From assembly GCA_051313645.2 (NCBI GenBank), contig JBNRSN020000010.1, positions 9,238,001 to 9,302,000 of the forward strand: a stretch of 64,000 nucleotides of DNA, written 5' to 3'. Both the position numbers and the translations under genes were made by a program. This DNA is from Centroscyllium fabricii (lineage: Eukaryota). Under the pieces are notes generated by a model that ran no database searches, was not told where the DNA came from, and was given only the letters and a program-made list of their open reading frames with translations. Of this stretch, positions 1 through 64,000 are shown piece by piece. The first letter of the stretch is position 1. Each line of letters opens with the position of its first letter.

Positions 1-1509
1 TGTGATCAATGTGGTGCAGTCACAAAGGGTCAAATGTTGTAGTCTGGTTTCTGTGTGAAAACTCACAGAAAGATTAAAAAAAAGACTTTTTTCAGGAAAT
101 CGCAGCTGCACCAGTGTAGAGAGTACAAGCCAAAGACGACTCGATTCTGAATGTCTCTAGGTCAGGTGGGGTCACATGTAGCGCGACATGAAGCCAATAT
201 CATGTTTGAGGCCGTCCTCATGAGTGCAGAACTTGGCTATCAGCCTCTGCTCGATGATTTTGCGTTGTCGTGTGTCTCGAAGGCCGCCTTGGAGAATGCT
301 TACCCGTAGATTTGAGGCTGAATGTCATTAACTGCTGAAGTGTTACCCGCCTGGGTGGGAACACACCTGCCTGGCGATTGTTGTGCAGTGTCCGTTCATC
401 GATTGTCGTCGTGTCTGCATGGTCATGCTGATGTACCATACACCGGCGCATTCTTTCCCTCAACATATGAGGTAGACAACGTTTTTTCGAGTCGTATGAG
501 TATGCACCATGTACCTGGTGTGTGGTGTCCTCACGTGTAATGATGGTATCTGTGCTGCTGATATGGCAGGTCTTGCAGAGGTTGCCATGGCAGCGTTGTG
601 TGTTGTCGTCGTTGCTGTTCTCCTGAAAGCTGGGTAATTTGCTATGAATGATGGCCTGTTTGAGGGAAGGTGGCTCCTTGGAGGCGAGTAGTGGAGGCTG
701 GTGGATGGCATTAACGAGGTGTTCATCGTCATCGATGACAAGTTGAAGGCTGCGAAGAACATGGCGTAGTTTCTCCGCTCCGGGGATGTACTGGACGACA
801 AAGGGTAGTCTATTGGTTGTGGCCCGTGTTCGTCTTCTGAGGAGTTTTATGCGATTTTATGTTGTGTCCCGGAGCATGGTACATCGGCGAGACCATGCAG
901 ACACTATGATAATGGATGAACGGACACTGTACAACAATCGCCTGGCAGCAGTGTTCACTCCCAGTCGGGGAATACTTCAGCAGTCAAGTACATTCAGCCT
1001 CCGATCTTTGGGTAAGCATTCTCCGAGGTGGCGTTCGAGACACACGACAATGCAAAATCGTCGAGCAGAGGCTGATAGATAAGTTCCGCGCTCATGAGGA
1101 CGGCCTGAACTGTGATTTTGCCTTCATGTCGCGCTACATCTGACCCCGCCTGATTTAGAGTCATCCAGACACGAGTCGTCTTTGGCGTGTTCTCTCGACA
1201 CAGATGCGGCTGCGATTTGAATTAAGAAAAATCTTTTTTTAAATCATTCTGTGAGTTTTCACACAGACACCATACTGCAACATTTGACCCTTTGTGACTG
1301 CACCTCATTGATCTCAGGCTGTGCATTTGCTTTGTAAGACTCTCTGCTGAGGTGTGATGTTGGAAAGACTATTTGGCTCTCTCCCTCCTATATATGCTTT
1401 TTTTAAATGAATCTCCTTTCCACACCTGATGAAGGAGCTACGCTCCGAAAGTTTGTGATTTCAAATAAAACTGTTGGTCTATAACCTGGTGTTGTCTGAC
1501 TTCTTACAA
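1..1509. mobile_element. Penelope-like retroelement remnant with inverted arms (copy 1; left end lies outside the window)
   Basis: 1-~445 is the approximate reverse complement of ~865-1320. The + arm reads GAWYIGETMQ..MNGHCTTI..VGEYFS..VEQRLIDKFRAHEDGLN (GIY-YIG C-terminus). The - arm also has NVVYLIC and a Cys-rich linker. The element ends at TTTACTAATATA, the TSD seen in copy 2. Confidence 0.88.
1421..1457 (+). ncRNA. Minimal type I hammerhead ribozyme motif in Penelope 3' end
   Basis: cac-CTGATGA-a-ggagc-tac-gctcc-GAAA-gtttgtg: hammerhead core with stem II. The stem III palindrome AGCT is mutated to AGTT. Confidence 0.65.
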
Positions 1510-2105
1510 TTTACTAATATATGCATAGAATACAAAACCTAGGAAGTTATGATAAACGTTTATATAACGCTGTCGAGGCATCAGCTGGAGTATTGTGTTC
1601 AATTCCCGGCACCACACACTCGGAAGTTTGTCAAGGTCTTCGATAAATGCAGAAGAGATTTACATGAATGACACTAGATTTGAGGAAGATCATTAACGTG
1701 GAGAAAATGGAGAACCTGGGTTTGATCTGCTTAGAGCAGAGAAGTTTGGCAGGGGATTGGATACATGTCTTCAAAATGATGAACGGCTTTGATAGACTAA
1801 GTAAGAATATATCGTTTCCAGTGGTATAATGTTTGCTTACCAAAGTACACACACTTAGTGTATCTGGCAAAAGAACCAGAGGCGATTTGAGGCGATCTTT
1901 TTTAACGTAGCGAGTTTTCGTGGTCTGGAATGCACTGCTTGAAATGATGGTCGAAGCAAATACAATAGTAACTTTAAAAAGGGCATTTGGTCAATACTTG
2001 AAGTAAAAAATACTGTGAAGAGCAAGGATTTGGGACTAATTGGAAAACTCTAACATCGAGCCAGCACAGGGCGATGGGTGGAATGACCTCCTATGTGCTG
2101 TCATA
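1510..2105 (+). mobile_element. CR1/HER1 LINE 3' fragment (degenerate)
   Basis: cagctggagtattgtgttcaattc (QLEYCVQF), cttagagcagagaag and a CR1-type 3' UTR. Confidence 0.8.
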
Positions 2106-2309
2106 ATATGACTTAATGGGTATAAATGTCAACGTGACAGATTTACCAGGCTTTTCGCCTCCGACTAAATGCCATTCTGTCCGAATTCATGTGGGCCTGC
2201 CTTGCTGAATGGATCATATATGCCAAAGGAAGTTTATAGAGTTGTATGTGATACATTTTAACAGATATGACTCTGCTGATACGACTATCACGCAGGCTGC
2301 TGAAAGTTA

Positions 2310-2560
2310 CAGCATTTCAAACAATAGCTTGCATTTATATATCTTTAATACAGAAAAATGTCCCAAGGTACTTCACGAAGTCATAATCATGAGAATTTCA
2401 CATTGCGCCAAAAAGGAGATATGAGGAGGGCTGGGTGACAACACGTTTATTGAAAAAGGAGGGCTTCTGGAACGCCAGAAAGGAGGAGAAGGAAGTGACG
2501 GGCGTTGGGGAGGGAGTTATGGAGCATGGGGATTAGGTGAGTTAAAATACATTTGTCAAT
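2310..2560 (-). mobile_element. Old L2-type LINE 3' end
   Basis: cttgcatttata...aaatgtcccaaggtacttcac matches the L2/Deu-SINE-type tail on the - strand. Confidence 0.5.
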
Positions 2561-3169
2561 GGCAAGTCACTAGTTGTTCAGAAGCTTTGAAAATGTATGC
2601 AGACGAGTATATTTGAGAAAAGGTAATTGAATGTATGCTTAACGGGTGAGTTAAGGTAGGTCTAATGGGAAGAGATTCATGTGGAGTTTCAACACCAGTA
2701 CAGCGTAGTTTTACTAAATGTCCTGTTTCTGTATTGTATATTCTGGGCAATTCTGTGTAACACACGAAAGGCTAGACTCAGGGGAACGTTGATTTACAAA
2801 GATTGGGTGGGGCTAGGGCATGATGGGTTTATTCAGGATTATATAAATATGTTCATTTTTGGGAACACGTGCGAGTTTAGGTTACTGGAATATTCACTGC
2901 CCAATGTACCTCAAACTGACTTTACATTACATTTGCATACCATTGCACTTTAATTCTCCGCACATCTAATACTTGTTTTTTACATAAATCTTAAGCCAGA
3001 ATGAACATAACAACTGGACTCGCAATCAAAATCACAACACGCAATCTAATGCGATGATGTGGATTGATTCCACTTGCCTTTTGTGATCGATCGAGGCATT
3101 GTCACCAGCAGCACAGACCGCAACACCTAATATTGCTACAATTCCACATTTTTAGTCGATACATTCACG

Positions 3170-3705
3170 CCAATACCACTGATCCGCAGGAGGCTCAGCT
3201 GGATTGTTGTGTACAATTCTGTGCACCACACTTCATGAAGGATGACGAGCGCCTGCAGTGGGTACAGACTGGAGTTACCAGGATGATACCAGGGATGAGG
3301 GACTTCAGTTATGTGGAGATATTGGAATGCGGGTGGTTGTTCGGCTTAGAGCAGAGAACGTTACGATAGTTCTAATCGAGGTGTGCAAGATTAAGAGGGT
3401 TTTGAATGGAGCAATTAGCGAGAAGCGGATTCTCTGGCAATTGGCTCGGTAACCAAATGTCATAGATTTAAAATAATTTGCAAAATCAATTGAGGAATGG
3501 TGAGGAGAAATTCATGCACACAAAGGGTTATTAGGATATCACTACCTGAAAGAGAAGTGTGTTCAGAATCCATAGGAATTTTCAGAAGGCAATTGAACAT
3601 TTACTTGAAAATCGCTCATTTCCAGGGTTATGGGGAGAATGGCTGGGTTGTGTGATTTATTTGGAAAGCTCTTTCAAAGAGCCGGGACAGGCACAATGGG
3701 CGGAG
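3170..3705 (+). mobile_element. CR1 LINE 3' fragment
   Basis: Translation QLDCCVQFCAPHFMKD..RMIPGMRDFSYVE..LFGLEQRTLR matches the CR1 ORF2 C-terminus. Confidence 0.8.
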
Positions 3706-4223
3706 CGGGTGCGCTCGGCCGCCATGAGCTTGTCGGTTTCCTCTTCTAGCTCGTCCCCAATCCGGTTGTTGAAGACTGACAGGGCCGGTCTGATGGAGGG
3801 GGGCAGCTTAAGGAGGAAAATGGTGCGTAACGGGGTGGCGGGATCGATGGTGAGCGCTTGCATCTGGCCCCAAAGGTCGGATGGGTCTGCGTCCCCGAGT
3901 TCGGGGAGGTTAAGGAGTTGGCAGTCACGCTCGAACTGGGTGGGGGTGAATTTTATGAGTAGCGCGGCCTTGATGAACTCAAACCTGCCTGTTGCGGGCA
4001 CGTGCTGTAGCTTCGACCACATCCGATCGATCGTCGATTGCGGTAGGGCCGAGAAGACCAGTTCGTAGCGGTCGTCTCCCTGGATGCCATGAGTGCGGCA
4101 GCTGGTCTCTATGCATATAAACCACGCTGCCGGGCGTTCATCCCAGTACTCCGGTAGAGTTAGTCTGTGCCCGGGGTTCTGGCCAAGTCCTTGTTGACGA
4201 GAAGCTTGGTTTCTGTGAGCCAT
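3657..4223 (-). CDS. Truncated Ty3/Gypsy gag-like ORF (188 aa; last ~16 codons run into antisense CR1)
   Basis: LTLPEYWDERPAAWF..RYELVFSALP..FEFIKAALL..QLLNLPELGDADPSDLWGQM..LRTIFLLKLPPSIR resembles the 'LPPFW..P.AWF' (DUF7041-type) gag family. It lies just downstream of an LTR and PBS. Confidence 0.8.
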   Translation of the reverse strand: MAHRNQASRQQGLGQNPGHRLTLPEYWDERPAAWFICIETSCRTHGIQGDDRYELVFSALPQSTIDRMWSKLQHVPATGRFEFIKAALLIKFTPTQFERDCQLLNLPELGDADPSDLWGQMQALTIDPATPLRTIFLLKLPPSIRPALSVFNNRIGDELEEETDKLMAAERTRSAHCACPGSLKELSK

Positions 4224-4301
4224 TGTTGCATAAAAGTGCTCTGAGGCTGCTTGGCTTTAATTCCTGTAGAGCTGCTGTTTTCTCCTTGGAAGACGTTCCA
4301 A

Positions 4302-4552
4302 GTCGTGGTCACCAATGTAGCGCTTACAGGACCCAAGAACCACACAGGAGCATGAGAGACAGTTAACACTTGTTTAATCAACGAACTACATGAGAACAAG
4401 ACTGAACCACGAGGAGTGGGCTCATTTAAACTACCCGCTGCTGATGACCTCATCACGCCGATAGACGTGGTGACGTCATCGCGTCACCCGGTGGGCGGGG
4501 CTATGCCCTGCAGTACTCCCAAGGCGGATTCGCCAGCCGGCGTACCGCTACA
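4302..4552 (-). mobile_element. 5' LTR (4316-4552) plus tRNA-Trp-like PBS of the Gypsy element
   Basis: Termini TGTAGCG...CGCTACA. The - strand continues TTGGTGACCACGAC (PBS, 4302-4315). ATTAAA occurs on the - strand, and the LTR contains TGACGTCA and a GC box. Confidence 0.85.
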
Positions 4553-4674
4553 CTCCTCTCATTCCTAAATGCCTTATCCTGTATCCTGAGACGGTGACCA
4601 TTCTTTCTCATCCCCCCAGCCAGGGAAAACATTCTCCCTGCATCCAGTCTGTCTAGCAGATGCAGAATTTTAAA

Positions 4675-5280
4675 GGCAATGCAAGAAGCGGGAGAGAAAC
4701 CAGGAGGTATTTGTGCACAAATCTTTGAATATCGCAGGACAGGTTAACAAAGCAGTAATTCAAACACCTGGGATCCTGGACTTTATAACTATGGGCGGAG
4801 AGAACAAAAGCCAGTAAGTAATGCTTAAACAATGAAAAGAAAACTGCTCCATTTCGTCCCCAGCTGGAGTATTGTGCCCAATCCTTAGCATTATATTTCT
4901 GGAAGGACGTAGGGATTTTGGAGGAGGTTTAGAAGAGATTTACTAGAATGGTTCCAGGGTTGTGGGCCGAAGTTTTTTGATTAGACTGGAGAAGCTGGGT
5001 TTATTCTCCTTAGAGCATAGAAAGATAAGTGGAGATTTGATTGAGCTGGTTAAAAATCATGACGGCTTTAGATTGAGTAAATAAAGAGAAGCTACTTCCA
5101 TTGGCTGAAGGGACGTTAACTAGACGGTAAACATTTAAGGAGATTTGCAAAAGAACAACAGGCAACATTAGGGAAAATCTATTTACGCAAAGAAATGTCA
5201 AGATAGGAGTGCACTGTCTGATAGTGTAGTTGAAGCACATTCAATATTATACTTCACAAAGGGATCGGATAAATACTGGA
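4675..5280 (+). mobile_element. CR1 LINE 3' fragment (old)
   Basis: cccagctggagtattgtgcccaat, gaagagatttactagaatggttccaggg, ttctccttagagcatagaa. Confidence 0.75.
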
Positions 5281-5609
5281 GGCTTGCGGTCAGCTCAGTG
5301 TAAATGTTGGGGAGATTGGTACTGCAGATAGGCGAACTTCTATGTTAAAATTTAGGGGACCAGCAATACTATAGCAATATAGCCAGTTGTACTTTATGTG
5401 TAGGGTACCACGAATAACATCAGGCACAGTCAAATCTCGTGCAAGTGTAGTGGTACCACTAGTTCCTGAGGAGCATGTTGATCTCTAGTGCAAGTGTAGC
5501 TGTAACAGTAGTACTGGCAGCGGAATTTCATCTGCAGTGTAAGTAATGATGTACCAGTAGTATCGGTGGAGCACGGCATCATTCGTGTAAGTATAGAGGT
5601 GCCAGTATT

Positions 5610-7545
5610 CATAGAAACGTAGACACATAGAAGATAGGAGAAGGAGTAGGCCATTTGACCCCTCGAGCGTGCTCCAACATTCAATTAGATCATGGCTAAT
5701 AATCCAATCTCAGTACACTTTTCTGCCTTCTCCCCAAATACCTTGATCGCTTTTGCCTTAAGAAATATATCCAACTCCTTTTTGAATATATTTAATGATT
5801 TGGCCTCTACCGCCTTTTTTTGTAATGAATTCCACAAGTTCACCGCTCTCTGGGTGAAGAAGTTGCTCCCCATCTCTGTATTAAATGGCTTACGGTTATC
5901 CTTAGAATGTGACCCCTAGTTCTGTACTCCCCGAACATCGGGAACATCCCTCCTTGCCTTGTCCTTTTAGAATTTTACAAGTTTCAATGAGATCCCCTCT
6001 CATTCTTCAAAACTCCAGCGAGAAAAAGCCCAATCGGCCTAATCTCTTCTCATACGTCATCCTTGACATCCCAGGTATCGACCTGGTGAATCTTCAATGC
6101 ACTCCCTCCCTGGCAAGAACATCCTTCCTCAGACAATGTGACCAAAACTGCGCACAATGCGCACAATGCTCAAGATGTGGTTTCACCAAGGCACTGTACA
6201 AATGAAGAAATACATCCTTGTTCCTGCACTCAATCAGTCTCGTTACGAATGCCAACATACCATTTGCCTTGTTAGTCGCCTGTTGCGTCGCCTGTTGCAC
6301 CTGCTTGCTTACCTTCAGTGACCTTTGCACAAGAACACCCTGGCCCCGTTGCACTTCCACTTCTCCCAATCTATTGCCATTTAGTAATAATTTGCCTTCC
6401 TGTTTTTTACACTGAAGTGGATAACCTCGCATTTATCCACGTTATATTGCATCTGCCATGATTCTGCCCAGTCAGCTAACCTGTCCAAATCATACTGGAA
6501 TTTCTCGGCATCCTCCTAAAAGCACCCACGCCCACCCAGATTTGTGTCATCTGAAAACCTGGAGATATTAAATCTAGTTCATTCGTCTAGTTCAATAATA
6601 TATATTGCGAATAGTTGGGGTCCAAGTACTGATTCCTGTGGTACCCCACTAATCACTGCCTGCCACGAGGGATAAAACTCATTTATTCCAACTCTTTAGT
6701 TTCTGTCTGCCAACAAGTTCTCTATCCAAGTCAATGGGCAAGAAATTTCAGTCCGCTCATATCGTGTTTAAGCTCTGGTGCGAGCACACCAGAGTTTAAA
6801 CCCGCAGGAAGCAGCCGATAGTGCAGCTTCGGATTTTCCTATGCCGGCCAGCGGGGTGTTGGAGTTCCTACGAGTTCCAGTGCAGGAAGCAGCGAACTAC
6901 TGGTGCGTCCAGATACTCCGACTAAAAAAAAATCATTCTGCGGACGATGACCAGGATTTTCTACGCTGAGAAAAAGCAGTCGTAAGTAACCTTTTTAATC
7001 GGGTAAGTGTGTATTTTATTGATTTTAATTGTTGTTCTTTCAGGTTTTTAATTGTTTATAAGTTTAAAGACAGGGAAGTATTTTTTTAGACGTGTTGGAA
7101 GTTGAAACATTTTTCTGTAAATTTTTATTTTTACTTTAAAATTGGTTATTTGTGTTAGTTGGGGTAATGTTAAAAAATGTGGTGTTTGTAAAATTTTATT
7201 TTTGTGTTTAGATGTCTTTTGGACAATCTCTCCTTTCAGAACCTGCACAGATTTCTCAGTGGATGTTTTGAACGGAGAATTGTTTCCACTGTGTGGCTCC
7301 CTGCCAATCAGGTGGTTTCAAAAGCCATCTCGCACTAAGTACGCCCTTCAGATGCCCATGAAACTCGCACGGAGCTCTGACAGGCTGGGCTAGCTGCAAT
7401 TTCTGAGTGCAAGAAAGCAAACCTGAATATGGGCAAGTCAAGTGCGTTAAGCAGGTACTACACACGCACGAAGACTCCACTGCAATTTCTGGGCCAATAT
7501 CTTGCCCACAATCCCATGTGCGCTAACTGTACATGCTAATCTCAT
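5610..7545 (-). mobile_element. CR1/HER1 LINE 3' part, interrupted by a MITE at 6736-7495
   Basis: - strand ORF pieces NFFTQRAVNLWNSL and KANGMLAF..LYSALVKPHLEHC..FWS; (catagaaa)-type tail at 5610. Confidence 0.9.
6736..7495 (+). mobile_element. Non-autonomous Harbinger/PIF-like DNA element (family A)
   Basis: Imperfect TIRs gggcaagaaatttcagt / actgcaatttctgggcc, 3-bp TSD AAT, and CR1 sequence resumes after it. Relatives lie at 25614, 32810 and 37779. Confidence 0.75.
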
Positions 7546-8904
7546 AGATTCATGCAGGGTAAGGCTGATCTCTCGAGCAGGGGTAGAGCACCAGTAATGT
7601 AAGTGTAGTTTTACCACTAGCACAGGTGGAGCACTGTTTTATCTGCAGTGTAAGTGGCACTGTGTCATTAACTGGAGGAGAACGGACAAATCCAGATAGC
7701 ATTAGCGAACCAGGAGTAAAAGCGGAGTAAGGTCATATCTAGTGTACGTGCAGGCTACCACTAGTACCGGTAAAGCAATGTCAACTGTCGTGTAAGTGGT
7801 GCTGTCACACTGGTAAAGGAGGAGCACGGTCACAACTAGTTTAAGTATAGTTGTACCAGAATTATTGGCAAAACACTATCACCTGTATTGTAGGTGTATC
7901 TGCAACACTAGTACCAGAAGGGTATGGCAAATTTTCGTGAAACAGCAGCGTGTCACTCGTAAAAGTAGAGGTACCATTAGTGGTACCACCAATACCAAAG
8001 GAGCGCGGCCTATTCCAATGGGAACAATTATTTCCAGAGGAGTATAGTCACCTCTGATATAAGTGTACGGTACCACTAGCAACAAAGGGACTGACTCACT
8101 ACTAGTGTAAGTGTAGAGTACCACAAGTACTGGTAAAGCACTGTCACCTCTTTTGGAAGCAAAGGGTATCACTAGTGCTGAAGGAGCCATGCCATCTCTA
8201 GGTTATGTATAGGGATAACATTAGTTATGTAGGAGCACGGTCACTTCTAGAATAAATGAAGGTTTACCACTTGTCCCAGAAGAGCATGGTCACATCCTAT
8301 GTTAGTGTAGAGTCTATTAGTACTAGAGAGGCATGGTCAGCCCCTGAAGTGATTATAGGATTACCACTAGCAACAGTGCAGCACGGTTACCTACAGTTTA
8401 TGTGTAGGGGGTAACACAACTACCGGAGGAGCACGGTCACCTGAAGTGTTACCTTTATGGACTAATTCTTACTGCAAGAACTCAATCTCATTTAGTGTAA
8501 GATTATTGGTACCACTAGTACTGGAAGAGTATGGTTACGATGTATACTGGAGGTGCATCCTCACATGCAAAATAATTATAATGTACCACTGGTACCTGAG
8601 GAGCATGGTCACCTCTAATGTAATTTTAGGGAAACATTTGTACTGGAGGAGCATGTTTGCATATAGAGTAAGTGTTGGGAACCTCTAGTACTGGAGGAGC
8701 GTGGTTACATATAATGTAAGTATCAGGTGCTACTAATACTGAAGGAGCATGTTCACATACCGTGTGAGTGTAAGGAACCACTAGTGCTAAACGTGAATGG
8801 TTGATTATAGTGTAAGTGTCGGGAATCACTAGTACCGGAGGAGCACGGTCATATATAGCGAAAGTGTAGGGTGCCACTGATACTGGAGGAGCATGTTTCC
8901 ATAT

Positions 8905-11440
8905 TCAATTTAATGCAATTCAATTCGATTTAAATCTATTCGCTTCAACTTTATTGTCATTTCACAGTCCACAAGCACAGCACAACGAAATGTGAACCCG
9001 TAAACTTCCAAGGCACGGCTAAACAGTCATCAAGTCACAACATATATAGAGTTATACATTTCGAATAAATAATTAAGTAGATAAGTAAATAAAGAATGCA
9101 AATAGCAATTCAAAGAGCAGATGAGCAAGGGCTGGGGAGCAAATGGGCGGATCGTGCAGTGTGTGTGTGTGGGGGCGGGGGGGGGGTGGTGCCGATGGTA
9201 GGCAGAGTTAGTGGTGAGTGACAGAGTTCAGCTGGGTAACATCCCTAGGGAAGAAGCTGTTCCTGAGCCTGGTCATGCAGGCTCGAATGCATCTGTAGCG
9301 CCTCCCAGGTAGTAGGGGGCAAGTAGTCTGTCGCTGAGATGGGTGGGGTCTCTGGCGATGCTGAGTGATCACTGCATGCAACGTTTCTAGTAAATATCCT
9401 GAACGGCCGGTTGCATGTTTCCGGTGATGTACTGGCCAGTTTTGACTAACAACCGCAGCCTTTCCTGTCAGACGTGTAGCTGATGCGATACCACAATGTG
9501 ATGCAGTTCGTCAGGATGCTCTCTATTGTGCAGCGGTAGAAGTTGGAGCGAAGCTGGGAGGACAGATTGACATTTTAGAGCCTCCGCAGGAGGTATAGGT
9601 GCTGCTGTGCCTTCTTTACCAAAGAGGACAGGTTGAGGGACCATGAGAGGTCCACCGTGAGGTGGATTCCCAGGAAACTGAAGCTGCACACGCTTTCCAC
9701 CTCAGCCGCATTGATGTAGATGGGGGATTTCTGCTGCCTCCGGACTTCCTGACTTACAAAATGAGGTCCTTGCTCTTCTTGGTGTTGCGGGCCTAGTTGT
9801 TGTCAGCGCTCCACGTCACAAGATTTTGGCCCTGATCACTGTAGGTGGCTTATCATTGTCGTGTTCAGGCCTACCACCGTGGTGTCCTCCACGAACTTGA
9901 TGGTTTGCGATTTGTGGACTGGCACACAATCATGGGTGAACAGGGAGTAGGGGACATCGCTCAGCATGCATCTTTGTGGGGCCCTGGTGCTCAGGGTGAG
10001 GATGGTGGAGGTGTGGTTGTCTAACCTAACAGACTGGAGGCTGTTGGTCAGGAAATCCAGGGTCCAGTTGCAGAGGGAACTTTTAAGGCCAAGGCTGTGG
10101 AGTTTGGTGGCAAGCTTGGTGGCGATGATGGTGTTGATTGCTGAGCTGTAGTCATTGAACAGCATTCTGACATAGGTGTCCTTGCCTTACAAGTGGGTCA
10201 AAGCGCAGTGCGGAGCAGTTAAAATGGCTTCTTCTGTTGACCTATTTGTGCTCTAGGCAAACTGGTGTTGGTATAGGGTGGCGGGTACATTAGCTTTTAT
10301 GTTGCCTGAACCAATCTCTTGAATCACTTCGTTATATCTGGGGTGAGTGCAATATGGTGGTAGTTATTCAGGCTCGTCGCAGCTGATTGTTTCGCCACTG
10401 GAATGATTGTTGTGGCCTTGAATCATGTGGGGACTACCGCCTGGGGCAGTGACAAGTTGAAGATGTCAGTGAGGACCTCAGCCAGCTGGTCAGCACATGC
10501 CTTGAGAGCCCGTCCATGGATGCTGTCTGTGCCAGCAGACGTACATGTGCTCACTCTGCATAGATAAACTCTTACATCAGAGGTGGACAGTGTGAGCACC
10601 TGGTTGTCCGGGGGTGGCAAGGTTACGATAGTTGGCTCGCTGCTGTACATTTCAAAGCGAGCATATAATTTGCTAAGCTCGTCAGTGAGGGAAGCATCAC
10701 TGTTCGGGGGGCAGGTGTTTTTGATATTAGAGTCAGTAATGGTTTGAATGCATTGCTGCTGTTTTGTTTTGTAAATGGTCCTCAATCTGAAGTGAGTAGT
10801 TGTGTTTGGCCTTCCTAATGCCCCTTTTCAGGTTAGCCCTGGCTGCACTGTAAGCCACAACATCGTCGGGTTTGAATGCTGCATCTCGTGTTTTCAGCAG
10901 CGAGCGGACTTCCCCCTTCACCACTGTTTCTCTTTCGGGAATGTACATATATCCTTACGGGTTGCAATGTACTGTGCACACCAGTTTAAGTAGAATATAA
11001 ATGCGGATGTCTATTCCTCAATGTCTGTGTGGGAGTCATGTGTGGCATCGCGAGAAACATTTTCCAGTCTCTGATTTCAAAACAGTCCTGGAATTCTGAA
11101 ATTGCTTCCTCTGGCCATACATTAACTGTCCTCAAAGATAGTTTGACTCGTTGGATGAGAGATTTGTATGCAAAGATAGATGGTCCGACGGCCCGAGGTG
11201 GGGCACTGTATGGCTGTGTATGCGTCCATGACAAAAGTGTAAACATGGTCCAGTGCGTTCTCACATCTTGTGGGGCAGGAGATATTCTGGTGGAGTTTTG
11301 CTAGTACAGTTTTGAGGTTTATCTGTTTGAATTCCCCGCAACGATAAGTGCTCTGTCCGGCTGCGCTGTTTTTTTTTGCTAATGGCACTCTGAAGGTCTG
11401 TCAGTGCTAGCTTGGCATTGACATTTGGTGGCATCTGGAC
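8905..11440 (-). mobile_element. Rex1/Babar-type LINE, 5'-truncated, degenerate EN/RT
   Basis: [55 protein letters not shown] and LKACADQLAEVLTDIFNLSL. AATAAA and a (TTGAA)n-like tail at ~8905-8955. Confidence 0.85.
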
Positions 11441-11557
11441 CGTGGTCATAATAACAGTGTATGTGTGCGTATCCACGAGTACTGGAGGAGCATGGTCACA
11501 TAAAGGGAAGGTGTAGAGAACCACTAGTACTGGAGGAGCACGGTCCCACATATTGTA

Positions 11558-13735
11558 ACATATAAACATAGCAAAATAGGGGTAGAAGTAGGCCATTTGA
11601 CATTCAAGCCTGCTCCGGCATTGAATATGATCATGGCTGGCCCACTAACTAATTACCAAATTCCCGCTATCTTCCCATACCCTTTGTTGCCCATTGTGTC
11701 CAGAAACCAATCTATCGCTTTCTTAAATATAGTCAGGGACATGGCCTCCACGACGTTCTGTGGTAGTGAATTCCATAGGTTCACCACTCTCTGAGTGAAG
11801 ACATTCCTCCTCATCTCAGTCCAAAATGACCTACCTCATATCCTGCGACTGTGATCCTCCGTTCAGGAATCTCCAGCCAGGGGAAACATTCGCCCAGAAC
11901 CCAGTCCGTCCAGCCATGCAGAATTGTTTACATTTCAATGAGATCCCCTCATATTCTTCTGAACTCTAGTGAATACATGTCTAGTCGACCTGATCTCTGC
12001 TCATCCGTCAGTCCTTCCAACCCAGGAATAAGTCTGCTGAACATTCGCTGCACTCTCTCTATGGCAAGTATATCCTTACTTAGTTAATGAGATCAACATT
12101 GCACACAGTACTTAAGGTGTTGTTTCATTAAGGCCCTGCATTACTGTAGTATGACATCCTTGCTCCTGTACTAAAACCATCTTGCAATGAAGGCGATCAT
12201 ACCATTTGACCTCCTAAATTCTTGCTGCACCTGCATGTTTACTTTCAGTGACTGGTGTGCAAGAACACACAGGCGCCTTTGTACATCAACATTTCCCAAA
12301 CTATCACCATTTAAATCATATTCTCCTTTCTGGTTCTCCTTCCGAATTGGATAACTTCACAATTATCCACGTTAAACTACATCTGTCATGTATTTGCCCA
12401 CTAACGCAAAGTTTCTAAATCGCATTGCATCCTCTTTACATCCTTCTCACATTTCACAATCCCAACTAGTTTGATGTCGTCTGTAGTCTTGGAAACATTA
12501 CATTTGAATCACTCATCTAAATCACTGAAGAATATTGTTAATAGCTTGGGCACAAGCATTGATCCCTGCGGTATGTCACTTGTCTCCACTTGCCACCCCG
12601 AAAAAGACCCATTTATTCCTGAGCTCACTTTCTAGTCTGTTAAACAAATTTCAATCACTGCCTGCATACTACCCCAATGCCATGTGCTGTAATTTTGCAC
12701 ACTACCGTTTTATCTGGGATTTTAACAAAGTCCTTCTGAAAATCCAATCATCACTTGCACTGATTCTCCCTTATCTATTCTACCTGTTATATCGTCAACA
12801 TTCCCCAGTAGGTCTGTCAAACACGATTCCGCATTCACAAATCCATGGTGACTTTGTCTGAACCCGTGATATTTTCTGAGTTTACTGTTATCACATTATT
12901 TATAATAGACTCTAGCATTTTCCCTAGAACTGATGCTAGGCTAACCGATCTGTAGTTCCCTGTTTTCTATCTCCCTCCTTTTTTAAATAGTGGGGTTACT
13001 TTTGCCAGCCTCAAATCTGCAGGAGCTGCTCATTGACCTATAGAATTTTGGATGATGACAACCAATGCATCCACTGTTTACATGGCTACCCCTGAAATAC
13101 TCTGTGATGTAGATTATCAGGCCATGGGGTATTTATCGGCTTTCAGTCCCATTATTTTCTCCAGCACTTTCTTGTCTAATTTACCGTAATTCCTCCTACT
13201 CACTTGATTCCTGGTTACCGAGCATTTCTGGGAATTTAATTATCTCCTCTTCCGGAATTCAGAACCAAATAATTTGTTTAATTGCTCTGTCATTTCCTTG
13301 TTCCCCATTGTAACATTTCCTGTTTCTGAATGCAAGGGACTTCATTTGCCGCCACTACTCTTTTTCGTTTTACATACTTGTAGCTGCTTTTACAGTCCGC
13401 TTTGACGTTCATTGCACGTTTACTCGCTAACTCTATTTTACCTTCTTTATCAATTCATTGGACAAATTTTGCTGAATGCTAAACTGTTTCCAATCCACAG
13501 GTATGCTAATTTTTCTGGTATCTTTATATGACTCCTCTTTAGATCATATGATATCGTTAATTTATTTCGTTACCCATGGTTGGGCCGCTTTTCCTTTTGT
13601 GTTATTGCGCCAGAAAGTAATGTATAACTGCTGCACTTCATGCAATTGTTCCTTCAATGTCAGGCATTTCCTATCCATCGCCATTTCGTTTAATAAAGCT
13701 CCCCAATCTATCATAGCCAACTCACTCCTCAAAGA
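11558..13735 (-). mobile_element. CR1/HER1 LINE fragment
   Basis: Tail aaacatag..gtaggccatt at ~11565; RT region gctaaccgatctgtagttccctg (NYR.VSL on the - strand). Confidence 0.85.
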
Positions 13736-16398
13736 ATTAACTCACTTTGATATTGCGATGGATGGCGAATCCGACATGCAGCAGGGTGGGAACGGTATCA
13801 GCGAAGAAAACCGACATGGGACAGGTGGGAAGGACAAGATTTGGAGATTTAAATATGGAGCAGGAAGTCGAACGTTTGTGGAGAAAATCGGGAAAGGAGC
13901 AGCAGTAAGAGAAGATCAAGTGTCAATTAGTTTGCAGCAGATGGAGGTAAGGAATAAAAGGTTGTCGGATAGAGATGGGTTTGAAGGAAGGTAGTAGAGC
14001 TAGAGACGGTTTCAAATGTAAAGGAAATTCAGGCAAGCATGGAGCAGGTGGGACGGAACGTGCATCTGGGGAAGTGAGGTAGAATTCAATCAGACATAGA
14101 GCTGATGGAAATGTTAATTTGGTAGAATCATATATGGAACCGGTGGCGGGCGGACGCAATATATAAAGTGCTCAGACTGAATCGGTGATGGTTGCAGCGA
14201 TTTCTGAAACTTAACCGTGGGAGCCGTCCACAGAATGTATGCATCAGCAGAAATAAGTAACAAGTAGAATGAGACCCGCAGGAGACACAGTGATAGCATT
14301 AACTTTTAATATTTATATTAAATACAGAATCTAATTTAGAAATCAATTCAATGTTTAAAGTTTCTCAGTTTGGCAATAATTTAAAGGTGTTGCAGAACTG
14401 TTAGAATTAAGGGCAAATGAATGTCTTAAATTATATCTCCACCAGAAAAGATTAAAAGGCCGATGAAAGAGAAATGTCACGTGTTTACCGCCCACATTTG
14501 CGGGTTGATTTTCAGTTATGAAACCGGAGCTTCATACTCATGGATATGAACGTACGGAAGAAGACTGCACTCATTAACTGTAGATTGTTTCCAGGATTGT
14601 ATAACCATTGTCCAGTTGCTACCTGAAAACTAGCTTGTGACGGCAATTGTATAAATTAGAGAAATAAGGAATATCTTAACATTATAAAGGGCCTCATACT
14701 GAGAGTAATTGAGTTGCGATCCGAATGTAGATAATTTAATCAGAGTTTTGAATTAGGACAAATAAACAGTTAAAGATCGAAAGGGATGACATTTCCAAAC
14801 ACAGCATTTCAAAGCAGAGAGTTAACTGTGTCCTTCTAACTGGTGCTTGTTGAAAGGAAAATAACAGCCATCGTTGGCCCTTACTATCTGGACCACGTCA
14901 TCGTCCGATAATCAACGTTTTTATTGGTGAGCAATAAAGTTCAGTTGAGGGCGTCAAACTAACACCCACTCCAGAGACTCGTTTATATGCAACGTTTTCT
15001 GAACTGCAGAAGTAAGGGCTTTGGGAAATGTAATCCTTGTTATCACACACAGAATTAATGACTTTGTTAAAACCATCAATATATCATCAGAACATTTCAA
15101 CGCGAATGAGACCATTGTTGATTCAGCTCTTAACCTGCAGCAGATAAAATGAAGGGGACGGATTGTGCTGATCAGGCTGAAGGTCGTGTTTATGACTGTG
15201 ATACTGAACTTTATCCAGGGTGTGTGCATTAAACTGCGGAGCGCACAACGCTAATTTAGCCAGACACGCTGGAACCAGAATCAGAAGCCGCAGCACAAGT
15301 AAGCATTCAAAATGTACCGAGCACCATGATTGTGTCTCAATGCATAGGCATTGGCCCATTGTCGTTGATTTGTTTGTTGGTAAATGATATTAACAAGTTG
15401 TAGGGTCCATACTGGATCAGGTAAGGAACGATTTGCTTTTGTTCAGGAATAAGTGTGCTGCAGGTAATACAATATACCAGCGTATAACTGCCTAATACGA
15501 ACTCCAAAGCTAAAGTTCCAATGTTGCAAATAGTATTTCAATGTATTACTCGTTGATGACACTGTTACTAGTTACACAAAGTTCGAGGTCGAAACGTTTC
15601 AACATGAAACACCGTAAGTAAACGTCACTGAAATCGGGAGTTTCCAATCAAAGGAACTTCAGTAATTCGCTTTGACTCGCGTTGGTCTCATTATGCTAGG
15701 ATTCGATGTTGCCAAACAGAGTAAAATATTGCATTGTTGCCGAGTTCAGTTCCAGTTACATCTTCTGTCGCACTAAACTCATGCATTTGTAAGCAAGTCT
15801 GGATTCGAGGATTTCAGGCACCACCGAAAACAGCGTCGGTGAGCAGGTTGTTGATGAATTAATGTTGCTTGAATAGCTCATCCATTACCTTTCCTGAACA
15901 CGGTGATGTGGCGCATAGGGCGGGGATTGCGAGGATCTCGTCTGGTGTTGACTTTGTGGATGGACACAGCTGTATGGTCTTTTTGTATTTTCCATCCGAT
16001 ACTTATATCAGATGCACTTGAATAGCTTCCCTCAGGGAAGTTCGGACCCTCAGCGATTCTGCAGCTAATGTTGTGATGTAGTCAGGAACAAAACCATTCA
16101 AGTTGTTCTGCGCACTCATCTGCTTATTAATCTCAAGTGGAGTGAACTGAATTTGCGGTACACTGATCCTATTAAGGTGTCAAACTCTCGATGACTCCCA
16201 ACAGAATCATCCACTTAGCCCTTTTAACCGAAGACACTTACCTGCCCTTCGCTCTTCTATCGTGAATTGACCTGATGATTTCCCACTTATTTGAGGCTAG
16301 GAATGTTCCGAGAATCCCATCCGACAGTTAATTGTGTAATTGTCCAGCACCATACTGGTCTGTGATATCTTATCAATAACCTCGGTGACGAGAAGTTA

Positions 16399-16650
16399 TG
16401 TGGTGAATAAAAGGCTTTTATTCACTAAGACATGGGCATGCCCCAGCTAGTCGACTGCTCCCGGAATGATGGGGGGAGGGAGACAGTCACTTTTATACTT
16501 GGTCCAGGGAGGAGGGGCCACAGGCGGAGTCAGCACGGGCATGCCCAGGCAAGCTATACACGAAGAACTATATACACACAGAGAGGGTCATACATAGAAT
16601 GCTAACGGTTATAGATATGATACAGATATATAATGCAGTGGTTTACCACA
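16399..16650 (-). mobile_element. Short solo LTR
   Basis: Termini TGTGGTGAA...TTTACCACA; TATAAAA and AATAAA on the - strand; no clean TSD. Confidence 0.6.
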
Positions 16651-18184
16651 GTCTGTACTCATGTGGTTACAAAACTGGGCTCTTTTCCGTCAGTTCTTTA
16701 AACAGTTTTGCTCTGTCTATTGGATTATGCTTTTTCTTCCTGTGGCTGTTGGTATACCTCATTCTACTACCCTTTGAACTATATCTTATGCCATGTTTAT
16801 TGCCTTGCAATTGAGGAAAGAGTGAAGCTATTCCGGGTTGTATTGTTATAATTCATCGGGAAGGGGGAGGGGTCGGTTGCCTGGTAAGCTGGTAATCAGC
16901 AGAAGTTCGTTTTAACCATTCCTTCACCAGTGTGTATGTAACAGAGTGTGTGCTTGAGGTACTCAATTTACAAATTCAATCGGTGTACATTGGAGAAAAT
17001 GATACTGCCAATGAGGCAGTGAAGGAGAAGATAGTGGCGATATTGGATACGATGTGTGATGAGAAGAAGTACTTAACAGTTTGGCAGTATTCAACGTCCA
17101 GAGGGGCGGCATTCCAGGTTGCTGAAGGAAGTAATTGTGTCAACTGCTGAGTTTCCACAATCTTCCAATCATTTGTAGATATGGTGGCGCTGCCAGAGGC
17201 ATGGTTAATTGGAAATGTGAAATTGCTGTTGAGAAGGGGAGAGGGTTAAATACCAGAAATTACAGGCCAGTCGGCCTAAAGCCGGTGGTGAGGAACCTTT
17301 TCGAGACATTTGCCCCCGAAGCCCTTGTATTTTATAACTTCATAAATAGAATGTAACTGAACATTAACCATTAAGACAAGGTCAGTATTGATGATTTAGA
17401 CTTTGCTAAAATTGTATTGGCATCAGACAATATGCAGGTCATGTCTCTGGAAACTTGGCGGGACAATAATCCAGGACAAAACTAACTTGCATTTTGAAAA
17501 TTATGGACTAATATATGAAAGTACTCGCGGGTTGTTAAAGGGAAATCTTTTCTGTCTAACTGTACCGAGTTGTTGATGAAGTAACTGCGGGCGTTCTTAA
17601 GGATAGTGCAGTGTAGTGCATGCCGACTTTCGAAAGCCATTTGAGAGATTACCATATAATAGTCTTGTTAGAAAATTTAAATCCTATGCGATAAAGTGAT
17701 CAATGGCAGCTTGGATGCAATACTTTCAAAGGGACAGAAAACAATATAATTGTGTACTGTAGTTTTTCAGACCGGAGGTACGTTTACAGTGTTGTTCCCC
17801 AGGGGTCGGTATGAGGGACACTGCTCTGCTTGACGTATATTAATGACATGGGGCTGTGTATAACGGGTACAATTTCATAGTGAACAGATGATATAGCAGT
17901 TAGAAATTTAGTAAACAATGAGGAGGATATTTATATACTTCAGGCCGACATTAGCAGATTGGTTAATTTGCAGGCACGTGGTAGTTTAAATTCAAAGCGT
18001 AGGAGGAGAAGTGAGATATTTGATAGGATAAGTAATGAAACACAATATACATTAACTGTTACTCTTTTCAAGGGCATGCAATACGAGATATGCTAAGTTT
18101 TGTATGCAAATACAGCTTTGAAGATGACAGGATACGTTGGGAAGGCTGCTAAAAACACATGTTATCACTGGCTTTACTAATATA

Positions 18185-19839
18185 TGACGTGGTGGTGCCG
18201 GTGTTGGACTGGGGTGGACAACTGTAAGATGTCGCACAACACCAGGTTATATTCCAACAGTTTTATTTGAAAGCACAAGCTTTCGGAGCGTAGATCCTTC
18301 ATCAGGTGTGTAAAAGAGATTCATTTAAACACAGCATATAGAGGAGGGAGAGAGCAATGTAATCGTTACAACAACGCACCTCAGCAGAGAGACATAACAA
18401 ACAACCAAAGGTGTTTTAAAATATTTTAAAATATCAATCAGGCGCCAGACTGGGATCAATGAGGTGCAGTCACAAAGGGTCAAATGTTGTAGTCTGGATT
18501 CTGTGTGGAAACTGACAGAAAGATTAAAAAAAAGACCTTTTTCGGTAAATCGCAGCCGTATCTGTGTAGAGAGAACAAGCCGAAGACGACTCGAGTCTGG
18601 ATGACTCTACGTCAGGCGGGGTCACATGTAGCGCGACATGAAGCCCATATCATGTTTGAGGCCGTCCTCGTGAGTGTGGAACTTGGCTATCAGCCTCTGC
18701 TCGATGATTTTGCGTTGTTGTGTGTCTCGAAGGCCGCTTTGGAGAATGCTTACCCGTAGATTTGAGGCTGAATGTCATTAACTGCTGAAGTGTTCCCCAC
18801 CTGGGGGGGAACACACCTGCCTGGCGATTGTTGTGCAGTGTCCGTTCATCGATTGTCGTCGTGTCTGCATGGTCATGCTGATGTACCATGCTCCGGGGCA
18901 TTCTATCCCTCAACATATGAGGTAGACAACGTTGGTCGAGTCATATGAGAATGTACCATGTACCTGGTATGTGGTGTCCTCACGTGTAATGATGGTATCT
19001 GTGCTGCTGATATGGCAGGTCTTGCAGAGGTTGCCGTGGCAGTGTTGTGTGTTGTCGTCGTTGCTGCTCTCCTGAAAGCTGGGTAATTTGCTATGAATGA
19101 TGGTCTGTTTGAGGGAAGGTGGCTGCTTGGAGGCGAGTAGTGGAGGCTTGTGGATGGCCTGAGCGAGGTGTTCATCGTCATCGATGACATGTTGAAGGCT
19201 GCGAAGAACATGGCTTAGTTTCTCCGCTCCGGGGATGTACTGGACGACAAAGGGTAGTCTTTTGGTTGTGGCCCGTGTTCGGCTTCTGAGGAGTTCTATG
19301 TGATTTTATGTTGTGTCCCGGAGCATGGTACATCGGCGGGACCATGCAGACACTACGATAATGGATGAACGGACACCGTACAACAATCGCCTGGCAGCAG
19401 TGTTCACTCCAAGTCGGGGAAAACTTCAGCAGTCAAGTACATTCAGCCTCCGATCTTTGGGTAAGCATTCTCCAAGGTGCCGTTCGAGACACACGACAAT
19501 GCAAAATCGTCGAGCAGAGGCTGATAGATATGTTCCGCGCTCATGAGGACTGCCTGAACCGTGATTTTGCCTTCATGTCGCCCTACATCTGACCCCGCCT
19601 GATTTAGAGTCATCCAGACTCGAGTCGTCTTTGGCTTGTTCTCTCGACACAGATGCGGCTGCGATTTCCAGTAAGAAAAATCTTTTTTTTAATCATTCTG
19701 TGCGTTTTCACACAGGCACCATACTGCAACATTTGACCTTTTGTGACTGCACCTCATTGATCTCAGGCTGTGCTCCGAAAGTTTGTGATTTCAAATAAAA
19801 CTGTTGTACTATAACCTGGTGTTGTCTGACTTCTTACAA
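18185..19839. mobile_element. Penelope-like element with inverted arms (copy 2, both ends present)
   Basis: 12-bp TSD TTTACTAATATA at 18173-18184 and 19840-19851. The - arm (~18185-19315) encodes RT tail, Cys linker and GIY-YIG (NVVYLIC..WYI); the + arm spans ~19316-19839. The left arm has a ~35-bp extra tail. Confidence 0.92.
18274..18310 (-). ncRNA. Minimal hammerhead ribozyme motif
   Basis: Reverse complement reads cacac-CTGATGA-a-ggatc-tac-gctcc-GAAA-gcttgtg. Confidence 0.65.
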
Positions 19840-22036
19840 TTTACTAATATAGTCATATAATACAAAACCTAGCAAGTTATGATAAACGTTTATATAACGC
19901 TGTCGATGCATCAGCTGGAGCATTGTGTTCAATTTCCGGCACCACACTCTCGGTAGTGTGTCAAGGTCTTCGATAAATTCAGAAGAGATTTACATGAATG
20001 ACACTAGATTTGAGGAAGATCATTAACGTGGAGAGAATGGAGAACCTGGGTTTGATCTGCTTAGAGCAGAGAAGTTTGGCAGGGGATTGGATACATGTCT
20101 TCAAAATGATGAACGGCTTTGATAGACTAAGTAAGAATATATCGTTTCCAGTTGTATAATGTTTGCTTACCAAAGGACACACACTTAGTGTAACTGGCAA
20201 AAGAACCAGAGGCGATTTGAGGCGATATTTTTTTAAACGTAGCGAGTTTTCGTGGCCTGGAATGCACTGCTTGAAATGATGGTCGAAGCAAATACAATAG
20301 TAACTTTAAAAAGGGCATTTGGTCAATACTTGAAGTAAAAAATACAGTGAAGAACAAGTGTTTGGGACTAATTGGAAAACTCTAACATCGAGCCAGCACA
20401 GGGTGATGGATGGAATGACCTCCTATGTGCTGTCATAATATGACTTAATGGGTATAAGTGTCAACGTGACAGATTTACCAGGCTTTTCGCCTCCGACTAA
20501 ATGCCATTCTGTCCGAATTCATGTGGGCCTGCCTTGCTGAATGGATCATATATGCCAAAGGAAGTTTATAGAGGTGTATGTGATACATTTTAACAGATAT
20601 GATTCTGCTGATACGACTATCACGCAGGCTGCTGAAAGTTACATCATTTCAAACAATAGCTTGCATTGATATACCTTTAATACAGAAAAATGTCACAAGG
20701 TACTTCACGAAGTCATAATCATGAAAAGTTCACATTGGCCAAAAAGGAGATATGAGGAGGGCTTAATGACAACAACTTTATTGAAAAAGGAGGGCTTCGG
20801 GAACGCCAGAAAGGAAGAGAGGGAAGTGACGGGCGTTAGGGAGGGATTTATGGAGCATGGGGATTAGGTGAGTTAAAATACATTTGCCAATGGCAAGTCA
20901 CTAGTTGTTCAGAAGTTTTGAAAATGTATCCAGACGAGTATATTTGAAAAAGGTAATTGAATGTATGCTTAACGGGTGAGATAAGGTAGGTATGATGGGA
21001 AGAGATTCATGTGGAGTTTCAACACCAGTACAGCGTAGTTTTACAAAATGTCCTTTTTCTGTATTGTATATTCTGGGCAATTCTGTGTAACACACGAAAG
21101 GCTAGACTCAGGGGAACGTAGATTTACAAAGATTGGGTGGGGCTAGTGCATGGTGGGTTTATTCAGGACCAATATAAATGTGTTCATTTTGGGGACCACG
21201 TGCGAGTTTAGTTTACTGTAATATTCACTGTCCAATGTACCTCAAACTGACTTTACATTACTTTTGCCTACCATTGCACTTTAATTCTCCGCACATCTAA
21301 TACTTGTTTTTTACATAAATCTTAAGCCAGAATGAACATAACAACTGGACTCGGAATCAAAATCTCAGCACGCAATACAATGCGATGATGTGGATTGATT
21401 CCACTTGCCTTTTGTGATCGATTGAGGCATTTTCACCAGCAGCACAGACCACAACACCTAATATTGCTACAATTCCACATTTTTAGTCGATACATTCAGG
21501 CCAATACCACTGATCCGCAGGAGGCTCAGCTGGATTGTTGTGTACAATTCTTTACAACACACTTCATGAAGGATGATGGGCGCCTGGAGCGGGTCGAGCC
21601 TGGAGTTACCAGGATGATACTATGGATGAGGGACTTCAGTTATGTGGAGATATTGGAATGCGGGGGGTTGTTCGCCTTAGAGCAGAGAACGTTACGATAG
21701 TTCTAATCGAGGTGTTAAAGATTAAGAGGGTTTTGAATGGAGCAATTAGGGAGAAACGGATTCTCTGGCAATTGGCTCGGTAACCAAATGTCATAGATTT
21801 AAAATAATTAGCAAAATAACTTGAGGAATGGTGAGGAGAAATTCATGCACACAAAGGATTTTTAGGATATCACTACCTGAAAGAGAAGTGGGTTCAGAAT
21901 CCATAGGAATTTTCAGAAGGCAATTGAACATTTACTTGAAAATCGCTCATTTCCAGGGTTATGGCGAGAATTGGTGGGTTGTGTGATTTTTTTGGATAGC
22001 TCTTTCAAAGAGCCGGGACAGGCTCAATGGGCCGAG
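18451..22036 (+). repeat. Segmental duplication, copy B
   Basis: Paralog of 1-3705; has a ~120-bp deletion at ~19771 relative to copy A. Confidence 0.95.
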
Positions 22037-22149
22037 TCGCCTCTAGATCAGCTGTAAGGTTCTAAGATTATATCGCTTTAACCTGGGCTACTGTGATTTA
22101 TCGAGAACAGAACAGCTAAATATTTCCATTGAAAACAAATATTAAAGAA

Positions 22150-22540
22150 ACACTTGCATTTATATAGCGCCTTTCACGACCTCGGGACGTCGCTAAGCGT
22201 TTTACAGCCATATGAGTACTTTTGAAGTGTAGGTACTGTTGTAATGTAGGATACACGAAAGACAATTAACGCAACACAAGCTCCCACAAAAGACAACGTG
22301 ATAAAGACCAGATAACCTGTTTTATTTTGCTGGATATATATTGGCCAGGACACCAGGAATAAGTCCACTGCTCTTCTTCGAAATAGTAGCACGGAATATT
22401 TTTCGTCCACCTGAGAGAGCAGATGGGGCCTTCGTTAAAGCTCCCATCCGACCGACAACACCTCTTGAAGTGCAGCTCTAGATTGTTGTGCTTTCCACAC
22501 TTCTGACTAAGACGAGAGTACTACTAACCAAGCCACGGCT
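22150..22540 (-). mobile_element. Deu-domain SINE (AmnSINE1/SacSINE1-like)
   Basis: cttgcatttatatagcgcctttcacgacctc tail; ggccaggacacc..ctgctcttcttcgaaatagt..cgtccacctgagagagcaga core. Confidence 0.8.
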
Positions 22541-22639
22541 GAAACAAGATTGGCATGTGCCAGAAGTGACAACAATATTGATGTTTAGCAAGTCTCTGCA
22601 AATGTGCTTTATATAAACTTACCTTATTTGACAGGGATG

Positions 22640-23290
22640 TTAAAGCATAAATTAATGTAAAAAAATCTAATTTTTAAAACTCTTTTGCTGGTAAATGCAG
22701 GTCTTGCACCTTCTTTTACCAAGCATAAGAATTTCACCGGCATTCAATGGGCGGAAGTTGGCACACAGCGCAACTCTCCACCCGCAGATGCACTTCTCCC
22801 TGGGGTGCCGATAATCTGACAAAAAGTGTCTTTACTGAAGGCAAGTTCCGGGTTTTAACTCATGTCTGAGCCTGGAACCTTCGTGACCCACACAAGCGCT
22901 TTCATAACTCATACGCACACATAGTCGTCGCAAAATCAGCCCAAAACATTTACCTTTCCTAAGAATATTTTAAATTTATAAATTAGTGATTTTATTTTTT
23001 TCTATGTTTTAAAACTCTAAAAGCTTTAACCAAGCGTGTGAATTTGACAAGCTTTCAGCGGCCTGAAGTTTTTCATAAAGCGCATCCCCCCCCCCCCCCC
23101 CCCCCGCCTTCGGACACACTTTTCTCGTGCACGCGGATAATCCGTCAAGATCATTCTTGACAGAGCGCAAGTGCTGGGTTTCAGCGAATGTGCTTCGGCT
23201 GCCTGAAACTGGCTCTTGGGCGGCGCCTCTCCGGCGCCTACACAGCTCGGTATGCATACGTTCGGTTCGGAGAAACAGACTCTAGCCCCG
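22640..23290. mobile_element. Degenerate non-autonomous DNA element
   Basis: GC-rich ends with an AT-rich core like the neighbouring MITEs; terminus tctagcccc; contains a long C homopolymer. Confidence 0.4.
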
Positions 23291-23403
23291 TAAAGACATT
23301 TAATTATTTGTTTCAAAATATTACATTTTTATTTAAAGTATTTAATTAAATGGCATTCTATTTAATTCTAATAAATGTTGGCAAATGATCCGTCAGATGC
23401 AAT

Positions 23404-24069
23404 GGCCCGTGATTTCCAATCGGAGGCTTCTTGCTTGCGGAGGCCTCCGATCTGAAAAGATCTGCTAACTTACATGATTGCTCCCCAGGCACATATACGG
23501 CCTATCCAAACTGGAAATGCGCATGTCCAAAGTCCCCAGAGGTGCACATGGTTCACAAGCCAATCGCAGATGGGAATTTCCCTTCATTCACTTGAAAGAG
23601 AGACCTGTCAAATACATGAATGGTGATCACCCCAAAAACACTTTAAACCATGAAATATATATATTTTTAAATCATCACCTCGTTGAAAGTAAATTAAATC
23701 TAATTCTTTAAACAAAACATATTTTATTAACGGGCTAAAAATAAAAGTACCTTTAAAAGTCTGTTTAATTGATAAATTAGTGAAAACACTATTTTTTCAG
23801 TTTTTCCAAATCGTATGCTGTTAAAAGCAAGCATTGTGCCTGCTTTGATGAGGCATAATAATTCTAAGGGTTTACAGAGGGCGCATGTTCTCCAAAAAGT
23901 GTACCTCCCTGCTGGCAGAGACCCTTCACTAGGGCTAGACCATTACTGAAAACTCGGAAACGTCGCTTTTCAGCGCCTGCGGTGTGTATGCCTGAAACCG
24001 GCATTTCCGATGTCCCTATGGATAGGTACACAGCACGGACCCACCCGTAGGGATCGGAATATCTGGGCC
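23404..24069. mobile_element. Harbinger-like MITE
   Basis: TIRs ggcccgtgatttcc / ggaatatctgggcc flanked by aat/tat. Confidence 0.6.
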
Positions 24070-25613
24070 TATGTTTCCATTTGCGGTGAGGCCAAAACTA
24101 GGGCTGAAAAACATAAGATGGTCAGCAAAATATCTAATAATGAGTTCAGGAGCAACTTATACCTCCTTAGGCTGGCTAGAATGTGGAATGGGCTACGACA
24201 GCGTAGATTTCAGGGAAGCAAAACAGATGCATTTCAGAGGAAGCTGGATAATCACGTGTGGGAGAATGGAAAAGAAGGAATGGATGGTTTTGCTGATTGG
24301 TTTAGATGAAGAGGGATGGGGGAAGCTCGTGCGGAGCATAAGTATTGGTATGGACAAGTTTGCTCTAGTAAATTCTATGCCATTCCATGTAATAATGGAA
24401 ATAAATGCATTAAAAAGTCGTCGATGGACGGGTATAGATTTGGCCTGCCCCACAAACTGCGAACGTAACATCCCTGCCAATAAAGCAATGCTACCACTTT
24501 TATTATCTAATAAGTTAAGTTTAGTCACGTCACATTTGAGGGTTGAGTGAGCAACGTCAGGTGGAAGTATAGGTGAATGTGAACTATAAAGTGTTAGTGA
24601 AGCTTGGCGCGGCAGAATTAACATAAAACTAATTATGTCCAAGACTGGATTAAGCACAGTACGTTACGGGAAAGATGGACATCAAAATGTGAATGAAGAT
24701 GGCGTTGCAAACACGGCGTTGATTGGCCGGGAGCTGCAAATGCCAAATGGATTGACGAAGATCCTTAGAAATGTGCCGGAGCGTGAAAAGGGTGTCCGAG
24801 TAGTCATGGATTCGGTAAAGCCCTAAATCTATCTCTGATTGCAAAATATGCTACTCTCTGTAATTTGTTTCTGGCACTAAGCAACAGTGAGGAATCTTAA
24901 TAAGTTCCAGACATGGAAATTTGCCGGAAATATGGTTCATACCGATAAAATTAATTATTTATTTAGCACAGTGTATCCGAAGTGTATTTTATTGATCGTC
25001 TTCAGGTTACAGGATTCAAAGTAATGCCCTGCCCCTCACTTCTTGCAACCGCGTTACATTATGTGAAACTCTGCTGTTGCCAGGATTGGCATTATTTGTT
25101 GTAATTGCGTTTCAAATCATATATTTCAAATAAGGATTTTGATTCCTATATAATGGCGATATAAATTGCTTGACCAATTATTTGCCATCTGAAAATTTCA
25201 GAAACATTCTGCTTGAAGACTGCTTAATCACAAAATAATACTGTGCAGTAAAATTAAAATATCTAATGTCAAAATGATTGCTAATTCTTCCTTTCAAAGC
25301 AGACACAAATTTTAAGTGTCACTGAGGTAACTTCATTTAAATTGCATATTTCAGAACCACTCCCGGTTAGTTCAGAATTGATTTCAATTATTCATTTAAT
25401 TCAGCCATTCAATATCTACAGAAAAACGTTAATTATAATTATAGGGTCTCCCACGGAAAATCAGGAGCAATCGAATATCCCTTAAAATGCAACGCTGCTG
25501 TCATAGGAGTATTTGTATTCCCCAAAATGGCGGACAGCAGTGTCCTCCGCAGCTTCACGTCCAACCTCCGGAAAGAATACGAACTTGCCTTGTGTGAGGC
25601 CTCACACGTAATT

Positions 25614-26379
25614 CGGCCTAGAAATTGCAGTGGAGCCTTCGTGCGGATCCAGGACCTACTAGTTGCACTTGCACTGCCCATAATCAGGTTTGCTTTTTTG
25701 CTCTCAGAAATTGCAGTTAGCCCAGCTTGTCAGAGCTCCGTGCGAGCTTCATGGGTATCTGAAGGGGGTAATTAGTGCGAGATGGCTTTTGAGACCACCT
25801 GATTGGCAGGGAACAAATCAGTGGAACCAATTCTCCGTTCAAAACTTCCACTGAGAAATCTGTGCAAGTTCTGAAAGGAGAGATTGGCCAAAAGACAGCT
25901 AAGGACAGAAATAAAATTTTAGAAACACCACATTTTTTTAACATTACCCCAACTAACACAAATAACCTATTCTAAAGAAAAAAATAAAATTTACAGAAAC
26001 ATTGTTCAACTTCCAACAGGTCTAAAAAAATACTTACCTGTCTTTAAAGTTATCAACAATTAAAATCCTGAAAAAAACAATTAAAATCAATACAATACAC
26101 ATTTACCAGAAAAAAACGGATATTTACGACTGCTTTTTCCCAGCGTAGAATATCCTGGTCTTGTTCGTAGAAAAAGTGAAAAAGAAATCCGGATTACTGG
26201 ATGCAACCCCTAGTTCGCTGCTTCCTGCGCTGCCCTCGCAGGAAAACCACCCCCCCCCCCACCCTGGCCGGCATTGGCAAACCCGAAGCAACACAACTGG
26301 CTGCTTGCTGCGGGTTTATGCCCTGGTGCGCTCGCACTGGAGCTTAAACCCAATATGGGCAGACTGCAATTTCAGGCCC
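25614..26379 (-). mobile_element. Harbinger-like MITE family A, inverted relative to 6736-7495
   Basis: TIRs ggcctagaaattgcagt / actgcaatttcaggccc; internal sequence is the reverse complement of 6736-7495. Confidence 0.8.
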
Positions 26380-27098
26380 AATATCTGTTCAGCATGGCAA
26401 AGTTGTTCACAGCGTACCGCCTGTGCATAAGGGAAGACACGCCCTCAAACATTGTCAATTCCAAGCAACGCACATATAAGCTTATTGCAGTCTCCTCCAA
26501 TTAAATTACATTTTAAAAACTTTTATTTAAACTGGTTATTGGACTTATTTGATATATCTCCATTTTTGTAAGGTTATGCAAAAAAATACCGACAATATTT
26601 TGGCATGTTTTACACTTGAATGATAGAAGAGCTAATTTGAGCTCAATGGAAAGTTTCTCGTCCTTTTCCATCAGAGGGTAATAATGAGTTAATGTTTTAC
26701 TACATCGAAACAAATACTTTAGCTGTTCAAATTTTATTTAGATTAAAACAAGTTCTATCAAGAGGAATAGTTCTTAAACCTTACGTTATTTATATTTCAT
26801 AATAAGAATCTTGTTCCATTGCTTATTTGGTCTAAGGTGCATTGAAGAGTGTTGCAGAGTGTTTTGCTAGACCAAAGATTTGGCGATGCTGTACTTCAAA
26901 AATCCTCGCTTTCAAAATAAGGCTGCCTTCTATGTAGTTTATTTAAATAAGGTAAGTATTATTTTTAATTCTTTAAGGCTTGCATTTAATCTCCTGACAA
27001 AGACCAATTAGTGATTTTTTAAACAGTAACAATAAGACTAAGCAGCGCTGAATGCTCCTTTTGATTTTCTATACACGATGCACCTAGCACACCAGCAG

Positions 27099-28098
27099 TG
27101 TCACAGTTGGCATAACCCTTTAAGGTATCCATCTTGGAATTCTAGGTTTTGTTTCTATGTTTTTGTTCATTTAACTGTTTCACATACCTGTGTGTTTCTG
27201 GTTCTCAACACCTGCAGCTTATTGGCTAGCAGTAATGATCTGGGTTGCCTGTTTGGCTTATAAGCTGAGTGCTTTGACCAGGCAGGTGCCGGATCATTAG
27301 ATTTAGATTGGATTTCCTTACTACTCTTTGACTACGAACTACTGGAAGGAGTGGTTGCTGTTCTGAGCTGCTGGAGAGGCAATGGGTTTGGGCCTTCCCC
27401 TGCCCTGTGGATGACGTATTCTCTTCTGGAAACTCGGGTAGAGTAAGTCTTGCTGTGGAGCAGACTTCGGAGAACTACAGTTGTCGACATACTGGACATT
27501 GCGTTCTGCCACCTGAAGCTCAGGTTTGGACATTCCATCTGTTAAGTAAGGGCGTTCCACTGCTAGTAGATCAGGTATTCTCTTCCTCAGAAGACTCCGT
27601 TGGAGTGAGTCTCGACCGTAGGGCGGACTCGGAAGAGATCCAGAATCTACGCCTTGGACATTGGTCGTTATCACCCGAACTGAGGTTTGGACGTTTCAGT
27701 AGGGTATGTGAGGAGTCTCAATGTTTGAGGATGGATTTTCTCCTTCTGAAGACTCTGAAGAGATGGGTTCCAGCTGTAGGGCGGACTCTGGGAGAGTTCC
27801 ATTACTCATCCAAGAAATTGCTCGCACCCACCTGAATTTAGGATTGGACATGTATTTCACTACACTGTGATGCGCTTGGCTGCGTGGCATTCCCCACAAC
27901 TTTGGGAAGTTTAGTACCAGTTCTTAAAGGAACTTGTCTTCTGTTTATAACTTTGTATGTCATTTAATTATGTTTTATAACTGGTTGAATGTATGCATGT
28001 ATGTAGTTTATTACTGATTTGTAATATAAAAGTATCTAAGACCTAGACTGCCTTTTCAGTGTCTTTGCATTTGGGCCCCACCACCTCACTCCGTTACA
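27099..28098 (+). mobile_element. Solo LTR, 1000 bp
   Basis: TGTCAC...GTTACA termini with exact 5-bp TSD AGCAG (27094-27098, 28099-28103); TATA-like ttataag at 27258; aatataaa at 28023. Confidence 0.8.
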
Positions 28099-28364
28099 AG
28101 CAGTGGGTAACTTACCCAGTATTATATAAAATAATTCTATAGCAAAATCGTGTAATTTTATACTTTTGGAGGAAGTATTAATGAGTTGCTCTGAATGCAC
28201 ATTGCGTGATCATACAATTGGAATGCAGATAACAATTAATAACTTTAATATTAATTGTCATATTTAATATTATTACTGTTTCTAAATGCTGCCACTAGTG
28301 TCAAGTATTTTATTGTGAAGTGATGCCAGAACTGTTGTGCATCCTTTCAGACGCACTGAGGAAT

Positions 28365-29834
28365 TGATGGAGACAAAACACAGAGCCTATCCTTGAAGGG
28401 ATAATTACTAGTCCTAGCCCGTTTCAGGCTACCCCAGACCAGGTGTGTTCCCCAGACGTTCACCTTCAAATAAAGTTAGAGATAGCCGAACTCTATAGGA
28501 TGATTAATTGGGCCTAAAGTTTCAGACTATCACTACCTAAAGCAAAGAAATGACATGAAGATGTTGCCATCTTCTTGATATCACTTTTAAAAAGTTTAGC
28601 TGGACTGTAACCTTCCAGATATTATGAGGGTCCGGAATACAACCCAAAATTCTGCAACTCCTTACATAAGAGTTTGCAGAAATTGAGTTTCCGAGTTTGA
28701 CACATAAATAATAATTGCGACAATTATAAAAATATATTGATTTATTTAAAATCGGACATACAATTACCAGCGTTTGAGTCAAACAAAACATTAGCAGTTC
28801 GAAAACAAATAGCTTACATTGCTTATCCTCAGAGATCGTTATTCACAAATCTTAACTGCGTACAGTTTTACATTTAATATTCTTAATTATAAACAAGGAT
28901 GTCCACCAAAATCAAATACTTTGATTAACCAAAATTCAGTGTTGTAGGATTACAGAGTCGTTCTGAAGCCGAAAATCACCTGCCCCTTTCCAAATACTTC
29001 TGACTGTCTATCTGAAAAAGCTCCATTTGATAAGTGCTTTTGTGGTTTATCCATTAAGGTTCTCTTCCGATGTAAGCTAATTATCACTAGTCTTCTCTCT
29101 GTAGACGTTTTTCGATTCTTACTGTCAATTTAGCTGCTGCATGCATACTTAATTCTCTACCTTTAAGTGTTGCAAAAACGTATCAAAAGAAAAGGCTTGA
29201 AGAGATTTATCTCTGATGTCATTCTTGTCAAAGGACTTGCATTGAGTTCTTAACATTGGCTGAATTGGTTATTAGCCAACCTTGTTTCTCCGTGATATTC
29301 TAAGTGAAAGACAAAGTCCATGTGATTGTCTGGTGTCATCTATTGAAGTCATTTCTTCAAAGTTTTGTGTTGATATCATATTTACTACATGCAAATTTAA
29401 CAAACTTCCACTAGGGTGTTTACTTGCTTCCTAGCTGTCCCAATGTTTGAATTGGAAATTACGTCTCCTGTTTTCCAAGTTTAACATAAAAACTATTTGA
29501 CCAGCAGTTGTTTATTTTACTTGATATTATCTTTTCAAAGGCACATGCCTCTTTTAATTCATCTGTGTTCCTGCTCAACGTGTTAGTTTTTAACACTTTA
29601 CTTAGATCATTCCATTGTGTTTTTCCCAAACTCCAGACCTTCTGGAAGCGCCAAACTGCTATTTCAACAGTGTTATTGTTTTAGTATTAACAATGAAATC
29701 CCATTTCAAAACTTGTGATGTTTAAAATGTTTGTGTTACCGAAACATACCATTTCATGAGCTTATATTGACACAGCTTGTGTCGCTGGGACATTCCAGAT
29801 TTTTAAACCCAGTAGGTCATCTTTAATAATATCA
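28365..29834 (-). mobile_element. Long solo LTR (~1.47 kb)
   Basis: TGAT...ATCA termini with 4-bp TSD GAAT (28361-28364, 29835-29838); no ORF; orientation tentative. Confidence 0.6.
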
Positions 29835-30687
29835 GAATTCTGCTTATATGGTGTATTTTTCTGAGATATGGATTGTTCCTTCACATCCTCAATTATTCAA
29901 CAATCCCTTTAATTCTAAGGATAATTTAAGTATCATGTGTTCGTTACAAGTAGTTTGTTACTGTGAGTGGTTTCCTGATAATAGTATGATTTCAATGTTA
30001 TTGAAACTCATGGCAGAATTTGAATATTGTGCACGGTTTCGGGTAAACGTTGTATTGCTTACAACTATATCCGCTGATTGCAATGAAAGTTCAATACAAG
30101 TGGATTATTTACTCAGTGAAACAGGCACCTCCAACTGCGTTCACAAACTGTAAACCTTTCATAGGTAATTGGTGGGCAGTTAGTGGGCAATTAGTTCAAC
30201 TTTGTGCAACGAATTAGTATTTCCCAGTCGGAGCAGATCGTCTATCAAGGCATATCTTGACAGATCGGAAGTACCAGATTTAACGCATCTGCAAGTGCAT
30301 GCAGACATACAGAACGTTTGGACATTTTCAAAGACGGTATGACGGTGTACTCTCAGAGTACGCCATCTTACCCACCGCAAGATTTGCCCCAGCATATCGG
30401 AAGATGCAGCTTCTGGAGCGAAGCACGTCCAGCTGGTGGCAGAAGTGAGCAGCTTCTGCTGTTAATTTATTACGATTCGCATTAGAAGAGGACAACCATA
30501 ACGAATCAAATCCAGAAGCAGGACTAAATGGAGATGTCCGACCAAATATATTACAGATTGTGCAGTGCTATATGGAATAGACACTTGTTGAAGAAACAGA
30601 ACAACACCCAGTTTACAGTCATCCCCACCGCAGCTCGCATTTCTCTCTGATAAATATGTCGTCCACACTTTATATTCCGTTGTTTAG

Positions 30688-30801
30688 GAAAAGTGCAGAA
30701 ATGTACCAGGTTACAGTAACCTGACAAAGCAAAACGGTGAAAACAGCAGACGATCTCAAAATGTAAACTGAATAATGAGGTTGGCAGACGACAACATGAA
30801 G
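30688..30801 (+). other. Putative 5'UTR exon of the NLR gene
   Basis: Acceptor gttgtttag, donor aag|gtaaag, 97-bp intron to the next exon; stops in all three frames. Confidence 0.35.
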
Positions 30802-30918
30802 GTAAAGTGTCAGCAGTTTTTAGAATTGTTTTAGATTATTAGGACTGTCAGTGAATACTTGAAAAACAAGAGTTCAAAATATGTTCTTTAATTTACAGCG
30901 ATTGACAATACTGCAAGA

Positions 30919-31024
30919 ATGGACGAACAATTCAAGCCTTACCACAAAGTGTTAAAGTTTGCAATACTGATGGCAACAATAGTTGGTATTGGAATCTGCT
31001 GTTGGAATAAACGGAAAAATCACG
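30919..31024 (+). CDS. NLR predicted first coding exon: membrane signal-anchor MDEQFKPYHKVLKFAILMATIVGIGICCWNKRKNH
   Basis: Acceptor tttaatttacag at 30898, Kozak-like agaATGg, donor cacg|gtaaga in phase 1 matching the phase-1 acceptor at 32453. Contains a 16-aa apolar run followed by NKRK. Confidence 0.6.
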
Positions 31025-31645
31025 GTAAGATTGCACCGCTGACAGCAATGATGTAGGAAATACAAATAACGAAATGACCATATTAATTATAGTGGAGCAA
31101 AAAGTATATGCCAGGCATGTTTATTTTCGATTGATATCACAAGACATTTTCTAAAAACGTTTTCCTTATTACTCGGTGTAATGATATCCATAACGTTTAG
31201 TGTGAGTACAATTGAGTTCAATCTATTTTCATTTCTAGGTTCTCGTATGTAAATCTAGCTTTTCAAGATAGAAAGGAGCAACTTGCGTTTAGTGTTTCAT
31301 TATTTTGATCTCTGTACATTATGTATTAGCTATTTATGCAAACGTGTGAAAATCACGACTGTGTCTAATTGCCCAACACATCTGGTGATAACAAAGCATT
31401 TAATCTCACCTGGAGTCCCGGATCACAATCCGGAACAGTAATATATTAATTTTCTGCATATACACTTCAATATGAATGTGTTGTGCTACCTTATCCACGC
31501 TATAGTGAACTTTATACGCCCTTCCTCAAACGACCTTTGGACATAGGCCGTTATAAACCTCAACATGTCCAGAGCTCTGAGACATTCATTCGATTTCATT
31601 CAAAATTGCAAGTATTCGTTATGAGCTTCCTCACTGACCTACATT

Positions 31646-32030
31646 CATAGAAACATAGAAGATAGGAGCAGGAGTAGGCCATTCGGCCCTTCGAGCCTGC
31701 TCCGCCATTCCATGAGATCATTGCTGATCATCCAAACCCAGCACCCTGTCCCTGCCCTCTCCCCATATCGCTCGATGCCTACACCGACACATATCCCACG
31801 TATCCCCGTAACCCACATATTCAATCCCCCTAACACTAAGGGTCAATTTATCCTGGCCAATGAACATAACCCGCACATCTTTGGACTGTGGGAGGAACCG
31901 GAGCACCCGAAACTCACGCAGACACAGGGAGAATGTGCAAACTCCACACAGGTAGTACCCGAAGGTGGATTTGAACCCGGGTCTCCAGTGCAGTGAGGCA
32001 ACAGTGCTAACCACTATGCCACCGAGCCGC
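31646..32030 (-). mobile_element. HE1-type tRNA SINE
   Basis: - strand head with A/B boxes (tggttagcactg..ccgggttcaaatcc), central core and CR1-derived tail. Confidence 0.9.
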
Positions 32031-32452
32031 TACTTAACCATTTCTGATCATTTGGGCAATCCTCCTACTCATCTACAAATCCATCTGCGGTGCTCAACCA
32101 TGTGCCGCTTGCTTTGGACACCGTTTTATCGCTTCCTCTGGTCCAGACCGCAGGCAAAGTCTTGAACGTCACTGGCGGGAATTCCGTTACGAATGGCCTT
32201 CCTCTCTGTACCTCATAAGGCTTTCAATAACATTAAAACGTTGAAAGGACTGGGCCCCTTTTCGTAACTCTACCACAACGAACCAGAGACAATTCGTAAT
32301 TACTCCGCTACGAGGCGCCACTGTCCATGACACTGCTTGAAATGCTCTAATGATAAGCTCTTTTCGGTAAAAGTTAGTTCTATTAAATCTTTGCTTCATA
32401 GCGGGCATTGTAAGTTAATCTGTTCTCATTTAACTATTGACCAACGATTCAG

Positions 32453-32598
32453 ATTCTAAATTCTTACTTACGTTGGCGAAATGCACGGATATCCAGCTGC
32501 GTCGCATCATCGTGCACAACCGGCAGAGTATAGAGCAGTCAATCAAAGAAGTAATGGTGGACATTCGTCAATCTCTCTTAGATGAAACAGATCATAAG
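32453..32598 (+). CDS. NLR exon: N-terminal death-fold/CARD-like domain, part 1
   Basis: ttcag|AT..AAG|gtatgc. DSKFLLTLAKCTDIQLRRIIVHNRQSIEQSIKEVMVDIRQSLLDETDHK resembles the recalled chondrichthyan NLR N-domain (..CDD.QL.QLT..YR.RLEQAIEE..). Confidence 0.8.
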
Positions 32599-32809
32599 GT
32601 ATGCTTCATATATGTTGGAATTGTATTTTGTTAAATGGATAATATACCTGACTGTTTAGACAGACTTTGTTCCGTGTAACTAACGATATAAGCAGTACTT
32701 TATTTTGTACGTTTTTAACATCAGTAGCCACCCTGAATTTGTTGTGCGGTGCAATTGTGTCCAACATTTGAAGTGCTCTTCAGCGATATCACCCTGTTAA
32801 ATTATTGAC

Positions 32810-33560
32810 ACAAAAATTAGTGAGACCGCGGGAGGTTTTTGAGACTGGTACTCATGCAGACGAGCTCCGAATTACAGGTAGCAACAGTTTCCCACTGCTA
32901 CCTGTAATTCTGATGACGGCAAGCAGGGCATCGCGAGTTGCAGCCGGCTGGATCGCGTTCGCCTGCGAACCAGGTGGTGCGCAGTGGATTTCCCATTTTT
33001 TTCTGAGTTTTTTTATCGGGGTAAGTATTGAAAATTTTACGCTGAAAAATATCAGCCATAACCATCCGCTTTTAGCAGGTAAGTCTTTATTTTATGGAAT
33101 TTAAGAATTTTTCTAAAAGGTTTTTAATTTTTTTAAACTTTAAAGACTAAGTATTCTTTTATGCCAGTTTAAAACTTTGCTTTTTAAAAAAAAAAAAATA
33201 TTTTTTCTTTAAAATAGGTAACTTATGTTAGTTAGAGTATTGTTAAAAAATGTTTTTTTATTTTTGTGTTTAGATGTATTTTTGAAGCTCTTCCTTTTGA
33301 TAACTTACACAGATTTCTCCGTGTAAGTTATGAATTGAGGATTACTTCCATTCATTGGATCCCCGAAGATCACGTGGTCCCGCGCGATATCTCCCACTAA
33401 CGGCATCGTTCAGTTGCACCAGCAGGGAGCCTGGAGCTTGCAGCAGCTGTACAGCTCTTGATTTCACATCATACAATTGCAGAACGGCAGGAGCGCATGG
33501 CAAGTGTATTCTGGAGGCATACACTCGCAGAAAGGCTCCTAGGCTATTATGTCTGGATTT
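32810..33560 (+). mobile_element. Old Harbinger-like MITE (family A relative), intronic
   Basis: Shares ggggtaagta..tacgctgaaaaa..agcaggtaagtc..cagatttctc with 6736-7495. Confidence 0.6.
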
Positions 33561-33639
33561 TCAATGAATTAATTCGTATAAAGATAAAATAATTTCCTGG
33601 AGTAGCCGTGATTTATTAGTAACTGGCTCCTAGGCACAA

Positions 33640-33895
33640 TAATTGTCAACTGCTGCATCAAAGAGCTTCATTCAAACATTCATCATGGCGCTGCTCGCTG
33701 ATGATTGCACAGTGTTCACTTCCATTCGCAATTCCTCAGAATATGAGGCTGTCCATGGCCGCGTGAAACAAGAACTGGACAACATCCAGGTTTGGTCCGA
33801 AAACTGGCAGTTAACATTTATGCCTGAAATTTCCCAGGTACTGGCTTCATGAAACTAGAGACATTCTAACCAATTGCCGTTGACATTCAAAGTCA
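33640..33895 (+). mobile_element. LINE RT fragment
   Basis: LLADDCTVF..QELDNIQVWSENWQLTF (FADD region). Confidence 0.6.
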
Positions 33896-33896
33896 T

Positions 33897-34210
33897 TCAT
33901 AGAATCATAGAATCCGTACAGTGCAGATAGAGGCCATTTCGGCCCATCCAGCCTGCACCGACACATATCCACCCCTATCCCCATCACGCCACATACTTAA
34001 TCCCCCTGACACTAAGTGTCAATTTATTCTGGCCAATCAACCTAACCCGCACATATTTGGACTGCGGGAGGAAACTGGAGCAACCGGAGGAAACCCACGC
34101 TGACACGGAGAGCATGTGCAAACACCACACAGATAGTCACCCGAGGCCGGATTTGAACCCGGGCTCCTGGCACTGTGAGGCAACAGTGCTAACCACTGTG
34201 CCACCGTGCC
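33897..34210 (-). mobile_element. HE1-type SINE
   Basis: ggcacggtggcacagtggttagcactgttgcctcacag on the - strand; (ctatgatt) tail. Confidence 0.9.
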
Positions 34211-34849
34211 ATCATCATTTTGCCGTCGTGATCGTCCTTTGGCTTATCATTAAAACTAGCTCTGAGAATTTAATGTCAAACTTATTGCTGTTAGGTTTAT
34301 TCAAGTAGTCGATAACCCTTGAAAGGATTATTCAAATAAGACACATTGTGCATCACAAGCATTCCACATTCTCATTACAGTCCAGTTGGCAATCTGGAGC
34401 TGGATCAAAACTGTAACAACCACATCATTCAATCTCATGTGAATAAGTTATCTGGCATATATAAACAGAACAGTAGGAATTTCCCTACGATCACATCGAG
34501 ATTTTCCGCATGTCCTCCATCAATACGGCCGTCTGTTACCAAACAACCATCCAATTGGATTCAGTGACTATCGTTGGCACGGATCTCAACAATTACTACT
34601 GAACTCATCCAGGTCGTTTCTTCCATTCTACTTCTTCCTAGGTCCCGAATCTACTTCAGCCCAATACTCAGGGACATCAAAAAACACACACCCTCTCACG
34701 ACAAGAATGCCATATTTTACCATTTCTTAAAGAAACTGCTAGAATAAACTATAATGTTTAACTGCTCGCTTTCTTCAATACCGGTTCACTTATGTAACAC
34801 AAATGTGAATAAACAAATACTATGAATAAAGTTGTTTTCTTAAAGGTAC

Positions 34850-35860
34850 TAAAATGAAAACAGCAAATGCTGGAAATAGCCAGGAGGTCGGATAGCATCT
34901 GCGGCGAGAGAAAAATGTTAAAGTTCAATTTCGATGAACATTCGTCATTATGGAAAAAAACTGGAGATGGAACATGATTTAAACAATTGCATGGGCAGGG
35001 AAAGGGGGAGTGGAGGAAAGTATAATAGGGAAGGTCTGTGATAGGATGGAAGACAGGAGAGATGAAGAGAAAAAGGGGATGATGCTGCAAAGCAAGAGGA
35101 GATGGTAATGGGACAAGTTAAGAAATAACAGATGGCTCCAGATGAAGTTGAGACGGCGAATTACTCGTACCTCTTGCAATATAGTATACTGTATTCGGTG
35201 CTCACGATGCAGTCTCCTCTACGTTGGAGAGAAAACGCAGATTGGATGACCGCTGTGCGGAGCACCTCTCTTCAGACTATAAGGGTGACACGGAGCTTCT
35301 GCTCACCTCTCATGTTAATTCTACGCTTGACTCACACTCTGGCCTCTCCGTCCTCGGCCTCTTACACTGTTCCAATGAAGGTCGAGGAACAGCACCTCAT
35401 TTTTCACTTAGGCACTTTACAGCCTTTTGGACTCAACATAGAGTTCAAAAGTTCAGACAATATCGTCTGCCTCTATTTGTTCCAATTATTTTTCTCTCTC
35501 TCACATGGCAGCTTTCTTTCACTCTGCCAGTGCCATTTACATTTCGTCTAGAAACAGCTTTTGTTTCATAACTTGTCCCATTATCATCTCATTTTGCCTT
35601 GCGCCATTAACCTTTTTGTCCCTCAATCTCTCCTGCCTTCCATCCGATCAAAAACCTTCCCTTTTGTTCTTTCCTCCACTACCAGCTTTTCCTGCTCACG
35701 CACTTGCTTTAAAACCCGTTCCATCTGCAGCTTTATCCAGTTCTGACGACGGGTCATCGACCTGAAACCTTAGCTCTCTTTCTCTCTCCACGGATGTTAC
35801 GTCACATGCTGAGTATTGCCAGCATTTTCAATTTTTATTTCAGATTTCCCGCTTTAACAG
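34850..35860. mobile_element. Second Penelope family remnant with inverted arm
   Basis: YCIRCSRCSLLYVGERKRRLDDRCAEHL..EEQHLIFHLGTLQPFGLNIEF (GIY-YIG). 34850-35140 is an approximate inverted copy of 35560-35860. Confidence 0.8.
35739..35776 (+). ncRNA. Hammerhead-like motif of the second Penelope family
   Basis: agtt-CTGACGA-c-gggtc-atc-gacct-GAAA-ccttagct. Confidence 0.5.
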
Positions 35861-36259
35861 TATGTTAATTTTGTTTTCTTCAAAGTTCAGTTTGTCTGCG
35901 GTTATGATATAATGGTGTGATGTACTTGCCTTATATAAGGCCAGGAGTGGAAGCTAAAGTACCCTCTTACAAAAAAATCGTGGCAACATAAGCTGTATGC
36001 GAATAGTGAAAGTCATTCATAACAGATTCAGTTACAGTACTGAAACTCAGCATTAATATAAGGAATTATTCAAAATACACATCTATAAGTTTGGGGTTAC
36101 AACATATTAATGGAACTGTTTTTCTATAAGGCGTTTCTTGACATACACCAAATAGCAGAAAAGCGACAGCGGAAGAGTTATACAGACAAATTGGAGAAAA
36201 GCTCAAAATTAACATAAATGGGGAATTGAGGCTATGGTGCCTGCAGCGTTCCAGGACAT

Positions 36260-36527
36260 GATGTGAAGGTGCCGGTCTTGGACTGGGGTGGACAAATGCA
36301 AGAAGTTACACAACACCAGGTTATAATCCAACAGTTTTATTTTAAATCACAAGCTTTCAGAGCGCTGCTCCTTCGTCAGGTGGAAGAGAAGTTGAGCCAA
36401 AGTTGCATATGTGTTTTCTTTGGATCAACTTCTCTTCCACCTGATGAAGGACCAGCGCTCCGAAAGCTTGCGATTTAAAATAAAACTGTTGGACTGTAAC
36501 CTGATGTTGTGTGAATTCTTGCATTTA
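36260..36527. mobile_element. Palindromic Penelope-derived mini-element with two hammerhead motifs
   Basis: 10-bp TSD TCCAGGACAT (36250-36259, 36528-36537); inverted arms; hammerhead on - at 36347-36383 and on + at 36437-36473. Confidence 0.85.
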
Positions 36528-37778
36528 TCCAGGACATTACATGGATGTGCATGATTTAATAACAACAAGGAAGGAATAAGCATTTGGTCCATTTCTAAAA
36601 ATGTGCAGGGACTAATAAGTGAATTAAAGATAGAGAAACATTCAACAATGATATGATTGGGATTCATATTTATTATAAAATGTTTTGTGACAAACCAACT
36701 GATAAACATTTTAAAGCAAAACAATTAATTTCAACGAGGTTATCCTATCAGCAGTTAAGAAGGATATGATCAGCTTCTGTCATGAGGAGGCTATGGAAGC
36801 TAACAAATAGGAGAAGTTTGCCATAAAAGATATCCAAATTACATCGGAATTAAAGGAGTGCAGCACAAACTAAAAGTGTTTGGAAGTGCAGTGAAAATAA
36901 AATTAAAAATAGATGTTAAATTGAAAGTAGGTGTGTGGAGCATGTTATGCCAAACAAATGAAGGAAGCCTGGATAATATAGTGAACAGTTATTAGCTCAA
37001 TGAGTGATATTTAACAACGTTGGAGACATTGATCACATTCCATATACACTTCAAAGAAAATACTTACTCAAAGAACAGAGCTCCTTAGAGACGAAAAGCG
37101 TATGGTTCATATAGAAGATGAAGGATTAACTGAAAAGCTATTGCTGCTGTTTCGATAAATTAAGTTGTTCCTTGGAATTAATGAAATAATCCTTGAAGAA
37201 ATGGAAAAGAAAGAGGGACGCGTGTAAAAAAGGCCGCCGATTCGCTTCAGCCAGATTCACCCAACTGGCCAACACTGGTCAATACTTTGTGACCCATTCT
37301 TTATGGTTGTTAACTTGTGCAATCTGAGTTGATAAAAACTAGGCTGCCTGCTTTCCAAAGTATGATTATCCTTATCAACTAAAAGTTATTGCGTTCCATC
37401 GAATCCTATACCTGTAATCCTGGCTTTTCATTTTTATTTGGCACTTTACACTTTTCCATCAGTCTGTTGTTGGATACAATGACAGAAAATCCAGTCGTCC
37501 TGGGTGACTGAAGGCTGCCCCTTTCTATCGCCGTACACTTCTCCAGTCCTGGATCCTATCGAGATCCCTTCGCTCGTCCAATTCTGGCCTCTTGTGCATC
37601 GCCCATTTTCATTGTTCCATCCTTGACTGCCATGCATTCAGCGGTTTAGACATAACCTGTGGAAATCTCTGCCTAAACCTCTCTGAATCTATAAATCGCT
37701 TTCCTCTAAGACACTCTTTGAAACCTTTTCTATGACCACTTGTCCTAATATCTACCTCACAAGTTCGGTGTTAAATGT

Positions 37779-38468
37779 TGGCCCAATCTTTCCGATCACG
37801 CATATTTTGATTTGGAGCTTGGGTGCAAGCGCTCCCGAGCTTCAAATCGCAGGAAGCAGCCGTTTGATTATCGCAGGAACCTGCGCACCACGTTGTGCAC
37901 AGTGACTTTCCGATTATCTTTTAAAGATTTTCATCGGGGTAAGTACTGAAGCTTCTACGCTTGAAAATACAAGTCTTAAGCACCCGTTAGTAGCAGGTAC
38001 GTCTTTATTTTATTGATTTTAAGTGTTGTTCTTTCAGGTTTATAACTTTTGTTACCTTTAAAGACATGTAAGTATTCTTTTTGGCCTGTTAAAGAATGTA
38101 AAATGGTTTTCTAAATTTAATTTTTTTCTTTAAAATTGTTAATTTATGTTAGTTGGTGTACTGTTAAATTAATGTGTTGTTTTTAAAATTTTATGTTTGA
38201 GCTTACATGTGTTTTGGAAGATCTCTCTTCAAATGTTAAACTGATTTCTCAGATTTCTTCCATTGATTGGCTCCTTGCCGATCACGTGATATCATGGGAG
38301 ATTTCGAACTAATTACGTTGTCCATTTGCACAAGCAGCTCGCACAGAGCTCTGACAAGCTGCACAGCTCGGAAAGTCACAGTGCAAAAATTCAAAACGGA
38401 AAAAGTGCTGAGTAAGTGCAAATAAAAGCACTACACTCGCGCGAAGGCTCCAGGCCTACTTTCTGGCC
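37779..38468 (+). mobile_element. Harbinger-like MITE (family A relative) inserted in an L2 3' end
   Basis: ggccc..tttctggcc ends and family A core; the L2-type tail (gaagcgctttgggatgtt) resumes after it. Confidence 0.6.
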
Positions 38469-38717
38469 GGTTGATTGTTAATACTCCGAAGCGCTTTGGG
38501 ATGTTCTGTTACGTGAGATCATATTGCTTCTACTCAATTCGCAATGTAATTCACGGTTCCTGCCTGACTCATGGCGAATTCTGTGCATTCACACGCGATT
38601 CTGAGCGTTTCTAATCATCACTCTCCTAAGGAAAGGAACAAAGAGAAAAGACGATTTTTATCAGATTTTGCGAATTACTTCTAATTAAATCTGATTGCAA
38701 TATATTGTTTTTTTTAG

Positions 38718-38901
38718 AGAATCAGAACCCAATCTAAATGTAACGGCAGTATTGATGACTCCAAAATCATTCTGGATATCGTGCTGGAAAAGGGAGCTCG
38801 GGCACAAAGAACGATGTTTATCATATTTTCAAAAAAACCGAAGAACATATCCAAGCTCAAAATAATAACAGAGATACTTACCAGATGGGCAGAGGGAGAA
38901 A
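38718..38901 (+). CDS. NLR exon: death-fold/CARD-like domain, part 2
   Basis: tttttttag|AGA in phase 0. RIRTQSKCNGSIDDSKIILDIVLEKGARAQRTMFIIFSKKPKNISKLKIITEIL resembles the recalled ..SSKLLLNLVMEKGSRARRVMW..KLDKILKEI. Donor is at 38902 or 38914 (both phase 1). Confidence 0.82.
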
Positions 38902-39614
38902 GTATGCTAGAAGGTAGCTGGTATCCAAATCTACTTTACCATCAGAATAACAAAGTTCTTTATTTAGGACGGAACTTGATTTTAAGTTAAAGTTTGTGAC
39001 AGTAAAGTTCGACTGGAGCAGGTACGGAAAACAAGTTGAATCGCAGTTCCCGACAGCTCTAACACGCGCCAGATTATTCGTTCTGTCAAAGTCAATGGAT
39101 CTGAATACTGGGCGGAGCAGAAAATAGGCAATCGATGCAATACCATATGTTTTACCACCCGGCCCAATGCCAATTTCTCCCCTTCTCACTTTCGTTTGAC
39201 AACTCAATTTATTTAAAAAAAAAAAAATGTTTTACGGGGTTAAAAATGAACTTAGCTTTTTAAAAGAATGTATGATTTATAAATTAGTGAACTTTCTCTT
39301 GAGAATTACAGGCAAATCAGAAGTGCCGGTTTTAAGCGCATGTGTTTTGCATGCCTGACACCGGTACCTGCGAGGGGCCTACAGGGGTGTGCACACCCCG
39401 TACATACGCGTTGGTGTCTGAAAATATGGCCACATATAACCAAACGATCACATAAATATCATGAAGTTACTATGTATTATTTTGACTTGTTTCACAAAAC
39501 GTTATTGCTATCGCACAATTTACCGGTCCAATTTTAGTAAATTTATCCGAATGCAATGTTTTCATGCATCAACGTAGCAGTGCATGTAGACAAGTTGACT
39601 GATTGTGACTTATT

Positions 39615-41297
39615 GGGCCCTGTTTTCCTGTGCTCCAGAGAAGCTGCACACTCACGAAGGGGGGTCAGAAATGCCCCGTGGGTGTGCAGCACGGGGGATG
39701 CCCACGAACGGGAATTTCCTGTGCTGATGGGCAAGTCCCGTCAGCTTCCAACGCAGGAAGACCTTGCACTGATGATTTCCTGTCAGAACGGGTGATTTTT
39801 GGAGAGTGATTCCGTGTGCAACTGGCTCACAAGCTGCACATTTAAAAACCAGTAGGAAGGGGAGCAGATTTAGTTACTGAAGCAGGTAAGTTAATTTTTT
39901 AACTTCAATTTAATTCTTTTACAGTTTTTGGTAGTAGTGTGGCCAGATCGGTAGCGTTAAATTGTTAAGTTAAAGTTTTTTAAAAAAAATTACAAATCCG
40001 ATTTTAAGTTAATTTACCTGTTTCAAATCGCTAATTTTTAAATTTAAATTTCCGAAATTTTTAACTCTCTAGCTATTAAAAAATCTATTAGGAAAAAATG
40101 GCAGACTTACCTACCGTTTCTTCCTCTGAGAAGCTGCTGTGCCCCGCTGCTCCTCCCTCCTAGTCTGTGAGTGCAGCTCCGCACTTCCCTGCTCTCACAA
40201 AGGTCCGACTCGGGATCTGTTTATTTAAATTAGGGATCTGGGTGGCGTTTTTAATTTAAATTTGGATCTGTGGGCGGGGCTTACACTGCGCACCTAGCGT
40301 GGCTGGACTGCCACGCAGCGCAGGAAGGGGAGGAACGGGGAGGAAATTGACGTTCACACTTCTGTGCAATGTTGGTGCGTGAGATTAGGAGTCCCCAGGG
40401 TCCTAGCGCACGCACTAACCGGCACACAGGAAAACAGGGCGCATGGGTATGTAAAACTGGCGGTATCACGTCTGCCACCCGTTAGGGAGCTTGCTCCGAT
40501 GTTCCCTTCCATTGACCAATAGAACAGCATAACGGGCGGCCTGACCTGATGCCGTCTGTGTCCTGCTCTGGTCTGATAGTGAGCCATGTCTTCCTGTGGC
40601 CCGATTGCTGCGGGTGCACGCTGACGTGCACCCGCGGCGCACGCGCACGTAATTTTTTTTTTCTGTCACGTGAACTTCCTGTGCAAAAAGCCGTTTTTTT
40701 TAGTTCGGAGGGGTCATGTTTCTTTTGGTGCAGGGTGCAAGCCACGCCCACTGAGGTCGGCTATACCCCCGCACAAAGCACAGAATCGGACTGAGGATGA
40801 AGAAGGTCGGGTAGGGAAGCACCTTTTTTTTGTTTTTTTTCAGTTTCTAGGAAGCTGTTTTTTTAAAGTTTCTGCCTTTTTCTGCTGTTAGGGTTTTTTT
40901 TGCTCCAGAGAAAAAAACACGTTTAAAGTTAAAAAAAAAATTGATTCCTTTGGAGATATTTGTCTGTGGTCTTTCAGCTTGTGAATGTGTAGGGTTTTAT
41001 ATTTTTTGGTGAAAGTGAAAAAAAACAGGGATTTGAACGCGATGTCAGCAGCTGTGATTCCCATCAGAATATGTGCAGCAAAAGAGAGACTTCCCCACGT
41101 GATACACCCACATTTTGAGCAGCTGCCTACAGGAAGTCTGCAGCTCAAAGTCTTCCTGGGTAGGAAGCTGAAGCCCCTTGCCCATCAGCACAGGAAGTTC
41201 ACGTTTTTGGTAATCACCCGAGCTGCACCCCAACGAGGCATTTCTGACCCCCCTTCGTGGGGGTGCAGCTCTTCTGGAGCACAGGAAGTCAGGGCCC
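39615..41297. mobile_element. Non-autonomous Harbinger-like element with ~150-bp TIRs (family B)
   Basis: gggccctgttttcctgtgctccagagaagctgcac.. matches the inverted ..gtgcagctcttctggagcacaggaagtcagggccc; flanks att/aat. Confidence 0.8.
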
Positions 41298-42176
41298 AAT
41301 GTGTTTACATATTTGGAGCGGAGGTTTCAACATGGACATTACGAGATTTCAAGAAATCTCCACTGCACTTCAAATATTGTAAATTCATATTTTGATACAA
41401 ACGTATCTTTCCATCTGTATTTTTATGCATATATAATATTTTGGTGTATGTACAGATACATATAGAAGTGAATAGCAACATTTTTCTAAAAAAGATAGTT
41501 AGCTACAAAGACTGATACCAAAAAAACATATTCTCCACAAAATATAATGCACCATAAAGACCATAACATTATGATATTTCCCGACATAACAATCAAGAAA
41601 ATGATCGATATTCTTCGAATCTCCATCTCTTAGTCTCTGCAAATCTCCCCTCTGCTCTGACCCAGGAGACTCCTGCGGGCTCCGCTGGCCACTAACATGT
41701 ATCTGACGGTTAAAGCATTGAGCAGCAGAATCAGAACAATTGGCATCTCCGGGGTGAAGCATCTCGTTTTTTTCCGAGATCCGCAGTTCCCCAATATCGT
41801 TTGTTACAGGACGAAAGCAGGAGTTGTCCATAACTCATATTGACCCGTGAACATAAATTACCAGTAAGATTTACTTTTCAATTTATGTCGTAGCTGAGAA
41901 ATCTTCATTACCTGAAGCTCGAAATTCAACAGAAAAGGACACACAATCCTCAAGTTTGCTTCATGCTACATTTCCGTGGCACTTCAGAAATTATGTTTTT
42001 TTAATTCTATGATTATTTGGGTAATAAAGTGAAAATAATTAAGGGAGCACACATTGCTAACACATTTTAGACATTTCTTTTTATTTACGATTACTTTTTC
42101 GTTCTTAGTAATGATCTGTTAATGTGTTGTCTCCTGAATTACAATGACTATACCAATGTCGTTTTCCACATTCAAG

Positions 42177-43896
42177 AGATAGAACTACAGCACAAAGACT
42201 CTTTCTTCATACAGAACGAAAAGCTAACAGTCAAAACCACTGGAGGAAATGAAAAAATTCGAAGAATTTTCCTGGATGAAATGTATACTGATGTAAGGAT
42301 TGTTGCTCCCCTGCGAGTGCGGAGACTGGTAGAAAATGAACTGAAGGCCCTAGGTAGAGAGCGTGAAGAATTACAAAGGAAAAACATCGAGAATGAACTG
42401 CGAGAGTTTCAGCTAGATCAATTGTTCAGTTTCCCTAAAACAGGCAGGTCCAGGACAACTGCGGTAATTGGAGCGGCAGGGATTGGGAAAAGCACAATGA
42501 TACAGAAGATAATCCGGGATTGGGCCGCGGGGAAAATATACCAACAGTTTAAATTTGTCTTTCATTTTAATGTTCGGAACTTAAATTTAATAGAAGGCAA
42601 AACATGTCTAAATAGCATAATCCTCGATTCCTACCCCGATTTCGAAAATACGTTGGAAGTTTTGATGAAAGAACCCGGAAATATATTGTTTATTTTTGAC
42701 GATTTAGATGGCTTGCGGCAAACCATCGATTTTACAGATAATCGGAGAAACAACGACCCCCAAAATCAGTGTTTCGATCCCGAGTGCTGCTGCGAAATTT
42801 CAGATATCTTGCGTTGCCTCATCAACGGGGAGCTGCTCAATGGCTGCTCAGTGCTGATCACAAGCCGGCCGTGGAGACTGGAGTCTCTGGAAAAGGCAAA
42901 TACAATTGCAAGGGTCGAAATATTGGGTTTCGGCTCTGAGAACATAAAGCATTACTTTCGCAGTTATTTTGGAGATGAACAATTTGCGACAGATGTAATC
43001 GAGTACATTGAGCAGAATGAAACATTGTACACGATGTGCTATAATCCGCTGTACTGCTCGGTCCTCGCTTCATTATTTGATTCACATCGGACAGAAGGAG
43101 CGGTGCACAGACCATTGTCCGTCACAACCAGCACACGGGGGTTCTTGGCTTATGTCAGAATTCTTTTGGAGAAATGCGGCTGTGACGCAGAATCCTCTCG
43201 CGACATGTTGCTGAAACTGGGTGAGTTAGCCTACAAGGGAGTTTCCAACAAAACCATTGTATTTAATGAAAACCAAATCAGTCCCCACAGCCTCGAACTG
43301 CACAATGTTATATCTGCGTTTATGATGGAGATTCAGGCTGAAGGTTCGTGTCGTGTTACCTACGCATTCACTCACTCTGTTGTACGGGATTTTGTCGCTG
43401 CAATTATGAAATTTCTGAACACAGCAGGATATGGACTGACAGCATTGCTCAATGAAGGGTACACGTGCATTGACGAGCGATTCAATATATTTGAACATTT
43501 TCTTGTCGGTCTCTCCACGCGGTTTTCAGCTGATCAGCTTAAAAGCACATTGGGGACATCTCCTCCTGAAGCATTCCAGTGTGTGGCGGACTGGCTCACA
43601 GAAAATGTCAAAAGACGTGTTCAGAACTTGGAAGATCGGCAAAGCCAAAGGACATTCTTAAAGTTATTGCATTATTTTATTGAATTTGGAGATCTAGACC
43701 TGATGAAGGCCACTTTAACACCGATAAAAATAATGAAATTCACAAAGTGTCGTCTGAAACATTCTGACTGTGCGGTTATTTCAACCGCATTAACGGCCGT
43801 TGAATTCATTGAAGAGCTGAATCTCAGTAGCTGTGATGTACAAGATGAAGGCATCCACAAGCTGGAGCCCGTGCTACACAAATGTAAAATACTCAG
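42177..43896 (+). CDS. NLR large exon: pre-NACHT region, NACHT, winged helix/HD2 and first LRR
   Basis: Within the 592-aa ORF: Walker A GAAGIGKST, Walker B ILFIFDDLDG, sensor 1 VLITSRP, CYNPLYC, YAFTH, LRR IEELNLSSCDV. Splice sites ttcaag|AG and CAG|gtaatt. Confidence 0.96.
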
Positions 43897-44249
43897 GTAA
43901 TTTATAGAAACATTTAAATAGCAATATCAGCAACTACTGTTTTACAGGCAAGTGGCATAGTATTTCATAAAACCAAAAGCCTATACTAAATTTGATCAAT
44001 TAATGGGCACATCCTCTCATTGCATTGTCTGCTGTGCTAAATTAATCGTTAAGTAACGGCAGCCTCGTGTCTGTTCGGTTATTACCCGAGCGTGCTGTGG
44101 TGCTCATTTAACGTAATCAGATTGGGTGTTGACAACATCATATCTGAAACTTGCACACTTTTCGTACCACGTGGAACTCTGCATTAATAAGTTATATATC
44201 CACTTAATCACCATATATTATTCTCTATTGTGATATAACACCATTTCTC

Positions 44250-44560
44250 AGAATCACAGTATCGTACCGCGTAGAAGAAATCCGTTCAGCCCATTTTGCC
44301 TGTTCTGCTTTTTCTAAAGAGCAACCCCATTAATCCCACTCCCCGCTCATTCTCCATAGTGCTTCAATTTTATCTCCTTCGAGTGTTTGTCCAATTCCTA
44401 TTTCAAAGTTACCATTGAAACTCATTCCAACAGCCTCTCAGGCCGTGCATTTCGGATCACAACAACTCGTTGCCGATTTCTTCCCCTCATCTAGAATCTG
44501 TCTACTTTTACCAATTACCTTCTGTCCTTGTCCTTTGGCTAACGACACCCTTGCCACTGG
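44250..44560 (-). mobile_element. CR1 3' end fragment
   Basis: cagaatcacag..ttcagcccat..cattccaacagcctctcaggc. Confidence 0.55.
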
Positions 44561-45176
44561 AACATGACCAGTAAGAAAATATTCCTCTTTTTTGAACTGG
44601 AAGCAATGCTTGATTAATTTGCAAGCGAGTTATAGATGTACCATTGGGAAGTTCACAATTCTTCTATCCGAATGGATTTGCGGAACTAATAATGATGTTT
44701 TTGAGCACATGCTACTAACTTAGAGAGAATGATGTGGGTTCGTGTCTGCAATTCCTCAAGTTCTGAATACTATTTCTAGCGGCACAGAGGTCGGGAGGGA
44801 TGTAAAATGAGAGGGAATGTCACTCCATCTTTTCTTATGCACATTCGAGCGATCTGTTAAAATCCACATCAGTGGATTCTCCAATAGACTTGACAATGTT
44901 GTATTTGTGCATGTTGAATTTCAGTGCATCAAGAAAATAACTTTCCTATAATAGAGATAAGTTCAGAGTTTACCCTAAATTCTCCGTTTAAAGAAGGGAA
45001 TGTTCCTGTGAGAGTCATTTTGTTGAGGATTACTCTTCGTTTCTGATCACCAGTATACAGCATGTAAACCGTCAACTATTCAGTGCCCACTTTAATTGTA
45101 AACGTTTTATATGTGTGCTTAAAATTGACCACCGACATTAGAGTAACTTCCGGGAAAGCAACCATACTCTCTGATA

Positions 45177-45405
45177 ATGTGGAGGTGCCGCTGTAGGACT
45201 GGGGTGGACAAATGCAAGAAGTCACACAACACCAGATTTATAGTCCAACGGTTATATTTTAAATCACAAGCTTTCGGAGCGATGCTCCTTCGTCAGGTGA
45301 TCCGAGAGTCTCTCTCGGTTCACCTGACGAAGGAGCATCGCTCCGAAAGCTTGTGATTTAAAATATAACCGTTGGACTATAAATCTGGTGTTGTGTGACT
45401 TCTTG
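45177..45405. mobile_element. Palindromic Penelope-derived mini-element with twin hammerheads (perfect arms)
   Basis: 14-bp TSD CATACTCTCTGATA (45163-45176, 45406-45419); identical 89-bp inverted arms 45212-45300 and 45320-45408. Confidence 0.92.
45320..45356 (+). ncRNA. Minimal type I hammerhead ribozyme (mirror copy on - at 45264-45300)
   Basis: tcac-CTGACGA-a-ggagc-atc-gctcc-GAAA-gc-tt-gtga: stem I tcac/gtga, stem II, palindromic AGCT stem III. Confidence 0.75.
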
Positions 45406-45606
45406 CATACTCTCTGATAGCCACTGATTTTACCACAAGACCTGCATGCAATTAACTTAATGATATCATTGTATTGAATTGCATTAGCTGTTTCATATTC
45501 TTGGATATCCAAAGTGTCCCATGTTTAATAAGTTAATTAATTGACAATATTTCCTGTCTGATGCTTTATTCAACATCCACTAATGATTGTGTTTATTTGT
45601 GCTTAG

Positions 45607-45693
45607 ACTCAATGAGAATAAACTGGGAGAATCGGGAGTGAAACGGCTCTCTGCAGTTTTAAAGAAACATGAATGTAAAATACAGAGACTGGA
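45607..45693 (+). CDS. NLR LRR exon (87 bp)
   Basis: gcttag|A..GGA|gtgagt, phase 2/2; LNENKLGESGVKRLSAVLKKHECKIQRLE is an RI-like LRR. Confidence 0.93.
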
Positions 45694-45898
45694 GTGAGTA
45701 AATTTGAAGAAAATATCGAACCGCACCACTGGAGAGATATCTATGTACAATAAAACATATTACTGTGTTACTGATGATCAGTCAATCTCATTATTCAATT
45801 TACCTTATGAACAAAGTCTTTTAGAAAGGGGAAGCCGTGCATAAATGAGGATCAGTATTCCGCCGTGATGTTGTAATTCGACAGTAAATATTTGCAAG

Positions 45899-47940
45899 TC
45901 ATAGATTCATAGAGCCATAGAGTAACAGAGCACAGAAAAAGGCCATTCGGCCCATCGCGTCCGTGCCGCCCATCAATCCCAGTCTATACTAGTCCCATTT
46001 TCCCGCATTTGGTCCTTAGCCTTGTATGCTGTGGCATTTCAAGTGCTCAGCCACATGCATTTTGAATGTTGCGAGGGTTCCCACATCTACCACCCTCTCA
46101 GGCAGTGAGTTCCAGACTCCAACCACCCTCTGGGTGAAAAAGTACTTCCTCACATCCCCATGATACCTCCTGCCCCTTACCCTAAAATTATGCCAACTAG
46201 TTATTGATCCATCAACCAAGGGAAAAAGTTCCACTCCATCCACCTTATCTATTCCCCTCATAATTTTGTATACTTCAATCAGGTCCAGTCTCAGCCTCCT
46301 CTGCTCCAAGGAAAACAACACCAGCCTCTCGAGTCTCTCCTCATAGCTGAGGCTCCCCAGCCCAGGCAGCATCCTGGTGAATCTCCTCTGCACCCTCTCC
46401 AAAGCTATTACATCCTTCCTATAATGTTGCGACCAAAACTGGACACAGTATTCCAGCTGTGGCCTTACCAGCGTTTTGTGCAGCTCCATCATAACCTCCC
46501 TGCTCTTATATTCTATGCCTCAGCTAAGGAAGGCAACTATCCCATATTGCTTTTAACCACCGTATCCACCTGCCCTGCTGCCTTCTGGGACCTATGTACC
46601 TGCACACCAAGTTCCCTCTGATCCCCTGCCTTCCCTAGCGTCCTACCATTCATGATGTATTCCTTTGCCATGTTAGACCTACCGAAATTCATCACCTCAC
46701 ACTTTTCACGATTACATTCGATTTGGCACTGTTCCGCACATCTGATCAACTCGTCTGTTATCCTGCATGTTGCGGATTTCCTCCGCAGTGTTTGCCAACC
46801 CCCCATCAATTATTTCATCTGCAAACATATTGATCATGCCTTTTACATAAATATCTAAATCGTTAATATAGTCTACAAACTGCACGGGACCCAACACCGA
46901 TCCCTGCGGTACCCCACTGGAGGCAGGCTTCCAGTCACAAAAACAACCTTCGACCATCACAATCTGCCTCCTTTCACTAAGCCAGTTTTGGATCCACTGT
47001 GCCAAGCTGCCCTGGAACCCATGGGCTCTTACATTCTTGACCAGTCTCCAATGCGGGAACTTATCAAAAGCCTTGCTAAAATCCATGTATCCCACATCCA
47101 ATGCGCTACCCTTATCCACACACCTGGTCACCCCTTCAAAAAATTCAATCAAATTAGTCAGACACAAGTTCCCTTGACGAAGCCATGCTGACTATCCTAA
47201 ATTATTCCTTGCCTCTCCAAGTAGAGTCTAATTTTGTCCCTCAGGATTCTTTCTAGTAATTTCTACACCACTATCCTTAATTATTCCTTGCCTCTCCAAG
47301 TAGAGACTAATTTTGTCCCTCAGGATTCTTTCTAGTAATTTCTACACCACTATCCTTAATTATTCCTTGCCTCTCCAAGTAGAGACTAATGTTGTCCCTC
47401 AGGATTCTTTCTAGTAATTTCTACACCACTATCCTTAATTATTCCTTGCCTCTCCAAGTAGAGACTAATTTTGTCCCTCAGGATTCTTTCTAGTAATTTC
47501 TACACCACTATCCTTAATTATTCCTTGCCTCTCCAAGTAGAGACTAATTTTGTCCCTCAGGATTCTTTCTAGTAATTTCTCACCAGCCTGTAATTCCATG
47601 GTTTCTCCCTACTGCCTTTCTTGAACAATGGCACTACATTGGCCATCCTCCAGTTCTACGGCACATCCCCTGTGGCCAGAGAGGTTCTGAAAATTTGTGT
47701 CAGAGCCCCTGAAAGCTCTTCCTTAGCCTCGCCCAGCAGCCTGGGTTACATCTCGTCAGGGCCTGGAAACGTATCAACTTTTAAGCCTGCTAAAACCGCT
47801 AGTACCTCCTCCGTGTCAATACTAATCCGATCAAGTGTATCCTCCTGTCGTATTTCAATGTCCACATCGCCCTCCTACACAATGAACACAGATGCAAAAT
47901 ATTCATCCAAAACCCCACTTACATCCTCTGGTTCTACACA
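45899..47940 (-). mobile_element. CR1/HER1 LINE, relatively young, intronic
   Basis: CLTNLIEFFE..DFSKAFDK..GVPQGSVLGP..FADE; LVRPQLEYCVQFWS..FFTQRVVGVWNSLP. Confidence 0.95.
47191..47585 (+). repeat. 79-bp tandem repeat x5 inside CR1
   Basis: Near-identical units start at 47191, 47270, 47349, 47428 and 47507. Confidence 0.95.
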
Positions 47941-48016
47941 GAAATTCCCAAGTGGCGAAATTTTATGTGTCTGTGTGTTTTTCATATAATCGCTGTTTAT
48001 TTTTCGATCATGGCAG

Positions 48017-48208
48017 GTTAAAATCTAATGGTCTCACAGATGATTGTGTGGAAAGTCTTTTCACTGCTCTCCGTGTGAACCGTTCACTGATGGAGCTGGA
48101 GCTCAGTAACGATAATCAGGATGGCGAAGAGGCCAACAGATTGACGGAGAAGTCTGTTTCGGCATTGCGAAATCTTCTCCAGAGTGGTGCTAATCTCAAG
48201 GAAACCAG
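48017..48208 (+). CDS. NLR LRR exon (192 bp)
   Basis: ggcag|G..CAG|gtgact, phase 2/2; LKSNGLTDDCVESLFTALRVNRSLMELELSND..NRLTEKSVSALRNLLQSGANLKETR. Confidence 0.92.
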
Positions 48209-48230
48209 GTGACTTGCCTTGTTAAATATT

Positions 48231-48442
48231 GGGCGGCACGGTGACACAGTGGTTAGCACTGTTGTCTCACAGCACTAGAGACCCGGGTTCCAATACGTGT
48301 CGATGCAGGCTCGATAGTGATTTGGGGGAAGGGCAGGGGCGGGGTACTGGGTTTGGATGATCAGCCATGATCTCATTGAATGGCGGAGCAGGCTCGAAGG
48401 GCCGAATGGCCTACTCATGCTCCTAGTTTCTGTGTTTCTATG
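48231..48442 (+). mobile_element. HE1-type SINE, internally deleted
   Basis: gggcggcacggtgacacagtggttagcactg..acccgggttc head joined to the ggccgaatggcctactc tail. Confidence 0.85.
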
Positions 48443-48652
48443 CGCTATTTAAATGTTACTTCACGTTTAAAATATATTTTCATATTTCACTTAATAACTG
48501 GACCTGTAACAGAAAATAAATACATTCTGGATAATTTGTTTCCCCCATACGAGTAAAACATTTGTTTTGAATAAATCTAACAATATTGCTACACACAGGT
48601 GACTGAATACTCCTTATTGATAATATTGTTTCGGTATCTTAATTTTTTTCAG

Positions 48653-48719
48653 GCCGATACAAAATGAAGACATTGCAGAAGAAAAGCAAATTCTGACGGC
48701 AATCAATAAAAAGGATTAG
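48653..48719 (+). CDS. NLR terminal coding exon
   Basis: aatttttttcag|G in phase 2; PIQNEDIAEEKQILTAINKKD then TAG at 48717. Confidence 0.7.
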
Positions 48720-49314
48720 TTCACTATAATTAAAGAATGAAGGCGTGTTTACCATGAAAACTGTTTAATGTAAATATTTTAATTACTTTTACCGGTTATA
48801 CACTATATAATCAAGGCAATTTTTATCAGCTTGTCGGGGCTTGATCACACACAATGAACTGTGTAATGTCGGCGGAATTTAAACTCACGGCTACAGATTG
48901 GTGAGGGCGCGGGCACCATGTCAACGTTTAACATATAGATACTGGGAGCGCCAGTATCTGTGAACCGTGAGTCAACTACTGAAATGATTGTATTAAAACA
49001 AAGCCCTCCGCTGATTACTAACAATGCCATAAGTGTGGGTGGTTTTACCCGCATTAATCGCCCTGATCGCCTTCTCTGTACATTCAAAGGAGAAAGGAGC
49101 TCAGGCAATATGATCGGCCACTTTTACCCTCACTGCCATCTCCGAGAACTTTGGGACAATATGATGGATTAATTTGCCATTACTTTTTCACAGGATTGAG
49201 TAAAAAGCTTCATTAGAACATGTTAATCACTTTCTTAATTAATTCTTGTTGGCGAGAATTGAAAGTTGTTCAAACTAAACTCCCTTTATGTTTTATGCTC
49301 CTACGTTTAAAGTA

Positions 49315-49514
49315 TGATGTGGAGGTGCCGGTGTAGGACTGGGGTGGACAAATGCAAGAAGTCACACAACATCAGGTTATAGTCCAACATTTTATTTTAA
49401 ATCACAAGCTTTCGGAGCGCTGGTCCTTCTTTCACTTGACGAAGGAGCAGCGCTCCGAAAGCTTGTGATTTAAAATAAAACTGCTGGACTATAACCTGTT
49501 GTTGCGTGACTTCT
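49315..49514. mobile_element. Palindromic Penelope-derived mini-element (hammerheads degenerate)
   Basis: 13-bp TSD TACGTTTAAAGTA (49302-49314, 49515-49527); same head and arms as 45177; left core deleted, right core TTGACGA. Confidence 0.88.
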
Positions 49515-49529
49515 TACGTTTAAAGTAGT

Positions 49530-50720
49530 TATGGCAAGGGTCAAAGGGAACGCAACGGTGAAAATACCCACAAAATAGACTTATTTGATAAATAGAAACA
49601 CCTGGCATTAAAGGGCCGGTAGTCAATTTTGGCACCTAGTTGACAAAGAGATAGGAGCTAGAAATTATTGGAGAACGGATATTCGTCTGATTCGAATTAA
49701 GTATGTCGTGGAGTCCCCAGGAGTTGTTACTAGGACCATTAATTATATTGTTTCAAAACCATGGCCTTGTTTTGGGTATAAGGAATACAGTTGCGAATTT
49801 TGAAGATGATACTAAACTTGGCAACGTATAAAGCACTGGACAGGGATGGTGGAAGACGTCAGCAAGACATGCACAGACTGGTGTAATTAGCTGACACACG
49901 GCCGATGCAAGTTTCTGCGGATAATTGTGAAGTGATGCATTTGGGAGAAACAACATAGCGAGGCATTATAATCTAATAGGTACTATTTTAAGGAGGTGCA
50001 GGAGCAGCGAAAAATGGGATATAAAATCACAATTCCTAAAGCTGCCTGGGAACGTTGATAAGTCAGTTAAACAGCCTATGTGATACTGGGATTTATAAAG
50101 AGTGACATTGAATACAAAACAAGAAAGTCATGTTAAACATTTGCAAATCGCTGTTAGACCTCAGCTTGAGCACTGTGCCCAATTCTGGGAAAAACATTTT
50201 AGGCAGGATGTTACGGCCTTGCGGAGTTTACAGACAAGGTTTATCAGAACGACAGAAAGGATCAGTGATTTCAGTTAAGCGGAATGATTGGTGAATCGAC
50301 GGTTGTTTTCCTTAAAGCAGCGAATCTATGATTGTTTTCCTTAGAGCAGAGAAGGTTAAAAGGAAACCTATGCGAAGTATTCAAATTGACGGGTTTTGCT
50401 AGAGCAAACAGAGAGAAACTATTTCCTCTGCTAAATGATTCGATAAGCAGAATTCAGCTTTTTAATACAATTGGCAAGCCAGTAAGACAGAAACTGAGGA
50501 AGCATTATTTCTCTCTAGGGTTTTTATGATCCAGAATGCACTACCTGAAATGCACTACCTTGGTACTTTCAAAATCCAATTAGATTTATATTTGACGAGG
50601 ACACATTTGCAGGATTATGGGGAAAATCTGGGGTGTGGACCTAAATTGGGCAGCTCTTTCAAAGAACCGGCACATGCACGCCCTCTGATATTTCCCCTTC
50701 CGTGCTGTAAGAGTATATGA
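49530..50720 (+). mobile_element. Old CR1 LINE fragment
   Basis: tttgaagatgatactaaacttgg (FADDTKLG-like); FSLEQRRLKGNL. Confidence 0.8.
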
Positions 50721-51075
50721 TTCTTTACATTTTCTAAGATATTGTTTCACCTTCTGTGCCAAATATATATGCAACTTTGATGAAATACATTTTAATAAAA
50801 AGAGCAATAAATCGAAAATATATGTTTCGAATTTGTACATTCAAATGATGAATTGTCCTATAATAATATAACTACAAACAAGATATGGTTGCGATTTCAA
50901 CCTTACTTCGGCTTTTCTTATCTTAACAATCATCGAATATGTTCATAGCTATCGGAAAGTATTTTCCAAATTGTTGTCAAGAAGACAGGAATGTAAATGA
51001 CTTTTAATATTGATAAATTACGAAGCACAAGTAATTTCCGAAGCAGAATCATCTAAAATATGCCGAACCACTTAC

Positions 51076-51512
51076 ATAGAAACATAGAAACATAGAAGTT
51101 AGGAGCAGGAGTAGGCCATTCAGCCCTTCGAGCCTGCTCCGCCATTCAATGAGATCATGGCTGATCTTGGGCTGAGATCATGGCTGATCTTTCAAGTTCA
51201 GTACCCCGTCCCCGCCCTTTCTCCGTAACCCCTAATCCCCTTAGCCTGAAGAAATATATCCAAATCTCTCTTAAATATATTTAATGAACTGGCCTTCACT
51301 GCCCTCTGTGGCAAGGAATTTCACAAGCTCACCACTCTCTGGGTGAAGTAATTCTACCTCATATCGGTCCTAAATGGTTTACCACTTATCCTTAGACTGT
51401 GGCCCCTGGTTCTGGACTCCCCCGCCATTGGAAACATTATTTCTGAATCTAACCTGTCCAGGCCTGTCAGAATTTTATAAGTTTCGATGAGATCCCCTCT
51501 CAATCTTCTAAA
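51076..51512 (-). mobile_element. CR1/HER1 3' end
   Basis: (catagaaa)n tail; accactctctgggtgaag (FTQRVV on the - strand). Confidence 0.85.
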
Positions 51513-52595
51513 CCACTTCTTCTGATTTGTCCTGTCATACCCTCATCAGTATATGCATAATCATATGTTAAAATTCTTACCCCTTTGCACGTTCCCTGCT
51601 AACGTATACACATAGTCGCCAAGCTTGTCTCTCATTTATTCATCAATTATTTGTGATTTTAAAATCCTGTATCTATGTTTTATTGAAAACAGCTTAAAAC
51701 ATCATTTATTTTATTGATAGCGGAATATCTACGTACACACCCAATTTGTTATTGGCGAAAGTGATTTGGTAGCACAGCCCGGTTTTTCTGTTGGTCAGGT
51801 TTACTATCCGAGCGATGCAAAATCGAGTTGCTCTGGTATGAGCACTGGCTGCAGGACAATATTACAGCGTGAAAATTACATGGAATATTTATAATACGCA
51901 TGACTACACACGAAATTAAAACTGTAAATGTTATTGCAAAAATGTGATTGGAGTCATAGAGAAGATTATATCAAATCTAAATCAGGTGAAGTCTTGAAGT
52001 TGTGGGTGAAGTTGTGGAAGGATTCAGAGGATAAGGGACTGTCAAGCAGAGTTCGATGAAATACCACTTCAATCTCCAAAACCATCTCGATACCTGCGAA
52101 TACAGTGGTTAGGTACAAAAGGTCTGGAAGGTTTGAAGGGCTCCTATGATCGATACGCTCACGCGGAGTGGGCAATCGAAACAAACTAGAGGTGAGTGTG
52201 ACGCTGGTTATTATCACAGAAGTCACTGCCGCAGCTCTGGTTTCAGCTCGCTGCAATCGGTTTTAGACACCTACATTTGATGAGTCAGAGCAAGAATGTT
52301 TCGATGAAGTCGAAGACCGGAATTGAAGAGGTGCTAATATCAGAGTTGGGCAGATGTAATTCCATTTATAGTTTCAAAGCATGCATTCCGTCCTGGAGTT
52401 TACATTAATATTTTGTATCGCAATTACTTGCGGCAAATAATACGAAAGCCATTGACAATTTATCTAGCAGATACGTAGAGTTTACTTAAAGCCATGAGAT
52501 TTCTCGGCAAGCAACTGGACAAGGATATTTGTAGGCGCTGGAGCGTCAGCACTGGTCGGAACATGTAATTAACGCATAAGAACTAGATCAAAATT

Positions 52596-53434
52596 GGGCC
52601 AAAATTTCGTCTGCAAATGTTGGTGCGTGCGCTAGGACCCTGCGGACACCAATCGCACGCACCCACATAGAACACAAGTTGCTCCCTGACTTTCCTCCCC
52701 GTTCCTGCGCTGCGTTGCAGTCCAGACACGCTAGGTGCGCAGTGTATGCCCCGCCCACAGATCCCAAATTTAAATAAAAAACGCCCCCAGATGCCTAATT
52801 TAAATTTTAAAATGCGCACAGATCCCGACTCGGACCTTTGTGAGAGCAGGGACGTCCGGAGGTGCACTCACAGACTCGGCGGGGAGCAGCGCGGGCACAG
52901 CCGCTTCTCAGAGGAAGAAACACTAGGTAAGTCTGCCATTTTTTCCTCTTAGATTTTTTAATAGCTAGATAGTTACAAATTTCAGAAATTTAACTTTAAA
53001 AATTAGCGATTTGAAACAGGTAAATGATCTTAAAATCGGCTTTGTAATTTTTTAAAAAAAACTTTAACTTAAAAATTGAACGCTACTGATCTGGCCACAT
53101 TACTCCCAAAAACTGTAAAAAATTAAAATTAAAGTTAAAAAATTAACTTACCTGCTTGAGTAACTAAATCTTGTCCCTCATGCACGAGTTTACTACTGTT
53201 TGTCCCGGGTGCAGCTTGTGGGCCATTTGCCCACAGAATCACTCACTAAAAATCACCCCTTTTGGATTGCGAATTCTGGGTGCAACTCCCTCCTGCGTTT
53301 GATGCTGAGGGCCCTTCTCCCTCAGCATTGGAAATCTCCGTTCCGTGGGCATCCCCCGTGCGTTCATCGCTGGGGCATTTTGGACCCCCCTCCGTGCGTG
53401 TGCAGCTCCTCTGGGCAACAGGGAATTCTGGCCC
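52596..53434 (-). mobile_element. Shorter family B Harbinger-like element, inverted relative to 39615
   Basis: 52690-53434 is an approximate reverse complement of 39615-40345; gggcc/ggccc termini. Confidence 0.8.
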
Positions 53435-53699
53435 TATCAGTTAGAAATGAGGATACCTGCATGTGTAATGTAGATGCACAGAGACAAATGTTTTTTTAAT
53501 GTATTGCAAACGCATCTAAATCAAAGTAATATGTAAGTGAACGACGTTTTCAATGGAATGCTGATTTAATTACCCAAGAGTGGGATTGTGGATCACATTG
53601 TTCTGAATATGCTCACTTAGGACTGAGTGCTGGACAGCCCAGTGTAAAGAAACTGATTATGGCACGTCTGTCCGTTCGATGGTATTCATAAATTAGAGG

Positions 53700-53900
53700 T
53701 GAGTTCTCCTCTGAAATATTTTTGCCGATTGGACTCTTTGCTTAAAATGCAATGCAGTACTCAAGGACTGCAGTACTGTCCGAGGTGCCGTCTTTTGGAT
53801 ACGATGTTAAACCTAAACTCGGTCTGCCCGCTAATATATATGTATTAATCCCATGGTACTGTATGAAAGAAGAGCATGGAATCTCTCGATGTTCGGTCCA
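53700..53900 (+). mobile_element. Deu-domain SINE fragment
   Basis: tgcagtactgtccgaggtgccgtcttttggat..gttaaacc..cccatggtact..gaagagca. Confidence 0.6.
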
Positions 53901-56440
53901 GTAAAGCTACAACCCTGCAGTTCAGTGCAGCCACAATGATATGGCAAATATCTGGAAAGACAGATACGCGCCAAGGGCAGTCCTAAATGTAAATATATGC
54001 ACTTTTTGTATTTTATCCTAACCTCTTTATAGCAAAACTTCTGTAACGTATTACACGCCCAATAGCTCAGCTAGTTAGTCCCTCTGCAGGCTCAATATCT
54101 GAGTTTTCTTTGAGCCAATAACCCAGACTGTTCTGTCATTTTGTAGTTCACGGTACACTGACCCTCTTCAGGCCCATTAAACGATGGCACATTGGCACTT
54201 TATAGCCAACATTGACCAAACTAATTTTACTCGGTACTTGCTTAATTGCCCCGGGCAATGGAACCTCATGAGACCGACTAAACGCTGGATACTGTATTCC
54301 TCTGAATAGCCCATGGCTTTCTAATACGCATACCACAAATGCCCGGAGTACTGCAAACGTCTTTGTAGCATAGCTACTCCGAAGGTTTACAGGCCCAATA
54401 ACTTAGCTACACAGAATATCTGCAGTCTCAAAACGGAGATTACTTTTATTTCTGCAGGCCAAGTAGCCCAGAGTAATCTGTAAATCTTAATTACCAATAT
54501 CTCAGTGTAATCGTATTCTTCCGAAGCCCAAACAGCCAAGGTTAGTATGAAACTCTGAAGCGCCCAAGGTATTCTCCCTCTCGGAATTTCCTAGGCGACT
54601 CCTACTCTCTGCAGATCCAATGGACCAGGGCGCGCTGTCCTCCGAGAGGCCTAATATACAAAGGCATTCTGACCCAGTAAAAAGCCCAGGGCTATCTAGT
54701 CCTCGCAATATCGCAGGTTACTCAGACCAACTACATAGCCTAAATTACACTGATCCTGCGCATCACACTGGATACTGTGACCCTCTGCATGTCCAATGGC
54801 TTGAGCACACTTACCATCTACAGGATACAAAGCCCAGGGTACGGTAACACTTTGAACAGTCCAGGGATCTCTGAAACTCTGTGTAACCCCTTTTAGCCAG
54901 ATGTACTCTGCCCCTCTGCTTGCCCGATCGCACTGGGTGCTATGAGTATCTCATGGGTAAAATACAATTCTGTGTAGCCCAGGGCACTCTGACATCCTAT
55001 GTAACCCAATGTAATCTGCAAGTTAGTGCAGCTCATGGTACTCAGCCACTCTGTGTAACCCAGGTTGCTCTAAAACTAAATTTAACCCAATATATTCTGG
55101 TGTAGCTCACGCACTGTGCCACTCTGTGTAAGCTAGGTTATTCTGATACTCCGTAGCCCAGGATGCCCTGAATTTTTGTTTAGCCCAGGATATTCTTACA
55201 CTCTTCAGAGTGTCAGAATACCCTGGGCAGCCAAGAGTGTGCAGCTGATGGAATTTATGTCCAACTGTGTGGCCCAGGTTACTCCGACACACTCTGTAGC
55301 TCATTGCACCTTGACACTCTGTGTCGACCAGGATATTCCGACGCTGTGTGTAGCCCAGTTCATTCTGACGTTGTTTGCTGCCGAGGGTACTCTGAAACTA
55401 CGTTAAGCCCAGGGTAAACTAACACTCTATGCAGCCCAGGGTACTCGCACCCTACGTAGCATGGGACATTCTGACAATATGTTCATCCCAGGTTACTCTG
55501 ACAATCTGTGCAGCCCAGGAGAAACTGTCTCTCTGTGCATCCCAGGCTACTCTGATATTATATTTAGCCCAAAGTAATCTGACACTCAGAATTGCTCATG
55601 AGATTTCTGACATTCTGTTTAGCCCTGGTTACTCTGAGACTCTGAGCAGCTCATATCACTCTGACACATTGCTTAGGCCAGAGTATTCCCACACACTATG
55701 TGGTCCTATGTACTATGACAATCTTTGCAGCCCGGGATAATCTGGCACTCTGTGGAGCCCGGGGTACTCTGACACTCTTTGGAGCCCAGACTAATCAGAC
55801 ACTATGTTCAGCCCAGAGTCCTATGTGACTCTGAGTTGTTCGTGGGATTTCTGACATTCTTTGAAGCCCAGCTTACTCTCACACTCTGTGTAGCTCATGT
55901 CCTTCTGACACATTGATTAGGCCAGTGTACTCCGACGCTCTGTGTAGTGCAGTGTACTCTGACACTCTTTATAACCAGGTTACGCTGACACTCTGTGTAA
56001 CCCAAGGCACTCTGACACGTGTGTATCCCAAGGAGCTCTGACACTCTGTGTAGCCCAGGTTACTCTGAAATTCTGTGTACCTCATGTCACTCAGACATAT
56101 TGCTTAGGCCAGGGTACGCCGACACTCTGTGTAGTCCAGTGTAATCTTACACTCTTAATAACTCAGGTTTCTCTGACACCCTGTTTTGCCTAAGGTTCTC
56201 TAACAGCGTATGTATCCCAAGCAGCACTGACATACTGTGGAGCCGGTTACTCTGAGACTCTGTGTAGCCCAGGGTAATCTGCAGCCTGTGTAAGCCAGGG
56301 TATTCTGACACTCTTTTTAGCCCAGGTACTCTGCCACTCTGTTTAGCCCAGAGTAATTTGACACTCAGTTTAGCTCAGGTTAACGTGACACTCTCCATAG
56401 CTCAGCTTACTCTTACAAATTGTGTATCCCGAGGTAATAA

Positions 56441-56735
56441 CATAGAAACTAGGTGATAACATAGAAACTAGGAGCAGGAGTAGGGCATTCGGCCCTTCGA
56501 GCCTGCTCCGCCATTCAATGAGATCATGGCTGATCATCCAAACCCAGCACACCGCCCCCGCCCTCTCCCCATATCCCTATCGAGCCTACACTGACACATA
56601 TCCCACCCTAACGCCGCAACCCCACATATTCAATCCCCCCTAACACTAAGGGTCAATTTATCCCGGCCAATCAACCTAACCCGCACAGATAGTACCCGAG
56701 GCTGGATTTGAACCCGGGTCTCCAGAGCTGTGAGT
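56441..56735 (-). mobile_element. HE1-type SINE, internally deleted
   Basis: Same tail and core as 31646-32030; B box tttgaacccggg. Confidence 0.85.
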
Positions 56736-58010
56736 AGCGCAGGTGATGTGACAGTTTGTGTTGCACTGGTATTCAGACAATCTATTTTACCCAGGGGGAA
56801 CTCACACTCTAAGTAGTGCGAGGTTATCTGACACTCTGTGTAGCCCACGGTTGTATTACACGTGTTGTAGCCTAGGGTAATCTAACACTCTGTGTAGCCA
56901 GTGTGATCTGGCCGTCTGTGTATCTGAAGGTATTCTGATACTCTGTGAAACCCACGGTATTCTGAGAACCTGTGTAGCCTATGGAATCCTGACGCTATGT
57001 TTATCCCAGAGTAATCTGACACACTGTGCAGCCCAAAGTTATTTTGAATTGATTGTAGCCCAGGGTGCTATGACACTCTGCGTAGCTCATGGGTTTTCTA
57101 ACAGTCAATGTATCACAGGTATACTGACACACTGTGTAGCCCTGGGTACTTTGCCACTAGGTTAAGCCCAGGGTAAACTGGCACCCTATATAGCCCCGGG
57201 TATTCTGACACGCTATGTAGCCTAGTGTAATCTGACATGAGTTTCAGCCCAGAGTATTCTGTCACTCTATGTAGCTCATGGTATTTCTGATTTTATGCGT
57301 AGCCGAGGTTACTCTGCCAATCTGTGTACACCAGTGCACTCTGACACTCTTTTAAGACCAGGGCACTCTGACCCTCTGAAGAGACCAGGGTACTCTGAAA
57401 AATTGTCGACCCGAAGGTGCACTGACACTCTGCTTAGCCCAGCGTAATCTAACATTCTGTGTTATCCAGTGTAATCGAGCAGTCTGTTTATCAAAGGTTA
57501 CCCTGATACTCTTCGTAGCACAGGGTAATCTGACACTCTGTGTAACACAGGGTATGCTGGCACCCTGTGTAAATTAACTACTCCGACCATCTTTTAAGAC
57601 CAGGTTATTGCTCCACTAACTTTAGGCCAGAATAATCTGACATTCTATAGAGCCAAGGGTACTCTGACATTCTGTCTACCCTAGGGTTCTCTCACACTGT
57701 GTTTAGACCAGTGTTAACTGACAATCTATGTAGCCCAGTGTTATCTGGAGGTGAGTGTAGCCCAGGGTATTCTGACATTCTCTGGAGTTCATGGTACTCG
57801 GACGCTCTGTGAAGGCAATGGGAAACTGAAACTATGTGTAGCCCAGTGTAATCTTACACGGTGTTGCCCAGGATACTCCGACAAACTGTGCACCCCAGGG
57901 TACCTGACACTCTATGTAGTCCAAGGTGAACTGGGAGACAATCTAGCCGAGGAATTTCAGTCAGATTGTGTAGCTCATGCGATTTCGGACACTCTGTGTA
58001 GCCCAGGTTA

Positions 58011-61000
58011 GGACAATTATGGATAGCATCAGATACAAAGTGAGTATATATACATTGGCCAGAAAAAGCAGCAAAACTGAACAATGGGTGCAGTGTAGGT
58101 CAGCAAAGGAGGAAAAGGAAATAATTAAGAGTGGGAAAATAGAATATCTGAGTACGCTTGCATGGAATATAAATAACTGACTGCAAAAGCTTCTATACAT
58201 ATGTGAAGAGAAAAATATTGGTGAAGTCAAGCGTTGTACTCTGCAGTCAGAACAAGGGCAATTTATAATGGGGAACAAAGAAGCGGTTGACAAATGAAAT
58301 ACATACTTTGGTTCTGTCTTCAGAAAATTGGCAGAAATAACCGTGCATAGATTTCGGGGAACAAAAGGTCTGACGAAAGTGAGGAATTGAATGAAATCAG
58401 TATTTTATGGATTGGTGTTAGGGAAATTGGCGGGACTGAAGGCCTATAAACCCCCAGGGCCTGGTAATCTACATCGTAGGGTACTTAAGGAAGTAGACCT
58501 AGAAATAGTATACCCAACTGAGAAGAAAAGGGTGTAAAAGAAAAGACAGCAAATAAATTAACGATAGTATTCGACAAAAATACAAGGGCATATAAGGTAG
58601 CCAAATCTAGTGGGAGGATAGACAATTGGGAAAACTTTAAGAGAGAGCAAAAAACAACAAAAATATTGATTAAGAAAGTTAAGATAGATTATGAAAATAA
58701 ATTAGCAAAGCATATTTAAAAAATAGTAAGGGTTTCTATAGTTATATGAAAAGAAAAAGGTGGTTAAAGTCAATGTTGGTCCCTTAGAGAATGAGGCCCG
58801 GAAATTAATGGTGGGAAATATGGATATGGCAAAAACATTCAATGAATATTATTTATCAGTCTTTACAGTTGAGGACACTAAGAATATCCCAACACTGGAC
58901 AAACGGAGGTCTATATGGGGGAGGAGGAGCTAAACACGATGAAATTCACGACGGAAGTGGTACTCGGTAAATTAATGGGGCTCAAGGCGGATAAATCACC
59001 TGGACCTGATAGATTACATCCTAGGGTCTTGAGGGAAGTGGTGGTAGGGATTGTCGATGCATTGGAAAATAATTTTCCAAAACTCCCTGGACTCAGCAAA
59101 CATCCCGGCAGACTGGAAAACTGCTAATGTAACAGCCTTATTTAAAAAGGGCAGTGGAGAGAAGGCTGGAAACTATAGACCGGTTAGCCTAACATCTGTC
59201 GTGGGTAAAATTTTGGAGTCCATTATTAAGGAGACAGTAACAGGCCATTTGGATAAACATAATTGAAAAGGACAATGTCAGCATGGTTTTATGAAACAGT
59301 AGTCTTGTTAGACAAATTTGTTACAGTTCTTTGAGGATGTAAAATATAGATGGATAAATGGAAGCCGGTGAACGTGGTGTATTTAGACTTTCAAACGGCA
59401 TTTGACAAGGTGCCACACAAATGATTATTGCTTAAATAAAAAATCACGGGATTGGGGGTTAATATTCTGGCATGGATAGAGGTTTTGCTATCTCCGGGAA
59501 GCCAGATAGTTGGGAAAAATGGTTCATTCTCAGAGAGGGAATCGGTAACTAGTGGTGTTCCGCAGGGTTCAGTACTGGGACCCCAACTCTTTACAATCTA
59601 TATCAACAATTTGGAGGAGGGGACCGAGTGTAACATATCAACTTTTGCAGATGATACTAAGATGGGAGGGAAAGTAGTGAGGGATGAGGACATAATAAAC
59701 CTGCAAGGGGACATTGGCAGGCTAAGTAAGTGGGCAGAGATTTGGCAGATGGAATACCATATTGGAAAGTGGGAGGTTATGCACTTTGGCGGGAAAAGCC
59801 AAAGAGCTAGTTATTATCTTAATGGCAAGAAACTGGAAAGTACTGTAGTACAAAAGGGATCTAGGGGTCTTGGTGCACGAAACTATAAAGGTTAGTATGC
59901 AGGTGCATCAAGTGATTAAGAAGGCCAATGGGATGTTGGCTTTCATTGCTAGGGGGATAGAATATAAAAATAGGGATGTGTTGCTTCAGTTGTACAAGGT
60001 CTTGTTGAGAGCACACTTGGAGTACTGCGTACAGTTTTAGTGTCCATACTTAAGAAAGGACATACTCGCTCTCGAGTCGGTACAAAGAAGTTTCACACGG
60101 TTAATCTCAGGGATGAGGGGTTGGACATATGAGGAGAGGTTGAGTAGATTGGGTCTCTACTCATTGGAGTTCAGAAGAATGAGGGCGATCTTATTGAAAC
60201 ATATAAGATTGTGAAGGGTTTGGATCGGGTGGACGCAGGGAGGATTTTCCCAATGATGGGTGAAACTAGAACTAGGGGCCATCGTCTTAGAGTAAGGGGC
60301 TTCTCTTTCAAAACTGAGATTAGCAGAATCTACTTCACTCATGTGGTAGTAGGTACAAGGAAAATGCAGCCCAATTAATCTGTAGAAGCTACATCATTAC
60401 ATAAATTTAAAACCGAAATAGACAGCTTCCTAGATGTAAAAGGGATTAAGGGTTACGGGGAGCGTCCAGGAATTTGGACATGAGACTATGTTCAGATCGG
60501 TCATGGCCCTTTGGGTAGTGTAGCGGGCCCAGGGAACGTGTAGCCTGACCCTGCTACTATTTCGTGTGTCTAATTTTGTTACATTCAGGAGATGGTTCTG
60601 TCACAGTAGATTGGTGGTTAGGATCAGATCAGCCATTATTTTATCGAATGGCGGATCAGGCTCGAGGGGCCAATTGGCCTAATCCTGCTCCTATTTCTTA
60701 TGTTCCTATTTACATAATTTAGATACATTGCTGGTCATCTTACACAATTATATAGATTCTGGGATAGTTCCCATGGATTGGAGAGTTGCTAATATAACCC
60801 CACTATTTAAAAAGTTGGTACAGAGAACACCGTGAATTATCGACCAGTAAGCCTAACTTTGGAAGTGGGGAAAATGCTATAATTCATTACAAAATATGTA
60901 ATAGCAGAGCAATTGATAAGCAGTGACAGGACCGGACAACGGCAGCAAGAATTTACAAATGCTAAATCATGTTTAACTAATCTACTGTCGTTTTTGAGGA

Positions 61001-62238
61001 TCTAACTGGTAGAATAGATAAAGGAGAACCTGTGGATGTGTTATATTTGGACCTTCAGAATGCTTTCGATATGGTCCCGCATAAGAGGTCGGCATGCAAA
61101 TGTAAAGCACATGGGATTGGTGGTAAGGAACAGACTTGGATAGAGAACTGTTTGGCAGTCATGGTGCCAAGTTTTGGAATAAACGGGTCATTTTCTGAGT
61201 CACAGGCAGGGATTAGTTTGGTGCCACAGCGATCATTATTTGTCCCCAGCATCTTATCATATATATTAATGATCTAGACGAGAGAACTAGATGCAAGAGC
61301 TCCAGGTTCGCAGCCGACACAAAGCTGAGTGGGCGTGTGTGCTATGCAGAGCATGCAGATAAACTCCAGTATGATTTGGACAGGCTGGGTGATTGGGAAG
61401 ATGCATGGCTGATGCAGTAAAATGTGGATAAATGCGAGGTTATCCACTTTGGTGGCAAAAGAGGAAAATATTATTATCTGAACGGAAATAGATTGGGAAT
61501 AGGAATTGCAACGAAACCTGGGTGTCCTTGTGCATCAGTCGCTGAAGGTAACCATGTAGGTGCAGCAGGTGGTTAAGAAGGCAAATGCTATGTTGTTCTT
61601 CATAACGAGTGGTTTCGAATACAGGACCAAGGATGCCTTGCTGCAGTTGAACAGGGTCTTCTTGAGACCACACCTTGAGTATAATGTGCAATTTTATTCG
61701 CCTTATCTGAGGAAGAATAATCTTGCCATCGAGGGAGTTCAGCCATGATTCACCCGACTGATGTCTGGGATGGCAGGAATGACGTATGAAGAGATATTGA
61801 GTCGATTAGGCTTATATGCGCTAGCGTTGAGAAGAATGAGAGGGGAGCTTATTGAAACTGATAAAAGACTGACAGAACTAGACAGTCTAGATTAATGAAG
61901 GATGTTCCCGATGGCGGGAGAGTCCAGAACAAGGGCTCACAGACTAAGGATAATGTGTAAGCCATTTAGGACGGAGATGAGGAGGAATTTCTTCACCCAG
62001 AGAGTGGTGAATCTATGGAATTCACTTCCACAGAAGGCAGTTGAAGCTAATTCATTAAGTATATTCAAGAAAGTGTTAGTAATATTTATTAATGCTAAAG
62101 GTATCAAGTGCTATGGGGAGAAATCTGGGACAGGGTACTGAATTTGGATGGTCAGCCATTATCTCATTTAATGGCAAAACAAGTCTCGAGGGGCCGAAAG
62201 GCCCACTCCTGCTCCTTTCTTCTTTGATTCTATGTTTC
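58011..62238 (+). mobile_element. CR1 LINE (58011-58510 plus 60716-62238) split by a nested CR1
   Basis: gaagtagacctagaaatagta at 58510 joins gatacattgctggtcatc at ~60722; VDVLYLDLQNAFD, NFFTQRVVNLWNSLPQ; tail at ~62235. Confidence 0.85.
58511..60710 (+). mobile_element. Nested CR1 LINE plus an extra 3' tail
   Basis: ADKSPGPDRLHPRVL, GNYRPVSLTSVVGKILE, SGVPQGSVLGPQLFTIYIN..FADDTKMGG. Confidence 0.9.
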
Positions 62239-64000
62239 TCTGTTACTCCAGCACTCTTTGTAGCTCATGCCCCTCTGAAGAATTGTGTCTAGCCGTGGTA
62301 CTCTGACAAAATGTGTATCATAAAGTGCTCTGATCCTCTGTGTAGCCCAGATAATATGACACTATTTTTAGTCCAGGGTAATATGACACTCTCTGTACTC
62401 CAGTATAATCTGACAGCCAGAGTATCCCAGGGTACTCTGACACTCTGTGTTGCACAGTGTAATTTGACGCTCTGAGTAGCCCGAGTTAATCTGACAATCT
62501 GTGTAGCCCAGGTTCCTCTGGAAGTGTGTTTATCCCAGGTTACTCTTATACTCTGCGTAGCCAAGGGTAATCTGGCACTCTGTATAATCCAGTATATTCT
62601 GACATTATGTGTAGCCCAGGCTACTCTGACACTATCTTTAGCCCAGGGTAATCTGTCACTCTATACAGCCAAGGGAACTCTGAGAGTTTGTCTACCCTAG
62701 GGTACTCTGACACTGTGTTTAGCCCAGAGTTAACTGACAACCTGTGTATCCCAGTGTTATCAGAAAGTGAGTGCAGCCCAGGGTACTCTGACATTCTCTG
62801 CAGCCCAGGGTACTCGAAATCACCGTGTAGGCCATAGGCATCTGAAACTATGTGTAACCCAGTGTAATCTGGAAGTCGGTGTAGCCTAGGGTAAACTGCC
62901 AGTCTGTGCAGCTCATAGGAATTCTGAAGCACTGTGTAGCCCAGGTGACACTGACACTCTGTGTAGCCCAACGCACTCTGCCACTCTGTGTAATGAAATT
63001 TACTCGGACAACCAGCATAACCAAATTTCCAAGGTGCACTGATTTATTGTAACACAAATAGCCCAAGGAATTCGGATTCTCTGCTTACTAAAACTCACAT
63101 GGTACCCTGATTCTACGCTTGCCCAATATCTCAGGCTACATTTTTCCTCAAATGGCCTTATAAACCATGACCCTCTGCAGCTCCAAAGTATCAATGTACT
63201 CTGATACTCTAGATGTCGGTCTGTAAAAGATAATATTACACTCTAACTGCCCAATAGCCATTATTGGCTGACCCGCTTTAAACGTCAATGCAGTTTGATC
63301 CTTTACAGGGCCAATAGCTCAGAAATCCTGACTTTCCACAGGCTGAAATATAAGGGCACCCACCCACGCTATAGGCCTGATATTCAAGTTCTCTTTCCAA
63401 TGTAATGCCCAATATCCCAGATTAAACTGTCTTTCTAAAACTCCAATATCGATTAGAACTTGACGCTCTGCAAGTTCAATTGCATGGCTTCGCTGAGCCT
63501 AGGGAGACCTAATACCGCAGGCTGAATAGCTCAGCATATTTGGGTATTTACAGTAGCAATAGCGCAGGGTTTATTGACTATCTAAATGCCCAGTAGCCGA
63601 GGAAAATCTGGCCCTCTTAATTGCGCAAGATATTCAGACCTTCTATAGGAAACCCTCCTCAAAATATCTAACAGCACTGGTTATGTTAGATCTCTAAAGC
63701 CCCATAACCCAGCGAGTTACTCTTGCACTCTGTAAAGCCCATGCTAGTCTGTCCCTCTTTAGGCCAATAGCTCAGTTTTATTTGACATTCTATAGTCTCT
63801 TAGCTCAGTGTGATTTGACATTTTAATGGCCCAAGCACATTATACTCTCCACCGCTTTAAAGGTCATTTCCCATCCAACAGCCGAGATACTCTGACTTTC
63901 TACGTGATCAGCCCCTAAGGGAACATTAATGAATACCAAGGCACTTAAGCCCTCTGCAAAGACAATGGGCCACCGTATTTAATACTTTACGAACCGATTA

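Follow-up and report, generated by a model that had tools for sequence, protein, structure and literature searches.

Gene structure and the predicted membrane helix

Vertebrate NLRs are described as cytosolic. The locus studied here lies in a window of 64,000 nucleotides of the Centroscyllium fabricii genome (contig JBNRSN020000010.1, positions 9,238,001 to 9,302,000), and it raises the question whether a shark NLR carries a membrane anchor of its own. We identified a spliced NLR gene model of seven exons which encodes 833 amino acids from the ATG at 30919, with a single stop codon at its end. The domain order of the protein is a hydrophobic helix, a CARD-like domain, a NACHT domain and a short LRR region. 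The sequence-only reading had joined the helix exon in frame to the CARD-like, NACHT and LRR exons to give about 833 amino acids, and the open frame was recovered when recomputed. All introns are of the GT-AG type and the splice junctions are predicted from the DNA; the acceptor of the NACHT exon is AAG, the rarer type, and the acceptor of exon 2 has a weak score. The features are as follows, in window positions:

30899..31024, plus strand: exon 1 (phase 1-1), likely start codon at 30919, predicted single membrane helix, Cys pair and basic cluster
about 30949-31005, plus strand: predicted membrane helix (Kyte-Doolittle hydropathy)
32453..32598, plus strand: exon 2 (phase 1-0), first half of the CARD-like domain, 43% identity to the corresponding stretch of S. 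torazame P0008
38718..38901, plus strand: exon 3 (phase 0-1), second half of the CARD-like domain
42177..43896, plus strand: exon 4, FISNA-like segment, NACHT, winged helix, HD2 and first LRR (Pfam; NLRP3 alignment)
42470-42496, plus strand: Walker A, GAAGIGKST
42689-42712, plus strand: altered Walker B, FIFDDLDG
42857-42874, plus strand: sensor 1, ITSRPW
43373-43393, plus strand: WHD motif, HSVVRDF
45607..45693, plus strand: exon 5, LRR, 87 nt
48017..48208, plus strand: exon 6, LRR, 192 nt, 64% identity to the LRR end of P0008
48653..48719, plus strand: exon 7, last coding exon with the stop codon, kept in paralogue B

Exon 1 is 126 nt long, is flanked by the acceptor TTTACAG and the donor GTAAGA, and translates as IDNTAR-MDEQFKPYHKVLKFAILMATIVGIGICCWNKRKNH. 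The ATG at 30919 is flanked by A at -3 and by G at +4, and the frame is open upstream of it to the exon acceptor, as had been claimed. The apolar helix, Cys pair and basic cluster described earlier were found in this exon, the helix as a prediction: the top 19-residue Kyte-Doolittle window (VLKFAILMATIVGIGICCW) reaches 2.16, the rest of the protein peaks at 1.31, and a single helix was counted in the 833 residues. The helix and topology calls use hydropathy and charge alone. A profile HMM built from 16 helices, all from other species, ranked this exon first among 1779 stop-free segments in 85 kb (E 0.0022; runner-up 0.75). Pairwise scores of the exon were reached by 0 of 2000 shuffles for Heterodontus P0005, 2 of 2000 for Mobula P0160 and 3 of 2000 for Heterodontus P0001; the match to the Mustelus helix was weak (18 of 2000), and the S. 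torazame helix was matched at the level of shuffles (440 of 2000). The chance that the helix exon alone stays stop-free is 69%. On the profile ranking, the helix exon is probably not there by chance.

The NACHT domain was recognized by Pfam with 122.2 bits (PF05729, cut-off 26.7), and the closest PDB sequence for this region is NLRP3 (E 1.5e-45). The winged helix (PF17779, NOD2_WH) scored 37.5 bits, above its cut-off, whereas HD2 (PF17776), at 29.4 bits (E 1.3e-6), fell short of the required 33.1. At the extended Walker B, FIFDDLDG departs from the pattern hhhhDGxDE. The LRR exons are 59-64% identical to those of relatives and stay below the Pfam cut-off themselves, and the relative P0008 passes LRR_6.

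Exons 2 and 3 alone matched no Pfam family, and no pyrin domain was matched by Pfam in the gene or in the 11 relatives scanned. Among the relatives' rows, Pfam recognized a CARD in 7 of 16, and their domain matched the CARDs of RAIDD and Apaf-1 with E values of 0.01-0.03. The predicted fold of the P0008 domain resembles CARDs (ARC, TM 0.88, rmsd 1.3; no E below 0.001), and its first nine fold matches are all CARD entries; in this homologue's model, the death-fold domain guessed at earlier resolves as a CARD. CARD clusters were also returned by the ESM Atlas at 0.79, as a lead only. By eye, the domain encoded here is a few residues shorter than in relatives at the exon 2/3 junction.

The gene belongs to a shark-and-ray clade with a predicted helix before NACHT

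NACHT trees placed the gene in a shark-and-ray clade with support 100 (FastTree and IQ-TREE). The relatives are computed RefSeq models. The tree rows are related, so that the following counts are of non-independent events: among gene models with a long N-terminus, a hydrophobic segment was present in 16 of 25 inside the clade, and absent from the other nine, versus 4 of 54 outside. Among 100 new held-out proteins, it was found in none of the 77 long-N-terminus proteins without the DD motif and in the single one with it. The sequence-only reading had proposed a membrane-anchored NLR class in cartilaginous fish, and homologous models from 12 species of sharks and rays, all with the helix before NACHT and all within a single NACHT clade, support the proposal. 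The relatives include S. torazame XP_072354258.1 and XP_072354259.1, Mustelus XP_078087540.1, Mobula XP_062892860.1, Pristis XP_051865153.1 and Heterodontus XP_067916153.1. The positive-inside pattern suggested for the helix was seen both here, as a small bias (net charge +1 before the helix and +3 after it), and in 17 of 17 helix-bearing relatives' models, in which the C-side is the more positive. S. torazame isoforms begin with MDEN directly before the helix, like the MDE start here. The genome of C. fabricii contains 128 NACHT matches; none of the 27 other NACHT loci on the tree fell into the clade, and the remaining 98 of the 128 lie outside the tree's sample.

An extracellular module further upstream had also been considered, and here the outcome was divided. 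A signal-peptide-like start is present in 12 of the 17 helix-bearing relatives' models, and no such module was found in this genome. Exon scans of about 74 kb upstream gave no signal-peptide or ectodomain exon, at a sensitivity that small divergent exons could escape, and tblastn with the N-termini of relatives found no upstream exons. The best E value of a signal-peptide HMM over 3198 segments was 0.37, and none of 106 upstream plus-strand frames of at least 72 amino acids matched Pfam at E 0.001, Ig exons included. Candidates at 5475-5538 and 14430-14546 and a strong donor at 26951 were rejected because the ATG was not conserved, the phase was wrong or the shape was not that of a signal peptide.

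Three gene copies that are 4-6% apart were compared. None has a stop codon in its exons (simulated P of none 0.005 and 0.0025), and the exons of the copies carry 0 and 2 indel events (net 9 nt), versus about 6 expected for each. Purifying selection on the helix exon, as dN/dS below 1, had been put forward as a check; between the paralogues none was seen (pN 0.066, pS 0.062), pN is at or above pS in most exons, and dN/dS between paralogues is uninformative. Four read runs over 29500-31600 covered intron and exon alike without a splice joint; these reads thus behave as DNA and are uninformative on expression.

These data bear on the reading that the helix exon is not translated together with the NLR, being untranslated, skipped or left over from a small membrane gene, with the RefSeq models as fusions of neighbours and the product a soluble CARD-NLR. 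The missing upstream signal-peptide exon and the missing dN/dS signal would fit it, as would paralogue B, in which the ATG and the central part of the helix are both gone, and the helix-less S. torazame isoform P0121. Against it, the same order recurs in the 12 species within one NACHT clade, the exon has a donor of the right phase and no stop, and the two helix-exon deletions of paralogue B keep the frame. The relatives' models are also grouped, with as many as 15 variants in a set and several of these one residue apart, and such sets of near-identical variants reflect transcript support. We consider this reading very unlikely. The locus is very probably an intact NLR gene of a shark, and a single membrane helix is predicted from its first coding exon.

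An autoinhibitory lock is lost across the clade

Residues are numbered after NLRP3, as counted from the alignment of the gene to NLRP3. None of the 41 clade rows has the canonical Walker B DGxDE, which 66 of 74 rows outside the clade carry. The G301 site is D in 38 of 41 clade rows versus 1 of 74, the Walker-B Glu (E304) is kept in 6 of 41 versus 72 of 74, the R260 site is R in 7 of 41 versus 72 of 75, and the E525 site is E in 0 of 41 versus 73 of 75. The gene studied here retains the Arg of the lock. In NLRP3, G301D, R260W and E525K are described as constitutively active and G301E as hydrolysing ATP eightfold less (PMC10966137); NOD2 R334Q/W, E383G/K and E600A are described as breaking the same lock (PMC4906405).

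Since an anchor helix is predicted, the protein would likely reside on a membrane rather than free in the cytosol. The helix would insert N-out/C-in: with the MDE start found here it would serve as a signal anchor, and in many relatives it would follow a signal peptide that is cleaved off. Loss of the Arg/Glu/Glu lock throughout the clade, together with the G-to-D change in Walker B, may slow ATP hydrolysis and favour an open NACHT state; with the lock lost and NACHT open, activity would depend on how concentrated or clustered the protein is in the membrane instead of on ligand release from the LRR. Clustering would oligomerise NACHT and offer the CARD to an adaptor or caspase. For this mechanism as a whole, a membrane protein whose CARD, NACHT and short LRR face the cytosol and which probably acts as a pre-primed signalling platform, we see about an even chance. 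By eye, a CARD is kept behind the helix in about 5 of 17 helix-bearing models, so that CARD output is not the universal mechanism of the clade. An AlphaFold model of S. torazame P0125 (pLDDT 82) fitted the active NLRP3 disk best (TM 0.53 versus 0.24-0.39 for the other listed entries); as the model stands without a folded soluble control, this open-disk fit was not counted.

The same substitutions could instead mark an anchored regulator or decoy that is catalytically dead and binds partner NLRs, CARD adaptors or pathogen effectors, so damping or baiting signalling. The loss of the catalytic Glu and, in 14 of 41 clade rows, of the ADP-binding His would suit such a protein, as would the long branches, the pN values given above and the many clade members without a CARD; directly upstream, moreover, lies a canonical, soluble NLR from the closest lineage outside the clade, like a paired gene. 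However, the Walker A Gly/Gly/Lys is invariant in the clade rows that cover it and 38 of 41 rows retain the second Asp, a pattern that suggests nucleotide handling under selection, and the same substitutions are described as activating, not silencing, NLRP3 and NOD2 (PMC10966137, PMC4906405). A dead decoy is in our view unlikely.

The motif hhhhDD is present in NB-ARC proteins such as Apaf-1, with the second Asp as catalytic base. An anchored protein with a working ATPase, in which the Asp after the first Walker-B Asp is the new catalytic base and the switch is rewired rather than primed, would account for two features: no other change specific to the clade is as well conserved as this second Asp (38 of 41), and the residue at the former Glu site varies freely (Q, E, R, L, D, G). 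Yet an acid at this site is described as lowering NLRP3 hydrolysis (G301E, PMC10966137), and the lock Arg and the WHD Glu are lost as well, which a mere catalytic shift does not need; we regard a shifted base as quite unlikely.

Going beyond the pre-primed platform, we tentatively suggest, as a possibility that we rate well below even, a shark and ray class of membrane-spanning NLRs with a variable outer part, a helix and an unlocked NACHT, in which membrane clustering, set off by an extracellular trigger or by one in an organelle lumen, would fire an inflammasome-type platform.

Comparison with known systems

The nearest known proteins are elasmobranch RefSeq entries named 'NACHT, LRR and PYD domains-containing protein 3/6/12-like', which share the clade, the helix before NACHT, the short LRR and the DD Walker B with the gene described here, and in some cases the CARD-like domain. 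A signal-peptide-like start is present in many of them, as is a variable ectodomain, and neither was found here; the names of these entries imply a pyrin domain and mention no membrane anchor. By description, the clade also resembles the NLRP-related NACHT family expanded in cartilaginous fish and reported from the whale shark, which in the available text is treated as intracellular, the two main-text uses of 'transmembrane' being unrelated (PMC8455134).

Transmembrane NLRs have been reported from anthozoans, sea cucumber and, weakly, sponge. In the accounts cited, membrane NLRs are called an anthozoan innovation and all other metazoan NLRs cytosolic (PMC5094078, PMC3879445). The anthozoan proteins are likewise predicted to have an N-terminal membrane segment on a NACHT protein, but with three to five helices, whereas the shark gene encodes a single predicted helix and is from a vertebrate (PMC5094078, PMC3879445). 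The sea cucumber proteins AjNLRC4 and AjNLR-new are described as membrane-located NACHT proteins with a transmembrane helix, the NACHT of AjNLRC4 being inside (PMC13133943). They differ in being from an invertebrate and in carrying Ig domains, with no CARD or LRR in the description available (PMC13133943); no Ig exon was found among the upstream frames here. Our literature search, which covered few subscription journals, found no vertebrate or shark transmembrane NLR. A comparable architecture may have arisen separately in bichirs, with a butyrophilin ectodomain fused to CARD-NACHT. A shark and ray clade with its own helix would break the rule of cytosolic NLRs inside the jawed vertebrates.

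The changes fixed in the clade affect G301, E304, E525 and R260 of NLRP3, sites that correspond to the NOD2 R334-E383-E600 lock and at which gain-of-function alleles of human NLRP3 and NOD2 are described (PMC10966137, PMC4906405). Those alleles are disease mutations in soluble proteins, whereas in sharks and rays the changes are the wild-type state of a whole clade. The clade would be a natural experiment on NLR control, in which a lineage's wild type is altered at human autoinflammatory sites, and it can be tested directly whether anchoring, dosage or loss of catalysis keeps its unlocked proteins safe.

Gene structure and genomic context

The window locus is a real gene, with the following predicted coding exons (window coordinates).

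30899-31024, forward strand, helix exon
32453-32598, forward strand, first middle-domain exon
38718-38901, forward strand, second middle-domain exon
42177-43896, forward strand, NACHT exon
45607-45693, forward strand, first LRR exon
48017-48208, forward strand, second LRR exon
48653-48719, forward strand, last coding exon

With corrected LRR boundaries and GT-AG at every intron, the exons form a predicted chain of 833 amino acids starting at the ATG at 30919. The first exon was borne out as the sequence-only reading had described it, and the in-frame chain of about 833 amino acids proposed there was obtained with these boundaries. The first exon contains the sole membrane-grade hydrophobic window of the protein (Kyte-Doolittle 2.16, best elsewhere 1.31). 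The closest protein relatives come without exception from sharks and rays. Five 79-bp copies (98% identity) lie at 47191-47585 in the intron preceding the second LRR exon, and degenerate 27-bp tandem arrays at 55265-57927 and 62329-62992.

The 7.2-Gb genome, in which the window occupies C2:9238001-9302000, shows a large NLR expansion, with 128 mostly stop-free NACHT matches on many contigs (C1377, C2, C823, C945, C1233). Contig C1377 holds many of these. A soluble CARD-NLR lies upstream of the window (C2:9173400-9194500); it shares 71% identity with Heptranchias protein P0021 and belongs to the lineage nearest the membrane clade. Paralogue A is likewise preceded by such a CARD-NLR. Window positions 4548-22036 are the second copy of a tandem duplication of about 18-19 kb, whose first copy starts about 13.7 kb ahead of the window and which is also found at paralogue A.

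A clade of sharks and rays with a predicted membrane helix

Searches with the NACHT exon identified 125 relatives in one library and 4240 in another. A total of 203 proteins were compared; 113 of them, each reaching both 420 aligned residues and 230 bits, entered the tree along with the three local copies (the gene and paralogues A and B). The gene lies inside a 41-row clade (support 100, long stem), which was recovered again by IQ-TREE on 46 rows. Clade members with a species name are sharks and rays, and named chimaera rows fall outside (eight rows are without name). When the local copies are omitted, together with rows whose stretch ahead of the NACHT is shorter than 60 residues (13 within the clade, 21 outside), a hydrophobic segment (Kyte-Doolittle over 19 residues of at least 1.9) precedes the NACHT in 16/25 proteins inside the clade, from 12 species, versus 4/54 outside, in keeping with the class of membrane-anchored NLRs in cartilaginous fish proposed earlier. 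Among 100 further proteins kept as a held-out set, 22 of them short, the segment occurs in 0/77 that have a long N-terminus but no DD motif (Walker B with a second Asp) and in 1/1 that has the motif. The C-side of the helix is more positive in 17/17 models. These relatives are computed RefSeq models, and their numerous near-identical isoforms presumably reflect transcript support.

Three of the four segment-bearing proteins outside the clade are bichir butyrophilin fusions. In the reedfish and bichir models P0142 and P0050 (Erpetoichthys) and P0216 (Polypterus senegalus), a butyrophilin-like Ig ectodomain and helix are fused to CARD-NACHT-LRR. These may represent a second, independent transmembrane NLR, or else a model fusion; no description of this build was found in our literature search.

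With an HMM of 16 foreign helices, the window helix exon gave the best match (E 0.0022) of 1779 segments drawn from 85 kb. In pairwise comparisons, 0 and 3 of 2000 shuffles reached the score of the Heterodontus helices and 2 that of Mobula; the Mustelus match was weak (18/2000), and the S. torazame helix matched no better than shuffles (440/2000). On these scores the window exon is judged homologous to the clade helices. Some S. torazame isoforms begin with MDEN right before the helix, others have a signal-like start and one is without the helix. That the hydrophobic exon is not joined to the NLR has to be weighed with both this last isoform and the helix-bearing models in mind, and appears very unlikely.

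The possible upstream extracellular module of the sequence-only reading was partly supported: a signal-peptide-like start is present in 12/17 helix-bearing models, but no coding exon was found upstream of the helix exon here, where small divergent exons could escape detection. The simplest reading is a predicted signal anchor beginning at MDE. In the S. torazame model P0302 (1405 aa), a signal-like start is followed by four repeats that look CARD-like by eye, then by a helix, a CARD and a NACHT with DD Walker B; if real, its CARD-like domains would face the outer side.

A predicted CARD-like domain and an altered NACHT switch

The two middle exons can be aligned to domains of the relatives, in which Pfam CARD is recognized in 7/16 rows and RAIDD and Apaf-1 match weakly. 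When the S. torazame version of this domain was modelled (pLDDT 89), CARDs were the top matches (ARC, TM 0.88), none below E 0.001. The death-fold-like domain noted earlier is thus predicted to be CARD-like via these relatives. The window's own domain appears a few residues short, and the CARD is absent from many clade members.

Walker A of the gene is intact and Walker B reads DDLDG. Canonical DGxDE occurs in 0/41 clade rows versus 66/74 outside. With sites counted by hand along an alignment with human NLRP3, the G301 site is Asp in 38/41 clade rows; E304 is kept in 6/41 versus 72/74 outside, R260 in 7/41 versus 72/75 and E525 in 0/41 versus 73/75. The gene itself retains Arg at the R260 site. 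These residues indicate an altered NACHT switch in the gene and its clade. As far as the accessible text of the sources goes, NLRP3 G301D, R260W and E525K are constitutively active and G301E lowers hydrolysis eightfold (PMC10966137), and NOD2, which has a lock of R334-E383-E600, is activated by R334Q/W, E383G/K and E600A (PMC4906405). An anchored but dead decoy, to be considered alongside the intact Walker A and the lost DGxDE, is unlikely; a functional ATPase whose catalytic acid has moved is quite unlikely. Clade-specific residues include a Trp after sensor 1 (93%, window 42857-42874) and, in HD2, Gln (93%) and Phe (95%) at NACHT exon residues 490 and 503.

Paralogues and state of the gene

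Two paralogues, about 92-96% identical with introns included, lie 0.7-0.8 Mb from the gene.

C2:8485564-8503500, paralogue A
C2:8595732-8612200, paralogue B

Divergence from the gene is 5.1-5.7% in exons and 4.8% in introns. The paralogue exons are free of stops, for which simulation gave chances of 0.005 and 0.0025, and show 0 and 2 indel events versus about 6 expected each, the two totalling 9 nt and preserving the frame. Because the exons diverge like introns yet are without stops, with few indels and the frame kept, the gene is judged to be alive. Among the local copies pN is at least equal to pS in most exons, and the family therefore diversifies fast; the dN/dS<1 test suggested earlier failed between the paralogues. 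Paralogue A has the ATG and helix, but its last two exons are missing from the stretch examined. In paralogue B, frame-keeping deletions have removed the start ATG and the helix middle, and this copy may be soluble.

Proposed mechanism and comparison with known NLRs

We propose that the helix would keep the protein in the membrane, N-out/C-in, that the NACHT without its lock would stand primed, and that clustering in the membrane would lead to oligomerisation and display of the CARD. The membrane anchor alone is very probable; the complete scheme, whose steps beyond the sequence are conjectural, has about an even chance. Our literature search, which covered few subscription journals, found no description of vertebrate transmembrane NLRs. 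The whale-shark study (PMC8455134) describes an NLRP-related expansion and its main text does not mention anchors; its supplements could bear on this point. According to the accessible parts of the reports, transmembrane NLRs have been described from anthozoans, a sea cucumber and, weakly, a sponge (PMC5094078, PMC3879445, PMC13133943).
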